Positions 1 to 64,000 of a stretch of 64,000 bases of DNA are shown piece by piece. Location of the stretch: NCBI GenBank assembly GCA_032718475.1, contig JAUCBJ010001804.1:1-64000 (forward strand). Reading direction: 5' to 3'. A program made the position numbers and the translations under genes. The notes beneath the pieces were generated by a model, which saw only the letters and a list, made by a program, of their open reading frames with translations, made no database searches and was not told where the DNA came from. How positions within the stretch are numbered: the first letter of the stretch is position 1; the number at the start of each line of letters is the position of its first letter. The stretch is from Nemertoderma westbladi (lineage: Eukaryota > Animalia > Xenacoelomorpha).

Positions 1-454
1 TGGCGTATCCCGCGTAATTATCTTGGGTCGCTCGCTTATTCTTCGCCCAGTCGGCTTGATGTTCCTCCACCGCAATGAATATAGTAGTTAGCACTGCAGC
101 AGGAAGAGTAAGAAGGGGGTCCGAGTAGACTGTATCAGACATCTGCACTCCATGTTCGGGAGTCAGCTCTACAGTATCCGAACTGCTGGAGCTATCGGGT
201 CGCTGGGAAGTAGGTTCTTGACCAAGATGTTGCTGCGATAAGACAACTGCCTCTTGGTCCCGTTTTACCTGTGCCCTAGTGCCTATGATGGACCTATGGT
301 GGACTAGCCTAGGGTCTGATACTACTGGAGGGATGACCTTTTTTACAGTAGGAGGTGAGCCGAACTCCTTTCTTATTCGCTCCACACTCCTATCTGAATC
401 ACAGATAGTTGTATCGATCAGACTGTCCGACAGGTTTTGCTGAGTGTCAGACAT
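1..454 (-). CDS. N-terminal part of a probable gag(-pol) ORF of LTR element A, running off the window edge
   Basis: Manual translation: ATG at 454, open for 151 codons to position 1 (MSDTQQNLSDSLIDTTICDSDRSVERIRKEFG...). It lies downstream of an LTR and PBS-like site, and the MSD start resembles elements B, C and D. No diagnostic domain is visible. Confidence 0.5.
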   Translation of the reverse strand, partial: MSDTQQNLSDSLIDTTICDSDRSVERIRKEFGSPPTVKKVIPPVVSDPRLVHHRSIIGTRAQVKRDQEAVVLSQQHLGQEPTSQRPDSSSSSDTVELTPEHGVQMSDTVYSDPLLTLPAAVLTTIFIAVEEHQADWAKNKRATQDNYAGYA

Positions 455-1789
455 GTTTAGTTATACAGTTGAATGTCTACTACTATATTTTCAGTTAAAG
501 CAAGTCTAGTAATTCAGTATGACCGCAAGCCTAGCGATTTATTACCGGTACCGTTACTCGGTGTAACGTGATATATACACAATATATTAGAATACCGGTA
601 TGCTTATAATATATAAGTATTATTACAGACTAGATTTGTCACAGAGTACCGGTATATAATTTTAGCACAAATATATATATATATATAGTAGGCCTATAAT
701 GAATACCGGTATACAGCTTACACTTACAGCATGTAAGTATAATTATGAACTAGAATTAATTACAGAGTACCGGTATGATTTCAGCTCAAATTTATAGAAA
801 TAAATATAATAAGCCTATGGTAAGTACCGGTATGTCAATTATTTTTAGAATAATTGAATTCCTGAATATTTTAGGGTTACTTAGTTACTTTAACTTACTT
901 TATTACCGTTATTTAAGCAGTAGTCCAACTGATAGTGAGACCTAGTTGTCGTATGGCAGGCCTACTATTTATAAATCGTTTGAGTTGATTTATAATATTT
1001 ATATACCCGTTACATGGGTTTTTGTCAATATTTGAAACAAATGTTATTATTTCTGGGGGAGTCACTACACAGAAGCTGAACGCCTCTAAGTGAAGTGCTA
1101 TTTATTTGACACTAAAACTGATAATTCTAATTTACCTAAGTTACTTAATACTACAAATTACTTACGATACGGGTGAGATTAATTCTCTAATTAAACACAA
1201 CAAAATATTACGTACGAAATTTTTAGGGTAATTTTACAGGAAGTCTACAAACCAGTCCAACAAAGGGTTAGATTTCTGGTTATTACAAAGGACAGGGTAC
1301 TACGGTATTTAAATAATAAGTAGTAGTAAATATACTGCGTTGTCCAGATAGGAAAATACCACCGCCTGACGACCTATAACCGTATCGCTATAGGTACTAC
1401 GTTATGTATCACGGATTGTTCCTACCCAGAAGCTAATAGAGCTAACGAATGTGCCTATCAACCACTTTACAACACAAATATACTGCCTACACTAATTACT
1501 TCGGAAAGCACTGTACACTAAACCCTAAATTAGGTACAAGTACCGGTATAACAAATAATCAGTAGTTAAATATACTTGAACAGTTAAAAGAACCACGGCA
1601 TCTGCTGGAGTGACCGAAGCACAAAGTCGTCAGTCTTTACCTACGCCAAGCAGCCCTGATGTAGTACCGGGGTTAGTTTAACTATAACGGTATGTATAAC
1701 AAGCACAATTACTGTAGGAATAAACTTGGGGACATGAATGTTGCGAATAATCGCATAAACTCTGAATAATAAATATTACGCTACCCGTA

Positions 1790-2330
1790 CAGAATACTCA
1801 AACAAATACAAACCAAACGCTGGCAGACTACTATTAAGCCTAAACAAACTACTGTATGTGCAGATTCTGAAACTGTTAGTTAGTATGCGTTCTAACACGG
1901 TAGTACGACTTACTCTTTAAGAGGGGATTGACCTTACCGCTTATGGCTGCCCCAACTTACTAACGGCACTTGATCAGACCAACTCTACACACGCAGCAAT
2001 CCCTTCAGACCTAAAAATAGCTAGACAACAATCCAGCCTACAAATATTTGAGTAATAACTATTACGGTACCTGAACAGACCACACAAACAAACACAGGCT
2101 AAAACACTGGCAGACTACGATCAAGCCTAGATAAACTACAGTATATGCAGACTCTGAAACTGTTAGTTAGTATGCGTTCTAACACGGTAGTACGACTTAT
2201 TCTTTAAGAGGGGATTGACCTTACCGCATATGGCTGCCCCAACTTACTAACGGCACTTTATCAGACAAACTCTACACACGCCGCAATCTCTCCAAACTCA
2301 ACAACAGTCAGACAGCAGCTCAGCCTACAA
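1790..2330. repeat. ~287-bp tandem duplication in the leader of element A
   Basis: The block ctggcagactac...aactctacacacgc occurs at about 1820-1995 and 2107-2282 with high identity. Confidence 0.85.
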
Positions 2331-2622
2331 TTATCTGAACAATCTGAGCAGGGTCACACGCCTTCTGCTCAATATTAGCCTACTAGTAAATAAAACCGAC
2401 AGAAATAAGTAGAATCTCAAATAAAAAATCAGGGCGGCCGTTCCCTGATTAAGTACCAAGACCTACCGGTATACAACAATCAAAATCGAATAATACTAAT
2501 GTACTTGTACAGCAGTACCGGTACCGGTGATGACAGTTAGGCCTACTGACCTACAGAAGCACCGGTTCAGTTTTACCAGTCACTACGGTATTTTGCAACC
2601 TTATTGCTTACTGCAATAAGAT

Positions 2623-2635
2623 TATAAACTGTTAC
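2623..2635 (-). promoter_or_regulatory. Non-tRNA primer-binding-site-like sequence of element A (GTAACAGTTTATA)
   Basis: Abuts the LTR end ACA and is a perfect 13-nt reverse complement of 3397-3409 inside the LTR. Confidence 0.6.
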
Positions 2636-5225
2636 TGTTCGCGCTTTTGAAGACCTTTAGCAGTTTAACCTGCCAAAATTTATATGTCTTTTCGTTAATT
2701 AAAACACCTTTAGCATACGACAACAATTTATGCTAATACACAAAACATTAGCCGAAGTCAGCCCATGCGCGATCATTCACCCGATGGATCTACACCCGGG
2801 AGACTGAATTCGGATGCTTAAATTTTATTATTGCAGTGTAAGGTTGCAGTGTATACCTACTGTATTATTCGATATTTCGTTAATAATTAATCTCTGACAG
2901 GTATTATTGGCTTTCGGGAAATATTAACAGTTCCTTTAGGACGTGGCGCTTTATCTATTTAAACAGAACTAAGACTTATACTAAAACGCAACGATACTGC
3001 TTATGATTGAAGTATAAAGCGTATTCTTTAGGAAATACTTTGTTACCAATCACAATCATACACACTATTCTGCCGACAGTCAGTATATTTGATCACACAT
3101 AAAGAGAGCAGCAATTGACTCACGTAGGGTCTGCTAAATAACATTGGATTCAATACACACCACATTAATATAAATCGCAATTGTTATGTATAGCCGGTCT
3201 CTCTAACCTGTAGTGTATCAAGAAAATTGGGAATTTGGGTGATTTATCCGTATTATCCAAAGAGCAATATTTCCATCAACAAATAGGTACAATTAATAAC
3301 TGACGGTAAAATAACAGTACAAACAATATGATTAATGCAGTTAAATTAAGTGAGTATGTTAAGTAGTGAGTTATTGATTGAATTAGAGTTAGTTAGGTAA
3401 CAGTTTATACTTTCGATAATTTAAGCAGTTTACTAGAGTTCTTCCCAAAAGGCCGGTGTTTCTGGCTTAGACAGCAATAACAACAAAGTATCAAGTAAAA
3501 AACAGTAAGACTGAACACTCTCCTTATGATCGGCTGAAAAGCTACACGTCGACAGGAAAAATCGCTCTGATTGGCTCAAGCCAAACAAAGAACCACGCGT
3601 CCAATGGCTGTTTCCATGTCAGCAACCAGCTGTTAGATGTCGTAATATGAATCATCACGGCTAAGCTGTGAAAGGTAGTTGGTGCATTACAAGTTTTTTG
3701 CCTTACCATGTCCGCCAAAACACGTATATAGCAGAATTACTTTTATGTCCGTTAAAACACCTGTAACGGTACCTTGCGGGCGAGGGGAATATATATACAG
3801 TTAGAGAACCTTTTTAGAGTATTCCAGCGCCTGGGGGGAACTGGCCAGCAAAGGCAAACGTATCAGTTATCCCACAAAAGCTTTTACAATAATAATAATA
3901 ATAATTAATTGATATAGGCCTATACCGGTAATAAATAATTATTATAAATTTATATGATAATTATAGGCCTAATAAAAAACAGCATACGTCATACACATAA
4001 GTGCAGCAGTGCCGTAAATTGATTCACAAATGACTGACTGAATATACAATTACTAACAAATGGATGGATGGAACGTAGTAGCTTTAGTCACCTACAGGAT
4101 AATATTATGATGTGTTATCCAATCACAAACGAGATAACAAACCACTCCAGGGTTTAGGGCACGGTACCCCGTAATGTATAATGGATAGTAGTCAACAATC
4201 TACCTACAACCAATTCGCCCTGCCTCAACAAAGGCAGCAAAGTTGGAAGTAAAAGGCCTAGATTTGAATCTCCATAGAAGGCAAGGTAAACCCATTAGCC
4301 AATCAAATGGCTGCAAAAAAATTTCAAAAATTATTGTCCTAAGGCACTGAATAGTGAATTGGAACACTTTCTAAGGCGCTGTTGGGTGGTGGATGGCCTG
4401 CTTATCAAGTGAGATGCCATGGTACAACAGTTGGGACATAGCGCAGGTGGTTATGGTACAACAGGTGGGACATAGTACTAAAAGGGTTAAGATAAGCCAT
4501 TTAACTTTGCATTAATATCAATAAATTTATATTAGATTCATATAAATTAATATAATTACTCTACTTGGCCACCATATTAGATAATTCATATTGATGTAGA
4601 TTTATAAATTTATTTGTTTCTATACCTATTACTTGATAATTTATAATTAATTATTGAATTATTTAATTAATTGGATTATCGTATAGATCTTGGCAGATTC
4701 GTAAAGTCGCTAGTCTAGGGAAATTAGAATTGAATCCCTTATTTCAAACCATAAAATCACCGGGGGGGGGAGCATTCTGCGTGGTAGGGGGCCATATGGC
4801 GCTAGGCCTATGTGACCCGGGGGGACATTTGGCGCTAGGCGAATATGCCCCCCTGGGCATTCCGCGCGGAGGGACATTTTTGAGTATGACACCGGGACTG
4901 CGGTATGCGCCAGCAGTGCAGTGCAGTACCTATTAACCATAGTTAACTCTTCTTGACGCCGCTTGGGAAACTAACCAACCGTCAGACCGTGATTTATTTT
5001 TGAACTGTTTTTCCACCAACCAGCCAACCTGATTATAGAATGTTGTTCGTTGCCACAGTATATGGCACTAACATAGTATAGACTGATAGAAGCAGCCATG
5101 AGAATGACAAAGGGAATAAAACATTCGCACAGATATTGAAAACCGTCGTGTCAGTCTGTCCTTCTTTGTCAATTTATTAACTTTACTTGCGCTGTATCGG
5201 GGCCATATATATAGATATATATATA

Positions 5226-5550
5226 CAGTACATATAACATTGGAGGTGTCTCATTGGTTCCCCCAAGCTTGACACTAGAACAAAATCGCCTCCGCTTTGC
5301 AGGACATTGCTTTCGCCGAGAGGACCAGCCAGTGCATAATCTTGTACTTTGGCAGCCTCATGGAATGAATAAGCATGGTGGACAGCCCATGACTTTCTTG
5401 AGACGCATCTTAAAGGACACTGGCCTTGAAGATGCGGATGATCTAGCAAATGTCATGGGTGATAGGGAGTTGTGGCGGTGCAATTTTGTCAATAAGCCGG
5501 CACAGCATTCTTAAAAATGCAGCTGCAATGCAGCATGCCGATCCTAGTAG
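5226..5550 (+). mobile_element. 3' fragment of an RTE-like LINE
   Basis: RLRFAGHCFRR...LVLW...GG...F...ILKDTGL...DRELWR C-terminal motif, near-identical to the copy at 56.3-56.6 kb, ending in ctagtag. Confidence 0.8.
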
Positions 5551-5649
5551 TTTCGGGGCCAGTATTTACAGTAGTTAACCAACCATATGCAGCCAAGTGC
5601 CAACAAGTCCAATATAGTGCTAGTTAGTCAAACCACGTGTCAGCGAGTG

Positions 5650-6070
5650 ACCGTTTATTGTTTTGGTTAGAAAGGCTAGCCTCTGTAACCTGCTCCTTTC
5701 CTTCATTTGGTAAAGTGACTGTTTATTGTTTTGGTTAGAAAATCCGTCCTTTGAACCTGCTCCTTTCCATCAATTGGTAATTGTTTTTGGCTATAAAATG
5801 AGTGTTTTGCTACGTCATGTGGTAATCGATTATCGATAACAACCACAAACTATTAAATTTAGAGTCTTTTACCACATGCGCATATGGAAATCTATCTCAT
5901 AGTCTATAAATCAAGGAATTTTGAATGTTTTGGCACAGGCATAGTGAAACCAACTGTCCGACAGACCAGAAATCAACAAATTTTGAATGTTTTGGCATAG
6001 TCATGTTGAAATAAAACTGTCTGACAGTCCAGAAATCATCAGTCTGACATTTGAAGAAATACATACATAA
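5650..6070 (+). repeat. Interspersed repeat with 2 copies of the 68-bp unit plus shared downstream sequence
   Basis: Same unit and same ~250-bp downstream segment as 10029-10835. Confidence 0.8.
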
Positions 6071-6090
6071 AAAGGGTACATGCTAAAAAG

Positions 6091-6767
6091 TGGAATGAGC
6101 TAGAATGACCTAGAATGATCTAGAATGACCTAGAATGAGATAGAATGATCTAAGAATGACCTAGAATAAGCTATGAGGAGATTATAGAATGCAAGAATGA
6201 CCTAGAATGACCTAAGAATCACCTAGAATGAGCTATGAGGATATGATAGAATGCAATACCGACCTATACCGAGCTGTAACAAGATAAGAATCGAGTCGTT
6301 TGAGTCAGGGATATGAATCGTTTTTTCGAGAGCCAGCAATATGTCGTAGTATGGCGATTTCTAGTAAAGAGCAGGTAGTGGATAAGTTCTTTAGTTACAG
6401 CGCTTCGGTTTTGGAAACTACATACCGGAAGCCTATTAGTGCCGGACATAAACCAGGTAGTAAGCAGCATTCTTCTAAGCGAGCATATTACTACAAATAA
6501 TAGTATTACTAATAATAATAGCTCATTCTAGGTGATTCTTATCTTGTTATAGCTCGGTATAGGTCGGTATTGCATTCTATCATATACTCATACCCCATTC
6601 TAGGCGATTCTGATCTTGTTATAGCTTGGTATAGGTCGGTATTGCATTTTATCATCTCAACAGAGTTCGTTCTAGGTGATTCTTATGTGATTCTAGATAA
6701 TTCTAGATCATTCTTGCATTCTATTATTTTCTCATATCTCATTCTAGGTCATTCTAGACCATTCTAG
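6091..6767. repeat. Inverted pair of 10-bp (TAGAATGACC) minisatellite arms around a ~230-bp spacer (foldback-like)
   Basis: tagaatgacc units at about 6091-6290 and their reverse complement ggtcattcta at about 6520-6767, including the shared gcaataccgacctataccgagct motif. Confidence 0.75.
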
Positions 6768-9291
6768 CCCTAGTAGCACATAACGTTCACACACAGCTTT
6801 TGGACGTTGAGAACATGTCCACTCCATAAACGTCGCACATACTGTACCAGATTTCAACGTTCTAAATTAGTCTCCATATAATAACGCCTAAATGGTGTTG
6901 GTGTTTCAACTGAAAAGTAACGTTCATTAATGGTATCAGTTAATTTCCCGTTAATGTTCTTGGACGTTTGAATGGCGTCCAAAGCAATAACCAGTTCAAT
7001 TTGAGTTCAGAAACTGAAAAGTAACGATTTGTAAATGGCAAGTTATATTTCCGTTTTCTATTGTGAACGTTTCAATATTGTTTATTATCCAATAAAAATT
7101 AACCAGTTCAATTTCAGTTCAGATATTTTTAAAATTGTCGTTCAAAAAATGTCCAAACTATGTTTTTCATAACCGTAGTTCAATAGCGGTTCAATACTAA
7201 ACATTTTCCGTTCAAAATAATAATTATCTGAACGACAAACTTTCCCACGCTATGGGAACCAGTGTCTGTGATGAATCATCCAATTACAGGCAATACTGGA
7301 ACTGCCCAAGTACTGAATGATGTAAAAATAGTGGTATATTGGTTCATACAGAACTCAGGAGCAAAGTATACAGTAGTACTGTAGGTACTGTATAACGGTG
7401 TGTAATACAACATACTGCATTGTATAACTGTAATTTAAATTAATTTTTGTTGCGTCTCAATTATTTCCTGTATATTTTTATGACGGCATGGGGTACATAC
7501 GTCATGGGGTACATACATTCAATAGGCGAACAGTGCGAAGATCGAGGTCAATCTTGTGATGCTTTTCAACCGTATCGGGACCAATAATAAAGGGCCGCCA
7601 TCCATCAAAGAGACTAAAGGTAATTATTTACAATTTAATTATTAGTTAATAATTTTATTTCTAGTCGAATATATGACAGAACTTTAGACAGTTAGAGTTA
7701 TTAGCTTTAAAATATGTAATTTAATATATCACATGAGCGGTACTGCATGTAATTTAATTCGAAGATTGTTGTAATAAACAGATAAAATTAATGCAAAAAA
7801 ACATGATTGAATAAATATAAATTTTTTAAATTGATCCAATTTACCGATCAGCCTGCTTAAGCCACAGCGGTAAATTAAATATTTAAATTCTTTGGTTGAA
7901 TCTCTCAAGTTTATAATGCGGTATGTAAGTATTTATCTATCTATAACAAAAATTTGTTCCACCACCACCACCATGCAACCTTCAATTGGCTTACTGTGAA
8001 GCAGCATGCAAAGAATGATATGCCAGGTTTACTGTATACAAAATTCCACCGCCGCAATTCCCTATCCCCATAATTATCAGCATTTCCAAAGCCAATGTCC
8101 TTTAAGAGGCGTCTTGGGTGAAGTCATGGGGTGTCAAAGCGCAAGATTGTGCACAGACTCACTGGTTCTCACGGCGAAAGCAATGTCCTGCAAAGCGGAG
8201 GCGGCATATATATTATATGTATATTTATAGTATATATGTATGTATAAATGAGCATCACATTAGAAAGATTCGGTTTCATATTTGTGCAAGAGTATACAGT
8301 TTATAAAAGTATAGGCCTAACAGTATATCACTTGAAGTAAAAGTGACTTATACAGTACAACATGCTATTCATTAGGTATAATTATATAATCGGCTCCTTC
8401 CTTTTTTTGAAGTAAAGTAGTGCATAAAATGTTTCTTTTAATTTTTTTTATTTTTAAATAAATTTTATTTTTGTTACAGCTGGGAAAGGCAATTTATTAT
8501 GGATGGAGTGTGTGTGGGGATTCGACTAGCTACAAAATTCAGGAGAAAACGAAGGAATGCTACCCAGAGAAAGATATCATTATACAGTACTCCCACTCTG
8601 TAATAATTAACTCTAGACTTATCTATTTAACTTTTACCTTAATGATATATTATGTATTTCCTATTTGATTTATCTTCTTGTTATGTTTCTTTCCATGTTT
8701 CTCATGTTCGGTAAATTCGGTATATTTGTGATAAAGTAAGTAGTGGTAATATTCAATATAAACTTGTGGTGTTATTTCAACAAGCAAATGTTTGTTTTCA
8801 TGTTCAGTTGATTTACTTTTGCTGCAGTCCTGCAGTACACAAATCGTTGCACTAACAGCGGTGGTCAGTTGTCCAGGGGGGGGGGGGGGGGGGGAGGGGC
8901 ATTTTGCCATATTATCATTTAATAGTGAATGATTGACAGCTATTTAGCAGTGGTTAAATATTCGTTCGAAATTATATATTTGAACTACACTTTTAGTTCA
9001 AGCACAGTTCAAACCAACAGTTTTGAACGTTTGAAGGAACCATTATTGAACCTTTTCAAAACAATATTAAACCGTTCAAAAGGAGTTCGGTAAATAATTA
9101 GTTGAACGGACCATTTTAGAACGAATATCTAACGTTTATAAGATGACGTCGAGTCAACGTTTTTTGAGCGGGACAAATCCCTTCCTAGATGAACGTGTAC
9201 AGTGAACGCACCTAGAACGTTATCAGAACAACGTTATCCACGTTATTAGAACTATTCTAAACGTGAGGTGAACGTTGGTGTGCTACTAGGG
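6768..9291. mobile_element. Non-autonomous TIR element (CACTA/EnSpm-like architecture)
   Basis: TIR CCCTAGTAGCACA...TGTGCTACTAGGG with many subterminal aacgtt/gttcaa repeats. No clear TSD. Contains a LINE remnant at about 8075-8200. Confidence 0.65.
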
Positions 9292-10028
9292 ATAAACATT
9301 GAATACAGGCATGCCAGACAGCCAGAATGAGTATTGTACAACATACCATCGGCCTACTGTATACCATTTACATGTGGAAAATTCCTCCATTACCGCGAAT
9401 TTTAAAATTAGCCAATCATCAATCTCAGATTAGATAATAGAAGTGACAGCGTCTATCGCATAATGTTTATTTTATGTGACAAAATAACATTGTTCTGATA
9501 TGTAACAAATCATGTTTTTAAAATGTTAGAACTAAACACTTATAAAACATTTTTGACTAATGTTTATGTTCTCACATTAAAATAACGTTTTTTTAACATC
9601 AACAGTTATCATTTATTTAATGTCTGACAAAGACATTATAGAGTAATGTTAAAATAACATATATTGAACATCTAAATATTCTATCAAACAAGGGAATAAC
9701 ATTTATCAACATTTATAACAAATTAATGATGTTTTTCTGACATTCCGTGAAAGTAAATTGTTTGCAGGGTACCGGCACTGGTACTGCTATAGGCCTACTG
9801 TGTAGCCTACCATTTAAATACGGTAATGGTAGGCATACCGGTTGTGCTAACAAATTTTAAATAATTGATAGGCGAAACTGGATTGCAGGATTGTGGAAAA
9901 TGTGGATATACCTTTCACATAATTTAGGCCTTACTGTATTAGTTTTATAATCAATAATGGATCATGACTACTGTCTAAGTAGTGTTACGGATAGCGGCTC
10001 CACTACTTCCAACAGCACAGAAGGCCCG

Positions 10029-10600
10029 CCTCTGTAACCTGCCCCTTTCCCTCAATTAGTTAAATGATCGTTTATTGTTTTGGTTAGAAAATCCCATCTC
10101 TGTAACCTGCTCCTTTCCCTCAATTAGTTAAATGATCGTTTTATTGTTTTGGTTAGAAAATCCCGTCTCTGTAACCTGCTCCTTTCCCTGATTTGGTAAA
10201 GTGACTGTTTATTGTTTTGGTTAGAAAATCCCGCCTCTGTAACCTGCTCCTTTCCCTCAATTAGTTTAAGTGATCGTTTATTGTTTTGGTTAGGAAATCC
10301 CGCCTCTGTAACCTGCTCCTTTCCCTCAATTGGTAATGTTATCGTTTATTGTTTTGGTTAGAAAATCCCGCCTCTGTAACCTGCTCCTTTCTCTCAATTG
10401 GTAATGTTATCGTTTATTGTTTTGGTTAGAAAATCCCGTCTCTGTAACCTGCTCCTTTCCCTCAATTAGTTAAATGATCGTTTATTGTTTTGGTTAGAAA
10501 ATCCCGTCTCTGTAACCTGCTCCTTTCCCTGATTTGGTAAAGTGACTGTTTATTGTTTTGGTTAGAAAACTCGGCCTTAACCTGCTCCTTTCCATCAATT
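10029..10600 (+). repeat. Tandem array of ~8.5 x 68-bp units
   Basis: Unit ctctgtaacctgctcctttccctcaattagttaaatgatcgtttattgttttggttagaaaatcccg recurs at about 10030, 10098, 10167, 10235, 10304, 10372, 10440, 10508 and 10576. Confidence 0.95.
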
Positions 10601-11694
10601 GGTAATTGTTTTTGGCTATAAAATGAGTGTTTTGCTACGTCATGTGGTAATCGATTATCGACAACAACCACAAACTATTAAATATAGAGTCTTTTTACCA
10701 CAGGCGCATATGGAAATCTATCTCATAGTCTATAAATCATGGAATCATAGAATGTTTTGGCACAGGCATAGTGAAATCAACTGTCTGACAGTCCAGAAAT
10801 CAGCAGTCTGACAGTTTGAAGAAATACATACATAAAAATTTACAATAAAAGTCATTAAATGGACAACAAAAGTCATTATGCATAATTCGTAAAAAAAAAG
10901 TGACAAAAAAAGTCAAATAAATTGACATAAAAAATCACTGCCATACAAATATACAAAAGTGGGCTAAAGTTGCCCCATTCTACAGTAGTCAAGTTAAACT
11001 GTATGACTCAAACAATTGATGCGAACCAGCTAACGATAGACATAAAAGATTATAACCATTACCGGTACTGCCTGGGATCTGGGGATATTGGAAAAACTTG
11101 CTCTTCAGCGTAACGGTCGTGACATATTTTCCATCCACTCATTTAGTCATTACAATACAATGCTATTATAAAAAATTTTTTTATTGTACATTATTTAACC
11201 GACATGGCTAATTACTACATATATATATATAAGATTCTGAAAAACATATGGCATTGTCAGTTTGGTAATGATAATGGTCATGCCATTTTGGTTTGTATGT
11301 AATTATGCCAAAAATATTGAATTTTTGGCATTTTTAAAATCACATTTTGTCAGCTAGTAGCCGTCTGGCAGTTGTATGTCTGTACGTACTGACGTACCCA
11401 TATCCAACACCAGCACCCAGGGCTGCAGGGAGCCAGGTACAACCTGACAACTGTACAACTACGCACTGGCACTATACTTCTGTTTCTGTACTTGTGTACT
11501 GTCCCACTCTGCACTGTCACCAATTTTGAAACCACTTTTGCATATTGCACTACGGTCAGACGGTACAGCGATAAGTACAGAAGTAACTAGGCCTAGAGCT
11601 AGGCCTAGGCCTAGAGCTAGTACAGTAGAACTAAGGCATAGAGCTGTTGATATAGACAGATCTGCAGATAGAGCATCTGAGCATAGAGTTACAC

Positions 11695-12249
11695 ATGAGT
11701 TCCACGGACGAAAACGGTGCATACGAGGAAACTTCCATGAATGGAACAAACCTGAGTCAAATAGACCGGAACAGAAACCGGTTCCCGTGCTGTATTGTGT
11801 GGACACCGATCCCATGTATCACATGGCTGCTACCCTGCATCGGTCACATGGGTATCTGCACGTCCACGGGTGTTATTCGCGACTTTGGCGGGCCGTACTT
11901 CGTATCGGAGGATTGTATGACATTCGGGAACCCGACCAAGTTCTGGCGGCTGGACCCCGCGCTCATCAGCAGCAATTCGCGTTGGGACACCGCCGTACAC
12001 GAGGCTTCAGAGGTTTACAAACACAGGATGCACATTCTCTGTTGGGATAATTGTCACTCCCATGTCGCATACGCGCTCAACCTAATGGAATACAAACGAA
12101 GTCATAGATGGAATATGATTAATCTTTGGTTTCTTATGCTTATCCACGGCAGATTCACGAGTGTAGGCGGTTTCATTAAAACCTGGGGTCCTTTCATCGT
12201 TATCGTGCTCATTATAACTGGGGTGGTTGTCTTGCTAAAGAGCTTGTAG
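11695..12249 (+). CDS. TMEM222: Transmembrane protein 222 (RTE1/DUF778 family), single coding exon
   Basis: 184-aa ORF with family motifs RFPCCIVWTPIP..WLLP.IGHMGICTS.GVIRDF.GPYFVSED.M.FG.PT and WD.AV..AS..YK.RMH.L..DNCHSHVA.ALN, plus a C-terminal TM helix. Confidence 0.93.
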   Translation: MSSTDENGAYEETSMNGTNLSQIDRNRNRFPCCIVWTPIPCITWLLPCIGHMGICTSTGVIRDFGGPYFVSEDCMTFGNPTKFWRLDPALISSNSRWDTAVHEASEVYKHRMHILCWDNCHSHVAYALNLMEYKRSHRWNMINLWFLMLIHGRFTSVGGFIKTWGPFIVIVLIITGVVVLLKSL

Positions 12250-12879
12250 AACAATGATCTGCAGTTTGTGAATGTTTATTTTGTTCTTTCAGTCTTTTGG
12301 GGACAGGTAGGCCTATATAACAGGGTAATGATAACCCTTCTATCGATAACCACAGATAACTCTGTACCTAATCCTTACCTTTGCCCATATTTTATTTATG
12401 AGGCGGTGGTGTAGTATCCCGAACATTGAATAGTGAATTTACGTTGTTTATCCTACTTAATTATTATTTATTATAAAGCCAACTGCATTTCTTTTCCCTT
12501 GTTTGTTATTGCATTCGTTTTCCTTGCAGTACTTCAATATATCTGCGATTTTTTGGTGCGATTCTTATTCTAAACTTATATAAAATTATTAATATGAAAT
12601 GTAATTATTATTTGTATTATTATTTATTCGAACTGGAGAAAATCAATATATATTGATTATATTGATGTATTTTCTTTTGGTTTATTTATTTCCATTATTT
12701 ACGTTAGTATGGCTACATTACTGGTACCCACCCATAAGTACCGCCACACGTATGAATTCTAACTAGTTATAACTTAAATAATTTTAATATTTGTTTTGAA
12801 TATCTATTATTTTATTTTACAAACAATTTATTTGTTAATTTTAATTTAGATAAAAGGAGTTCTTGTTCCTTGGACACGT

Positions 12880-13928
12880 AATTTTCGTACCCATCACTTT
12901 CGTACCCATCACTAAAAAGTACAAGTTTGCGATGTCTAGTGCTGTTTTTATTGATTCCATCGGATTCAGGACCATCATAAACCCGTATAACGCAATAATC
13001 AAGATGATACTATCTACTGATCAATTTGCATATTTTCAAAAATTTGGTGCTGGCACAACAATTTTCACCCAATCTGCAAAAAATACAAGTTTGAAAAGTC
13101 TTATAAAATTTTTACTTATTCCATTGAATTCAGAACCCTCACAAACCCGTATAACGCTAGAAATTAGGTGACACAATAATTTATATATTTGTTTGTTTTC
13201 ACAATTTGGGGCTAGCACCACATTTTGCACCCACTTCCGAAAAATACAAGTTTGAGATGTCTAGTTCGATAATTATATATTTCATTGAATTTAGAACTGC
13301 ATAAACCTCTAAAAAGTAAGAAATAAATTGTCACAAGCAATTTTATCTATTGAATGGATTTTCACAATTTCGTGCTAGCACCAAAATTTGCACACAGCAC
13401 CGAAAAATACAAGTTTGAAACGCTTGGTGTAACTCGTATATATTCCATAATGAATGAAACCAGAACCCCAAAAAAACCCAATTGCGTAAAAAACAAGTTA
13501 CAAACAATCAATTTACAAAATTGACATATTTCAAAATTTGGTGCTGGCACCAAAATTTGGCACCCGCCGAAAAAAACAAGTTTAAAAATTCTAAGTTAAT
13601 TTATATGAATTCCATCCAATTGCTATCACCAAAAAACCGGTGTAAATAAAAAATAGAGATGTTACATATCATATTTAATGAAATGTAATTTTCAAAAAAC
13701 GCCTCATAAAAAGTGCCAAAAGTTGGGTTAAAAAATGGTGCTATAACTCGAAAACTACCCAATATTTTTGAAAACGGTTTTCACTGTTAGGAAGACAATA
13801 GATTGTTAGGAAAAGTCATAAAATTTCAGATTTCCAACTGCGTTTGTTTCAGAATTATAACAAAAAAAACCACGGGGGGGTGGGGGTGGGGGTCATATTG
13901 ACCCCCCCCCCCCCCGGGTTTGATAGGG
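12880..13928 (-). mobile_element. Partial inverted copy of the piggyBac-like non-autonomous element at 17743
   Basis: Reverse complement of about 17743-18770, ends ...GATAGGG|TTAA, with internal ~140-bp subrepeats (aaatttggtgctggcacc...aaatacaagtttg). Confidence 0.8.
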
Positions 13929-15619
13929 TTAAAATTACACTAAATACTAAAATTACACTAACACTCGACGGGAACAATATAAAAAATGTTTGTTGTATTA
14001 TTGTTTTGTTATATTATGTCCCATTCTGTTCTATAACCTTAGACTCTTGTTAGTTTATTAATATACGATTAGAATTAAAGTGCTGGTATAACCTTGATGT
14101 AATGGGAGGCCATACAAAAATATATACAGTATGTTTTAATAGACATCCGCATCCGTGCGGATGTCACCTCAGACATCCGCATCTGAATCCGCGGATATTA
14201 AAAATATGACATTCGCAACATCCCTATTTATTATTTATAAATTAGTATAATTATAATTGATTATTAATATAATTATTAGGTATTATGATGAATTATCATT
14301 CTTTAGTTGGAAAATTATTTTTCATTTTTTCTAGAGTTGAAACCGAGACCTGTTTTTCTTAATCCCGGTAAACCAGAGCCCTACCCGGGGCAATATTTTG
14401 AAAAATACCGGAGACCAGAGCATGAGATCAGAGACTTTGCTTATTTTTTGTACATACAATTTGATTACTCCCCTATAGCACAAACAGGTACATACGGCCT
14501 TATAACTATTTTTCTATGGTTCAATTGCAGTAAAGTAAATCCAACCCATTTCTTACCCTGACCCATTGTAAGAAAATAAGCGCACGTACAGTTTGGGGGG
14601 CTTAATTAATATTAATTTGGTTATTTGTTTATTAATTCGTTTATTAATTCGTTATATTGTTTTTGTTAATAATATGTTACATTAATTTGTTTTACCCCAT
14701 AGTTACCGGTACTTTGTTAATTAAAGGCACTTATTTTACAATTGTTCAAATCATAAACATTTCAATATACTATAAACTTGGTCATTTACTAATAGTTAGT
14801 GCACAGGTATAGTGCTCTACTCGCCCCATTTACAAGCCTCGTTACGCTCGTTCTTTCCATTTGGTCGTCATATTATCTATCATATAACAAATTGAATATA
14901 GAACAGCCCTTTCTTTCACTTTTAAACATTATGAGTGCTCAAATTAAGCACCCTTATCCTTAAATAAGAACTACCTTAGGTGCTAGTTTAACTTAAAATT
15001 AACTATTTTTAAATATCTATTTATAATTTGTCAAATCACTGATCTCTGGGTAAAATGTCTGTTTTCAATACCCGGGAACCAGAGACCTATCCAGAGACAA
15101 AAAAACCGTCCGGAAAATCCAGAGATCAGTGACAAGTCTCTGTTTCAACTCTAATTTTTTCCAATGTTTTTCATGCTCAAAATGGTTCAAAATATACAAA
15201 AAGTGAAAAAAATATTTAAAAAATTTTTTTTTCTGGATTTTCGTTATTGTATCAAATATGCTACAGTATGGGAATAGTCTTTCCTAAATTTGTAGCAAAT
15301 ATGCTACAGTTTATTATTTACTCGAAAAATTATATTATATCTCATAGTTTTTCCAAAGTTACAACTCCAAGAAGTATTATTTCAATACATAATACATTTT
15401 GGTGTGCTTCGCAGCATAGATCACTGGCATTATCATCAACAATACTGCGGTTTTTGGAGTTCAGAAATCCACAGATTGACACCCTGAGTATGATATTTAC
15501 CCCCTTTTGAATATTTCCGGGGTTAATGTTGTTAATGTCCATTCGAGGTCCATTTCTAGTTTGAACTGTCCCTCTCTTTGAGCCACTCTCCTTGCATCAG
15601 ATACAAAGCCAAGCCTGTT

Positions 15620-16100
15620 TCCGGAGTAAGGCTGCCAAAGCACTAGATTATGCACATGATGGTACTCACGACAAAAGCAGTGTCCTGTGAAGCGAAGCGG
15701 CTTCATTCAAGTGTCAAGCCCAACATGGACTCCCATAGAGTACTGGAACTACAAACAAAATTGCGCAGCCACAACTTCCCATCCACCATGGCTAGGGTAT
15801 CCGCGCAACTAAGTCCAGCGTCCTTTAAGAGGCGTCTCAAGTAAGCCGTAGACTGTCAAACATGCTTATATTCTCTCCATGAGCCAGTCAATCAATCACA
15901 AGACGTGCACTTAAAATCGTCGTCCTCACGGGAAGCAAAAAAAAGCAATGTCCTACAAATATGAGGTGGCTATGTTCAAGTGCCAAGCTTTGGTAGATCA
16001 ATCCAATAGATACAGTAGCTCCAATGTTATATACTGTGGTGTCAGCCTGGAGATGTGTCCATTGTACATATTGAACCAGGTGAATTGTTCTTGTTGAGCA
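15620..16100 (-). mobile_element. Degraded RTE-like LINE fragments
   Basis: LRFTGHCFCRE..VHNLVLWQP similarity to the LINE at 56.3 kb, rearranged. Confidence 0.55.
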
Positions 16101-16581
16101 GTTAGAGCTCGGCGTGGAGTACACTTAAGTGGAAAATATTGTGGATGGAGTTCCACCATTTTACCTGATTCTGATAATCGAATTCACATACAGAAGCACA
16201 TGTGCTACAGTACAATTATATTTGGTAAGTTTTTTAGAATCAGTTTGAATAATCCCTCGTTTTATAAAAAATGGCGGGAAGCTTTGAAAACTTTGAATGT
16301 CTTTTTCTTGAAAAGCTTTTTTTGTTTTTTAGACACAAAGGACACCTTTCTGAGGAACTACTGGTTGAAATCTCATGAAATTTTCAGGAAATGATCACAA
16401 CAACGATTGGCCTATGCATGACTAGTATTGGTTGGGTGCTTTCTTAAGAAGTTATTAAGAAAACAATTGTTGAAATGCCGTAAACAAAAAAAAAAAATTA
16501 TTTTTAGTTTTTTTTAGTCTTGCTCTTGTCCGAATGGTTGTTACAGCCACCTGCAAAATTTCAGGTTTTGATTTTGTTTAA

Positions 16582-17329
16582 GGGGGGGGGGGGGGGGGGG
16601 GGGGGGGGTACACCATTTTCGGACAACTCCTCGATTTATCACTCTCAGCGTTTCAAAATTGTTTGGTTTTGGCTTAAATTTGGAATATAGGTACCTAAGA
16701 TGCTATTCTACATGACAGGTCAGAAATTATTTTTTTCGCTATTTAATATTAGTTAATACTAGTTAACAATAAAAAAAACTTGGTTGCGCTTAAAACCCTA
16801 AGGCTTTTACAGTTTTGAATCGAATCACATGAAAGTTTTTTATATGATAGATCAAAGATGGGGCAACATAACTATCAGGCGAAATTTTGTGAAAATAATT
16901 CTCCACCGCTAGGTGGCGCTGCAAATTTATGCTAATTTTTTAGGTTTGTTATAAATAGTATTACATTTTATTAACGAAACAATTTCGAAAAGTTGCCTGA
17001 TACTTTTATGCAGGGTGGCATTGGCTATCCAGACACCCACAGGAAGTTTCAGACTAATTGCTCAAACATTGTAGAAGTGGTAGGGTTTTGAAGTTTACAA
17101 TTTCATAAAAAAAATATTTGGAGATAATCGACCTTTCATTATACATAGTAATAGTAATTTCAATAGGATTCCCTAAATGGAAATTGTTATAACTTGAAAA
17201 CTAAAAGAGCTATTAAATAGCGGTTTTCAGATTTGGAAACACCATTCAATGGTGCATTATAATAGACCATAAAAAAATTCGACATATTTTGGACCAAAAT
17301 GGTGTACACCCCCCCCCCCCCCCCCCCCC
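16582..17329. mobile_element. MITE with TTAA TSD (Kolobok-like)
   Basis: TTAA|G(n)TACACCATTTT ... AAAATGGTGTACAC(n)|TTAA. Confidence 0.7.
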
Positions 17330-17742
17330 TTAACAGTAAAACATTAAAGAAAACCTTGGGGTACCCTACAACCAAAAAGCTACAATATGACAACCCCCCT
17401 CCTGGATCCTGTAAAACATTATATTACTGTACATTACATTTTTCGGACCTCATCTGTAAGTAAAAACGCCATAGAATATTATCGATAATGATTCCCTATG
17501 TAAAACCAAGAGAATAGATTAGCGACTTTCTGTAACGCGACAGTAGCCGTACTGCCACTGCGCCCGCCATGGGGAATGAGGCCGAGTTGGAAGTATAGAG
17601 TGAGCGGGGTTTTTTAATAACTTACAGTAATTAGTAATTACTGTAAGTTATTAAAATACCCCATTCACTCTATACTTCCAGCTAAACTTAACTAAACGTA
17701 ATTACTAATTATGTTTAGATCACTTTAAAAAACATTTCTTAA

Positions 17743-19282
17743 CCCTATTAAACCCGGGGGTGGGTCAATATGACCCCCCCCCCCCCCCCCGTGGTTTTTT
17801 TATTATAATTCTGAAACAAACGCAGTTGGGAATCTGACATTTTAAGACTTTTCCTAAAAATATATTGTATTCCTAGTAGTGAAAACCGTTTTCAAAAATA
17901 TTGAGTAGTTTTCGAGTTATAGCACCATTTTTTAACCCTACTTTTGGCACTTTTTTTTGAGACGTTTTTTGAAAATTACATTTCATTAAATATGATATGT
18001 AACATCTCTATTTTTGATTTACACCGGTTTTTTGGTGTTAGCAATTGGATGGAATTAATGTAAATTGATTTAGAAATTTCAAACTTGTATTTTTCGGCGG
18101 GTGCCAAATTTTGGTGCCAGCACCAAATTTTGAAATATGTCAATTTTGTAAATTGATTGTTTGAAACTTGGCTTATACGCAATTGGAGTTTTTTGGGGTT
18201 CTGGTTTCGATGAAATATATACGAGTTGCACCAAGCGTATCAAACTTGTTTTTTTCGGTGCTGTGTGCAAATTTTGGTGCTAGCACGAAATTTTGGAAAT
18301 CCATTCAATAGATAAAATTGCTTGTGACAATTTATTTGTTGCATTTTAGAGGTTTATGGCTGTTCTGAATTCAATGGAATATATAATTATCGAACTAGAC
18401 ATCTCAAACTTGTATTTTTCGGAAGTGGGTGCAAAATGTGGTGCTAGCACCAAATTTTGAAAACCATCAAATATATCAATTGATTGTGTCATCTTGTTTC
18501 TTGCGTTATGCGGGTTTGTTAGGGTTCTGAATTTAATGGAAGCAGTAAAAATTTCATAAGAGTTTTCAAACTTGTATTTTTCGCCGGTGGGTGAAAATTG
18601 TTGTGCCAGCACCAAATTTTGGAAAATGAGCAAGTTGATCAATAGATAGTATCATCTTGTTTCTTGCGTTATACTGGTTTATGAGGGTCCTGAATTCGAT
18701 GGAATCAATAAAAACAGCACTGGACATCGCAAACTTGTACTTTTTGGTGATGGGTACGAAATTTGGTGCTAGCACCAAAATTTGCCATATTAAGCCGAAA
18801 AATACAAGTAGCAATGATCTGGCATATTTGAAATGTATTCCATTAGAATCAGCGCCCTAGAAAACCTGAAAATGTAAATTTATAGCATCGTATAAGTGAA
18901 TTAAAAATGTTGTGTTCTAACTGAAAAGTGCTGGTTACTTGTTTTTTTCATTTTTTTCCTACGCATAGAGGACTAAACAGCCATTTATGGTAATCATATC
19001 ATTTTTAAATATTTTCCAATGTATGTTGCGCCCAAGAAAACCTGTATTGAAAAACAATTAGCCGAAAAATGTAAATATTACTGCTGCAATATTACCACCA
19101 CAGTACAGTTTTTCGAAAAATTTTTTTTCGGTCGGATCCAGACTAGTGATACCTACGTACAAACAAAAAATCAGACATTTTCGTTAATATTTGTAGATTT
19201 TAGAGGGAGGGGTCAATATGACACCCCCCCCCCCCCCCCCCCCGATATTTGTACAGCATTTTATAGCCCGGTACTAATAGGT
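17743..19282 (+). mobile_element. piggyBac-like non-autonomous element
   Basis: TTAA|CCCTATTA...TAATAGGT|TTAA. The empty site (catttcTTAAagcaaatcac) is visible in another copy of the host repeat at about 50540-50560. Confidence 0.8.
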
Positions 19283-19315
19283 TTAAAGCAAATCACTTCA
19301 ACTAATTAAAAACTA

Positions 19316-21749
19316 CAGTCCAGCTCACCAACAGAGTGCCATCGGATCCGATCTGAACCGATCGGATCCAACAGCTTCAAACACTTTCAGACAAACTCCA
19401 ACAGTCCAACAACTTCAAACAGATTCAGACAGTTTCAAACAGATTCAGACAGTTTCAAACAGAATCAGACAACTTCCAACAACCTGTCAATCACTCCACC
19501 CACACTCAACCGCAACCCCAACTCAACTCCCATCTTCTTGCGCGCAGATAGAATGAAAGCGTTTGAAACTACTAAAGGAACTCCATTCATAAAGCCACAA
19601 TAACGACAGAGTGGACTGGCCACTGGCGGCGCCCTTGAACATTCACACTGTAACTTAAGCTGACCTGAAGGAACAGCCCATTAGTGAGGTCGGTATTTCT
19701 CTTTATTCCTGCCGCTATCTTTGAATAACACAATAGCAGAAAGCTAACCAGTGGTCTACCCCCAATACAAGAAAGACAAGTTGGCTACCATTGAAATGAA
19801 TGGGGAATGGAATTCTGTGTTCACATACTAATGTTGCTTTGGGTTGGTCTAGAGCCATACAATAGAGCTTTACGGAAATACACTTCCAAAGAGCCAAGCA
19901 GTGGCGGTATAGGTCCAAAATGCCCATGTAGAATTTCTTCGAATAAGGCTCAATTTCTTTAAGTTACATTAATTAAAATACTGATAAATATATTTTGCTT
20001 TTCGCAGGAGGGACAGTATCCCCCTCTACAGTTAATATAGTGTACGTACATGTGTTAGTTATATCGTTGCGTTTATTTATATTTATACAGGTTTGGATAT
20101 GATCTCTACTAGTTTGATTTTTGTTTTGTCAATTAATTAATTGTGCGGTTAATTTGTCAATCACAGCCTTAATTGGCTACATTGCTTATTGTATGAATGA
20201 ATATAATTAGTTATTAAGACATTATTTTAATTAGTATCTGGTGTGATTAGGTCTACCTTTTACATAACAACAGTACGTCAATGGCGGATATACTACTACT
20301 ACTAAGTCGAGCGAACTCGGACAGTGGAAATGAGATCCTTCCAGGCTTCCCGATTCTCCATAGTTGTCGCAATTTCGTTTCTCCCAAGTTCAGAGATGGC
20401 GGATATACATTACATCATAATATGGCATGGCAGTCACGTGAAAACAAGGGCCTTCACATTCCCAATTCTCTATCTAATCTATTATGGTTGTGCGTAATGC
20501 TCAATACTACTTTATGATATTAATTCATTCACGTTTAACATTAACAGCCACGTTTCATCAACCCCCCCCCCCCCCCCCCCCTCCCCTTCCAATGTGACAA
20601 ACTATCACGATATGTTGGCGTTGGGCCCCGTCCCTACGTCCACCCTCCCTTGTGAAGGGCTAGGGGGGACTTTCGACCCATCATTACTAAAGGGTAGTGA
20701 TAATATTCAAAATAAGTTTTCCCATGTATACGTAATTTTATTCTTAAATAGGTACTTGTTTGTTCCTAAATTCTGCCTAAATGCTGCCTTACTCAATGTT
20801 AAATAATTTATTGTTCTCGAATATTTATTTCGTAACTAGGGAACCGCTTAACTACAAACCAATATTGGATATGGAGTTCCGTTTCGAAGTTCGCCTTGCA
20901 GAGACTAAAGTTGCAATAACTTTTGAGGGTGTGAATGTAATTTACTCAAATAGGGTAGGTGCGCGAAAAAATAGTTGGGCTAGAAGTATTACGTGCAAAC
21001 CTTTTCATTTCGATGCTCTTTCAACACAACTAATAAAATTAACCAAAAATATTTTTTTCACTCATTGTAATTATATTTACTGTTTGCTTAATCTGTTTGT
21101 GTTTATATCTGTTTATGTGCAGTATTTAGTGCCCTACGTCAAAGAAACTAATATATTTATAGCATTATTTACATTTCTAATTAAATTAAGGAATTAAAAA
21201 CGTGTTGGTGTTATTATATTCATTTATCGGAATTTATATTATAGGAATTTATTATTCGTTTATGCATTCTAGTTAATTAATTGATATAATTAACGACATA
21301 ATTATGTAAATAAAAATTGTTAAATGAAACAAATCTTTGTTTCGGTTTATAATTGACAATAGCACACCCTCACAATCACTTCAAATTGAGAGTTAAAGTG
21401 ATTGACATTTTGTTAATGAACTACGCTTTTGTAAGGCATTGGCAAATTCCAACAAATTCCGATGGCGTCAAACATCTTCAGACAACTTCAAACAGTTTCA
21501 GACAATTTCAGACAACTTCAAACAACTTCAGATAGCTTCCAACAACATCCAACAGAAATTTCAAACACTTTCAGACGGATTTCAGACAGATTCAGATGGG
21601 CTCCAACAGACTAAACTTGTTGGAAATATTTTCTCCAACAGAATCAAACAGTACTAAATCTCCGTAGGTTAGCATTGTGCTTGTTTGAAGCTGTCGGAGT
21701 GTGTTGGATCCGATCGGATCCGATGGCACTCTGTTGGTGAGCGGGACTG
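19316..21749. mobile_element. Tc1/mariner-type non-autonomous element
   Basis: TA|CAGTCCAGCTCACCAACAGAGTGCCATCGGATCCGATC ... GATCGGATCCGATGGCACTCTGTTGGTGAGCGGGACTG|TA. Empty site aaaacTAtaatggaatggg at about 50572-50590. Internal 10-bp ttcagacaac-type repeats. Confidence 0.85.
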
Positions 21750-23489
21750 TATAATGGAATGGGGTATGGGGATTACAGCTGTATAATTTTTAAGTATAAT
21801 TATTTAAATCTTATACAATAAATAATTAATTTCCATTAAATTAGCAGGTTAAAAAATATGCTGTTTTTACCCTAAACAACTAATAACTAAGTAACTGCTA
21901 TTACAGTATCTTAGCTTCTCGAAGGCCACACGCAAATTCAATTTGGAAAATTTCTAAATTTTTTCCAAACAACATGTTTACCAAGTTTGGTAGATTCCAT
22001 CGATGATTGGCCGAGTTATTAACGTTTAAAATTGAACACAACAGAACGACAGAGCAACAGATCGACAGATCAACAGAACACGTTCGTGGGGCCATCGCGC
22101 AGGACGAGGCTCAGTTATCAGATACAGATTAAAATTGTGCAATTCTATGACAAAATCAGTATTTAAGAAGTTTAACTAAACCGCCGATAAGAATAAATCA
22201 AAGAAGAAATGAAAGTTCCTCCCCTCCAACCCCCCCCCCCCCCCCCCCCCCCCTTTTTTTAATCTGTACCACCCCCCACCCCAACCCAAGCGCGCCAATA
22301 TACTGTCGAAAATTGGGGTTTTTTGTTCAAATTTGAGGTATTTTTAGGCTCATAATATCGAGTGTTGCTGCGACTTAGGGAAACTGTTGGAGCAACTTCT
22401 ACTTTTAATATGTTAAAATATAATGTAAAATAAGAACTTTTATCGATGCAATAAAATATTTCACCGATGCAAACATGCTTTTATTGGGGGCGAAAATTGA
22501 AATTTGAGGTTAAACCTCAAATTTGAGACAAAACCTCAAATTTCGCCAGTCTTTACAACATCACCAGCCTGCCAGCAGTAGGTTGTAGCAGTAGGCTTTG
22601 CTGCTTAGTGCTTATAGAGCTTGGTGAGAATGAGTGACCAGTGTAACCTGTGACATGACATGTATGCAGGGTAGGCTTAACCTTACAGCACAGCAACTTA
22701 CAGTAAATAACTTTAGTCCGTTAGTGATTGGTGAGAAAAATGCAGAAGACTAGAGAAATTCGCTATCCTTACCGCCTTACTGTTGGTAAGAAGAACAGTA
22801 GACCAGATCCTCACTGTTGCAAGATTCAAGCTCACACAGCTGCAAAGTCACAGACTCAGGAAGGCCTACCAAATCTTGTAGATATTGAATCAATTCCAGA
22901 ATTTGGAAGTTTACATATTCTGGCATTCATCTGTTCTGTTCATCATTCATATCACACACCTTCTGAAAAAAATATGTTTTCTGGTTGTTGATGTCCTCTT
23001 TAAAACTTTGTACAGTATATCAAATGAAGCCATTCCTCTCCTGACAGCCTGAAGACTTATGTAATATTCGCCTGCCCTAGCTATATCTGTCAATTTGAAT
23101 ACTGTACCACTCTACCATCATTCTTCCACAGTTTGGAGCCCCTTTCTAGACAAATGTTGCCGCAAAGGTTGACGTGGTTTATATAATATATGTGGACTTG
23201 ATTCTTTTGTTAGTTATTCTATACGACTGGAGACTCTAAAGTTGGAACCACTACCTACTGCAGTATACATCAATTAAAGTTCAATTTGATAATGTGCATT
23301 AAACTTATATGTAAAGATCTAAACCTGATCCTCCAGCTCCATTACAACAATGTGCAACATCCTCGCAGACTATTTTAATATCCCAGCCAGACATCCAATG
23401 CAATCATGACCTGGCCATATATATAAAATTATGAAGCAAAGGCCATGCCCCGCCCATCTGCCCATGCTGCCATGTCTGCATGACTGCAT

Positions 23490-23645
23490 GTTCCATACAA
23501 CACCTCTTCTCTATCAGGGTCATTAACATATGGAACATGCTGGACCTGGAACACAGTAGAAACATCATCATCACTAATCGCTATTCCTTTAAACACTCTT
23601 TAGACTCTGCTTTCTTATCAAGACATCTGAAATGTTATAGAAATC
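23490..23645 (+). mobile_element. 3' remnant of a CR1/L2-like LINE
   Basis: FSIRVINIWNML...SFKHSLD resembles the CR1/L2 ORF2 C-terminal motif. Confidence 0.45.
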
Positions 23646-26272
23646 TAAGTGACTGTTTGTTTATACTATACATACATACATCCTTTTAAATTGACCTTAT
23701 GAGGAACAAGAATCATTTATAACTTGGGCAAAATGTATAACCTTTTTCACTAACCTATTCTCGAGGCTTTTATCTCATCTCTGGAGTACACCTTGCAGGC
23801 ACTAAAGTTGCATTGCAGTAGTGTGTAGTGATGGATTTTGCTCAAATTTCGATCAAAAATTTTGATCAACACATTCAATGAAATTTTAGAAATTCCACCA
23901 AAAATATTTTGGCACTTGTATCAAATCAAATTGACCCTCCCAATCTGCTAATCCTGAAATCACCATTTAATCCTGAAATTTAGTGCAGGTGATATCAATA
24001 TTCCTAACTCTTGTTTATTGTTTTTTGGTTACTTTCAACTCACATCTGTAACCTGCTCCTTTGCTAACCCTGCACCCTGTAACCGGGCACTAATGAAAGT
24101 GACTTTAGTTTAGGTGATTTCAGGATTAGCAGATTATGAGCTAGGAGGGTCCCCTATTTGACACAAGTGCCAATGTTTTATTTTACTTTTTTACCGGGAT
24201 AAAAAGTAAAATCAATACAAAATTATGGCTCTATGGTACATTATTACAGGGGTATTATGTGGCAATATTATTCAATATTATTGCAGGTTGCTGTGTTGCC
24301 GACTTTGCAAAAGCTGTGCCCAACAAAAAGTTACAATATTCAGATACTATGGGGACAACTTTTTCCCTACCAGTAGGGAAAAAAAGTAAGCCTACTACTT
24401 TTTCTCCCGATTTTAGGGCATACTCATGCAAAAAAGTAACAATATAAAAATATAAGTTCTTTAAGCTCTGTACTGTACTTCGTTTTATATGTCTACCATC
24501 TGATCATACCACATACCACCCCACTGCACCCCTACCAGTAGCGTTTTTAAGTATAAGCCTTTTTAAACTAATACTGAATATGTTTTAAATATTATATTTC
24601 ACAACACTCAGACACTAGGCCTACATCAGTTTATTTAATACAGTAACTTTACAATACAGTAACAAGCTAACAACTGCTGAACTAGGCCAACTATGACTTC
24701 TGTCTGTATCTGACTATGCTGCTATGAAATTCAAATTTAGGGTAAAACTCAAATTTAGAGAATTAACCTAACCTTGTATTAAATTTGAGGTAATTCCAAA
24801 ATTGGGTCTATAATTTGAAATTTGAGGTATTCTCAAATTTGATGATCTCCCTGACTGGTATATGTCCAACTACAGAACTACAAACTGACAAACATCAGAA
24901 CATAAACCTGTCCGCTGTCCTACTGTCTGATTGTCCTACAGTCCTAAGCTACTTTTTTTTGACAGACATTTGTAAATATTTTTTATTTTGTATATACTCT
25001 CATGTGCATTTTTTTAAATTCTCATATATTTGTGCCCATTTTTTAAAATCTGCTTCATCACATACTGTTGTTCATGGTTACATATTTGTTATTTTATGCT
25101 ACTACGTACGCTTATTTGTTGTAATTACATAACGTTTTTATCAGTTTATTGCATCATAAATTACAATAATTTTAAATTACTTACTGTTATACTGTATATT
25201 TAGTAAAGGTTTCGAAATGAGTATTCCGATCCGATGCTAGGTTACCTATTAGTGCTCCCGGAAGGGAACCTTGGTGATTTTCTCCCTTTAATTTTAATAT
25301 TTTAATCTGTGTGTTTCCGATTTAAATTTTAATATTAATTGTGAAATAAATAAAAAAAAAATAAATACTACAGTCAGACAATACTACTGTACTACACTGT
25401 ACTAGACTGCTAGACTGTACTGTCAGTGTCAGACTGTAGGTACAGACAGGCCACAGGCAGAGGTAAGACTGTACGGCAGTACGGTACGGTACTCTACTCA
25501 GGTACACGTACAAGACGTACATACAAGACGTAGATCATGCAGTCCACAGTCTGGCAGTAGGCAGGATGGTAGTCCCTTCCTGGTCCTGCATTCTCCATTT
25601 CTACCTACAGTAGAAAGCTACGGGACATCCAGCACCAGTAAGTTCAAGCTGCGCTGAGGTAAAGGATATGACAGTCATTAGGTCGAGGCGTACAACTGTA
25701 CATGTATTACAGTTTATATTATTACTAGCCAGTAAGCCATCGCACAGATCGCAGATGGATGAATAATGCAATAACTAAATAGTTTATTAAAAATAAATTT
25801 GACAAATGAATTATTATTAATGACCCAGACTATGCCCAATCATGAATCACTGCTTGCAATACATTATGGGTAATCTTTTTATAAAAATCACATAATCGTA
25901 ATTTTAAGCTAGCATAATGTCTGCAATAAGTTAGCAGAAAATTAAACAATTTTAAGCTCGCATAAAGCTTACATATTACAAGCACTAAATATCTCCCCCC
26001 AGCATGGCGGATATAGCAAATGATTAATTAATAGCTTGCATTACATTAACAATTTGACATTTATAACAATGTTTTACTCTATTTATTAAAAACACAATAA
26101 AATAGCATTAACTGTGATGTTAACCAAAATGCTTGCAATTTGTTAGCACAAGTATGTAAAGTGCAGCGGTTGTGTCACATGCCAGCATTATGCAAGCTTT
26201 TTGCTAGGGTGGATTTTGACTGGGAAGAGGATTGAAATTAACAGGCAAATGAAATTAACAGGAAATTTGTGT

Positions 26273-26640
26273 TGTAAATTTTAGGCATAGAGGCGACCCC
26301 ATTTATAAGAAATATTAAAACATACCTTCTGCCGATAGTCATGTATTGATACTGAAATATTAATTTATAATGTCAACACCTCAACGAAATTATTTAGCTA
26401 ATTATTCTAAACAATCACGATTGAATACTCAGCCAATCATTTTGCGAGTCAAATAATGTAAATTTTAGGCATAGAGGCGACCCCATTTATAAGAAATATT
26501 AAAACATACCTTCTGCCGATAGTCATGTATTGATACTGAAATATTAATTTATAATGTCAACACCTCAACGAAATTATTTAGCTAATTATTCTAAACAATC
26601 ACGATTGAATACTCAGCCAATCATTTTGCGAGTCAAATAA
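26273..26640. repeat. Apparently perfect 184-bp tandem duplication
   Basis: tgtaaattttaggcatagaggcgacccc...gcgagtcaaataa starts at 26273 and again at 26457. Confidence 0.9.
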
Positions 26641-27167
26641 TAAGCAAGCTGACTTAGTCTGGCTCCTTACACTACTACTGTTACGATATATGGCGCTGTG
26701 TACTAGAACAGCCCAATATACAGTATAGAGCGATTAGATAAGTTATATCGATGTACAGCATTCATTTGGTAAGGAAAATGAAATACACGAGTTTATATTA
26801 TTCATCCGATTTTGTACAGTATGTACCCTTACGTATGTAATTTTATAATAAAACCTTAGCATATTAAATTATGGTGGCAAACTTTTGTATAACATTAACA
26901 CGAATTTGCCGTTTATTGACATTGACTGAACCTAATGTGTATTTGTATTAATTTCCTTTATATTTCCCTACAAACTGATGTTGTACTAAATTAATGCTGA
27001 ATGTGCTTTAATAATCGCGAAATTAATGCTACGGCCATAAACCTATAAGCCCACCAAGACAGATTTATTACCATATATGGTAATGATTTGAGAAATGGGG
27101 AAGCATAGGGCTATAATCCGGCTCTCTCATTGGTTTAGTTATTTTAGGTTGGTCTAATGGTAGTAGG

Positions 27168-29063
27168 TATAGAATTATATTCCCTAAATGCCGTGGATTT
27201 TCAAAATTTTATTTTATTCGAATTAACTTTGTAAAGGATTGCTTTGAGTTCTCATTCGTATTTGTTCTATCATTTGTACGCCTATTGGTCAAGTGGTTCA
27301 GTAGCTCAGTCGGTAGAGCGTTGGAAATTATATGTGTAGTAGGTATTGAGTTCGAATCCTAGTAAGTGCGAATTATTTTTTGTGCAGAACTTCAACTCAT
27401 TTAAATTGACCGCTACAAATTAATTGCATTTGTCTGTACCAATGAGACTGTAGTTATTTGATTGTAACCAATGTCGTGCAAGTTATATATTAGCTGGACC
27501 AATAGCTATCTTTAAAACCCTGTTAGAACCTATAGAACAATCGAGAATTTTCTCGATTGATTGCAGCACAAATTTGCTATATAAAGGTGCGATTTCGTTC
27601 ATTAGTTATCTCTCTCTCTCAATTACTCTAACCATATTCGTATCTCTGAGTTATCTAATATTTGTTTATTCTGTCATTAGTTTTCAGATTACATTTTATA
27701 TTATTATCTGCAATAAATTCAGAAATACCGCTATCTGCTTTTCTTTACCATGATTCACTACGGTGAACAAACCTAAGGGACAGGATGGCCGGCTAGAGAT
27801 CGGGCCGCAGCAATGAACGGGAACATCACGGGAATGTAGACAAGAGACAACCCGCAATACCATCTCAGTTATTCGCCCATCGCCTGAAAGGTTAGACAGC
27901 GTTCGACGCCTTGCTACCTAAGTGTAAGACCAAAAGATCAAAAGGTAGAAGTAGTGACACGCTGTGAGCCTAAAATTACATCTTAGGGACTGTACTGTCT
28001 TGATTCAGGAAAACCCACAGTAGACCTTCATATTCCTACGGGGGGAGAGCGCAGGCAGATACTAGTACGCAGATAGGACGTAGGCACACCGGTACGAAGC
28101 ATACAAATTGGTAGGGTGCAGCAAACTGTACGCCTAACTCTTGCTAAGTACAGGTGCGTTTGCGACTATTTGCAGTACAACGGTGTCCATTGCATTAGAA
28201 CTTGTAGGCTAGGGGGGTTGCTGTGTTTTCACCTGAATTGGGATTGTACCGTTCAGGCGGTAGGGCAGTTTACAACTAGGCGCAAATAAATTGAGGCTAT
28301 TAGGGATACTAACATCTACCGTGTCCCCGCCAACGCCCTAATAGGAAGTCACCCAGCCTACCTAGGTGACTAAAATTCTAGATAGGACGCCAGGATAGCT
28401 ATTAGTAACTGTATGCCTACAGTAGTAAACTAACACATCTTTTCTTAGTATCAGGGACCTGGTACCTAAAATTGCCGAATTCTGGGCGTAGCATTAACCT
28501 TATGCCTGAATTTGAGTCCTGGAAATACGCAAGAGGGGAAGGAACCTTATCATTCGTGAGTATTGGACCTACAAGTTGCAAAATTAGAATATTCGTAAAA
28601 TGCACACCGTACCCAGTAATTATATATGTGAAGGAGCAAAACTGCTTTTGACCGTTCAGAATTAATGCACGCGCGTTAGAAATTATTTACACCTCAAAAT
28701 ATATAAAATTAACTTTCGTCCTTACTGTGTTTTGCCCGCTAGTTAGACATCTCCAAATCTCTGCCTCTGTATCTAGCTAGCGTCTCTTTGCCCAACCATA
28801 TAAATCACACCGCGGCAAAGTATACGAGCCCCTTAGTCCGTCAGTGAGTCAGCCTGATTTTAGGATTCGCTGCGCGGGATTTTGTTTTATCGAAGTTTGT
28901 CTGCTCGTAGACTGTTTTCTGCCTCACCGGTTATAAGAGATCGATACTGCAATATATTCGCTTACTTAGAGTTTACTGTTTTGGTGAGAAGGTCGGATTT
29001 ATGATTTGATTCACAAACTTTACAGTAGGATATTGCAGGTATTGTTACCGTCTCTTCCATATA
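27168..29063 (+). repeat. 5' LTR of element B (1896 bp)
   Basis: Matches 42195-43799 plus 47813-48103. TATA-like ctatataaagg at about 27577, AATAAA at 27712 and 28285. Confidence 0.92.
27295..27368 (+). promoter_or_regulatory. tRNA-derived sequence with Pol III A and B boxes inside the LTR (second copy at 42322-42395)
   Basis: A box TAGCTCAGTCGG (27302-27313) with an intact D stem GCTC/GAGC, and B box GAGTTCGAATCC (27348-27359). Acceptor and anticodon stems do not pair, so it is not a functional tRNA. Confidence 0.7.
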
Positions 29064-29074
29064 GTAGGAATATG
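29064..29074 (+). promoter_or_regulatory. Non-tRNA primer-binding-site-like sequence of element B (GTAGGAATATG)
   Basis: Abuts the LTR end defined by the TSD and is a perfect reverse complement of CATATTCCTAC at 28029-28039. Confidence 0.7.
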
Positions 29075-29871
29075 TTTTACTGAACTACGGTTCGGTAGGA
29101 CTAAAGTTATTTGAAAATTTTGTATTTTGAGGTAAAAATTTGTATTTGATTAGCTAAGTGCTAATTTTTTGAAATAAAATTTGATTTGAACCGCGTGTAA
29201 ATATTTTGGAATTGAATACCGGTGTTTAAAAGGGTTTAAATACCATATTGTACCGGTACAAAATTTTCGTAAAGTAAAACCTAACTCTTTTGTTTTTCAG
29301 GATTCAGAACTCATTTCTAGACTGTAATGGGAGCAAGACCGTGTTTAGCAAGTTTGGGAGATAGATAACTCAACAACTTTGTTTGGGAAAATCGCGTTTC
29401 GTCCGCAACGTTAAAAACGGAAAGGTTCACGTCCGGTTTGTATCTGGGAATCTGTTTTTCTGGAGAATTATTGGAGTGGGTGAGTTCGAAAAGTTGCATA
29501 AATAAGTTAGGCATTACCGTATTAGTTAAAATTTATTGTGGGTTCCACTGTCTCAAGTATTTATGCATTCCGTATGATTTCTTTGTTCATTGCTGAATTA
29601 GTCCGTATTATTGTATTTAATTTACCTTTTTTGATAACGCATATTGTTATCCGATTTATTTGTTATAAAATTGGCCGCTAGGCTAATTTTATTATATACT
29701 TATTCCGTGACATTTATTTGCTGTAAAATTGGCCGTTTAGGCTAATTTTATCCATCTGCTATAAAATCGGCCGGTAGGCTAATTTTATATGACTGTAATT
29801 AGTACCGTTTAGATAAAATACGGTAAGTTTGATACTTTGACACTCACTTTACTTGACTTACAACTACCGAA

Positions 29872-32800
29872 ATGAGTGACAAACAAGACTATACGAAAAA
29901 TACACAAACCGACTATGACTCATGCGACGGAGATAAGTCAGCAGCGGAAGAACAACAGGGGAAGACTCGCGAGCCTACCGAACCTACACCGTGTGCGTCA
30001 CCAGTACATCCAACGGGAGTACCGGATGCCGTAGTACGAGGCGACGGCAGGACCGAGGACTTTCTAACTGTTCCGCAACCTAGATACAGGGAAACGGACA
30101 TGGTAAGTTCAGCAGGAAGCCAGGAGAGTGTGGTTAGAAGCGTCGGTGGATACATGGCGCATATTACCAGGAGTATTGGAGAAGGTCATCGCATATTAGA
30201 CGAGTTGACCGCTCCGATGTCTCGATTCGAGTTCTACACCCTCCAGGTTAGAGTGCAAACTAGAGTACACAAGTCCGTAGATAACCTAATTGGTCTACAG
30301 GATCTAGCTAGACAGAGACAGGACATGGATACTCAACTTAGAATCCTCGAGAAACTAATGATCGCTAGAGAGAAACTGATTCAGTTTAAGTCGACGATTA
30401 GGCAGATACAACAGGAACAAGCGGACCAGTTGTTAGGTGAGTCAGTTTCGGACGAATTATTACAGCCCGAGGAAGAACAGGAACTGTACCGACTGGATGG
30501 ACAATTGAAACATCTGACGGACCACTTACGTATGTGCGGCCAAGACGTCGGCGATTCGGAAACCGTGCCGGAATATACGAGGGAAACTTCACCCGTACGA
30601 ATCGAATCGGCACCGGGAATACTGGACCAATCGTTAGTGAGTATTCGCAGCGAAATTGGCGAGATAAGTATAGTGACGTCAGAAATTTCCAGACAGCAAC
30701 AACAGCATGACAGACAACAAAGGGAAGCTGAGGAACAAGCTCAACTGTTGACGGCACAAGCAGCCGTACAAGAAGAAAAACTACGCGTTGCGGATGTTGC
30801 AAGAATCTCTCATCTGCAAGAACAAGCCGAGTTGGAAGCGGCTGAGATGGAAAGGTTGGAGCTAGAAATAGCACAGCGAACAGCGGCAGCTGAGTTAGCG
30901 CAACGAGCAGCAGCAGCGGAACTAGAGCGACGAGCAGCAGCAGCGGAACTAGAGCGACGAGCAGCAGCAGCGGAACTAGAGCGACGAGCAGCAGCAGCGG
31001 AACTAGAGCGACGAGCAGCAGCAGCGGAACTAGAGCGACGAGCAGCGGAGTTGGAAGAACACAAGCGAGTTTCGGAAGCAAGAGCTGAAATGAAAAAACG
31101 GCAAATAAAGGCTCAATCAGCGATAAGACAAGCGGAGCTCGAGGCGCAACAACGACAGACGGAACAACGCGAGAAGGAAGTTAAACTTCATTTCGAACTC
31201 GGGAAGAAGGCGAGAGAATTAGCCAACGCGAAGGAAGATCTGGATCTACAAGCCCGCGATCGATCGATGAGATCTCGAGACGGACACGATCTAGACCAGT
31301 TAGAGGTAAGGCACCGCCAAATCCAGGAACGAATGAAGGAAGGTTCGGTAGGGGCACCTGGACGAGAAAGACAATTAGTTAAAGACTTATGTCAAAGATT
31401 CCCTCAGGTAACTCCTATGTTTGCACCGGTTACGACTAAGGAACCTGTTTCGATTGCTGGTAGTAGTAATATTTCTCCTATCCATGGTGCGACGGAACAC
31501 AGGTTTGTTATTCCGGACAAGTTTACACCGCCAAGAGCAACATCATCGCCTATTCCAAAAGTCAAGGTAAGTAACCCGCCGATTACAGATCGTAGTAGTT
31601 TATTAGTCGGACCTGCACTACTGACGACTAAACAGGTGAGTCCACCTTTGACGCCAAAACCTGTTACACACTACGCTTACCCAATGACGTTTAGGCCAAC
31701 AAGGCCTTTGGATTCAAACGCTGTCGTCCGACCACCGGTCCAGTTTGCATCGCAATCTACGACTTCGAGGAAGACTTGTGAGCCTACCGAACAACGGAGA
31801 CCAGTGGATACGCGACCGTTCAACCAGTTTACATCGCAATCTACGACTTCGAGGAAGACTTGCGAGCCTACCGAACAACGGAGACCAGTGGATGATGTTC
31901 CAAAACGAAACGTTAGAATTCGTACGACGCAACGGACGCGAGCACGTCGACCACCATATCCAGATGATAGTAGTACTTCGAGCGAATCGGATTACCCGAA
32001 ACGCGAGGTATTTAGAACAGGGGCGGCCGATGAATATAAACGCGAGCGTTCAGACAACTCCTTTGTAGACAATCCTCCACAGAATACACCAACACAGAAG
32101 GCGTTACAACCAACGGACGCAATCAGTACACAACAGTTCGCCGACATCCTGCGACCAGTTGTTAACAAGTTGGCTCAGATCGAGGAGCGTCTGGAGGAAG
32201 TTCACACTGACAGTTCGAGAAATTCCGAATTCGAACACAATAGACATCCGAAGGAACCACAAAGACCGGTACCTTCAAAACACACCTCGTATCAGGGAAA
32301 AGCGCCCAGAAGGGAGAACATCAACCAGTGTACCAACCAAGGACGCGAAACTCTGAACGTTGCCGAGGAGATAGCGAAATTCGCAGCCAGACAAGGATTG
32401 CCGGTACAACAACCACCGAAGTTTTCCGGTAGCTCAAAACACTGGCACACTTTCGTAGACTATATCGAATCCCAGATCGCCGTGTGCGCCTTTACATCAC
32501 GGGAGAAGTTCAATTACCTGCTCCAAACGTTGTCAGGAGAACCTAAACGTTTAGCGGAGACCTTCGTTGGTGTACCGGACGCCTTCGAACTAGCGTACGA
32601 TCGTTTAACTTCGATATACGGAGGTACAGTCAGTATGGCCAGGTCAGTAATAGAGGAACTCTGTAAGGGAGGGGCTATTACTAAACCCGTCGACTTATTA
32701 AAGTTGGCCGACGAGATAAAGAACGCTATCACTACTTTAAGATCCATTGGACAACTTGACTACGGGAATACCCCTACAGTCCTATTAAAGATCATAGGAC

Positions 32801-35592
32801 GACTCCACCATCGACTTCGTCGGGAGTGGAGAAAGATCGAATACCAGCGAGAAGAGCGGGGTGGATTCTTAAAATTAGAAGATGTGTACCTTTTGATATC
32901 CAGGGAGGCAGTAGTAGAAACTCGATCTAACTACACTGACCAGCACATCGTGGCAGAAGGGATCACCTTGCCATCCTCCAACCGACAAAAACCCCAGACA
33001 ACATCCACCAAGACGGCCACTTACGCCACATCGACGGAAACCCGACAATTCTCGGACGGAAGTAGGGTATCCGCGCCCATTGGGATAAAACAGACTAGAC
33101 AACAACTCAGTACCGACTTCAGCGGCTGCCAATACTGCGAGCATCTAGGCAAGCGGTATATCGGTCACAAGTTGAGGGGTTGTCGACAGTTTCGCGAGTT
33201 GAACTCGGAAGAACGACGGCTGCAGATACGGCCACTGGACTCTTGTTGGCGGTGTACGCGACACGGACACGTTCGCAAGGATTGCCCAAATACTGACACT
33301 TGTCCATCCTGTGGACGCAACCACGACGGTCTGCTCCACACAGACAGCCACACGCCGACAAAACGCTTCGCCAGGGAACACCCGGAAGCAGCAGCGAGAT
33401 GTGATGCGGCCTACAGAAATCGAGAATCGAAAACGACTCCAACCTTCGTGACCCATATTGAGGATTGCTTCTCAGAACAACCCGGATCGTCGGACGAAGA
33501 GTCAGAAGACGACGACGTATATTCGGATGGAGATGAACAGCCATCGATCGCGCTTCTGACTACTGACCAACTGAAGGGATTCAGTGTAATTCCGATTAAG
33601 ATTACTGGCACAAAGGGGAGTAAGAGAATCTACGCTATTCTAGATTCAGCCTCATCTCACAGCTACGTGGACGAAAAGATAGCTGACGTCGTGACGGATC
33701 TCAGACAAGGTAAGCGCGTCAGTTATACCGTAAGTAGTATGCACGGACAGCGTGCAATACCAGTGACACGAGTTAAGTTGGACTTAGACTCTCTTCTTCC
33801 AAAATCGCAACACAGCGAGAGGGAGAGGTCTTTGTTACCCTTCAAGGATCTGACTTTTGCGGCCACAAAAGACTTTAGTAACCTACTAGGTCCGGTCCCA
33901 GAACAATCCTTGGAGGACCGTAAGTATTTCAGACACCTTGGTGTACCTGAATGTCCTGTCAATTATAGATCGGTAGCAATGCTGATCGGGACGGATCAAT
34001 TCAACCTACATCAGGTGTGGGAAACCAGACCATCGGCAGTCGTAGCGGGAAACGCATACGCCTGTAGAACGCCGATAGGGTGGTATACTCGAGCGCCTGT
34101 GCGCACACTGGACATAAGTGACGAGGAAGACGATGTACAAAGTACATGTAGTTTATTAACTACAAATTCAATTCATTCCTTTTCACACGACGTGGACCAT
34201 ACTACACTACAGTCGACAAAACATAACAGACGTGTAACTAGTATGATAAGTCACAAGGAGCAGCTAACCCACCAGGTGAGTTTAGAACTTGGGGAGAAGA
34301 CGAGTCAGCTAGAGATTCCATCGACGACAGATGATAGGCTTGCGAGTCTACCTACCCCAACAACCTCAACAATACCCGTCGATATCGATGATGACGCGTT
34401 GAGAAATCATCAAATGGAACAAGCCGCATTGGACAAAGAATTAACGGAGAAGACTATCAGGTGGTTAGAACTAGATACAGCTGAACCTGGTAGCTACGAA
34501 CCTTGTATGTCGGAACAGGAGAAACAATCTCTGAAGATCATGGAAGATACTATCCGCCAGACGAAAGACGGACATTATGAGGTGGGGATGTTATGGCGTA
34601 GCCAAAGTCCTAAACTTATAAATAACTACCCACTAGCCTTAAGACGTCTACACTCAATACGGCAACGTCTATTAAAGGACGAGAAAGCCCATCTACAGTA
34701 TAACACTCAGATGGAGACGTATTTGACTAAGGGATACGCTATCCGAATGACTAACCCAAAGATAGTGACTAACCAGACATACTACCTGCCACATCACTAT
34801 GTGAGACACCCCGACAAACCAGATAAAGTACGCGTAGTCAATGACTGTGCGGCTCTGTTTGAGGGAATGTCCCTCAATAGTGAGTTGATGGATGGACCAA
34901 ACATGAATAATTATCTTATGGGGGTGATTATGCGCTTCCGTCAGCGTCAAGTAGCTTTTACTTGCGACGTTGAAGCGATGTTTCACCAAGTGAAAGCGTT
35001 AGAGCAAGACAGAGACAGTTTGAGGTTCCTCTGGTATCCGGAAGGAGACTTAAGTCTACCACCGGCGACTTACCAAATGCAAGTACGCGTTTTCGGTGCC
35101 AGAGACAGCCCAAATTGTACCATGTATGCCCTAAAACAAGCCGCTAGGGATCAGAAACATCTATATGACCCAGAGATAATTAAAATCGTAGAACGTGACT
35201 TTTACGTAGACGACGGTTTACAGAGTTGCGACACAGTAGAACGTGCTACAACAGTAGCACATCAATTACGGGACTGCTTAGCGGGCGGAGGTTTTAACCT
35301 CACCAAATTCGCCTCAAACAGTGCCGAATTAGTAGACTCATTCGGAACGACTGAGCGTGGAGGTGGTGACATAGACCTTGAGCCGATTGTTCGATCCATT
35401 AGGATTCATCAGTCCAATAATACTGCAAGCCCGCATTTATATGCGCAGTATTTGGAAAGATGGACTGACATGGGACGAGCCGATCTCATCAGACCAAGTG
35501 GACTTATGGAAGACCTGGGAGGCAGAATTATCTTCGCTAGAGGATTATTCCATACCCAGAGTCTACTTTCCATTACAAACTACATTTCCTGA
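29872..35592 (+). CDS. BEL/Pao Gag-protease-RT polyprotein part (goes out of the pol frame at about 35378)
   Basis: Coiled-coil Gag with (AAAAELERR)n, PPKFSG...W..F...EKFNYL capsid-like region, three Cys/His knuckles (CQYC..H..C, CWRCTRHGHVRKDC, CPSCGRNHDGLLH), protease AILDSAS, RT motifs YYLPHH, KVRVVNDC, DVEAMFHQV and FYVDD. Confidence 0.93.
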   Translation: MSDKQDYTKNTQTDYDSCDGDKSAAEEQQGKTREPTEPTPCASPVHPTGVPDAVVRGDGRTEDFLTVPQPRYRETDMVSSAGSQESVVRSVGGYMAHITRSIGEGHRILDELTAPMSRFEFYTLQVRVQTRVHKSVDNLIGLQDLARQRQDMDTQLRILEKLMIAREKLIQFKSTIRQIQQEQADQLLGESVSDELLQPEEEQELYRLDGQLKHLTDHLRMCGQDVGDSETVPEYTRETSPVRIESAPGILDQSLVSIRSEIGEISIVTSEISRQQQQHDRQQREAEEQAQLLTAQAAVQEEKLRVADVARISHLQEQAELEAAEMERLELEIAQRTAAAELAQRAAAAELERRAAAAELERRAAAAELERRAAAAELERRAAAAELERRAAELEEHKRVSEARAEMKKRQIKAQSAIRQAELEAQQRQTEQREKEVKLHFELGKKARELANAKEDLDLQARDRSMRSRDGHDLDQLEVRHRQIQERMKEGSVGAPGRERQLVKDLCQRFPQVTPMFAPVTTKEPVSIAGSSNISPIHGATEHRFVIPDKFTPPRATSSPIPKVKVSNPPITDRSSLLVGPALLTTKQVSPPLTPKPVTHYAYPMTFRPTRPLDSNAVVRPPVQFASQSTTSRKTCEPTEQRRPVDTRPFNQFTSQSTTSRKTCEPTEQRRPVDDVPKRNVRIRTTQRTRARRPPYPDDSSTSSESDYPKREVFRTGAADEYKRERSDNSFVDNPPQNTPTQKALQPTDAISTQQFADILRPVVNKLAQIEERLEEVHTDSSRNSEFEHNRHPKEPQRPVPSKHTSYQGKAPRRENINQCTNQGRETLNVAEEIAKFAARQGLPVQQPPKFSGSSKHWHTFVDYIESQIAVCAFTSREKFNYLLQTLSGEPKRLAETFVGVPDAFELAYDRLTSIYGGTVSMARSVIEELCKGGAITKPVDLLKLADEIKNAITTLRSIGQLDYGNTPTVLLKIIGRLHHRLRREWRKIEYQREERGGFLKLEDVYLLISREAVVETRSNYTDQHIVAEGITLPSSNRQKPQTTSTKTATYATSTETRQFSDGSRVSAPIGIKQTRQQLSTDFSGCQYCEHLGKRYIGHKLRGCRQFRELNSEERRLQIRPLDSCWRCTRHGHVRKDCPNTDTCPSCGRNHDGLLHTDSHTPTKRFAREHPEAAARCDAAYRNRESKTTPTFVTHIEDCFSEQPGSSDEESEDDDVYSDGDEQPSIALLTTDQLKGFSVIPIKITGTKGSKRIYAILDSASSHSYVDEKIADVVTDLRQGKRVSYTVSSMHGQRAIPVTRVKLDLDSLLPKSQHSERERSLLPFKDLTFAATKDFSNLLGPVPEQSLEDRKYFRHLGVPECPVNYRSVAMLIGTDQFNLHQVWETRPSAVVAGNAYACRTPIGWYTRAPVRTLDISDEEDDVQSTCSLLTTNSIHSFSHDVDHTTLQSTKHNRRVTSMISHKEQLTHQVSLELGEKTSQLEIPSTTDDRLASLPTPTTSTIPVDIDDDALRNHQMEQAALDKELTEKTIRWLELDTAEPGSYEPCMSEQEKQSLKIMEDTIRQTKDGHYEVGMLWRSQSPKLINNYPLALRRLHSIRQRLLKDEKAHLQYNTQMETYLTKGYAIRMTNPKIVTNQTYYLPHHYVRHPDKPDKVRVVNDCAALFEGMSLNSELMDGPNMNNYLMGVIMRFRQRQVAFTCDVEAMFHQVKALEQDRDSLRFLWYPEGDLSLPPATYQMQVRVFGARDSPNCTMYALKQAARDQKHLYDPEIIKIVERDFYVDDGLQSCDTVERATTVAHQLRDCLAGGGFNLTKFASNSAELVDSFGTTERGGGDIDLEPIVRSIRIHQSNNTASPHLYAQYLERWTDMGRADLIRPSGLMEDLGGRIIFARGLFHTQSLLSITNYIS

Positions 35593-38500
35593 CAACTTGG
35601 AACTACATTGTTTTTCTGACGCCAGTGACAACGGTTTTGGTGTAGCAGCGTACTTGCTCAGACAAGTAGACTCAGAAGAATTCGACGTTTCGCTCATTAC
35701 TTCTAAGGCTAAGACCATGCCTACTAAGTATATGACGACACCACGAGCTGAGCTACAAGCCGCAACCCTGTCAACCACCATCGTGAACCTCATACAGACA
35801 GAACTACAGTCAAGTTTACAGATATTTTATTGGACTGACGCGACGTTGGTTTTATTTTACATAAACAACGACACACTTGAATTCAAGACATTCGTAGCTA
35901 ACCGTCGCGCAGAAATTCTAGACCGTTCAATAAAAGAGGATTGGCGACATTGTCCCGGACCACAAAACCCAGCCGATATTGCGTCGCGAGGAATGATGCC
36001 TGAGGAATTCTGTAAACCGGAAAACAAATAATTTTGGCAACACGGACCCCAATTCTTGCAGAAATCGATACAACATTGGCCTCCGTTATACGACAACAAA
36101 TCTAACACCATCCCTAAGGACGCCGAAATCAAGAAACCAAAAAGGGGGAAGGCTAAGAAAAGGACAACGGCGGCAAAACTCAAGAAAAAACCGAAGGCGA
36201 AATGGAAAGATATAATTTCAAAGGTCAAGAGAGGAAGACTTGCGAGCCTTTCTACACCAGACATATCGCCAGACGGTCAAACAGACACGTTACCAGACGG
36301 TCAACCAGACGTTTTGCCAGACATGTCACAAAATGTTCTACCAGACACTAGTGACATACTGACAAATAGTAAAGCCGCAGTTTCTCTATTGGAGCGGCCT
36401 TCTATTGACAAACAACCAGATATGTTACCAGACGTATCGCCAGACACATTACTAGACAGTCGACTAGACATTTTGTCAGAAACATCACAAAATGTTCTAC
36501 CGGACATTAGTAATGTATTGACTAACAGTAAAGCCGCAGTTTCTCTATTGGAGCGGCCTTCTATTGACAAACAACCAGATACGTTACCAGACGTATCACC
36601 AGACACATTACTAGACAGTCGACTAGACATTTTGTCAGAAACATCACAAAATGTTCTACCGGACATTAGTAATGTATCGACTAACAGTAAAGCCGCAGTT
36701 TCCCTATTGGAGCGGCCTTGTATTGACAAACTACCAAATTTGACACACTTGAGCAACCATAAGCACGGTGAAACCTCATGTATTACAGATGTGGGTAGTA
36801 CCTACGCTAATGTAAATACAGGTGTTACTCTGCGCTCAAGAGACATACCAAACTTGCAACCTATGGTGAGACCTGGGATTAATGTCGGCAGAAAAATAAA
36901 TTTACCGAAACCCAGTGACCCCATAGAGTTCAAACCACCATTAACGATCGACTTACAAAGTACTGACAATCAAGGTAAGAAGACGAAGAAGGACAAATTA
37001 CTTGTAGACCCGGACGGATCAACAGTCAACAAGGGAATACTTACCGGCGGACCCGTGGGCCCTTCTAGTAATTCAAAACCTTCCAAAATCTCCATTGACT
37101 TACCTGATGACGTCACAAATACCTACGTCGACCGTATTGTAAACCTAACAGATTCTTGGACGAATGCTTGCCGAAAGTTAGCGTGGATTGTACGTTTTGT
37201 ACAATACGTTAAAGGCAAACGTGACTTTACACGTCGACTTACATTGGCTGAGATTGACAGGTGTGAAATTAAATTAATTCGCCATTACCAACTGCGATAT
37301 TTCGCACGCGAATTCACATCTATAAATCAAGGTCAACCAATCAAGTCGTCACCAATACTGAGTTGGAGTCCGATTATTTATAATGGCTTAATTTGTCATA
37401 AATCTCGGCTTCAAAACATTGACCTTAACACAAACTTTAGATACCCTATAATAATACCGCAACACCACGAACTACAACGTGCAATGATACTGGACGCACA
37501 TTTACATCTGAAACACGCTGGAAGACACCACTGTCTTTCCTACCTACGTACAAGATTTGTATTGATTAGACCTAGTAAAGCGTTAAGTTCAGTGACACGT
37601 ACGTGTATTATTTGTAAAAAGGTACATTCTAGAAAAGGTACCCAAGAAATGAGTGAACTTCCACAAGCACGACTTCAAGCATTCAGACCACCTTTTACAG
37701 AGACTGGAATTGATTGCTTTGGTCCCATACATACGAAACGTGGACGTATACTAGTAAAACGCTGGGGACTGATTTTCACATGTATGTCCAGTAGGGCAGT
37801 TCATATTGAACGTGTGATGGATCTTTCCACCAACGCGTTTATACTAGCACTGCGGCGATTTATCGCTAGACGCGGACTAGTAAAATGCTTGTACTCAGAC
37901 CAAGGGACAAACTTTGTTGGTGCTCGGAATGAGATTGCTAGAGCCTTTAAGAAATTAGATCATGATCAAATCTCGAACGAACTACAACCTCACAAGATTG
38001 TTTGGAAGTTTAATCCTCCAGATAGTCCTTGGAGAGGCGGAGTCTGGGAGAGACTGATTAGATCTATAAAGACAGCCATGGCAAAGGTCATTCCAGTAAA
38101 CCACATATTGACAGACGACCAACTGACAACATTGTTTGTTGAAATCGAGGCAATACTAAATACTAGACCAATAGTATTAGTACCCGATGACAAACAATCT
38201 CAGTTTGCTTTGACACCGGCACACCTGCTTATGCAGGCACCGACTACATTGACACCTATTTCTATTCCAATAGAAAGCGATAGCTACGGTAGAAAAGCGT
38301 GGAAAATCACGCAACTACTAGCTAACAAATTCTGGGAAATATGGCAAAACCATTATTTGCCCTCTATTTCTGCCAGAACAACATGGTACAATAACACCCG
38401 CGCATTAAAGCCGGGAGATCACGTGCTGTTAGCGGAAGTGAATCTAAAAAGACGCTTCTGGATAACAGGTGTAATTTTAGCCACACATCCATCTATGGAT

Positions 38501-38635
38501 GGAGTGACAAGAACTGTGACGGTACGGACAATTGACGGTCGTACAGTAGACAGACCGACTCAACGTCTCGTACTTCTTGAAGAGACTCGTAACGAGTCTG
38601 GAGACTACAAATCTCCACCTAATACTAGTAAATAA
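35378..38635 (+). pseudogene. BEL/Pao RNase H, linker and integrase, with an in-frame TAA at 36029-36031
   Basis: RLFDPLG, LHCFSDAS, PRAEL, FYWTDA and NPADIASRG, then K*FWQHGPQFL in the same frame as 36056-38635. HHCC (H..KHAG...CIIC) and integrase GIDCFGP, YSDQGTNFVGA, GGVWERL, LTPAHLL. Confidence 0.9.
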
Positions 38636-39299
38636 TTAGGAGTTTACAAATAGATTTCCACGTACCTGTACACCGTAGTAAGGACAGCGGTAGAATTCCA
38701 TTGTCTTTATATGTGAACATTGAGGGTAGTACCCTTATGTGTCACATAGGAGCGGGATTTGTAGGTATAAGAAATGGAATTCTACTTGGAACTCACAATA
38801 TTGAGACATTTTCGAAAATTTTAGACAATCCATTTGGATTTGAAAAATTTTTAAAATTTTCTCCAGTGAATAGATTTCAGGGTACAGTCGGGTGGAACTT
38901 AAAAATTAGAGAAACAAGAGAGGAAGACTTGCGAGCCTTTCTTAAAATTTTAATTAAATTTTACACGGTCTTGTTTCAATAAGTTACGTCAATAAATTGA
39001 CTCCCCTATATTTATTACTAATTCTTGATTGCTTATTTTCTGATAATAGTTTGGGATCAAAAAGTGAGTATTTTAGACTCACAGCCAGTTTAGCCCAAAT
39101 TCGTTTTTATTTCGGCAAAAAAATTTTAGATAAGAAGCAGCGTGTCATTAAAGAAACCCTAGATCTTAGGCTATGGGTAGGAGGTTAGAGCGTTGTCAAG
39201 CCTAAAGGGCAGACGAAACTCTCACGTCTCCTCACAACTAACTACAAACTCTGTTGTATTCCCTCTAGTAGTAATGATTATGTAACTACACCCCTAATT

Positions 39300-40873
39300 A
39301 TGGAGAAAGGGATACAAGGAGAGCCGAGATGGGGATATGATATCCAAGAGGAGGCAGCAGCGCCATTCGAAAGATTTGGAGCCAAGGACTATACTATATT
39401 TGGTATAAAGGAATTATCGGAAAGTACAGCGAAACTCGCGAGAACTAAATATGACTCAAATGTATTAAAGAGAAGGCAAAACGCATTAAACGAAAGAATC
39501 GAAAGTTTGCGCCAAACCTTCAACGAACTTTACCCGTACGACGCTTTGTGTGATACGGGAGACATTAGCGAAGACCCCGATACTGAAATTAGTCGTTTGT
39601 ATCATACCATGCAATACCTGAAGGCGCACGAACCTATGCCCGCGGTACGCGATGAATTCGATGGAATGCATATTTACAGACGAACTCGAGGGGACGATAG
39701 AGAAACCAAGGAAGCATTTTCAGTTTATAAACTTTATTATCAATGCGGTTCTTGTATGCGCGAACAACGAAATGCGATTCCGATGCGTTTGAATAAGGAA
39801 AATCCCGAACCGATATTGGCGAGGTGTTCGAACCATCAACAACTATGTTACCCTATGAAGGAGAACGTATCGTGGAGATTACGGATGAATCACGGCAGAC
39901 GCGCGCGCCTATCGGTCACCTTGGTGATGATTTCGAAGTAACTACTACGATCGCTGACGATCCTTTAGAGGAACTTCTTGAGATAGAAAGGAACCTCCCG
40001 AAGAAATCTCAGACGGAGATTCGACAACTTGAAGCAACAGATGCTATAGTTTGTATACAACCTTCAGAAACCTACCAACCCATAGACCCAGATGATTACG
40101 ATTATAGTGTGGGAGGAAGCGCTCGACCGATTGGAGATCTTATATACGAACGAGTGTGGTACCCTGCCAATACGATGTGTAGTAAATGTGGCGTCGCTGG
40201 ACATCATATGACAAAGTGCAGTGGAAAGCACATTACTACGACTCAGCTAATCTGTGGATGGTGTGGGGATCAAGGGTCTCATACCTTTTATACTTGCTGG
40301 AGATTTATGGCTCAATGTACTTACTGCAATATAAAAGGACATCGAGCATCTGAATGCCAACTAAGAGACATACCTTATGAACACGAATCTGTAAAACTCG
40401 TGAGGAAGTTATTTGATGAGTGGGAAGATTTAGCCGACGAACATGTATCGGCACAAAGAAGACGATTTCCGATGAGGGCGCATCTTGGATTTTGGGCGGT
40501 AAATCCCCAAACGATGATGTCGGAAGGATATATCTCCGCTATGCCCCAATATGACGAACTTATCGAGGTTGTCGATATTTTGCCCCACGACAGCGGATTC
40601 CGAGTAGTGCGCGAGTATCTACTACAGATTCACCCGGATAACAAAAACACGTGGAATTTTCAGAAAGTCGTTAATCGCATTACGTATGGTGAATTCGATC
40701 GTTTCCGAACTGAAAAACGGAATAAAGGAGCTTGGTTAACCGTCACATGGGCGTACCGAGCCGCGTTTTACCATAAACGTATACGAGCGAGCGTATTCGA
40801 GGAAGAGGAGGTCCTAGAGGCGACAAATATACCAGCCACTCCGGTTGCGCCGTCTGCACGTCACCCTCGGTAG
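39300..40873 (+). CDS. Accessory ORF(s) downstream of integrase: 39300-39941 and -1-frame 39824-40873 with three CCHC-type zinc knuckles
   Basis: CSKCGVAGHHMTKC, CGWCGDQGSHTFYTC, CTYCNIKGHRASEC. No obvious signal peptide or TM segment, so not env-like. Confidence 0.7.
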
Positions 40874-43800
40874 GACGGACAGGGTAGGATCATACGGGTC
40901 CAGAAAGTGGGCCAACAATTTATTAATTATCAATTATTAATATAGAAGAACGCAAGGGAGTTGAGCCGACCATTCGAGTTACTCGGGATATGGTATCGCT
41001 TCCAAGAGAACCAGTAGGAGGATCGGGACATACACCAGCTGATCAACAGGGGGCGCAAGCTACTCTTGGGCCTGCGTCGTCCGCTTCTCGCGCGTTCCCA
41101 GACGTTCTACCAACTGTAGTGACAACTGATCGGTCACGAGGAATCGGTCGAGGTTTTGGGATGCTAAATAGACGAATTTGCGAGGAAATAGTCGCACCGT
41201 CTCTCAACGTCCAAACGAAACCAGTGACTCGCCCCACAAGTCCCATATCGCGAGCAAAGTCACCTGTGCGCAGTTTTCGAGGACGCGGCAGGGCTCGATC
41301 CACTAAGCGATAAAAGGGAGGGCAAGGGTGGACGGAAGACTCGTGAGCCTTTCTTATGATTTGTGATTTATTTGAATTTATATTTATATTTGTGTTTATT
41401 CCGAACTTAAGCAATTTGTATTGTTCCGAATTTATGAAATTTAGAAAGTTTATATTTAGAAGGAACTTATATTTGAAAGATTTATGTTTCATATTTGAGA
41501 TGCAAAAGGAGTTTATATTATTCTAAACTTATGCAGTTTATATCTATATTTAGTAAGAATTTATATTTTATATTTGTAATTATTCCGAACTTATGCAATT
41601 TATATTGTTCCGAATACTATGCAATTTATATCTTATAAGCAGTATTTGTATTTACAGTGAAATAGAAAGTAAGAGTAGATGGAAGACTCGTGGGCCTTTC
41701 TTATAGTTTCATTTGTAAAGTGTTATATTTTGTATTTAGAAAGTTTTATAGTCAGAAAGTTTTGTGCTTAGAAAGACTCATATTTGTAATTATTCCAAAC
41801 TTATGCAATCTACATTTAGTTACGAAAGTATTTGTAATTACTTGAATTTATGCAATATTTGAGATGCAATAGTAGATGGAAGACTCGCGAGCCTTTCTTA
41901 TTGTTTTCATTTATTTGTATTTGTAATTGTTTGAATTTATGCAATATTGAGATGCAATAGATTTATATTGGTGAATTTAATTTAGATTTATATTGTACTT
42001 ACTTAGTAAAACCTTAAATACGTAAAGTTTGAATTTGTAATTATTTTTGTATCTAATCATTACGTAGAAAGGAAGTATTGTTTGAAATTTAATTTGTAAA
42101 TATGTAAGTACGCCCTAAGTATTCTATAGTTTGATTGATTATTGGTGAAAACCGTATATTTTATGCACGATAATATCCTGTTTTCATGGAGCGGTATAGA
42201 ATTATATTCCCTAAATGCCGTGGATTTTCAAAATTTTATTTTATTCGAATTAACTTTGTAAAGGATTGCTTTGAGTTCTCATTCGTATTTGTTCTATCAT
42301 TTGTACGCCTATTGGTCAAGTGGTTCAGTAGCTCAGTCGGTAGAGCGTTGGAAATTATATGTGTAGTAGGTATTGAGTTCGAATCCTAGTAAGTGCGAAT
42401 TATTTTTTGTGCAGAACTTCAACTCATTTAAATTGACCGCTACAAATTAATTGCATTTGTCTGTACCAATGAGACTGTAGTTATTTGATTGTAACCAATG
42501 TCGTGCAAGTTATATATTAGCTGGACCAATAGCTATCTTTAAAACCCTGTTAGAACCTATAGAACAATCGAGAATTTTCTCGATTGATTGCAGCACAAAT
42601 TTGCTATATAAAGGTGCGATTTCGTTCATTAGTTATCTCTCTCTCTCAATTACTCTAACCATATTCGTATCTCTGAGTTATCTAATATTTGTTTATTCTG
42701 TCATTAGTTTTCAGATTACATTTTATATTATTATCTGCAATAAATTCAGAAATACCGTTATCTGCTTTTCTTTACCATGATTCACTACGGTGAACAAACC
42801 TAAGGGACAGGATGGCCGGCTAGAGATCGGGCCGCAGCAATGAACGGGAACATCACGGGAATGTAGACAAGAGACAACCCGCAATACCATCTCAGTTATT
42901 CGCCCATCGCCTGAAAGGTTAGACAGCGTTCGACGCCTTGCTACCTAAGTGTAAGACCAAAAGATCAAAAGGTAGAAGTAGTGACACGCTGTGAGCCTAA
43001 AATTACATCTTAGGGACTGTACTGTCTTGATTCAGGAAAACCCACAGTAGACCTTCATATTCCTACGGGGGGAGAGCGCAGGCAGATACTAGTACGCAGA
43101 TAGGATGTAGGCACACCGGTACGAAGCATACAAATTGGTAGGGTGCAGCAAACTGTACGCCTAACTCTTGCTAAGTACAGGTGCGTTTGCGACTATTTGC
43201 AGTACAACGGTGTCCATTGCATTAGAACTTGTAGGCTAGGGGGGTTGCTGTGTTTTCACCTGAATTGGGATTGTACCGTTCAGGCGGTAGGGCAGTTTAC
43301 AACTAGGCGCAAATAAATTGAGGCTATTAGGGATACTAACATCTACCGTGTCCCCGCCAACGCCCTAATAGGAAGTCACCCAGCCTACCTAGGTGACTAA
43401 AATTCTAGATAGGACGCCAGGATAGCTATTAGTAACTGTACGCCTACAGTAGTAAACTAACACATCTTTTCTTAGTATCAGGGACCTGGTACCTAAAATT
43501 GCCGAATTCTGGGCGTAGCATTAACCTTATGCCTGAATTTGAGTCCTGGAAATACGCAAGAGGGGAAGGAACCTTATCATTCGTGAGTATTGGACCTACA
43601 AGTTGCAAAATTAGAATATTCGTAAAATGCACACCGTACCCAGTAATTATATATGTGAAGGAGCAAAACTGCTTTTGACCGTTCAGAATTAATGCACGCG
43701 CGTTAGAAATTATTTACACCTCAAAATATATAAAATTAACTTTCGTCCTTACTGTGTTTTGCCCGCTAGTTAGACATCTCCAAATCTCTGCCTCTGTACC

Positions 43801-44175
43801 AAGGCGACCTTTACTAACAGGCCTTGCAGCCCAAAAAACTGCAGAATTAGCGTAGGCCTAACATTTTGCAGTAGCAGAACAAGGCCATGCAACACGCTGA
43901 CACGTCAGCTTTATTTTTGGATTTATAAGTTCTGGTGCTGAAATAAATATGTTTAATTATAATTAATCTTAATTGCTTAATTTTGTGTATTTTAGCATTG
44001 TCCTCACGGTGTACTGTATTAATACTGCAATTCCTTAGATAGATTGCTATTTCCTGATTTCTATAGCCTAGGCTTCTGTATTTTGTATTTGATAACTACG
44101 GTAAGCTAAATATTCTGGAATTTCGAATATTAATACAATACTATCTGACTATTAATACGAATAATACTGGTCGAT

Positions 44176-46655
44176 ATGCCTCGCAAGTGTTGTGTTGGAT
44201 ATTGCCGATCTAACTACAAGGGAACTCAGTCAAATCCACAAGCGGAGAGTGTTAGCGTTTACGGTTTCCCCGCCAACAATGATGATCGTCAATGCTGGTT
44301 GGCTGCGTTACCGAACATCATTGATAAAGTCACAAAGACAATTGGTATTTGCAGAAAACACTGGCCGGACAGCACCAAAATGAAAGTTGTTCGCGGTGGT
44401 TCCTTAGTGCCGAGAGATCCTCCATCGGTATTCACTGCAGCGCCGGCGTCAGTTGTTCCCCCCACTCCTCCGGTATCGAGATCAACCGATCGATCGCGAC
44501 CATCTTCGCGGAATATTCTTCCCGATGAGTTGTCCGAGTTCCTCTCTGGCGACAAGATCGTCGCAGATACTTTTTCTATGGAGTTTAAGATAAAGTACCG
44601 GTACTACTGTGGCGTAGAGCTGGATATTTTAAACCGCGGCGGTACAACTCTATTGGCGATGCACCGGGAGCGGACTGGGGCTGTTGCGAAGTGGACCCTC
44701 GAGTTTACCATCATTGACGATAAGGTTGAGTTCGTTTGTTACTCGGGTCTCGCTCGAATTAGTATCCCATTCTTACGCTACAAGACCCGCGTAAGTTATT
44801 GGTCGGAAGTTACAGAAGTCATCAACTTCCTCAATCATTATGAAGAGGAGAATCCTCGCTTCCTCTTCCTGTATCGCCAAGTTGCTCTGCTGAACACCCC
44901 ACGGAACGGAGTTGTCTACACCTCTGGCGATATCTGCAATGCTTTCCAGTGGTATTGCTATTCAACCAAACTTTATAATATTCTAAGGGAGCAGTTGAAA
45001 CTCCCTAGTCCGTAATTATAGATGAAATTCATGTGAAACAATCACTCCAATACCACGGTGGAACGGTTTTTGGACCAGCTGCCGACTATCCCGAAAAACT
45101 GGCCAGCACTGTGTTGGCATTTATGGTTAATTGCTTGTTCGGGGGACCTGCGTTTGTTATTGGACTTCTTCCATGTTCGAACTTAAATGGAACATTCCAA
45201 TATGATATGTACCTGAAGTTCGCAAAGTCTCTGCACGAAACTAATGCGAGAGTCATCGCTGTTTTATGTGATGAAAATTCGGTTAACCGGAAATTCTTTA
45301 ACATGTTTACACGATATGTTAATGATGTACCATGGAGGGTTCGCTCCCCATTCGATTCAGCGGAGCCGTTATTCCTTATTTTCGATCCGGTACACATCCT
45401 AAAGTGTATCCGAAACAACTGGTTGTCCGAGAAATCGAGAGAGTTGGAGTTCCATTCCCCAGGGCAGATCGACGCTGCTTGCAGATACACTGCACGATGG
45501 GGCGACTTGGAGGAGGTATGGAGATCCGAGTTTGATGGTATTTTTAAACTGTCGGAGTTCACCAAAGACGCTCTGTATCCCGCCAAGGTACAACTACAGC
45601 GTGTTTCCCTCGCTCTAAAGGTGTTTTGTGATAAGACTGGTGCCGCTCTGCAAGCCTCTGCCCATCGCACGGACTCTACCGCTGAGACAGCCAATTTTAT
45701 AAACATAGTGGTGAAATGGTGGAAGATCGTCAGTTGTCGCTCTATTACTGCGCATATCCATAAAAGAGATCCGGACCGCGCATTTATTGAGTCTCCTAAT
45801 CACCCCGCTATGAAGTATTTGAAGGATATGGCCCAACTGGCTTTGTATATGGCCCCTATATCAAACAGTAACCGAGTGCGTTCATTGACCAAGGAGACTT
45901 CATATGCACTTTACCACACCAGCAGCGCATTAGTCGCCCTCACTGAGTATCTTTTTTCGCCCGAAATAGCCGAAGTGTTTCAACACAAGTATATTCTCCT
46001 TGGAAAATTTATTTCCGACCTACTAGAGGGATATTTTGGCCATATTCGCCAAGCTTGTGGTGGTAATTATTACATTTCCACTCAGCAAGTAATATTATAT
46101 ATAGTATATAGTATCGACAACACACGTTTACTTGCCTCGTTAAACCAACTCCAGCGAGAACCGACTGCTTCCCAGACTCACAGCTGCTCGCTTTGTTTTA
46201 TACCTCTATCCGAGAAGGAAGTTGAACTCATGGATACTCTTCCATTGTTGACCCAAGATTTGGACTATGACCTTCTTCAAGCGATTGTTTATGTTGGAGG
46301 TTACCTTACCCAACAAAGTGCTTGCAAGAGCAGCAGCCCACCGGTTTCTCGCAACACCCGGATAGCGGAATATACTGTAGTTTTAGATCGCGGCGGCCTT
46401 AAGCTCCCATCCGACACAATGACCTACTTCGTATCTCTTTCCTACTGCTTCTTCCAATCCACTGGAAAAGCATTTTATTGTCGTCGACGCCTCACGTCTG
46501 CACTTACAAATATTCGGCGATTATTCCACCTGGAAGAAACTACTAATAACACTATTGATACCCCACGTAGACTTGCCAATGTGTTCCTCAACAACAGCTG
46601 TAAACAGTCGATGACAGACATTTCCACCCTGCAGAAGAGGGCAAAGTTTATTTAG
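44176..46655 (+). pseudogene. P-element/THAP9-like transposase, frameshifted at about 45012
   Basis: THAP domain MPRKCCVGYC...FP...W...ICRKHW...PPSVF. Catalytic region DEIHVK, CDENSVNR, FDPVHILKCIRNNW, QRVSLA, SDLLEGYFGHIRQACGGNY. The two ORFs are in different frames. Confidence 0.88.
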
Positions 46656-46696
46656 CGAACTCTAGGCCGTGGATCACCCTACACCCCCCCCCCCCC

Positions 46697-46957
46697 CCCC
46701 GGTTTATATGGCTTCCAGCACCAGGTCAATCAAAAAGCCTCGCCATTACGAACTCTATCCAGCGGATCCCCCGGTTTATATGGCTTCCGGCACCAGGTCA
46801 ATCAAAAAGCCTCGCCATTACGAACTCTATCCAGCGGATCCCCCGGTTTATATGGCTTCCGGCACCAGGTCAATCAAAAAGCCTCGCCATTACGAACTCT
46901 ATCCAGCGGATCCCCCGGTTTATATGGCTTCCGGCACCAGGTCAATCAAAAAGCCTC
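46697..46957 (+). repeat. 72-bp tandem repeat, ~3.6 copies, in the 3' part of the P element
   Basis: ggtttatatggcttcc... recurs at 46701, 46773, 46845 and 46917. Confidence 0.95.
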
Positions 46958-47220
46958 AACTCTGCCATCCTGCACCACGTTGACGTCGTGGCAGAGCTTA
47001 TAACTGAAATCATAGAAATTTCAGTTAAACTAAGGTTGCAGGATATAATTTAATTATATTAGTAAATGTAATAAATAATTTTGTGTTTATAATAGTTAAA
47101 CACAAAATTGTTTTCTTTCGACAAAAATTTTCTACAAGTTCTAATTTCATAATTTTCCCAGTCCTACTATTTTTGTAAATAGTGAAATTTATTACCTTTT
47201 TAGTTTAAATTGTATTAGCT

Positions 47221-47676
47221 ACTAGAAACGAATCCGCTAGGTATGGTTAGCGCGGTACTCGTCTCAAATTTCAAGTCTCGTTGCGCTCGTCGTGTTTTCT
47301 CTGAAAATATTTTAGTCTAAACGTAGACTAAGGAACCTTTATAACTAAGCAAAGTATCGAAACTGTGCGAGAAAGGTGGTTTAGGGGTATAGATAACACA
47401 TTACTCGTCTCCATTACAAGCCTCGTTGCGCTCGTCCTGTTTTGTATGAAAATATTTATTCTAAATGTAGACTGAGGAACCTTTATAACTATGCAAAGTC
47501 TCTAAACTGTGTGAATACTTTCTGATTTATGGCAGATGGTATTACTACATCGATAGATGTAGATACATACATACACATTAGATACATACAGACATACATA
47601 CTGTATACACACTTAGATAGATAAATACACACCAAAACTCAAAAAAATACCCCGCCTATACGAGACGGGTTCATAA
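47221..47676. mobile_element. Possible Helitron/Helentron-type non-autonomous insert inside the P element
   Basis: ACTAG terminus with adjacent hairpin (ccgcta..tagcgcgg), duplicated ~146-bp core, (ATAC)n microsatellite, and terminal stem-loop cccgcct..agacggg. A related core occurs at about 14815-14860. Confidence 0.45.
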
Positions 47677-49686
47677 TTTACCATTTCTTAAAGGTCTTAT
47701 TGATAGAATGGAGAAACTACCGTTCTATTGGTCGCTATACTTTTAGGCCTACGCTAATTTTGCAGTTTTCTGGGCTGCAAGGCCTGTTAGTAAAGGTCGC
47801 CTTGCTCTGTACCTAGCTAGCGTCTCTTTGCCCAACCATATAAATCACACCGCGGCAAAGTATACGAGCCCCTTAGTCCGTCAGTGAGTCAGCCTGATTT
47901 TAGGATTCGCTGCGTGGGATTTTGTTTTATCGAAGTTTGTCTGCTCGTAGACTGTTTTCTGCCTCACCGGTTATAAGAGATCGATACTGCAATATATTCG
48001 CTTACTTAGAGTTTACTGTTTTGGTGAGAAGGTCGGATTTATGATTTGATTCACAAACTTTACAGTAGGATATTGCAGGTATTGTTACCGTCTCTTCCAT
48101 ATAGTAGGATTTGTTGGACCAATGATATAATCATTGCGTCATACCTATATTTTGTCAGTGTACCTCAGTATACTTCAGTTTATGTCAGTGTATATCTGTA
48201 CACCAGTATAGCGGTACTATACACGTGTTAGTTGGTTTTAATGTTTTTTGATCTTCTTGCTTGTCGTTTTTATGTTAATTCTGCTAATGCTGTAAATTGC
48301 AAATACGTATTTCTGCTGTTATGCCTGCATGATTAAGACTTTTAATAATGATTACTGCTTAGATTGACTTTTGATTTCCTTAATCTTTGCGATGTAGCAA
48401 ATCCTAACAAGGATTTTCCCTTTCAACTGTCAGACTGTTTGTTAATCATGCGCCGATACGGTAACTATTCGCTTTAGCCTGACGGGCTAAGGGTACCGGT
48501 AGGCGTAGTGGGCGCACTGTGGAAGCGACGGAAGGAGGAGTGGAGGATCCAATGTGGGGCAATGCTGGCGGGGGCCAGTAGTTGTGGTCGGGCAAATAAA
48601 AGTAGAGGAGGACCGGTCGTCATTACGGCTTTTAGGGGCTGGCGGACAAGATTTTGTCTCAGTATTGTTTGGCTGTAGCACTGTTTTAATGGGTTTAGCT
48701 ACGAAGACCACATTTAGCTTGGGTGGCCTTGGCTTTTTACACTAGTGCTATGCCAGTGCTACAAACGCCACTAACACTGTTAATGTATTGGTGGTTTACT
48801 GTTGTAAACGCTGCTTTATATTGTGTTGTTTAGAAAGTGCCTGATCCTTGTTTGTGATGTTTAGATAGGTGCTATTCTCTTGATTGTTTCTATTTCTAAT
48901 TTATGCTTGTTAATTGCTGTCAGGTCAAATAATACAGTATTTAGACTGTTGCTAGTATAACTCAGTAGCGTAATTAATTAGTAATACTCATTCTGGAATA
49001 CTTAGTAATCAGTATGCAACTCTGTGTATTTGAGACACTGTAAATTTACTTTAGCACTTGGAATAAAATTAAGAGTTTGTACGCAGCATAGCGGAGAATA
49101 GTTTGGGTAGATTACGTTTAGAAATACTTTAGGATATTCGACGCTAGGCGATTATTTGAAAGTAGCGGGTCAGCAGGTTAACAGCGGTACCGGTAGCTAG
49201 GGTAGCGCAGTAGTGATATCGCTGAGTTAAATCAGCGCAAGGTCAAAGTTTCGGCATTAGGAAATTAATACCCCACCTTTTGCATATTAAAATATTATCA
49301 CATTCAACATTGTTCCACCCAGCAAACTGCCTGTATTTCTCTGTGGAAATAAGTGAACGCCGAGTGCTAAGTCACCCGCACTCATATTAAGTAGCTTAGG
49401 AAGTCAAATCGGATTTATTGTTTTGGTTGTTCTGTTTGGCTTATAAATTAGAACGATTAGCTCTCTTTTGGGATTTCGACAGAGAAAGGAACATTTATGA
49501 TTGGCAGAGCCGTACGCAGTTTAACAACTACCCCTATGTTCAATATGTAATTACCCAGTATTGCCCATTTTAGTGGTGAGGTGCTTGGACTGATTCCCAA
49601 CTAAGCTAGGCAATAGCAAACTTGCCTATGCATGAGGGAGCTGGAAGTATAGAATGACAGGGTATTTTAATAACTTATAATGTCAA

Positions 49687-50514
49687 TAGGGTTGGTGCGC
49701 GGAAAAATTGTTGGGCTAGAAACAATCGAATAAGGGGTAACAAGGTGCCCTGAATCGAGTGGCAGGTGTGTTTTTTGTAAAAACACGAGGAAATGGTCTA
49801 TATGGATGGCGGGTTTAAGTAAGCCCGGGATGCCAATTTTGAAAATCGGCTGCAATTGGCTACTACATATTTGACGTCACTACGCAGTGACCTGAGAATT
49901 TCTTATATTGGTTTCTATGGAGGATGGTGATATTAGATTCATTCAAATATGCATTTAATCTCGCAATAATTTCATATGTATATTATATCAATTGAAAGCG
50001 GAGAGTCATGCGCGTCTTTTGTTACTACAATTAATTAAATTAATGATGTTGAACATTGATAAAATGAATCAATTCACAATTATTTCGCAGATTGCCTAAC
50101 CTGAATGCAAGTAATACTGAACCACTCAGTCCTATCCACCTATTGCGTTGCAGTATTGCTGTATTGCAGCTTTAAGTTCATTGAGTTGAATTGTGTACCG
50201 GTCAGCTGTAGCGTAAGAGTGATACATCGGTAGGTTTACTCAACCAAATGGTCATGTATTTGATTGAATCTAATTTCACCCTCCATAGAAACCAATATAA
50301 GAAATCATCGCACACTGCATAGTGAGGTCAAATATGTAGCAGGCAATCAACAGCGGTTTTTCAAAATTATTTTCCCGGGCTTACTTAAACCTGCCATTTC
50401 GACCGTTTCCTCTTGTTTTTACAAAAAAACACACACCGCCACTCGATTCAGGGCACCTTTTTACCTCTTATTCGATTGTTTTTAGCCCAACAATTTTTTC
50501 ACACACCAACCCTA
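49687..50514. mobile_element. MITE with ~250-bp imperfect TIRs
   Basis: TAGGGTTGGTGCGCGGAAAAATTGTTGGGCTA... and its reverse complement ending CCAACCCTA, flanked by tcaa and ttaa. Confidence 0.75.
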
Positions 50515-50679
50515 TTAAAGTTTAGATCAATTAAAAACACATTTCTTAAAGCAAATCACTTGAACTAATTAAAAACTATAATGGAATGGGGTATGGGGAT
50601 TACAGCTGTATAATTTTTAAGTATAATTATTTATATCTTATACAGTACTATAAAATAATTAATTTCCATTAAACGGCAG

Positions 50680-53600
50680 GTTCAAAATGCCAACCTATGG
50701 GAGTGCTACATGCGTAAGGGTTGTCCGCTGTTATAACAGATGGGCGTGTCTGCCATACTTGATGCAAGTTAAACTGGTCTGTCCCAATTAACATCGCAAT
50801 TGAGCGATAATTAACAGGACATTCTTGTATTCCAAGATGTCGGAAATACTTACGGTCTTCCGGTGATTGCTCTGGCACAGGGCCGAGCAGGTTACTAAAG
50901 TCCTTTGTAGCTGCAAAGGTCAAATTCCTTACCAGAAGTAGTGAGCATTCCTCCTTGCTGTGTTCCGCTTTGGAAAGAAGAGTATCTAAGGTTAATTTTA
51001 CTCTAGTCACAAGTATTGCTCTTTTACCATGCATGCTGCTAACAGTGTACAGAGCAGTCTTACCTTGACTCATGTCCATAACTACATCGGCTATTTGTTA
51101 ATCGACGTAACTATGTGGCGACGCAGAGTCCAGGAATAGCCTATATAGGCTTGCTCCCTCGGGTTCCGGTAATCTTTATAGGTATCACTCTAAACCCTTT
51201 CAATTGGTTCTGTGTGAGAAGTGTTATATATGGTTGTTCTTCTCCTGCATGCATGCAAAAGGTGTCATCTTCCTCCTCATCCTCATCCAACGATCCTGAT
51301 TGGTCCATGCAGTCGGTATAGAAGGTATGGATTTCGCGCGGTGTGCGCTCTTTATAAAGCAACTCACATCTAGCCGCTTTATAGGGATACTCTCGTCGAA
51401 AGCGCTTAGTCGGAGTATGACTAGTTGTGTGGAATAACGCGTCATGGTTATGTCCACATAGAGGACACGTGTCATCGTTTGGGCAGTCCTTCCAGACGTA
51501 TCCAGGCATAGTACATCTCCGACAAGAATTCAACGGGCGAATCTGGAGTCTTCTTTCCTCAACTCCTAAATCTTTAAAAGCACGACATCCGCATAGTTTG
51601 TGTCCGCTATATTTTCTGCCGTTCCGCTCGCAGTATGGGCATCCATTAAAATCCGCCAGCAACTGTTTGGAAATTGTTTGGTCCGATTCGGTGCAGCTAT
51701 AGCTTTTCCTTCTGCCGCTATATGGTGGTCCGTATAGTTAGACCTGGTCTCAACCACAGCCTCTCGCGAAATTAGTTGGTAAACGGCGGTAAGTTTCAGT
51801 AGCCCGCCAGTCTCTTAATGCTGGTACTCTATCCATCGCCATTCTCGGCGTAACCGATGATGGAGTCTACCGATGATCCTAATTAGAACTGTCAGCACGT
51901 TGGCGTACTCGAGTTGACCGATGGACCGTAAAGTCCCTATAGCGTTCTCGATTTCGTCCGCGAGTCGTAGAAGATCGATTGGTTTCAAAATGGGTCCGCC
52001 TCTTCAGAGGTCTTCTATAATGGATTTAGCCATGGCTACGTTACCGCCGTAAATGGAAAACAAGCGGTCGTATGCCTACTCGAAAGCGTTCGGAACACCA
52101 ATAAAGGTCTCCGCTAATCTTTTCGGCTCACCAGATAGAACCTGGAGCAAGTAATTAAACTTCTCCGTCGAGGTGAAGGCACACATAGCGATCTGGGACT
52201 CTACGTAGTCTACCAGCGTACGCCAGTGTTTCGCGTTGCCAGAAAATTTCGGCGGTTGTTGTGCTGGCAATCCGTGTCTGGCTGCAAACTTAGCAATCTC
52301 GTTGACTAAGTCCAACTGTCCGCGTCCATATTCGGTAATAGCGTCCAGTCGTTCCCGTCCGTGTGTGGTTCGTCGGTACGAGATGTTAATGGGATATGTG
52401 GTCTAGGTTGTTCCAACTCCATGATGGTCCGTGATCGATCCGATGATTGCGCTTCGAGTCGCTCTTCGAGTTGAGCCAATCGGTCCGCCATCTCAGTAAA
52501 CTGTTTGGCACTAATCGCTTCCGCTGCTTGCAATGTGGGTTTCTGAATGGGTGTTTCTCGCGGGGGGTTGTCAATGTACGGATTCATAAATCTTTTCTCC
52601 CATTTGTAATCGCCACCAACCGCTTCAGTATGGAATATTTCCCGTTCCATCGACTCTGTATCGCTAGATGAATTGCTATCGCTGTCGTCCGGATAAGGTG
52701 GTTGGCGGGTTCGCGTCCGGCGTGTTAATTTCATTGGTCACATTCGCCTTTGTTTGGCTTTTACAGTTCTTCATCGTTCGGTAGGCTCGCATGCCTTCTA
52801 CGAAGTCGTAGGTCTCGATAAGCTCCATTCTAACTTGTGGGCACTACCCACAAAGTTAGTCCATTGTGGTTTGGTAGGCTCGCAAGCCTTCCGCGAAGGC
52901 ATAGGTTTCATTGCGCAATGTGTCAAAAGTCGAGTAAAGCAGTCAGGTTTAATCGTAGTTGGTCTGTAAATGACTGGGTTCGCGCAGCACGTTACAGGTT
53001 TAACTGGTAACAGCTTACTTACCTGCTTGACTGTCATAAACATGGGTTCGTCTCTTCCTACGAGTAAACTACGGCTTACTGTAGGTGGACTACTTACCTT
53101 ACCTGCTAAAATCGGCGATGATGTCGCTCGTGGTTACAGGATTGATTCCGACATAACAAACCTGTGACATTGCATTAAATGCACAGGTGATATCTCCTTT
53201 AGCTTTATGACTACGATCGGTTTCGCTGGAACCGTAGGTTTGATCATGGGAATAACTTGAGGAAAACGTTTACAGTAATCCTCATCGAACTCCTCTCCTC
53301 TATCTATTGCTCCCACGCTCCCTGCCTTGATTCGCTTCTGGATTTCACGATATTGAGCCTCCATATGGTCCAATACAGACAAGTCTAGTCCAGCTCAAGT
53401 TCTTATAGATCTATCTCTCGCGTCGAGTTCGAGATCCTCTCGCGCGTTCGCTAACACTCGTGATCTACGATTTAGTTCGAACTGGAGCTGCATTTCTCTC
53501 TCGCATCGGTCTGCCTCTTGTTGTTGTGCTGCTAATTCCGCTTCCTGAATGGCTAATCGAGATTTTATTTGTTGCGCCTCCAACTGAGCATGAGCGTCAG

Positions 53601-56270
53601 ATGCTGCTTTCTTCCGTGCTAACTCGTCTGCTGCTGCAGCTGCCGCGGCTTCTCGCGCTAAGTCCTCTTCCAATCTTCACATCTCCGAGCCCTCGAATTC
53701 AGCTTGGGCCTGAAGTTTTGCGATTTTTGCCTTGTCTTCCCTTCGTTGTTTCTCTCCTTCGATAGCAACTTGTGCCATCTGCTGTTGCGCTTCTTCCTCG
53801 GCGACTTGTTGTCAGCATGCGACCTCTTGTTATTGTCGAGTTATCACTGACGTCGTCCTACTAACGTCACCAACGTTGCTCCGTATGCTATCCAACGGTG
53901 GAATAGGGTAGGCTCGCAAGCCTTCCGTAGCTAGAACTTCCGTTGTCCCTTGCAGTTTGACTTCCACTTCTTCGATCAGTACGCTGCTTCTATGAAGAAA
54001 ATTGGTGAGCGTTTCTAACCTCCCATCTAGGCAATATAGTTCTTGTTCCTCTTCGGGTTGCAACAATGCGTCGGAAGCAGACTCACCCATCAGTTGATCG
54101 AGTTGCTCTCTCTAAGCTGTGAGGCTTTCCCTCGCACTTATCAACTTATCGATTATTTTTACTTGCGTAAAGTTGTCGCCACACAACTCTGCGAGTTTGT
54201 GTAACCCTTTAAGTTTATCTATGGAGGCATGTACCATAATTTCTATCCTTACCTGTAAGGTGTAGAATTCGTATCTCGACATCGGGGCGATTAATTCGCA
54301 CAAATCCGAAAACCTTCTCCGAAATTTTGAGAAATCTGGGCCATGTGTCCTCCTATACTCCTAATAATGTTCTCTTGCCTTCCAGCCAAACTTACCATGT
54401 CCGGTTCCCACGATCTGGTCTGAGGGACAGTAAGGAAGTCTTCGGTTCTACCATCGCCACGCATTACAGCTGCCGGTATTTCCGTTCGTGGTACCGGTGA
54501 TGCACGTGGTATGACATCGGTAGAATCACGAGTCCTCCTTCTTGGGTTGTCTACTGTTGATCTGTCTGGGTCATGTGAGTCATAGTCGGTGGGTGGGTAT
54601 TGAGTCGAGTGTGGTATATCACTCATGTCTGTTATATACGTCAAGTACGGGTAATAAATGTCAAAGTGTCAAAATGTCAAACTGTCAAACTTACCTCGGT
54701 ACATATATACTATATATATACCCTAACTGGTACAAATAAAATCAAAAGTATATAATAAAATAATAATAATTCAGCCTACCGGTTAAATCTGTACGAATAA
54801 GTGAGATAGCGGTATACACTACCAAAATGTAGATCAAGTACAAATAATAGGCAAAACAGCATTGTCTAAGGGAAATAAGTAACAACAAACACACTAATTA
54901 GACAGTGGAACCCACAAATTTTGAGTACTACTGTGCTCTATGTTTGAATGACACGAGTCATAAAACTTACGTTCCTTTGATCTTCCAGTCGTACAAATTC
55001 CCAGATACAAACCGGATGAGAACTGATCCGTTTCCAGTGTTGCGGACGAATTTTGTGTCTCCCAAACTTGCTAAAAACGGCCTAATCCCTCGAGGCGGTC
55101 CAGAAATGAGTCCTTGAGTCCTGAAAATCGAAGGTGAGAGTTTTACTAACTACTCTACAAAAATATTTTCCTAGGTACCAATACAAATTGGTCTTTAAAA
55201 CTTACATTACCTTTTCAAGTACCGAAAAATAATACTGCACACACACGGTGTAAAACAAATAATTACAAACTAACTAACTATCTACAGCTAGCCAAATACG
55301 AAATTACTAGCTAACACATACGAATACTACTCCTACTAAATATTTAATAAGAGTATCTCCTACTTTTAGATCCTCTTCAATGCGGTCTACTCTACAATTT
55401 ACCAATCTACAAATACTGAACTGTAGAATATCTCCTACTGAAAAGTGCGAAACGCTCTTTTCAGGGCGTACAGATCTAAACGATACTATACAAATTTATA
55501 TAGTATCTCCTACTTTAAGATCCTCTTCAATAGGGTCAAATCTACAATTTACCAATCTACGAATACTGAACTGTAGAATATATCCTACTGAAAAGTCCAG
55601 TAGTATACCGCCTACCGGATCCTAGTAACGATGTACCTTACTATAGAATCTAGTAGTGTATATGAGCTCATACAGTATCTGACAATAAATCCCAGTCCAG
55701 GGTGTCTAAATAAACAGATACTAAGTACGCAAAGTACTACTGGCGAGGGACGGAGCCTGATGTCTATTCTAATACGTGGGTGCGTCAAATGCCCGGTCAA
55801 ACTAGACAAAACAGGATACCCAACCTCTAACCGGTGAGGCAGATGTACAGTCTACAGTGACAGACCAAACTCACGGGAAAACAATACCCGCACAGTGAAT
55901 CCTAACTATCGCTAATGGACCTAAATACTGTAAACTTGCCGCGGTGTGATTTATATGGTTTATATACGAGCTAGTGGATCAGCAGACTAGCGTAACAATA
56001 CTGCTAACAGGGAAATAGAAGTCAAAAGGGGTGTATGCCTTCTAAAATACTTGCCGTAAAACTAAATACTAAATATCTCCTAAAATAACAAACTACAAAT
56101 AATAGAACTGCAGAATAAATCCTACTGAAAAGTAACCTAATGTAAATCAGTAGCTAGTAGGTTTCAAAGGGGGTGTATGTTTTAGGACATGGGTGTGTGT
56201 GTGTGTTACGAATAAAACAATATTGGTGTATCGCCATTATACTAGGTTTTAGTGATTTTAATCAAAACAA
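50680..56270 (-). mobile_element. Decayed, truncated relative of element B (element C: partial 5' LTR, leader, gag-protease pseudogene)
   Basis: Many ORF fragments are collinear with the B Gag/PR (MSDIPH..TDYDS from 54626, RGDGRTEDFLTVPQ, EIAKFAAR.GLP.QQPPKFSG, LTFAATKDFSNLLGPVPEQS). Shared LTR motif accatataaatcacaccgcggcaa at about 55935-55960. Confidence 0.9.
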
Positions 56271-56279
56271 TACTACAGT

Positions 56280-57093
56280 ACTACTACTAGGATCGGCATG
56301 CTGCATTGCAGGTGCATTTTTAAGAATGCTGTGCCGGCTTGTCAACAAAATTGTGCCACAACTCCCTATCACCCATGACATTTGCTAGATCATCCACATC
56401 ATCAAGGCCAGTGTCCTTTAAGATGCGTCTCAAGAAATTCATGGGCTGTCCACCATGCTTATTCACTCCATGAGGATGCCAAAGTACAAGATTATGCACT
56501 GGCTGGTCCTCACGGCGAAAGCAATGTCCTGCAAAGCGGAGGCGATTTTGTTCTAGTGTCAAGCTTGGGGGAACCAATGAGACACCTCCAATGTTATATA
56601 GTGTCTGGTTGGAGATGCGTGCATTGTACTTGACACAATGAACCCGGCGTAGCATTCTTGTGAATGGGCCACCAAGAGATTTGGTGTCCTCAGCAGTTAG
56701 AGCCCAGCATGGACTCCCGAAGAGGAGTACTGGAACTACTGCTGTTCTAAATAATCGGACCTTAAGTTTCCGATTAATTCTCGGTGACTTCCAAATCCTG
56801 GAAAGCCTATTCAAGGCTGCCCATGCCTTTCCCTTACGTATTCGAAGGTCCTCACCTGACTTCCGGATCCATGATCCCAGGTAACAGAAGTCATCCACAT
56901 GCTCAAGCATACCATCCTTTGAGCTTATGCTCATCCGATTAGAGACTTGCTGAGGACTTTCAAAGTTAACTGTCAAAATTTTGGTCTTTCTGGAGTTAAT
57001 AAAAAGACCAACACTAGAAGCAGCATGTTCTAATGAGCTGAGGAGCCGTTGGGCTCCCTCTAATGATTCTGAGAGTACTCCTAAGTCATCCGC
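56280..57093 (-). mobile_element. 5'-truncated RTE-like LINE (RT C-terminal half)
   Basis: ADDLGVLS...SVGLFINSRKTKIL, VDDFCYLGSWI, KAWAALNRLSRIWKS, RLRFAGHCFRR, with a (TAG)n tail. Confidence 0.85.
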
Positions 57094-60000
57094 CGACTCC
57101 TCCTCTGGACAACATATCTGCCGGGTTTAACTCTGTAGGGCAGTAATGCCAACTATCCAACTTAGTCGTTTCTTTAATTTCTGCTGCACGGTTGGCAACA
57201 TAGGTTTTAAACCTGCGTGATTCATTTTGAATATAATGGATGACAGTTGTAGAATCCGTCCAATAATGAGCAGGTCCAGGCATTCGTAATGCGAGTTTAA
57301 TTTGTCGTAGTATTCGAGTCCCTAAAAGTGCTGCCATAAGCTCCAAACGTGGTGTACGAACTATTTTCAAAGGAGCAGCCCTAGCTTTACTATAAGCCAG
57401 TCTTGTATCTCGTCTTCCTTCAGTCTGGGCAAGTTATACAGCAGCGCCATAACCTTCATCTGAAGCGTCGCTAAACACATGTGCCTCAATCGCTTTCAAA
57501 ACTCCATCAGAGAAATATGGCCTGGGGATACTTACACGCTCCAGCTGTCGCAAACTATTTATCCATGCCTCCCATCGGGTTTGGATATACTCTGGAAGGT
57601 ATTCTTCCCAACCTACCTGCAGAATGTAAACTTCTCTCAGAATCTGCCTACCAACCAGCGTAATGGGTGCGAGCAGGCCAAGTGGGTCATATATCCTCGC
57701 AATGAAGGATAAATAAGAACGTTTGGTATATAAAATGGTGTCAGTAGATTCCAAGACATATTCAAAGGTATCAAGTGGCCGATTCCACAATATACCTAAA
57801 GCCCTGGATTCTCAACTGTCCGACATACCTTTAAGAATGGGTTCCCTAGACTCAACAATGCCACTGGGAAGGTCGCGGTTTTCATTGCAACCTTTTGACA
57901 GATCCTCTGATCCAATTGGACTCACAATTTGATCAGACATAACCTTCATGAAGGTTTCAGAATTTGATATGAACTTATGTAATTTGAAACCACCCTTCTG
58001 AAGGCAATCTCTCGCTCCTTTAGCCATAATTATAATTTCAGTTTCCGTATTCTTGGAAGCCATGCCATCATCGACATAAAAATCATTTGTAATCATGTCC
58101 CTCACCTCTGCCGTACAAGTATCAGCCTGATCAATGGGAACTTGTCTCATCGACATTGTAGTGGTGCAAGATGAATCTTTATCCCCAAACATGTGCACCA
58201 GCATTTTAAAAACAGTTACTGGTACCTTTTCATCAAGGTTGTCTTCCTCACACCAGAGGAAACGAAGGCTCTCTGTATCTTCTGGATACACCTTCACCTG
58301 GTGGAACATTGCTTCCACGTCACACGTAAATGCAAAAATCCCACTCCTAAATCTCAATAAAACATCAAGACCAGTATTGAAAATATTTGGCCCTTCAACT
58401 AAATAATCATTAAGACTCCGGCCTAAATAGGTCGCTGCCGCATCATTAACCAGGCGTATCTTTCACATTCGTATTTCGTATTCGTATTTGCTCTTCCCAT
58501 ACTACATGTAGAGGAAGATAACAAGTTCTAGAAGGTTCTGGTGTTCCCACTGGAACCCTTACCGCCCATCCTTTATCCAGATACTTTTCAATGATAGCCT
58601 GAATAGCTGCGTGTCGTCCCGGTATTTTATGAACCTTTTGCCTAAGTTTCCTTAATCGATTCTCTACCATCGTTCTATTGTTTATTAAATGTTCCCCGGG
58701 ATTTTTCCATAACATTTTAGTTTGATAATGACCATCAACAAAACGAATTGAATCTTTTATAGTCTGTAAAGCTCTATTATCCTCTGGAGAGTTTGCCAAA
58801 GTTGAATCGTAAAGCCCCTCACAATCTTGGTTGAAAAGGGATTCCAGATCTCGTTCGGTTCCAACATAATGAACTGACCCAGTCTTTACTTAATGGTGAC
58901 ATAGCAAGCTGTCAGAATCCACATGATTCGTTACTGCAGCTGCATTGGCTTCTTCTTTTGGCAGGGTACATTTTGGCTGAATTATTGGATCCGTTTGAGT
59001 AACAGAATTTATAGGACCCATTACCACCCATCCAAATGGTGTTCGTTCTGCTTTGGGCATATCCAGTTCACTTCCCCATCTTTCCTCAAATACTCGGTGG
59101 GCTAATAAATTATCTACCCCAATTAGTACAGTAACTTTAGGGATATCTACAGGTGGATTTTCAAACAATATATTTTGTAAGTGCGAGTATCATCGAACTT
59201 CTGTTTCATTAGGACTCGACCCAATAACTCCCAGATTTGGAAATACTGTTGCATTAGATACTTTCATCGAAAAACTATTTCCTTTATGTACTGAGTTAAA
59301 TTGACAGCTCACCATGGTGGCGGTTGTATTTGTATGTTCATTTCTCAAAGTTGCTAAATCTAAATTATACTTTTCTCCCTTAAGATTTAATCTATCACTC
59401 ACTTCCTTATCAATTAGGGTTAAGGTAGATCCAAGATCTAAAAGGGCATATGTACTTACCCCTTTGTTACCCGAACATTGATGGGGACAATTTTTAAATA
59501 AACCTTCCCCAGATTTACAGTCATACAAATCTCTGAGTGAGCTGTCAAGTTATTTATTTTAGCCAGGGAATTATCCACCTTGGAAATATTATCTACATTT
59601 TGATTTCTTTCCTGTTCGGGTTTAATACTAAAGGCATCCATTCTTTGCCTCTGATACTCTATGGGGCCACAATCCTGAGCATTGTTTCTGAAATCACTAG
59701 ACCCACTCCTGCGGTCTCCAGTTGCTGGGGACCTAGATACACTGCGATTTGGAGTCCACCTTCTAGAATTCCACCGGTTGAAACAGTTTCGGCCAATATG
59801 TCCAGTGGAGAGGCAAAAACGGCACAATCTGTTCTCCCTTATGTAATCCCATTGCGGTGCACTCCGCCACTGATCACACTCAACCGTCGTATGAGAGTTA
59901 TTGTTTGGATGAAGATGACATCGTGAGTTTAAATTACAAATATTCAAATTCGATCTCTGGTTAGAATGTTCCGTACGAGAATTCGATGGTGATTGTTCAC

Positions 60001-63000
60001 TACTAAATGTGACTTGTCTTTTAATAGAAGGTTTAGCGGCATTACTAAAACCACCGGATGCTACAAACACATTGGATTTCACAGAGTTTCCTTCTGATTC
60101 AAAAGCTCTCCTTGGAATATCTTCTCGGGATCTCCAATAATTTTCCTCCCCTTTGTCCACCGGTTTTACTCGATTAGTGCGAAAACGTTCCTCACTGTAT
60201 ATGGGATCATTCATAATCTCAGCTTGATCTTCCAAAAATTGTGCAAGTTCAAACAGGTTATACCTACTCCTAATTGTCGCTGCAGTTTTCCTCCATTTTC
60301 CCCTGGCCCAATAAGGGAGAACCTCTACTAGCTGTCGCATATTATTAGGTGAATTAAGTTCATGCGGCATGCTTAATTCAGTAAGGGCCACCAATGTTTT
60401 ATTCACTTTATCAGAAAAATCTCTAAAATTATCTTTTGTTTTAATTTCATTATTATCAACAAGTCTATCGATAGTAGCCTGGACAATCAAACCCGGATTT
60501 CCATAACGCTTTTCTAAAACGCTCCATGCTAAAGAAAATTCGTCCGTCAGCCCAGCATACTGTCGAACGACTTGATGCGCCTTACCTTTGGTATAAGCCA
60601 AAAGATAATTCATCTTTCTGACCATGGAAATATTTTTATTTAATATTTCCTCGGTGTAAAGATGCCGAAACTGTATTTATTCTTCCGGCTCTTCACCGTC
60701 AAAGATAAAGGGTTCTATATTTGGAAGCTCCAGTTTCATTTTAAGGGCTTCCACTACAGCGTCAATTTGATTATGGCTTGGTTCATTTAAACTGACTACC
60801 GGTACATCATTTGGCCTACCTCTACCACCATTATTTGAGTTATCCCCGGATCCTTCTCCAGGATCCGAGGTTGAGGTTGAGGTTGACTACCGGTAGGCCT
60901 ATATATCGCAGTATTCACGGTACCGGTAGCATCGCTAGGCCTACCGCCCACATTTATCTTCCTATCCAGGCCTACACCAACCGGTACTTCATAACTGGTT
61001 CCCAAATGCCTACTGCTACTACTGTATTGGGGTACATACCTGCCCGATGGAATAAAAGTATCTGCTAAAGGGTTTCTTCCTAACAGTACCGGTACTTTAC
61101 TTGACTTAGCGCTTACCGGTACTGCTAGCCCCAGTTCTAATTTACTGCTTTCACCTTGGCCTACCACTGGTGCAGTTATTGGTACTATATTTTGGCAGGC
61201 CTACTTGTATCGTGATGTGCTACCGGTACCGGTACGTTACGCGAAAATCGATTTAAACACTGAGAATCATATTACTCAGCTTCAGATGATTGGGTTACTG
61301 GTACAGGTTCCTCACATTCACTATCCGCATCATCATATGTACTCAGGCCTACATGGTGACGGCTATGGTCATCTACAGTATAATACTATACGTTTTCATA
61401 ATTCCTATCGATACCTGATTTCTGATTAGGCTTACTTATTGTACTCTTTGGTCGCAATACAAAACCGTCACCGGAATTAGATCTTGGCCTAGCATTACTA
61501 GCACCCCTATCACAACCTTGCAGTTGGTTCTGTGTTTTGATTGGTTGATAAATATCTGCATTATGTAAAATATTTTCAACTTCACCCACCTCTTTATTTG
61601 GTGTAGTAAATGTCCTTGGATTAAATCCTACCGTACCTGGGGGATTCTCTGCTGTTATAGGGCTAATAATCTTAACTGATCTACATGTTTGTTTGTCGGG
61701 TTTGTGGTACATTGGCGTTTCACGGGTCAAGACACTGTCAATCTCTGGGATGCGGTTTACATAGGTTAATGTGTCCATAGTAACCATTTCCCTCGGTTGG
61801 GTTTGTTTACCACTACTAGTCTCGGATTGCAATTGGGATATATAATTTTCAGCATCTATTAATTTAATTTCTCTCGCTATTTTGTCACACTCATCTTGTT
61901 CATCACGCTCTCGTCGACGTTCCTTACGTTCCCATTCTATTTTATTTTCCCGATCTTTAAGGGCCTTTATTTTATCCTCTCTCTCTACCTGCTGCCTATA
62001 CCTAATTATCTCTGAGGAACGGGTAGATCCCACAGCAGACCTAAGCTTACTTCCCCCCAGATAATCCCCCTGGTTACTCACATCAATTTTTGATACCGAA
62101 TCTTCTGGATTCAAGAGAGGAATTTCGCCTTCGGCCGTTGCTAGGGGTTGTATCCCTTCCTCGTTTCCTACTAGGCCATTTTGGTTTTCCCCACCAGCGC
62201 TTGGAGAGGTACCTCTGCGGATCTCCTCCAGCTGGGTTTTAACCCTTGCTTGGATTTCCTGCGACCGCGATACCTCTCCACACACAACTAAATGCCTACA
62301 GTACCTATTAATAAAGTCATAATCCTCACCATTTTGCGCCGAGTCACTAGGAGTTACCATAGTTTGAATTCCAATGAACCTTCGTTCAGCCCTCTTGAAT
62401 CTTCGATGGAGTTCTGTTGGTTCCATAGTCTCCTCTAGCAGCACGTTGCCTCTGCGGGATGTTTTGGTCGCACATCTGGATCTGATGACACCCGCCCCTC
62501 CAGACTCTGTTGAAACGTCGAAGTTCCTTGTTGAACCGTTGTTACCCCCTGCCCCAATGAAGGGTTTAAGTCTCGCTCCGTGAGAAAACTTTCCCGTTCC
62601 ATTCGCGTCACTCATCGTCGTCACGCCTCGAATATTATTTCCTCCAGATTTCAACTCTTTTATTCTCTGTCACTTCTCCAAGCAGGTGAATTATTTCTGA
62701 CTTTTGTTGCGGAGAATCTTCCTAGCCACTTTTTACTTGGAGAAAAACACTTCCTGTACGAGCCCACACTTTATACAGTGTAATAACAGTTTATTGTAAT
62801 AATATGATACACACAGTTATCAAATAGAGACAATCACAGAATGCAATTATTAACGAGTGGGAGACACTCGTCAGAAATAGTGTTTCCACCATGGCTATTT
62901 CTCTATCTCCGCTCTCTGAGGGGAAAGAGTCAACACTGGGGCCATAATGGAAAAACTACTTTGTCTTATCAATTATCATCTCTGCCATTCCATGTGGCGC

Positions 63001-63039
63001 GGGCGGTGGCATTCTGTGATTGGCTCGCTCCTTCCTACA
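57094..63039 (-). mobile_element. Decayed BEL/Pao element D (short 5' LTR ~63039->62705, gag-PR-RT-RH pseudogene, integrase and 3' LTR missing)
   Basis: KMNYLLAYTKGKA, knuckles CRFCLSTGHIGRNC, TYALLDLGS, CYLPLH, DVEAMFHQV, FYVDD, RIYDPLG, HVFSDAS, PRLEL, NPADMLSRG, with multiple stops and frameshifts. The LTR start is uncertain. Confidence 0.85.
62692..62701 (-). promoter_or_regulatory. Non-tRNA primer-binding-site-like sequence of element D (GTCAGAAATA)
   Basis: Lies 3 nt after ...GCAACA and is a perfect reverse complement of 62870-62879 inside the putative LTR. Confidence 0.55.
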
Positions 63040-63419
63040 TTACAAACCCATCACCATTAACCAAATAATAACATCCCTAGTACTAGTTGGGAGATTGCCA
63101 AGATGCCCTTACTTCGATTTCCTACTTATATTATTATTAATATTGAATCTAAAGTCGTTATATTGAATGGGGCGAGCCTTAAGGTGCTTTACAACGTTTT
63201 GAGGGAGGATAAAATTACTTTGTTGTATATGTATATATCATCATTTCTTTCGTTACATATCTACTAATAGGAAATAGGCATATTACATTACTACAAATCA
63301 AGTCAAAAGTACGTAGGATTTAGAATGTTTTTTACGTGGTACTGTAAATTGCTACTTAACAGTGAAATAATCCAACAAAGACGGCAGACAAGCGCACCAA
63401 ATTTGCTCTTAAGGCAAAG

Positions 63420-64000
63420 ATGCAACAACAACAATATCTGGCAAATTTGAGGTATCAAAAACACCAATTTAATAAACTCCAGTCAGTCGGAAAAAGTTCA
63501 ATACGAACAAGTCAAGATGCTATTAGAAGAGCGACGTCACGGGTAGACAAGAATCTTCCAGGTTGTAAAGCTATGACGAGGGTGATATTTCAACTCAGCA
63601 AACGAAATTATTCAGCCAGTGACGATGAGTGTAACAATGAAGATGGCAATTTCGGTGGTAATGGCGGTTGTCTCTCTCTTTATGTTAAACGTAAAGCATT
63701 TGAATTTTATTGTCTGGATGAGATTAGCAGTTGGAGGAGAGATTTCAAAATTCTACGTCAGGGCGAAAGAAGATCATAAAACAGAAACGATACCTCCATT
63801 ACATAGTCTTGGAAACCTATGCACTTTTAAAAAAAGATAATCCAGATTTGAAGATTGGTAAGTATAAATTTGCAGACCTCCGTCCATGGTATGTGTTACC
63901 AATGTCTGAGACCAAACATATTGTTTGTTTGTGCCTTTATCATGAAAATTACAATTATAAAATTAAAGCAATTTCCAAGTTTTGTGATATACCACTAAGC
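63420..64000 (+). pseudogene. Degraded DNA transposase, possibly Sola2-like
   Basis: EFYCLDEISS followed, across frameshifts, by KFADLRPWYV...HIVCLCLYHEN. This motif order is recalled from Sola2-type transposases and was not verified by search. Confidence 0.45.

Follow-up and report, generated by a model that had tools for sequence, protein, structure and literature searches.

Element B and its neighbours

The window, meaning the whole 64-kb stretch of DNA analysed, carries a BEL/Pao retrotransposon, element B, on its plus strand. The 5′ LTR (27168–29063; 1,896 bp) has the ends TATA…TATA, not TG…CA, and two relatives, L001 and L027, likewise end in ATA. Downstream lie the BEL/Pao gag–pol region (29857–38635), two extra overlapping frames after pol (39189–40873) and a short PPT-like stretch (42180–42194) that ends in GG, as do the PPT ends of relatives. 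The second extra frame encodes three Cys/His knuckle-like motifs; the two frames matched 0 Pfam families and by Pfam are not env-like. The 3′ LTR (42195–48103) is split by a P-element-like THAP transposon (43800–47804, plus strand), which has 62-bp terminal inverted repeats, an 8-bp duplication and a 72-bp tandem array.

Pfam domains follow each other in B in the order DUF1759 (PF03564), Pao peptidase A17 (PF05380), integrase zinc-binding domain (PF17921) and DUF5641 (PF18701). The order Gag, PR, RT, RNase H and integrase, the Pao-type domains, the LTR pair with its short target-site duplication and the PPT all place B in BEL/Pao. Its closest RT relatives are Pao-domain proteins (37–49% identity), the named ones being from marine invertebrates. 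Having Pao-type domains and not a Ty3/gypsy RT and integrase, B falls outside the Tf1/sushi lineage of chromoviruses. The ICTV describes Belpaoviridae as having an 18-nt PBS for tRNA-Arg or tRNA-Gly, LTRs of 0.2–1.2 kb and genomes of up to 10 kb (PMC8742986). B resembles this family in domain order and domain families, in its duplication of about 5 bp, its PPT and its extra frame after pol (PMC8742986), but differs in lacking a tRNA PBS, in its 1.9-kb LTRs and in its length of about 16.9 kb without the inserted transposon. In-frame tandem repeats at 30838–31080, 31740–31893 and 36256–36742 (periods of 27, 84 and 159 bp) lengthen gag and the pre-integrase region.

Judged from its sequence, this copy of B is young but broken: young, because its two LTRs differ at 5 of 1,896 sites, and broken, because a frame change between RT and RNase H (35375–35592) and a stop before 36032 interrupt the frame ahead of the integrase. 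The left junction of the insertion is present in run X1 and absent from run X3.

Two further elements lie on the minus strand. Element C (50687–56283) is a truncated relative with about 68% nucleotide identity to B and the sole close one; it has lost the region corresponding to the candidate primer described below, and its GTAGGA motifs near the LTR end are unchanged. Element D groups with B as its sister (support 95) in a quick RT tree, on a long branch, and its LTR end was placed at a CA (62705) from a single LTR. A LINE fragment (56283–57126, minus strand) connects D, at its RNase H region, with what is left of the C LTR, which implies a deletion that took the 3′ part of D and the upstream LTR of C. 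The window also contains a single-frame RTE1/TMEM222-like host gene (PF05608) at 11656–12249.

A post-LTR site matched by its own LTR

The putative PBS of B (29064–29074, plus strand) follows the 5′ LTR directly and is the exact reverse complement of 28029–28039 (plus strand) in the same LTR, a candidate self-primer. We confirmed the letters and coordinates of this match, which the preliminary description had proposed as a built-in primer, and likewise its statement that the PBS does not begin with TGG, the first TGG occurring at 29207, 143 nt further on. The primer 11-mer was found solely at 28029–28039 and at 43056–43066 within the 3′ LTR. B thus has what characterizes Tf1-type elements, namely an LTR segment of about 11 nt with exact complementarity to the post-LTR site. 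An 18-nt PBS for tRNA-Arg or tRNA-Gly is present neither in B nor in the relatives tested, and by sequence such a site seems not to be a defining feature of BEL/Pao. ARAGORN found 0 tRNAs in the 64-kb window, and Rfam gave 0 matches in 27100–29900. At a lowered ARAGORN threshold only, a degenerate tRNA-like stretch appears in U3 (27296–27381, plus strand), which contains sequences resembling an A box and a B box as well as a run of T; it was rejected as a primer source, its T-arm pairing with only 5–6 PBS letters and having a mismatched end. In X1 and X3, an 80%-identical 311-nt contig extends across this stretch.

Dinucleotide shuffles of the LTR reproduced the match in 4 of 6,000 cases at offset 0 and in 20 of 6,000 at offsets 0–5. 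As background, a comparable match no more than 1,896 nt upstream exists at 18 of 12,936 positions in B and at 338 of 62,093 on the whole plus strand. The 8-bp second helix claimed for 28041–28048 and 29051–29058, with two G–U pairs, is present as described, while folding favours a register shifted by two (arms 28041–28049 and 29051–29058, plus strand). In the folded register, a family variant from C to A at 28050 (32–36% of depth in X1 and X3) would provide an extra pair.

The left end of the LTR was fixed with family contigs of X1 and X3 aligned to 27151–27210. A contig of depth 20,500 in X3 begins exactly at 27168, compared with about 30 for single flanks, marking a large family, and depth at 27163–27164 is 31–68 in X1 and X3, the single-copy level. 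The LTR therefore starts with TATAG at 27168 and its targets are diverse; a start at 27166 is ruled out by the family contigs branching at 27168. Copies of GTAGG at 27163–27167 and 48104–48108 (plus strand) form the target-site duplication, and, because GTAGG also makes up the first five PBS letters, LTR–LTR identity spans 27166–29069 and the flanks share 7 nt (27161–27167 and 48102–48108). From the left end at 27168 and a 5-bp duplication, the right end falls at 29063, with symmetric TATA ends. In the preliminary description, the target-site duplication had set the boundary at the end of the 11-mer independently. The register at the LTR end holds, but the independence is lost to the identity of GTAGG with the PBS start: on the sequence, the right end at 29063 rests on the 5-bp duplication of the B copy and is less independent than claimed. 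The end could instead be the CA at 29058–29059, with this copy joined by microhomology; the PBS would then lie 4 nt out, as in several relatives.

A degenerate PBS-like copy lies right after a CA at 29025–29035 (plus strand), possibly an older LTR end, and the same motif follows CA in C. GTAGGA occurs three times near the B LTR end (29017–29104) and six times in C (55336–56132, minus strand), three of them after CA. Contigs of X1 and X4 contain a further short duplication with nine PBS letters. The LTR end may be creeping outward through duplication of a unit made of the U5 end and PBS.

At the target site (27161–27167 and 48102–48109), the right duplication with its neighbours matches B's own LTR/PBS junction over 8 nt, 2 nt match the PPT end, and the 5-bp duplication is clean. 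The 8-mer has a frequency of 6 in 128,000, several of these being the element itself. According to the accessible passages of PMC11042837, in insertions of Tf1 lacking integrase the flank downstream agrees with the first five letters of the PBS and the one upstream with the PPT end, and about half of Tf1 cDNA retains a PBS copy, leading to PBS-like flanks. By analogy, the match of the B target to the PBS start and PPT end parallels the signature of Tf1 cDNA with a retained primer copy, here for one event. Family-wide specificity for GTAGG targets was rejected on the single-copy depth at 27163–27164 and on the finding of only one further flank each in X1 and X3 that seems to agree over at least five letters, about the expectation for several hundred random sites at a frequency of 0.001. 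CCAAT boxes are present in the flanks of B (26950–27162 and 48109–48200), together with AATAAA and a TATA-like box on the minus strand. As the left flank is also a repeat, with a depth of 1,200–2,300 in X1, B may have inserted into the LTR of another element.

Pairing between LTR and PBS ends sharply at 28029, beside the sole initiator-plus-DPE site of the LTR. This candidate internal promoter, P2, has its initiator A at 28030, where the primer starts (the complement itself begins one base before), and a DPE-like motif at 28057–28061 (plus strand), that is, +28 to +32. The initiator, DPE and P1 calls are based on consensus patterns. Only 1 of 17 initiator matches in the LTR, that at 28030, is combined with a DPE, as are 8 of 762 on the plus strand of the window. 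The initiator motif overlaps the primer letters, so the DPE alone is independent of them. From sequence, the combination at 28030 points to a primer at the RNA 5′ end, as in Tf1. Upstream lies a second promoter candidate, P1 (27578–27610, plus strand), with a TATA box and a predicted start at about 27604–27610. AATAAA occurs upstream of the primer (27712–27717) and again 245 nt downstream of it (28285–28290), both on the plus strand, and the first has the better downstream context.

The contiguous layout at an initiator recurs in D, where 10 nt at 62870–62879 (minus strand) are complementary to the post-LTR site 62701–62692 and begin one base ahead of an initiator A (62878); the primer helix of D was not predicted by folding. 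In C, no contiguous primer complement was found on the strand of the element. A spliced primer for C was rejected and left uncounted, the best matches being 8–9 nt with poor donors and no null.

Folding of an RNA from 28030 to 29110 places the primer/PBS helix outermost in both the MFE and centroid structures, with pair probabilities of 0.85–1.0, and the second helix is present in both. The mean pair probability of the primer helix is 1.0 with the folded RNA ending at 29110, 0.6 at 29200 and 0 at 29320, where the second helix is gone as well. It is also 0 for RNA starts at 27978, 27891 and 27606, and the prediction loses the helix once the RNA begins at least 50 nt further upstream. In these models, the folding support is fragile and depends on the stretch that is folded.

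A candidate GT–AG intron of 1,410 nt (27891–29300, plus strand) contains P2 and would remove both primer and PBS. The joint 27890/29301 occurs in one X4 contig (depth 249.8, with 22 letters on the short side) and is absent from X1, X3 and X5 contigs; the acceptor at 29300 is conserved in C. Run X4 is on record as a guessed DNA run, and its assembled contigs reveal no starts, ends or levels. The GT–AG joint together with uneven cover suggests that it is an RNA run. If so, an X4 contig that covers 27972–28156 at depth 775 would indicate longer transcripts spanning the primer site.

Self-complements in BEL/Pao relatives

Our scan for relatives covered 64 loci with 32–48% RT identity to B. A further scan of genome contigs gave 2 loci, neither with an LTR pair, and viral contigs gave 0 matches for RT and 0 for a motif common to B and C. 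A 5′ LTR end could be defined for 16 rows, each of which was compared with 100–200 random internal positions. We scored self-complements starting no more than 6 nt from the LTR end, either contiguous or across an LTR-intron splice; GC donors were added after L054 had been seen. Excluded were L051, whose junction is rearranged and gave nothing, the near-copies or partial loci L037 and L006, L013 because of its tandem repeats, and every locus lacking an LTR end. The LTR end of L059 was set by homology to the L040 3′ LTR, L015 and L014 are two near-identical loci combined into one row, and L003 was scored by inspection (14 nt).

In a first, contiguous-only test of 11 elements, B and D alone were positive. 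With spliced primers included, 11 of 16 rows, representing 9 of 11 family groups including B, have a self-complement of 9–14 nt no more than 6 nt from the LTR end, with nulls of at most 3 in 200; outside the window, this holds for 7 of 9 family groups. Contiguous matches are those of B (11 nt, null 0/100), D (10 nt), L059 (11 nt) and L005 (10 nt), the last three each with a null of 0/200. Across a splice junction, L007 pairs over 14 nt, L001, L044 and L045 over 12 nt each and L063 over 10 nt, all with nulls of 0/200, followed by L028 (9 nt, null 2) and L015 with L014 (9 nt, null 3). Not significant were L054 (9 nt, null 6), L020 (7 nt, null 16), L058 (7 nt, null 18) and L027 (8 nt, null 21), and in L040, whose 5′ junction is deleted, no complement was found. 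None of the tested relatives has TGG in its first 6 nt. L054 had been labelled TGG-primed in a first tree, a reading we dropped, as it carries a splice-type complement like that of L044; its LTR intron (L054:1990–2075) has a GC donor, compared with GT in L044 and L045.

In L007, a single contig, the 5′ LTR is spliced (1–254) whereas the 3′ LTR is unspliced and retains the intron (6935–7265). Its 14-nt pairing is formed by the splice junction and the PBS, and at least 83 nt precede this junction, which implies that BEL/Pao primers can be internal. Within one clade of the quick RT tree (support 100), exon end and PBS change together in three families (ATAT/ATAT, ATGT/ACAT and TAAT/ATTA), the compensated positions being the last four exon letters and the PBS letters facing them. 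The covariation sought in the preliminary description is therefore present in a related clade, but not in B's own family, for which C, having lost the primer region, yields none.

Priming of B and of other LTR elements

Self-priming of B in some form is, by the sequence, probable. The claim stands as the best reading in light of the DPE site, the parallel in D, the 7 of 9 outside groups and the compensatory clade; its uniqueness was overstated, the feature being common to a BEL/Pao branch. Three origins had been offered for the primer. An alternative start at TCATATT fits best, and internal cleavage is a candidate too given the at least 83 nt upstream of the L007 splice junction, but a natural RNA 3′ end finds no poly(A) signal near the primer, AATAAA occurring only at 27712 and 28285. 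The chances are about even, on the sequence, that the primer consists of the first nucleotides of an RNA capped at 28029–28030, with the upstream promoter giving a spliced mRNA.

All steps beyond the sequence match are inferred, as follows. The internal initiator/DPE promoter would start the genomic RNA at 28029–28030, making its first 10–11 nt the primer, which would pair with 29064–29074 across a 1-kb loop with the second helix assisting. The RNase H of the element would cut between 28039 and 28040, as in Tf1. RT would then copy U5 from 29063 back to 28040 and transfer to the identical sequence at the 3′ end of the RNA, which is possible only if the first AATAAA (the equivalent of 27712) is read through in the 3′ LTR. 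The upstream TATA promoter would yield a spliced mRNA without primer and PBS, translatable but not copyable. Against a 5′-end primer stand the fragility of the folding, the unpredicted helix of D, the better context of the first AATAAA, the 5 of 16 rows that are not significant (L027, L054, L040, L058 and L020) and the distance of the relatives, at only 32–48% RT identity. The unchanged GTAGGA in C would be explained as well by a host primer.

The same complement could act from within a longer RNA: an unspliced P1 transcript, or the 11-mer copy of the 3′ LTR, would pair with the PBS and be cut on its 3′ side only, leaving a long primer attached upstream. The stretch before the primer-completing junction of L007, the clear TATA box of P1 and the X4 contig across 27972–28156 agree with this, but we consider it unlikely, as the helix has probability 0 in RNAs from 27606, 27891 or 27978, P1 transcripts include the splice donor used to remove the PBS, the exact spacing of the DPE from 28030 is left unexplained and a natural 3′ end at the primer lacks a poly(A) signal. 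Alternatively, a host RNA fragment might prime, either half of a tRNA or some other small RNA with the complement of GTAGGA at its end, and the LTR match would then be a helix that hides the PBS for regulation or packaging. This would account for the constancy of GTAGGA across the three copies near the LTR end of B and the six in C, where the letters that follow differ; half-tRNA priming is known in copia lineages, in the accessible part of PMC6317226. A full tRNA is excluded by the missing TGG, however, a masking helix need not stop exactly at the LTR boundary, and in the relatives the PBS reads altogether differently and in each case the element's own LTR matches it, with compensatory changes, which makes a host fragment improbable.

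It is similarly hard to credit that the match is chance or a relic in the B family and that the true priming site lies elsewhere. This is one window of many, 0.14–0.5% of positions carry such a match, the right LTR end could be the CA at 29058–29059 if joining was by microhomology, and 2 of 11 family groups have no significant match. Yet chance would have to produce the register at the LTR end, the DPE spacing, the second helix, the parallel in D and the outside groups together, and a family as young and large as this one (5 of 1,896 sites; insertion in X1, not X3) needs a working primer, for which no other candidate was found.

Self-priming, the reading we prefer, is an established mechanism elsewhere. 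In the passages available from PMC4600332 and PMC6317226, Tf1 is the demonstrated case, and Tj1, Tcn1 and TAR copia elements are predicted ones. As far as the excerpts of PMC7175516 and PMC4600332 go, RNase H of Tf1 cuts after base 11, with a primer likely at the RNA 5′ end, and in Tf2 the choice of start site decides whether the RNA contains the self-primer and hence whether it can be copied (PMC5341516, in part). B resembles Tf1 and Tf2 of S. pombe, Tj1 of S. japonicus and the Tf1/sushi group in its 11-nt LTR/PBS complement and missing tRNA site, and, within what those passages state, may share with Tf1 and Tf2 a 5′-end primer, start-site choice and PBS-like target sites. Unlike Tf1, B has BEL/Pao proteins, a 1.9-kb LTR and a primer that lies 862 nt into it and 1 kb from the PBS, and is known here from sequence; it also has a second, upstream promoter candidate and an intron candidate that removes primer and PBS. 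B likely works like Tf1 without being a Tf1/sushi member. With at least 10 nt of complement 0–5 nt after the 5′ LTR, B also has the feature by which, in the accessible part of PMC6317226, Tcn1 (Ty3/gypsy) and TAR/Houba/Osr-1 (Ty1/copia) were recognized; these belong to other superfamilies and to plant and fungal hosts.

For Cer7 of Caenorhabditis elegans, a BEL element, a self-encoded tRNA-like primer has been suggested. That primer would be a separate tRNA-like RNA, in contrast to a fold-back, and the tRNA-like stretch of B does not match the B PBS. A literature search found no paper on the Cer7 primer. PMC8742986 presents BEL/Pao replication as primed by tRNA and little understood. In the full texts searched, which take in few subscription papers and neither the original papers on Tf1, Cer and Anopheles BEL nor Repbase notes, we found no paper on BEL/Pao self-priming. 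The accessible portions of PMC3601003, PMC3286476 and PMC13524379 contain nothing on it, those of PMC3118150 have no passage on primers, and neither of two 8-mers searched for is present in the 7 supplementary files of PMC13524379.

The feature is real and is probably self-priming; the mechanism is that known from Tf1, to which B adds a new layout and not a new principle. A broader reading joins these observations: self-priming would be normal in a large BEL/Pao branch and come in two forms, with an LTR-intron-spliced primer or a contiguous one as in B and D; B would split its RNAs between the TATA promoter (a spliced, primer-less mRNA) and the initiator/DPE promoter (a self-priming genome); and a primer copy at the cDNA end could guide insertion towards PBS-like targets despite a 5-bp duplication. 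As a whole, we regard this combination as possible but doubtful. If these elements self-prime, priming without a tRNA would be found in each of the three main LTR superfamilies, the many BEL/Pao elements lacking a recognizable PBS would be explained, and PBS-based LTR finders would miss or mis-score such elements. Its predictions are exact and cheap to check: a cap at 28029–28030 and an RNA end at 28039.
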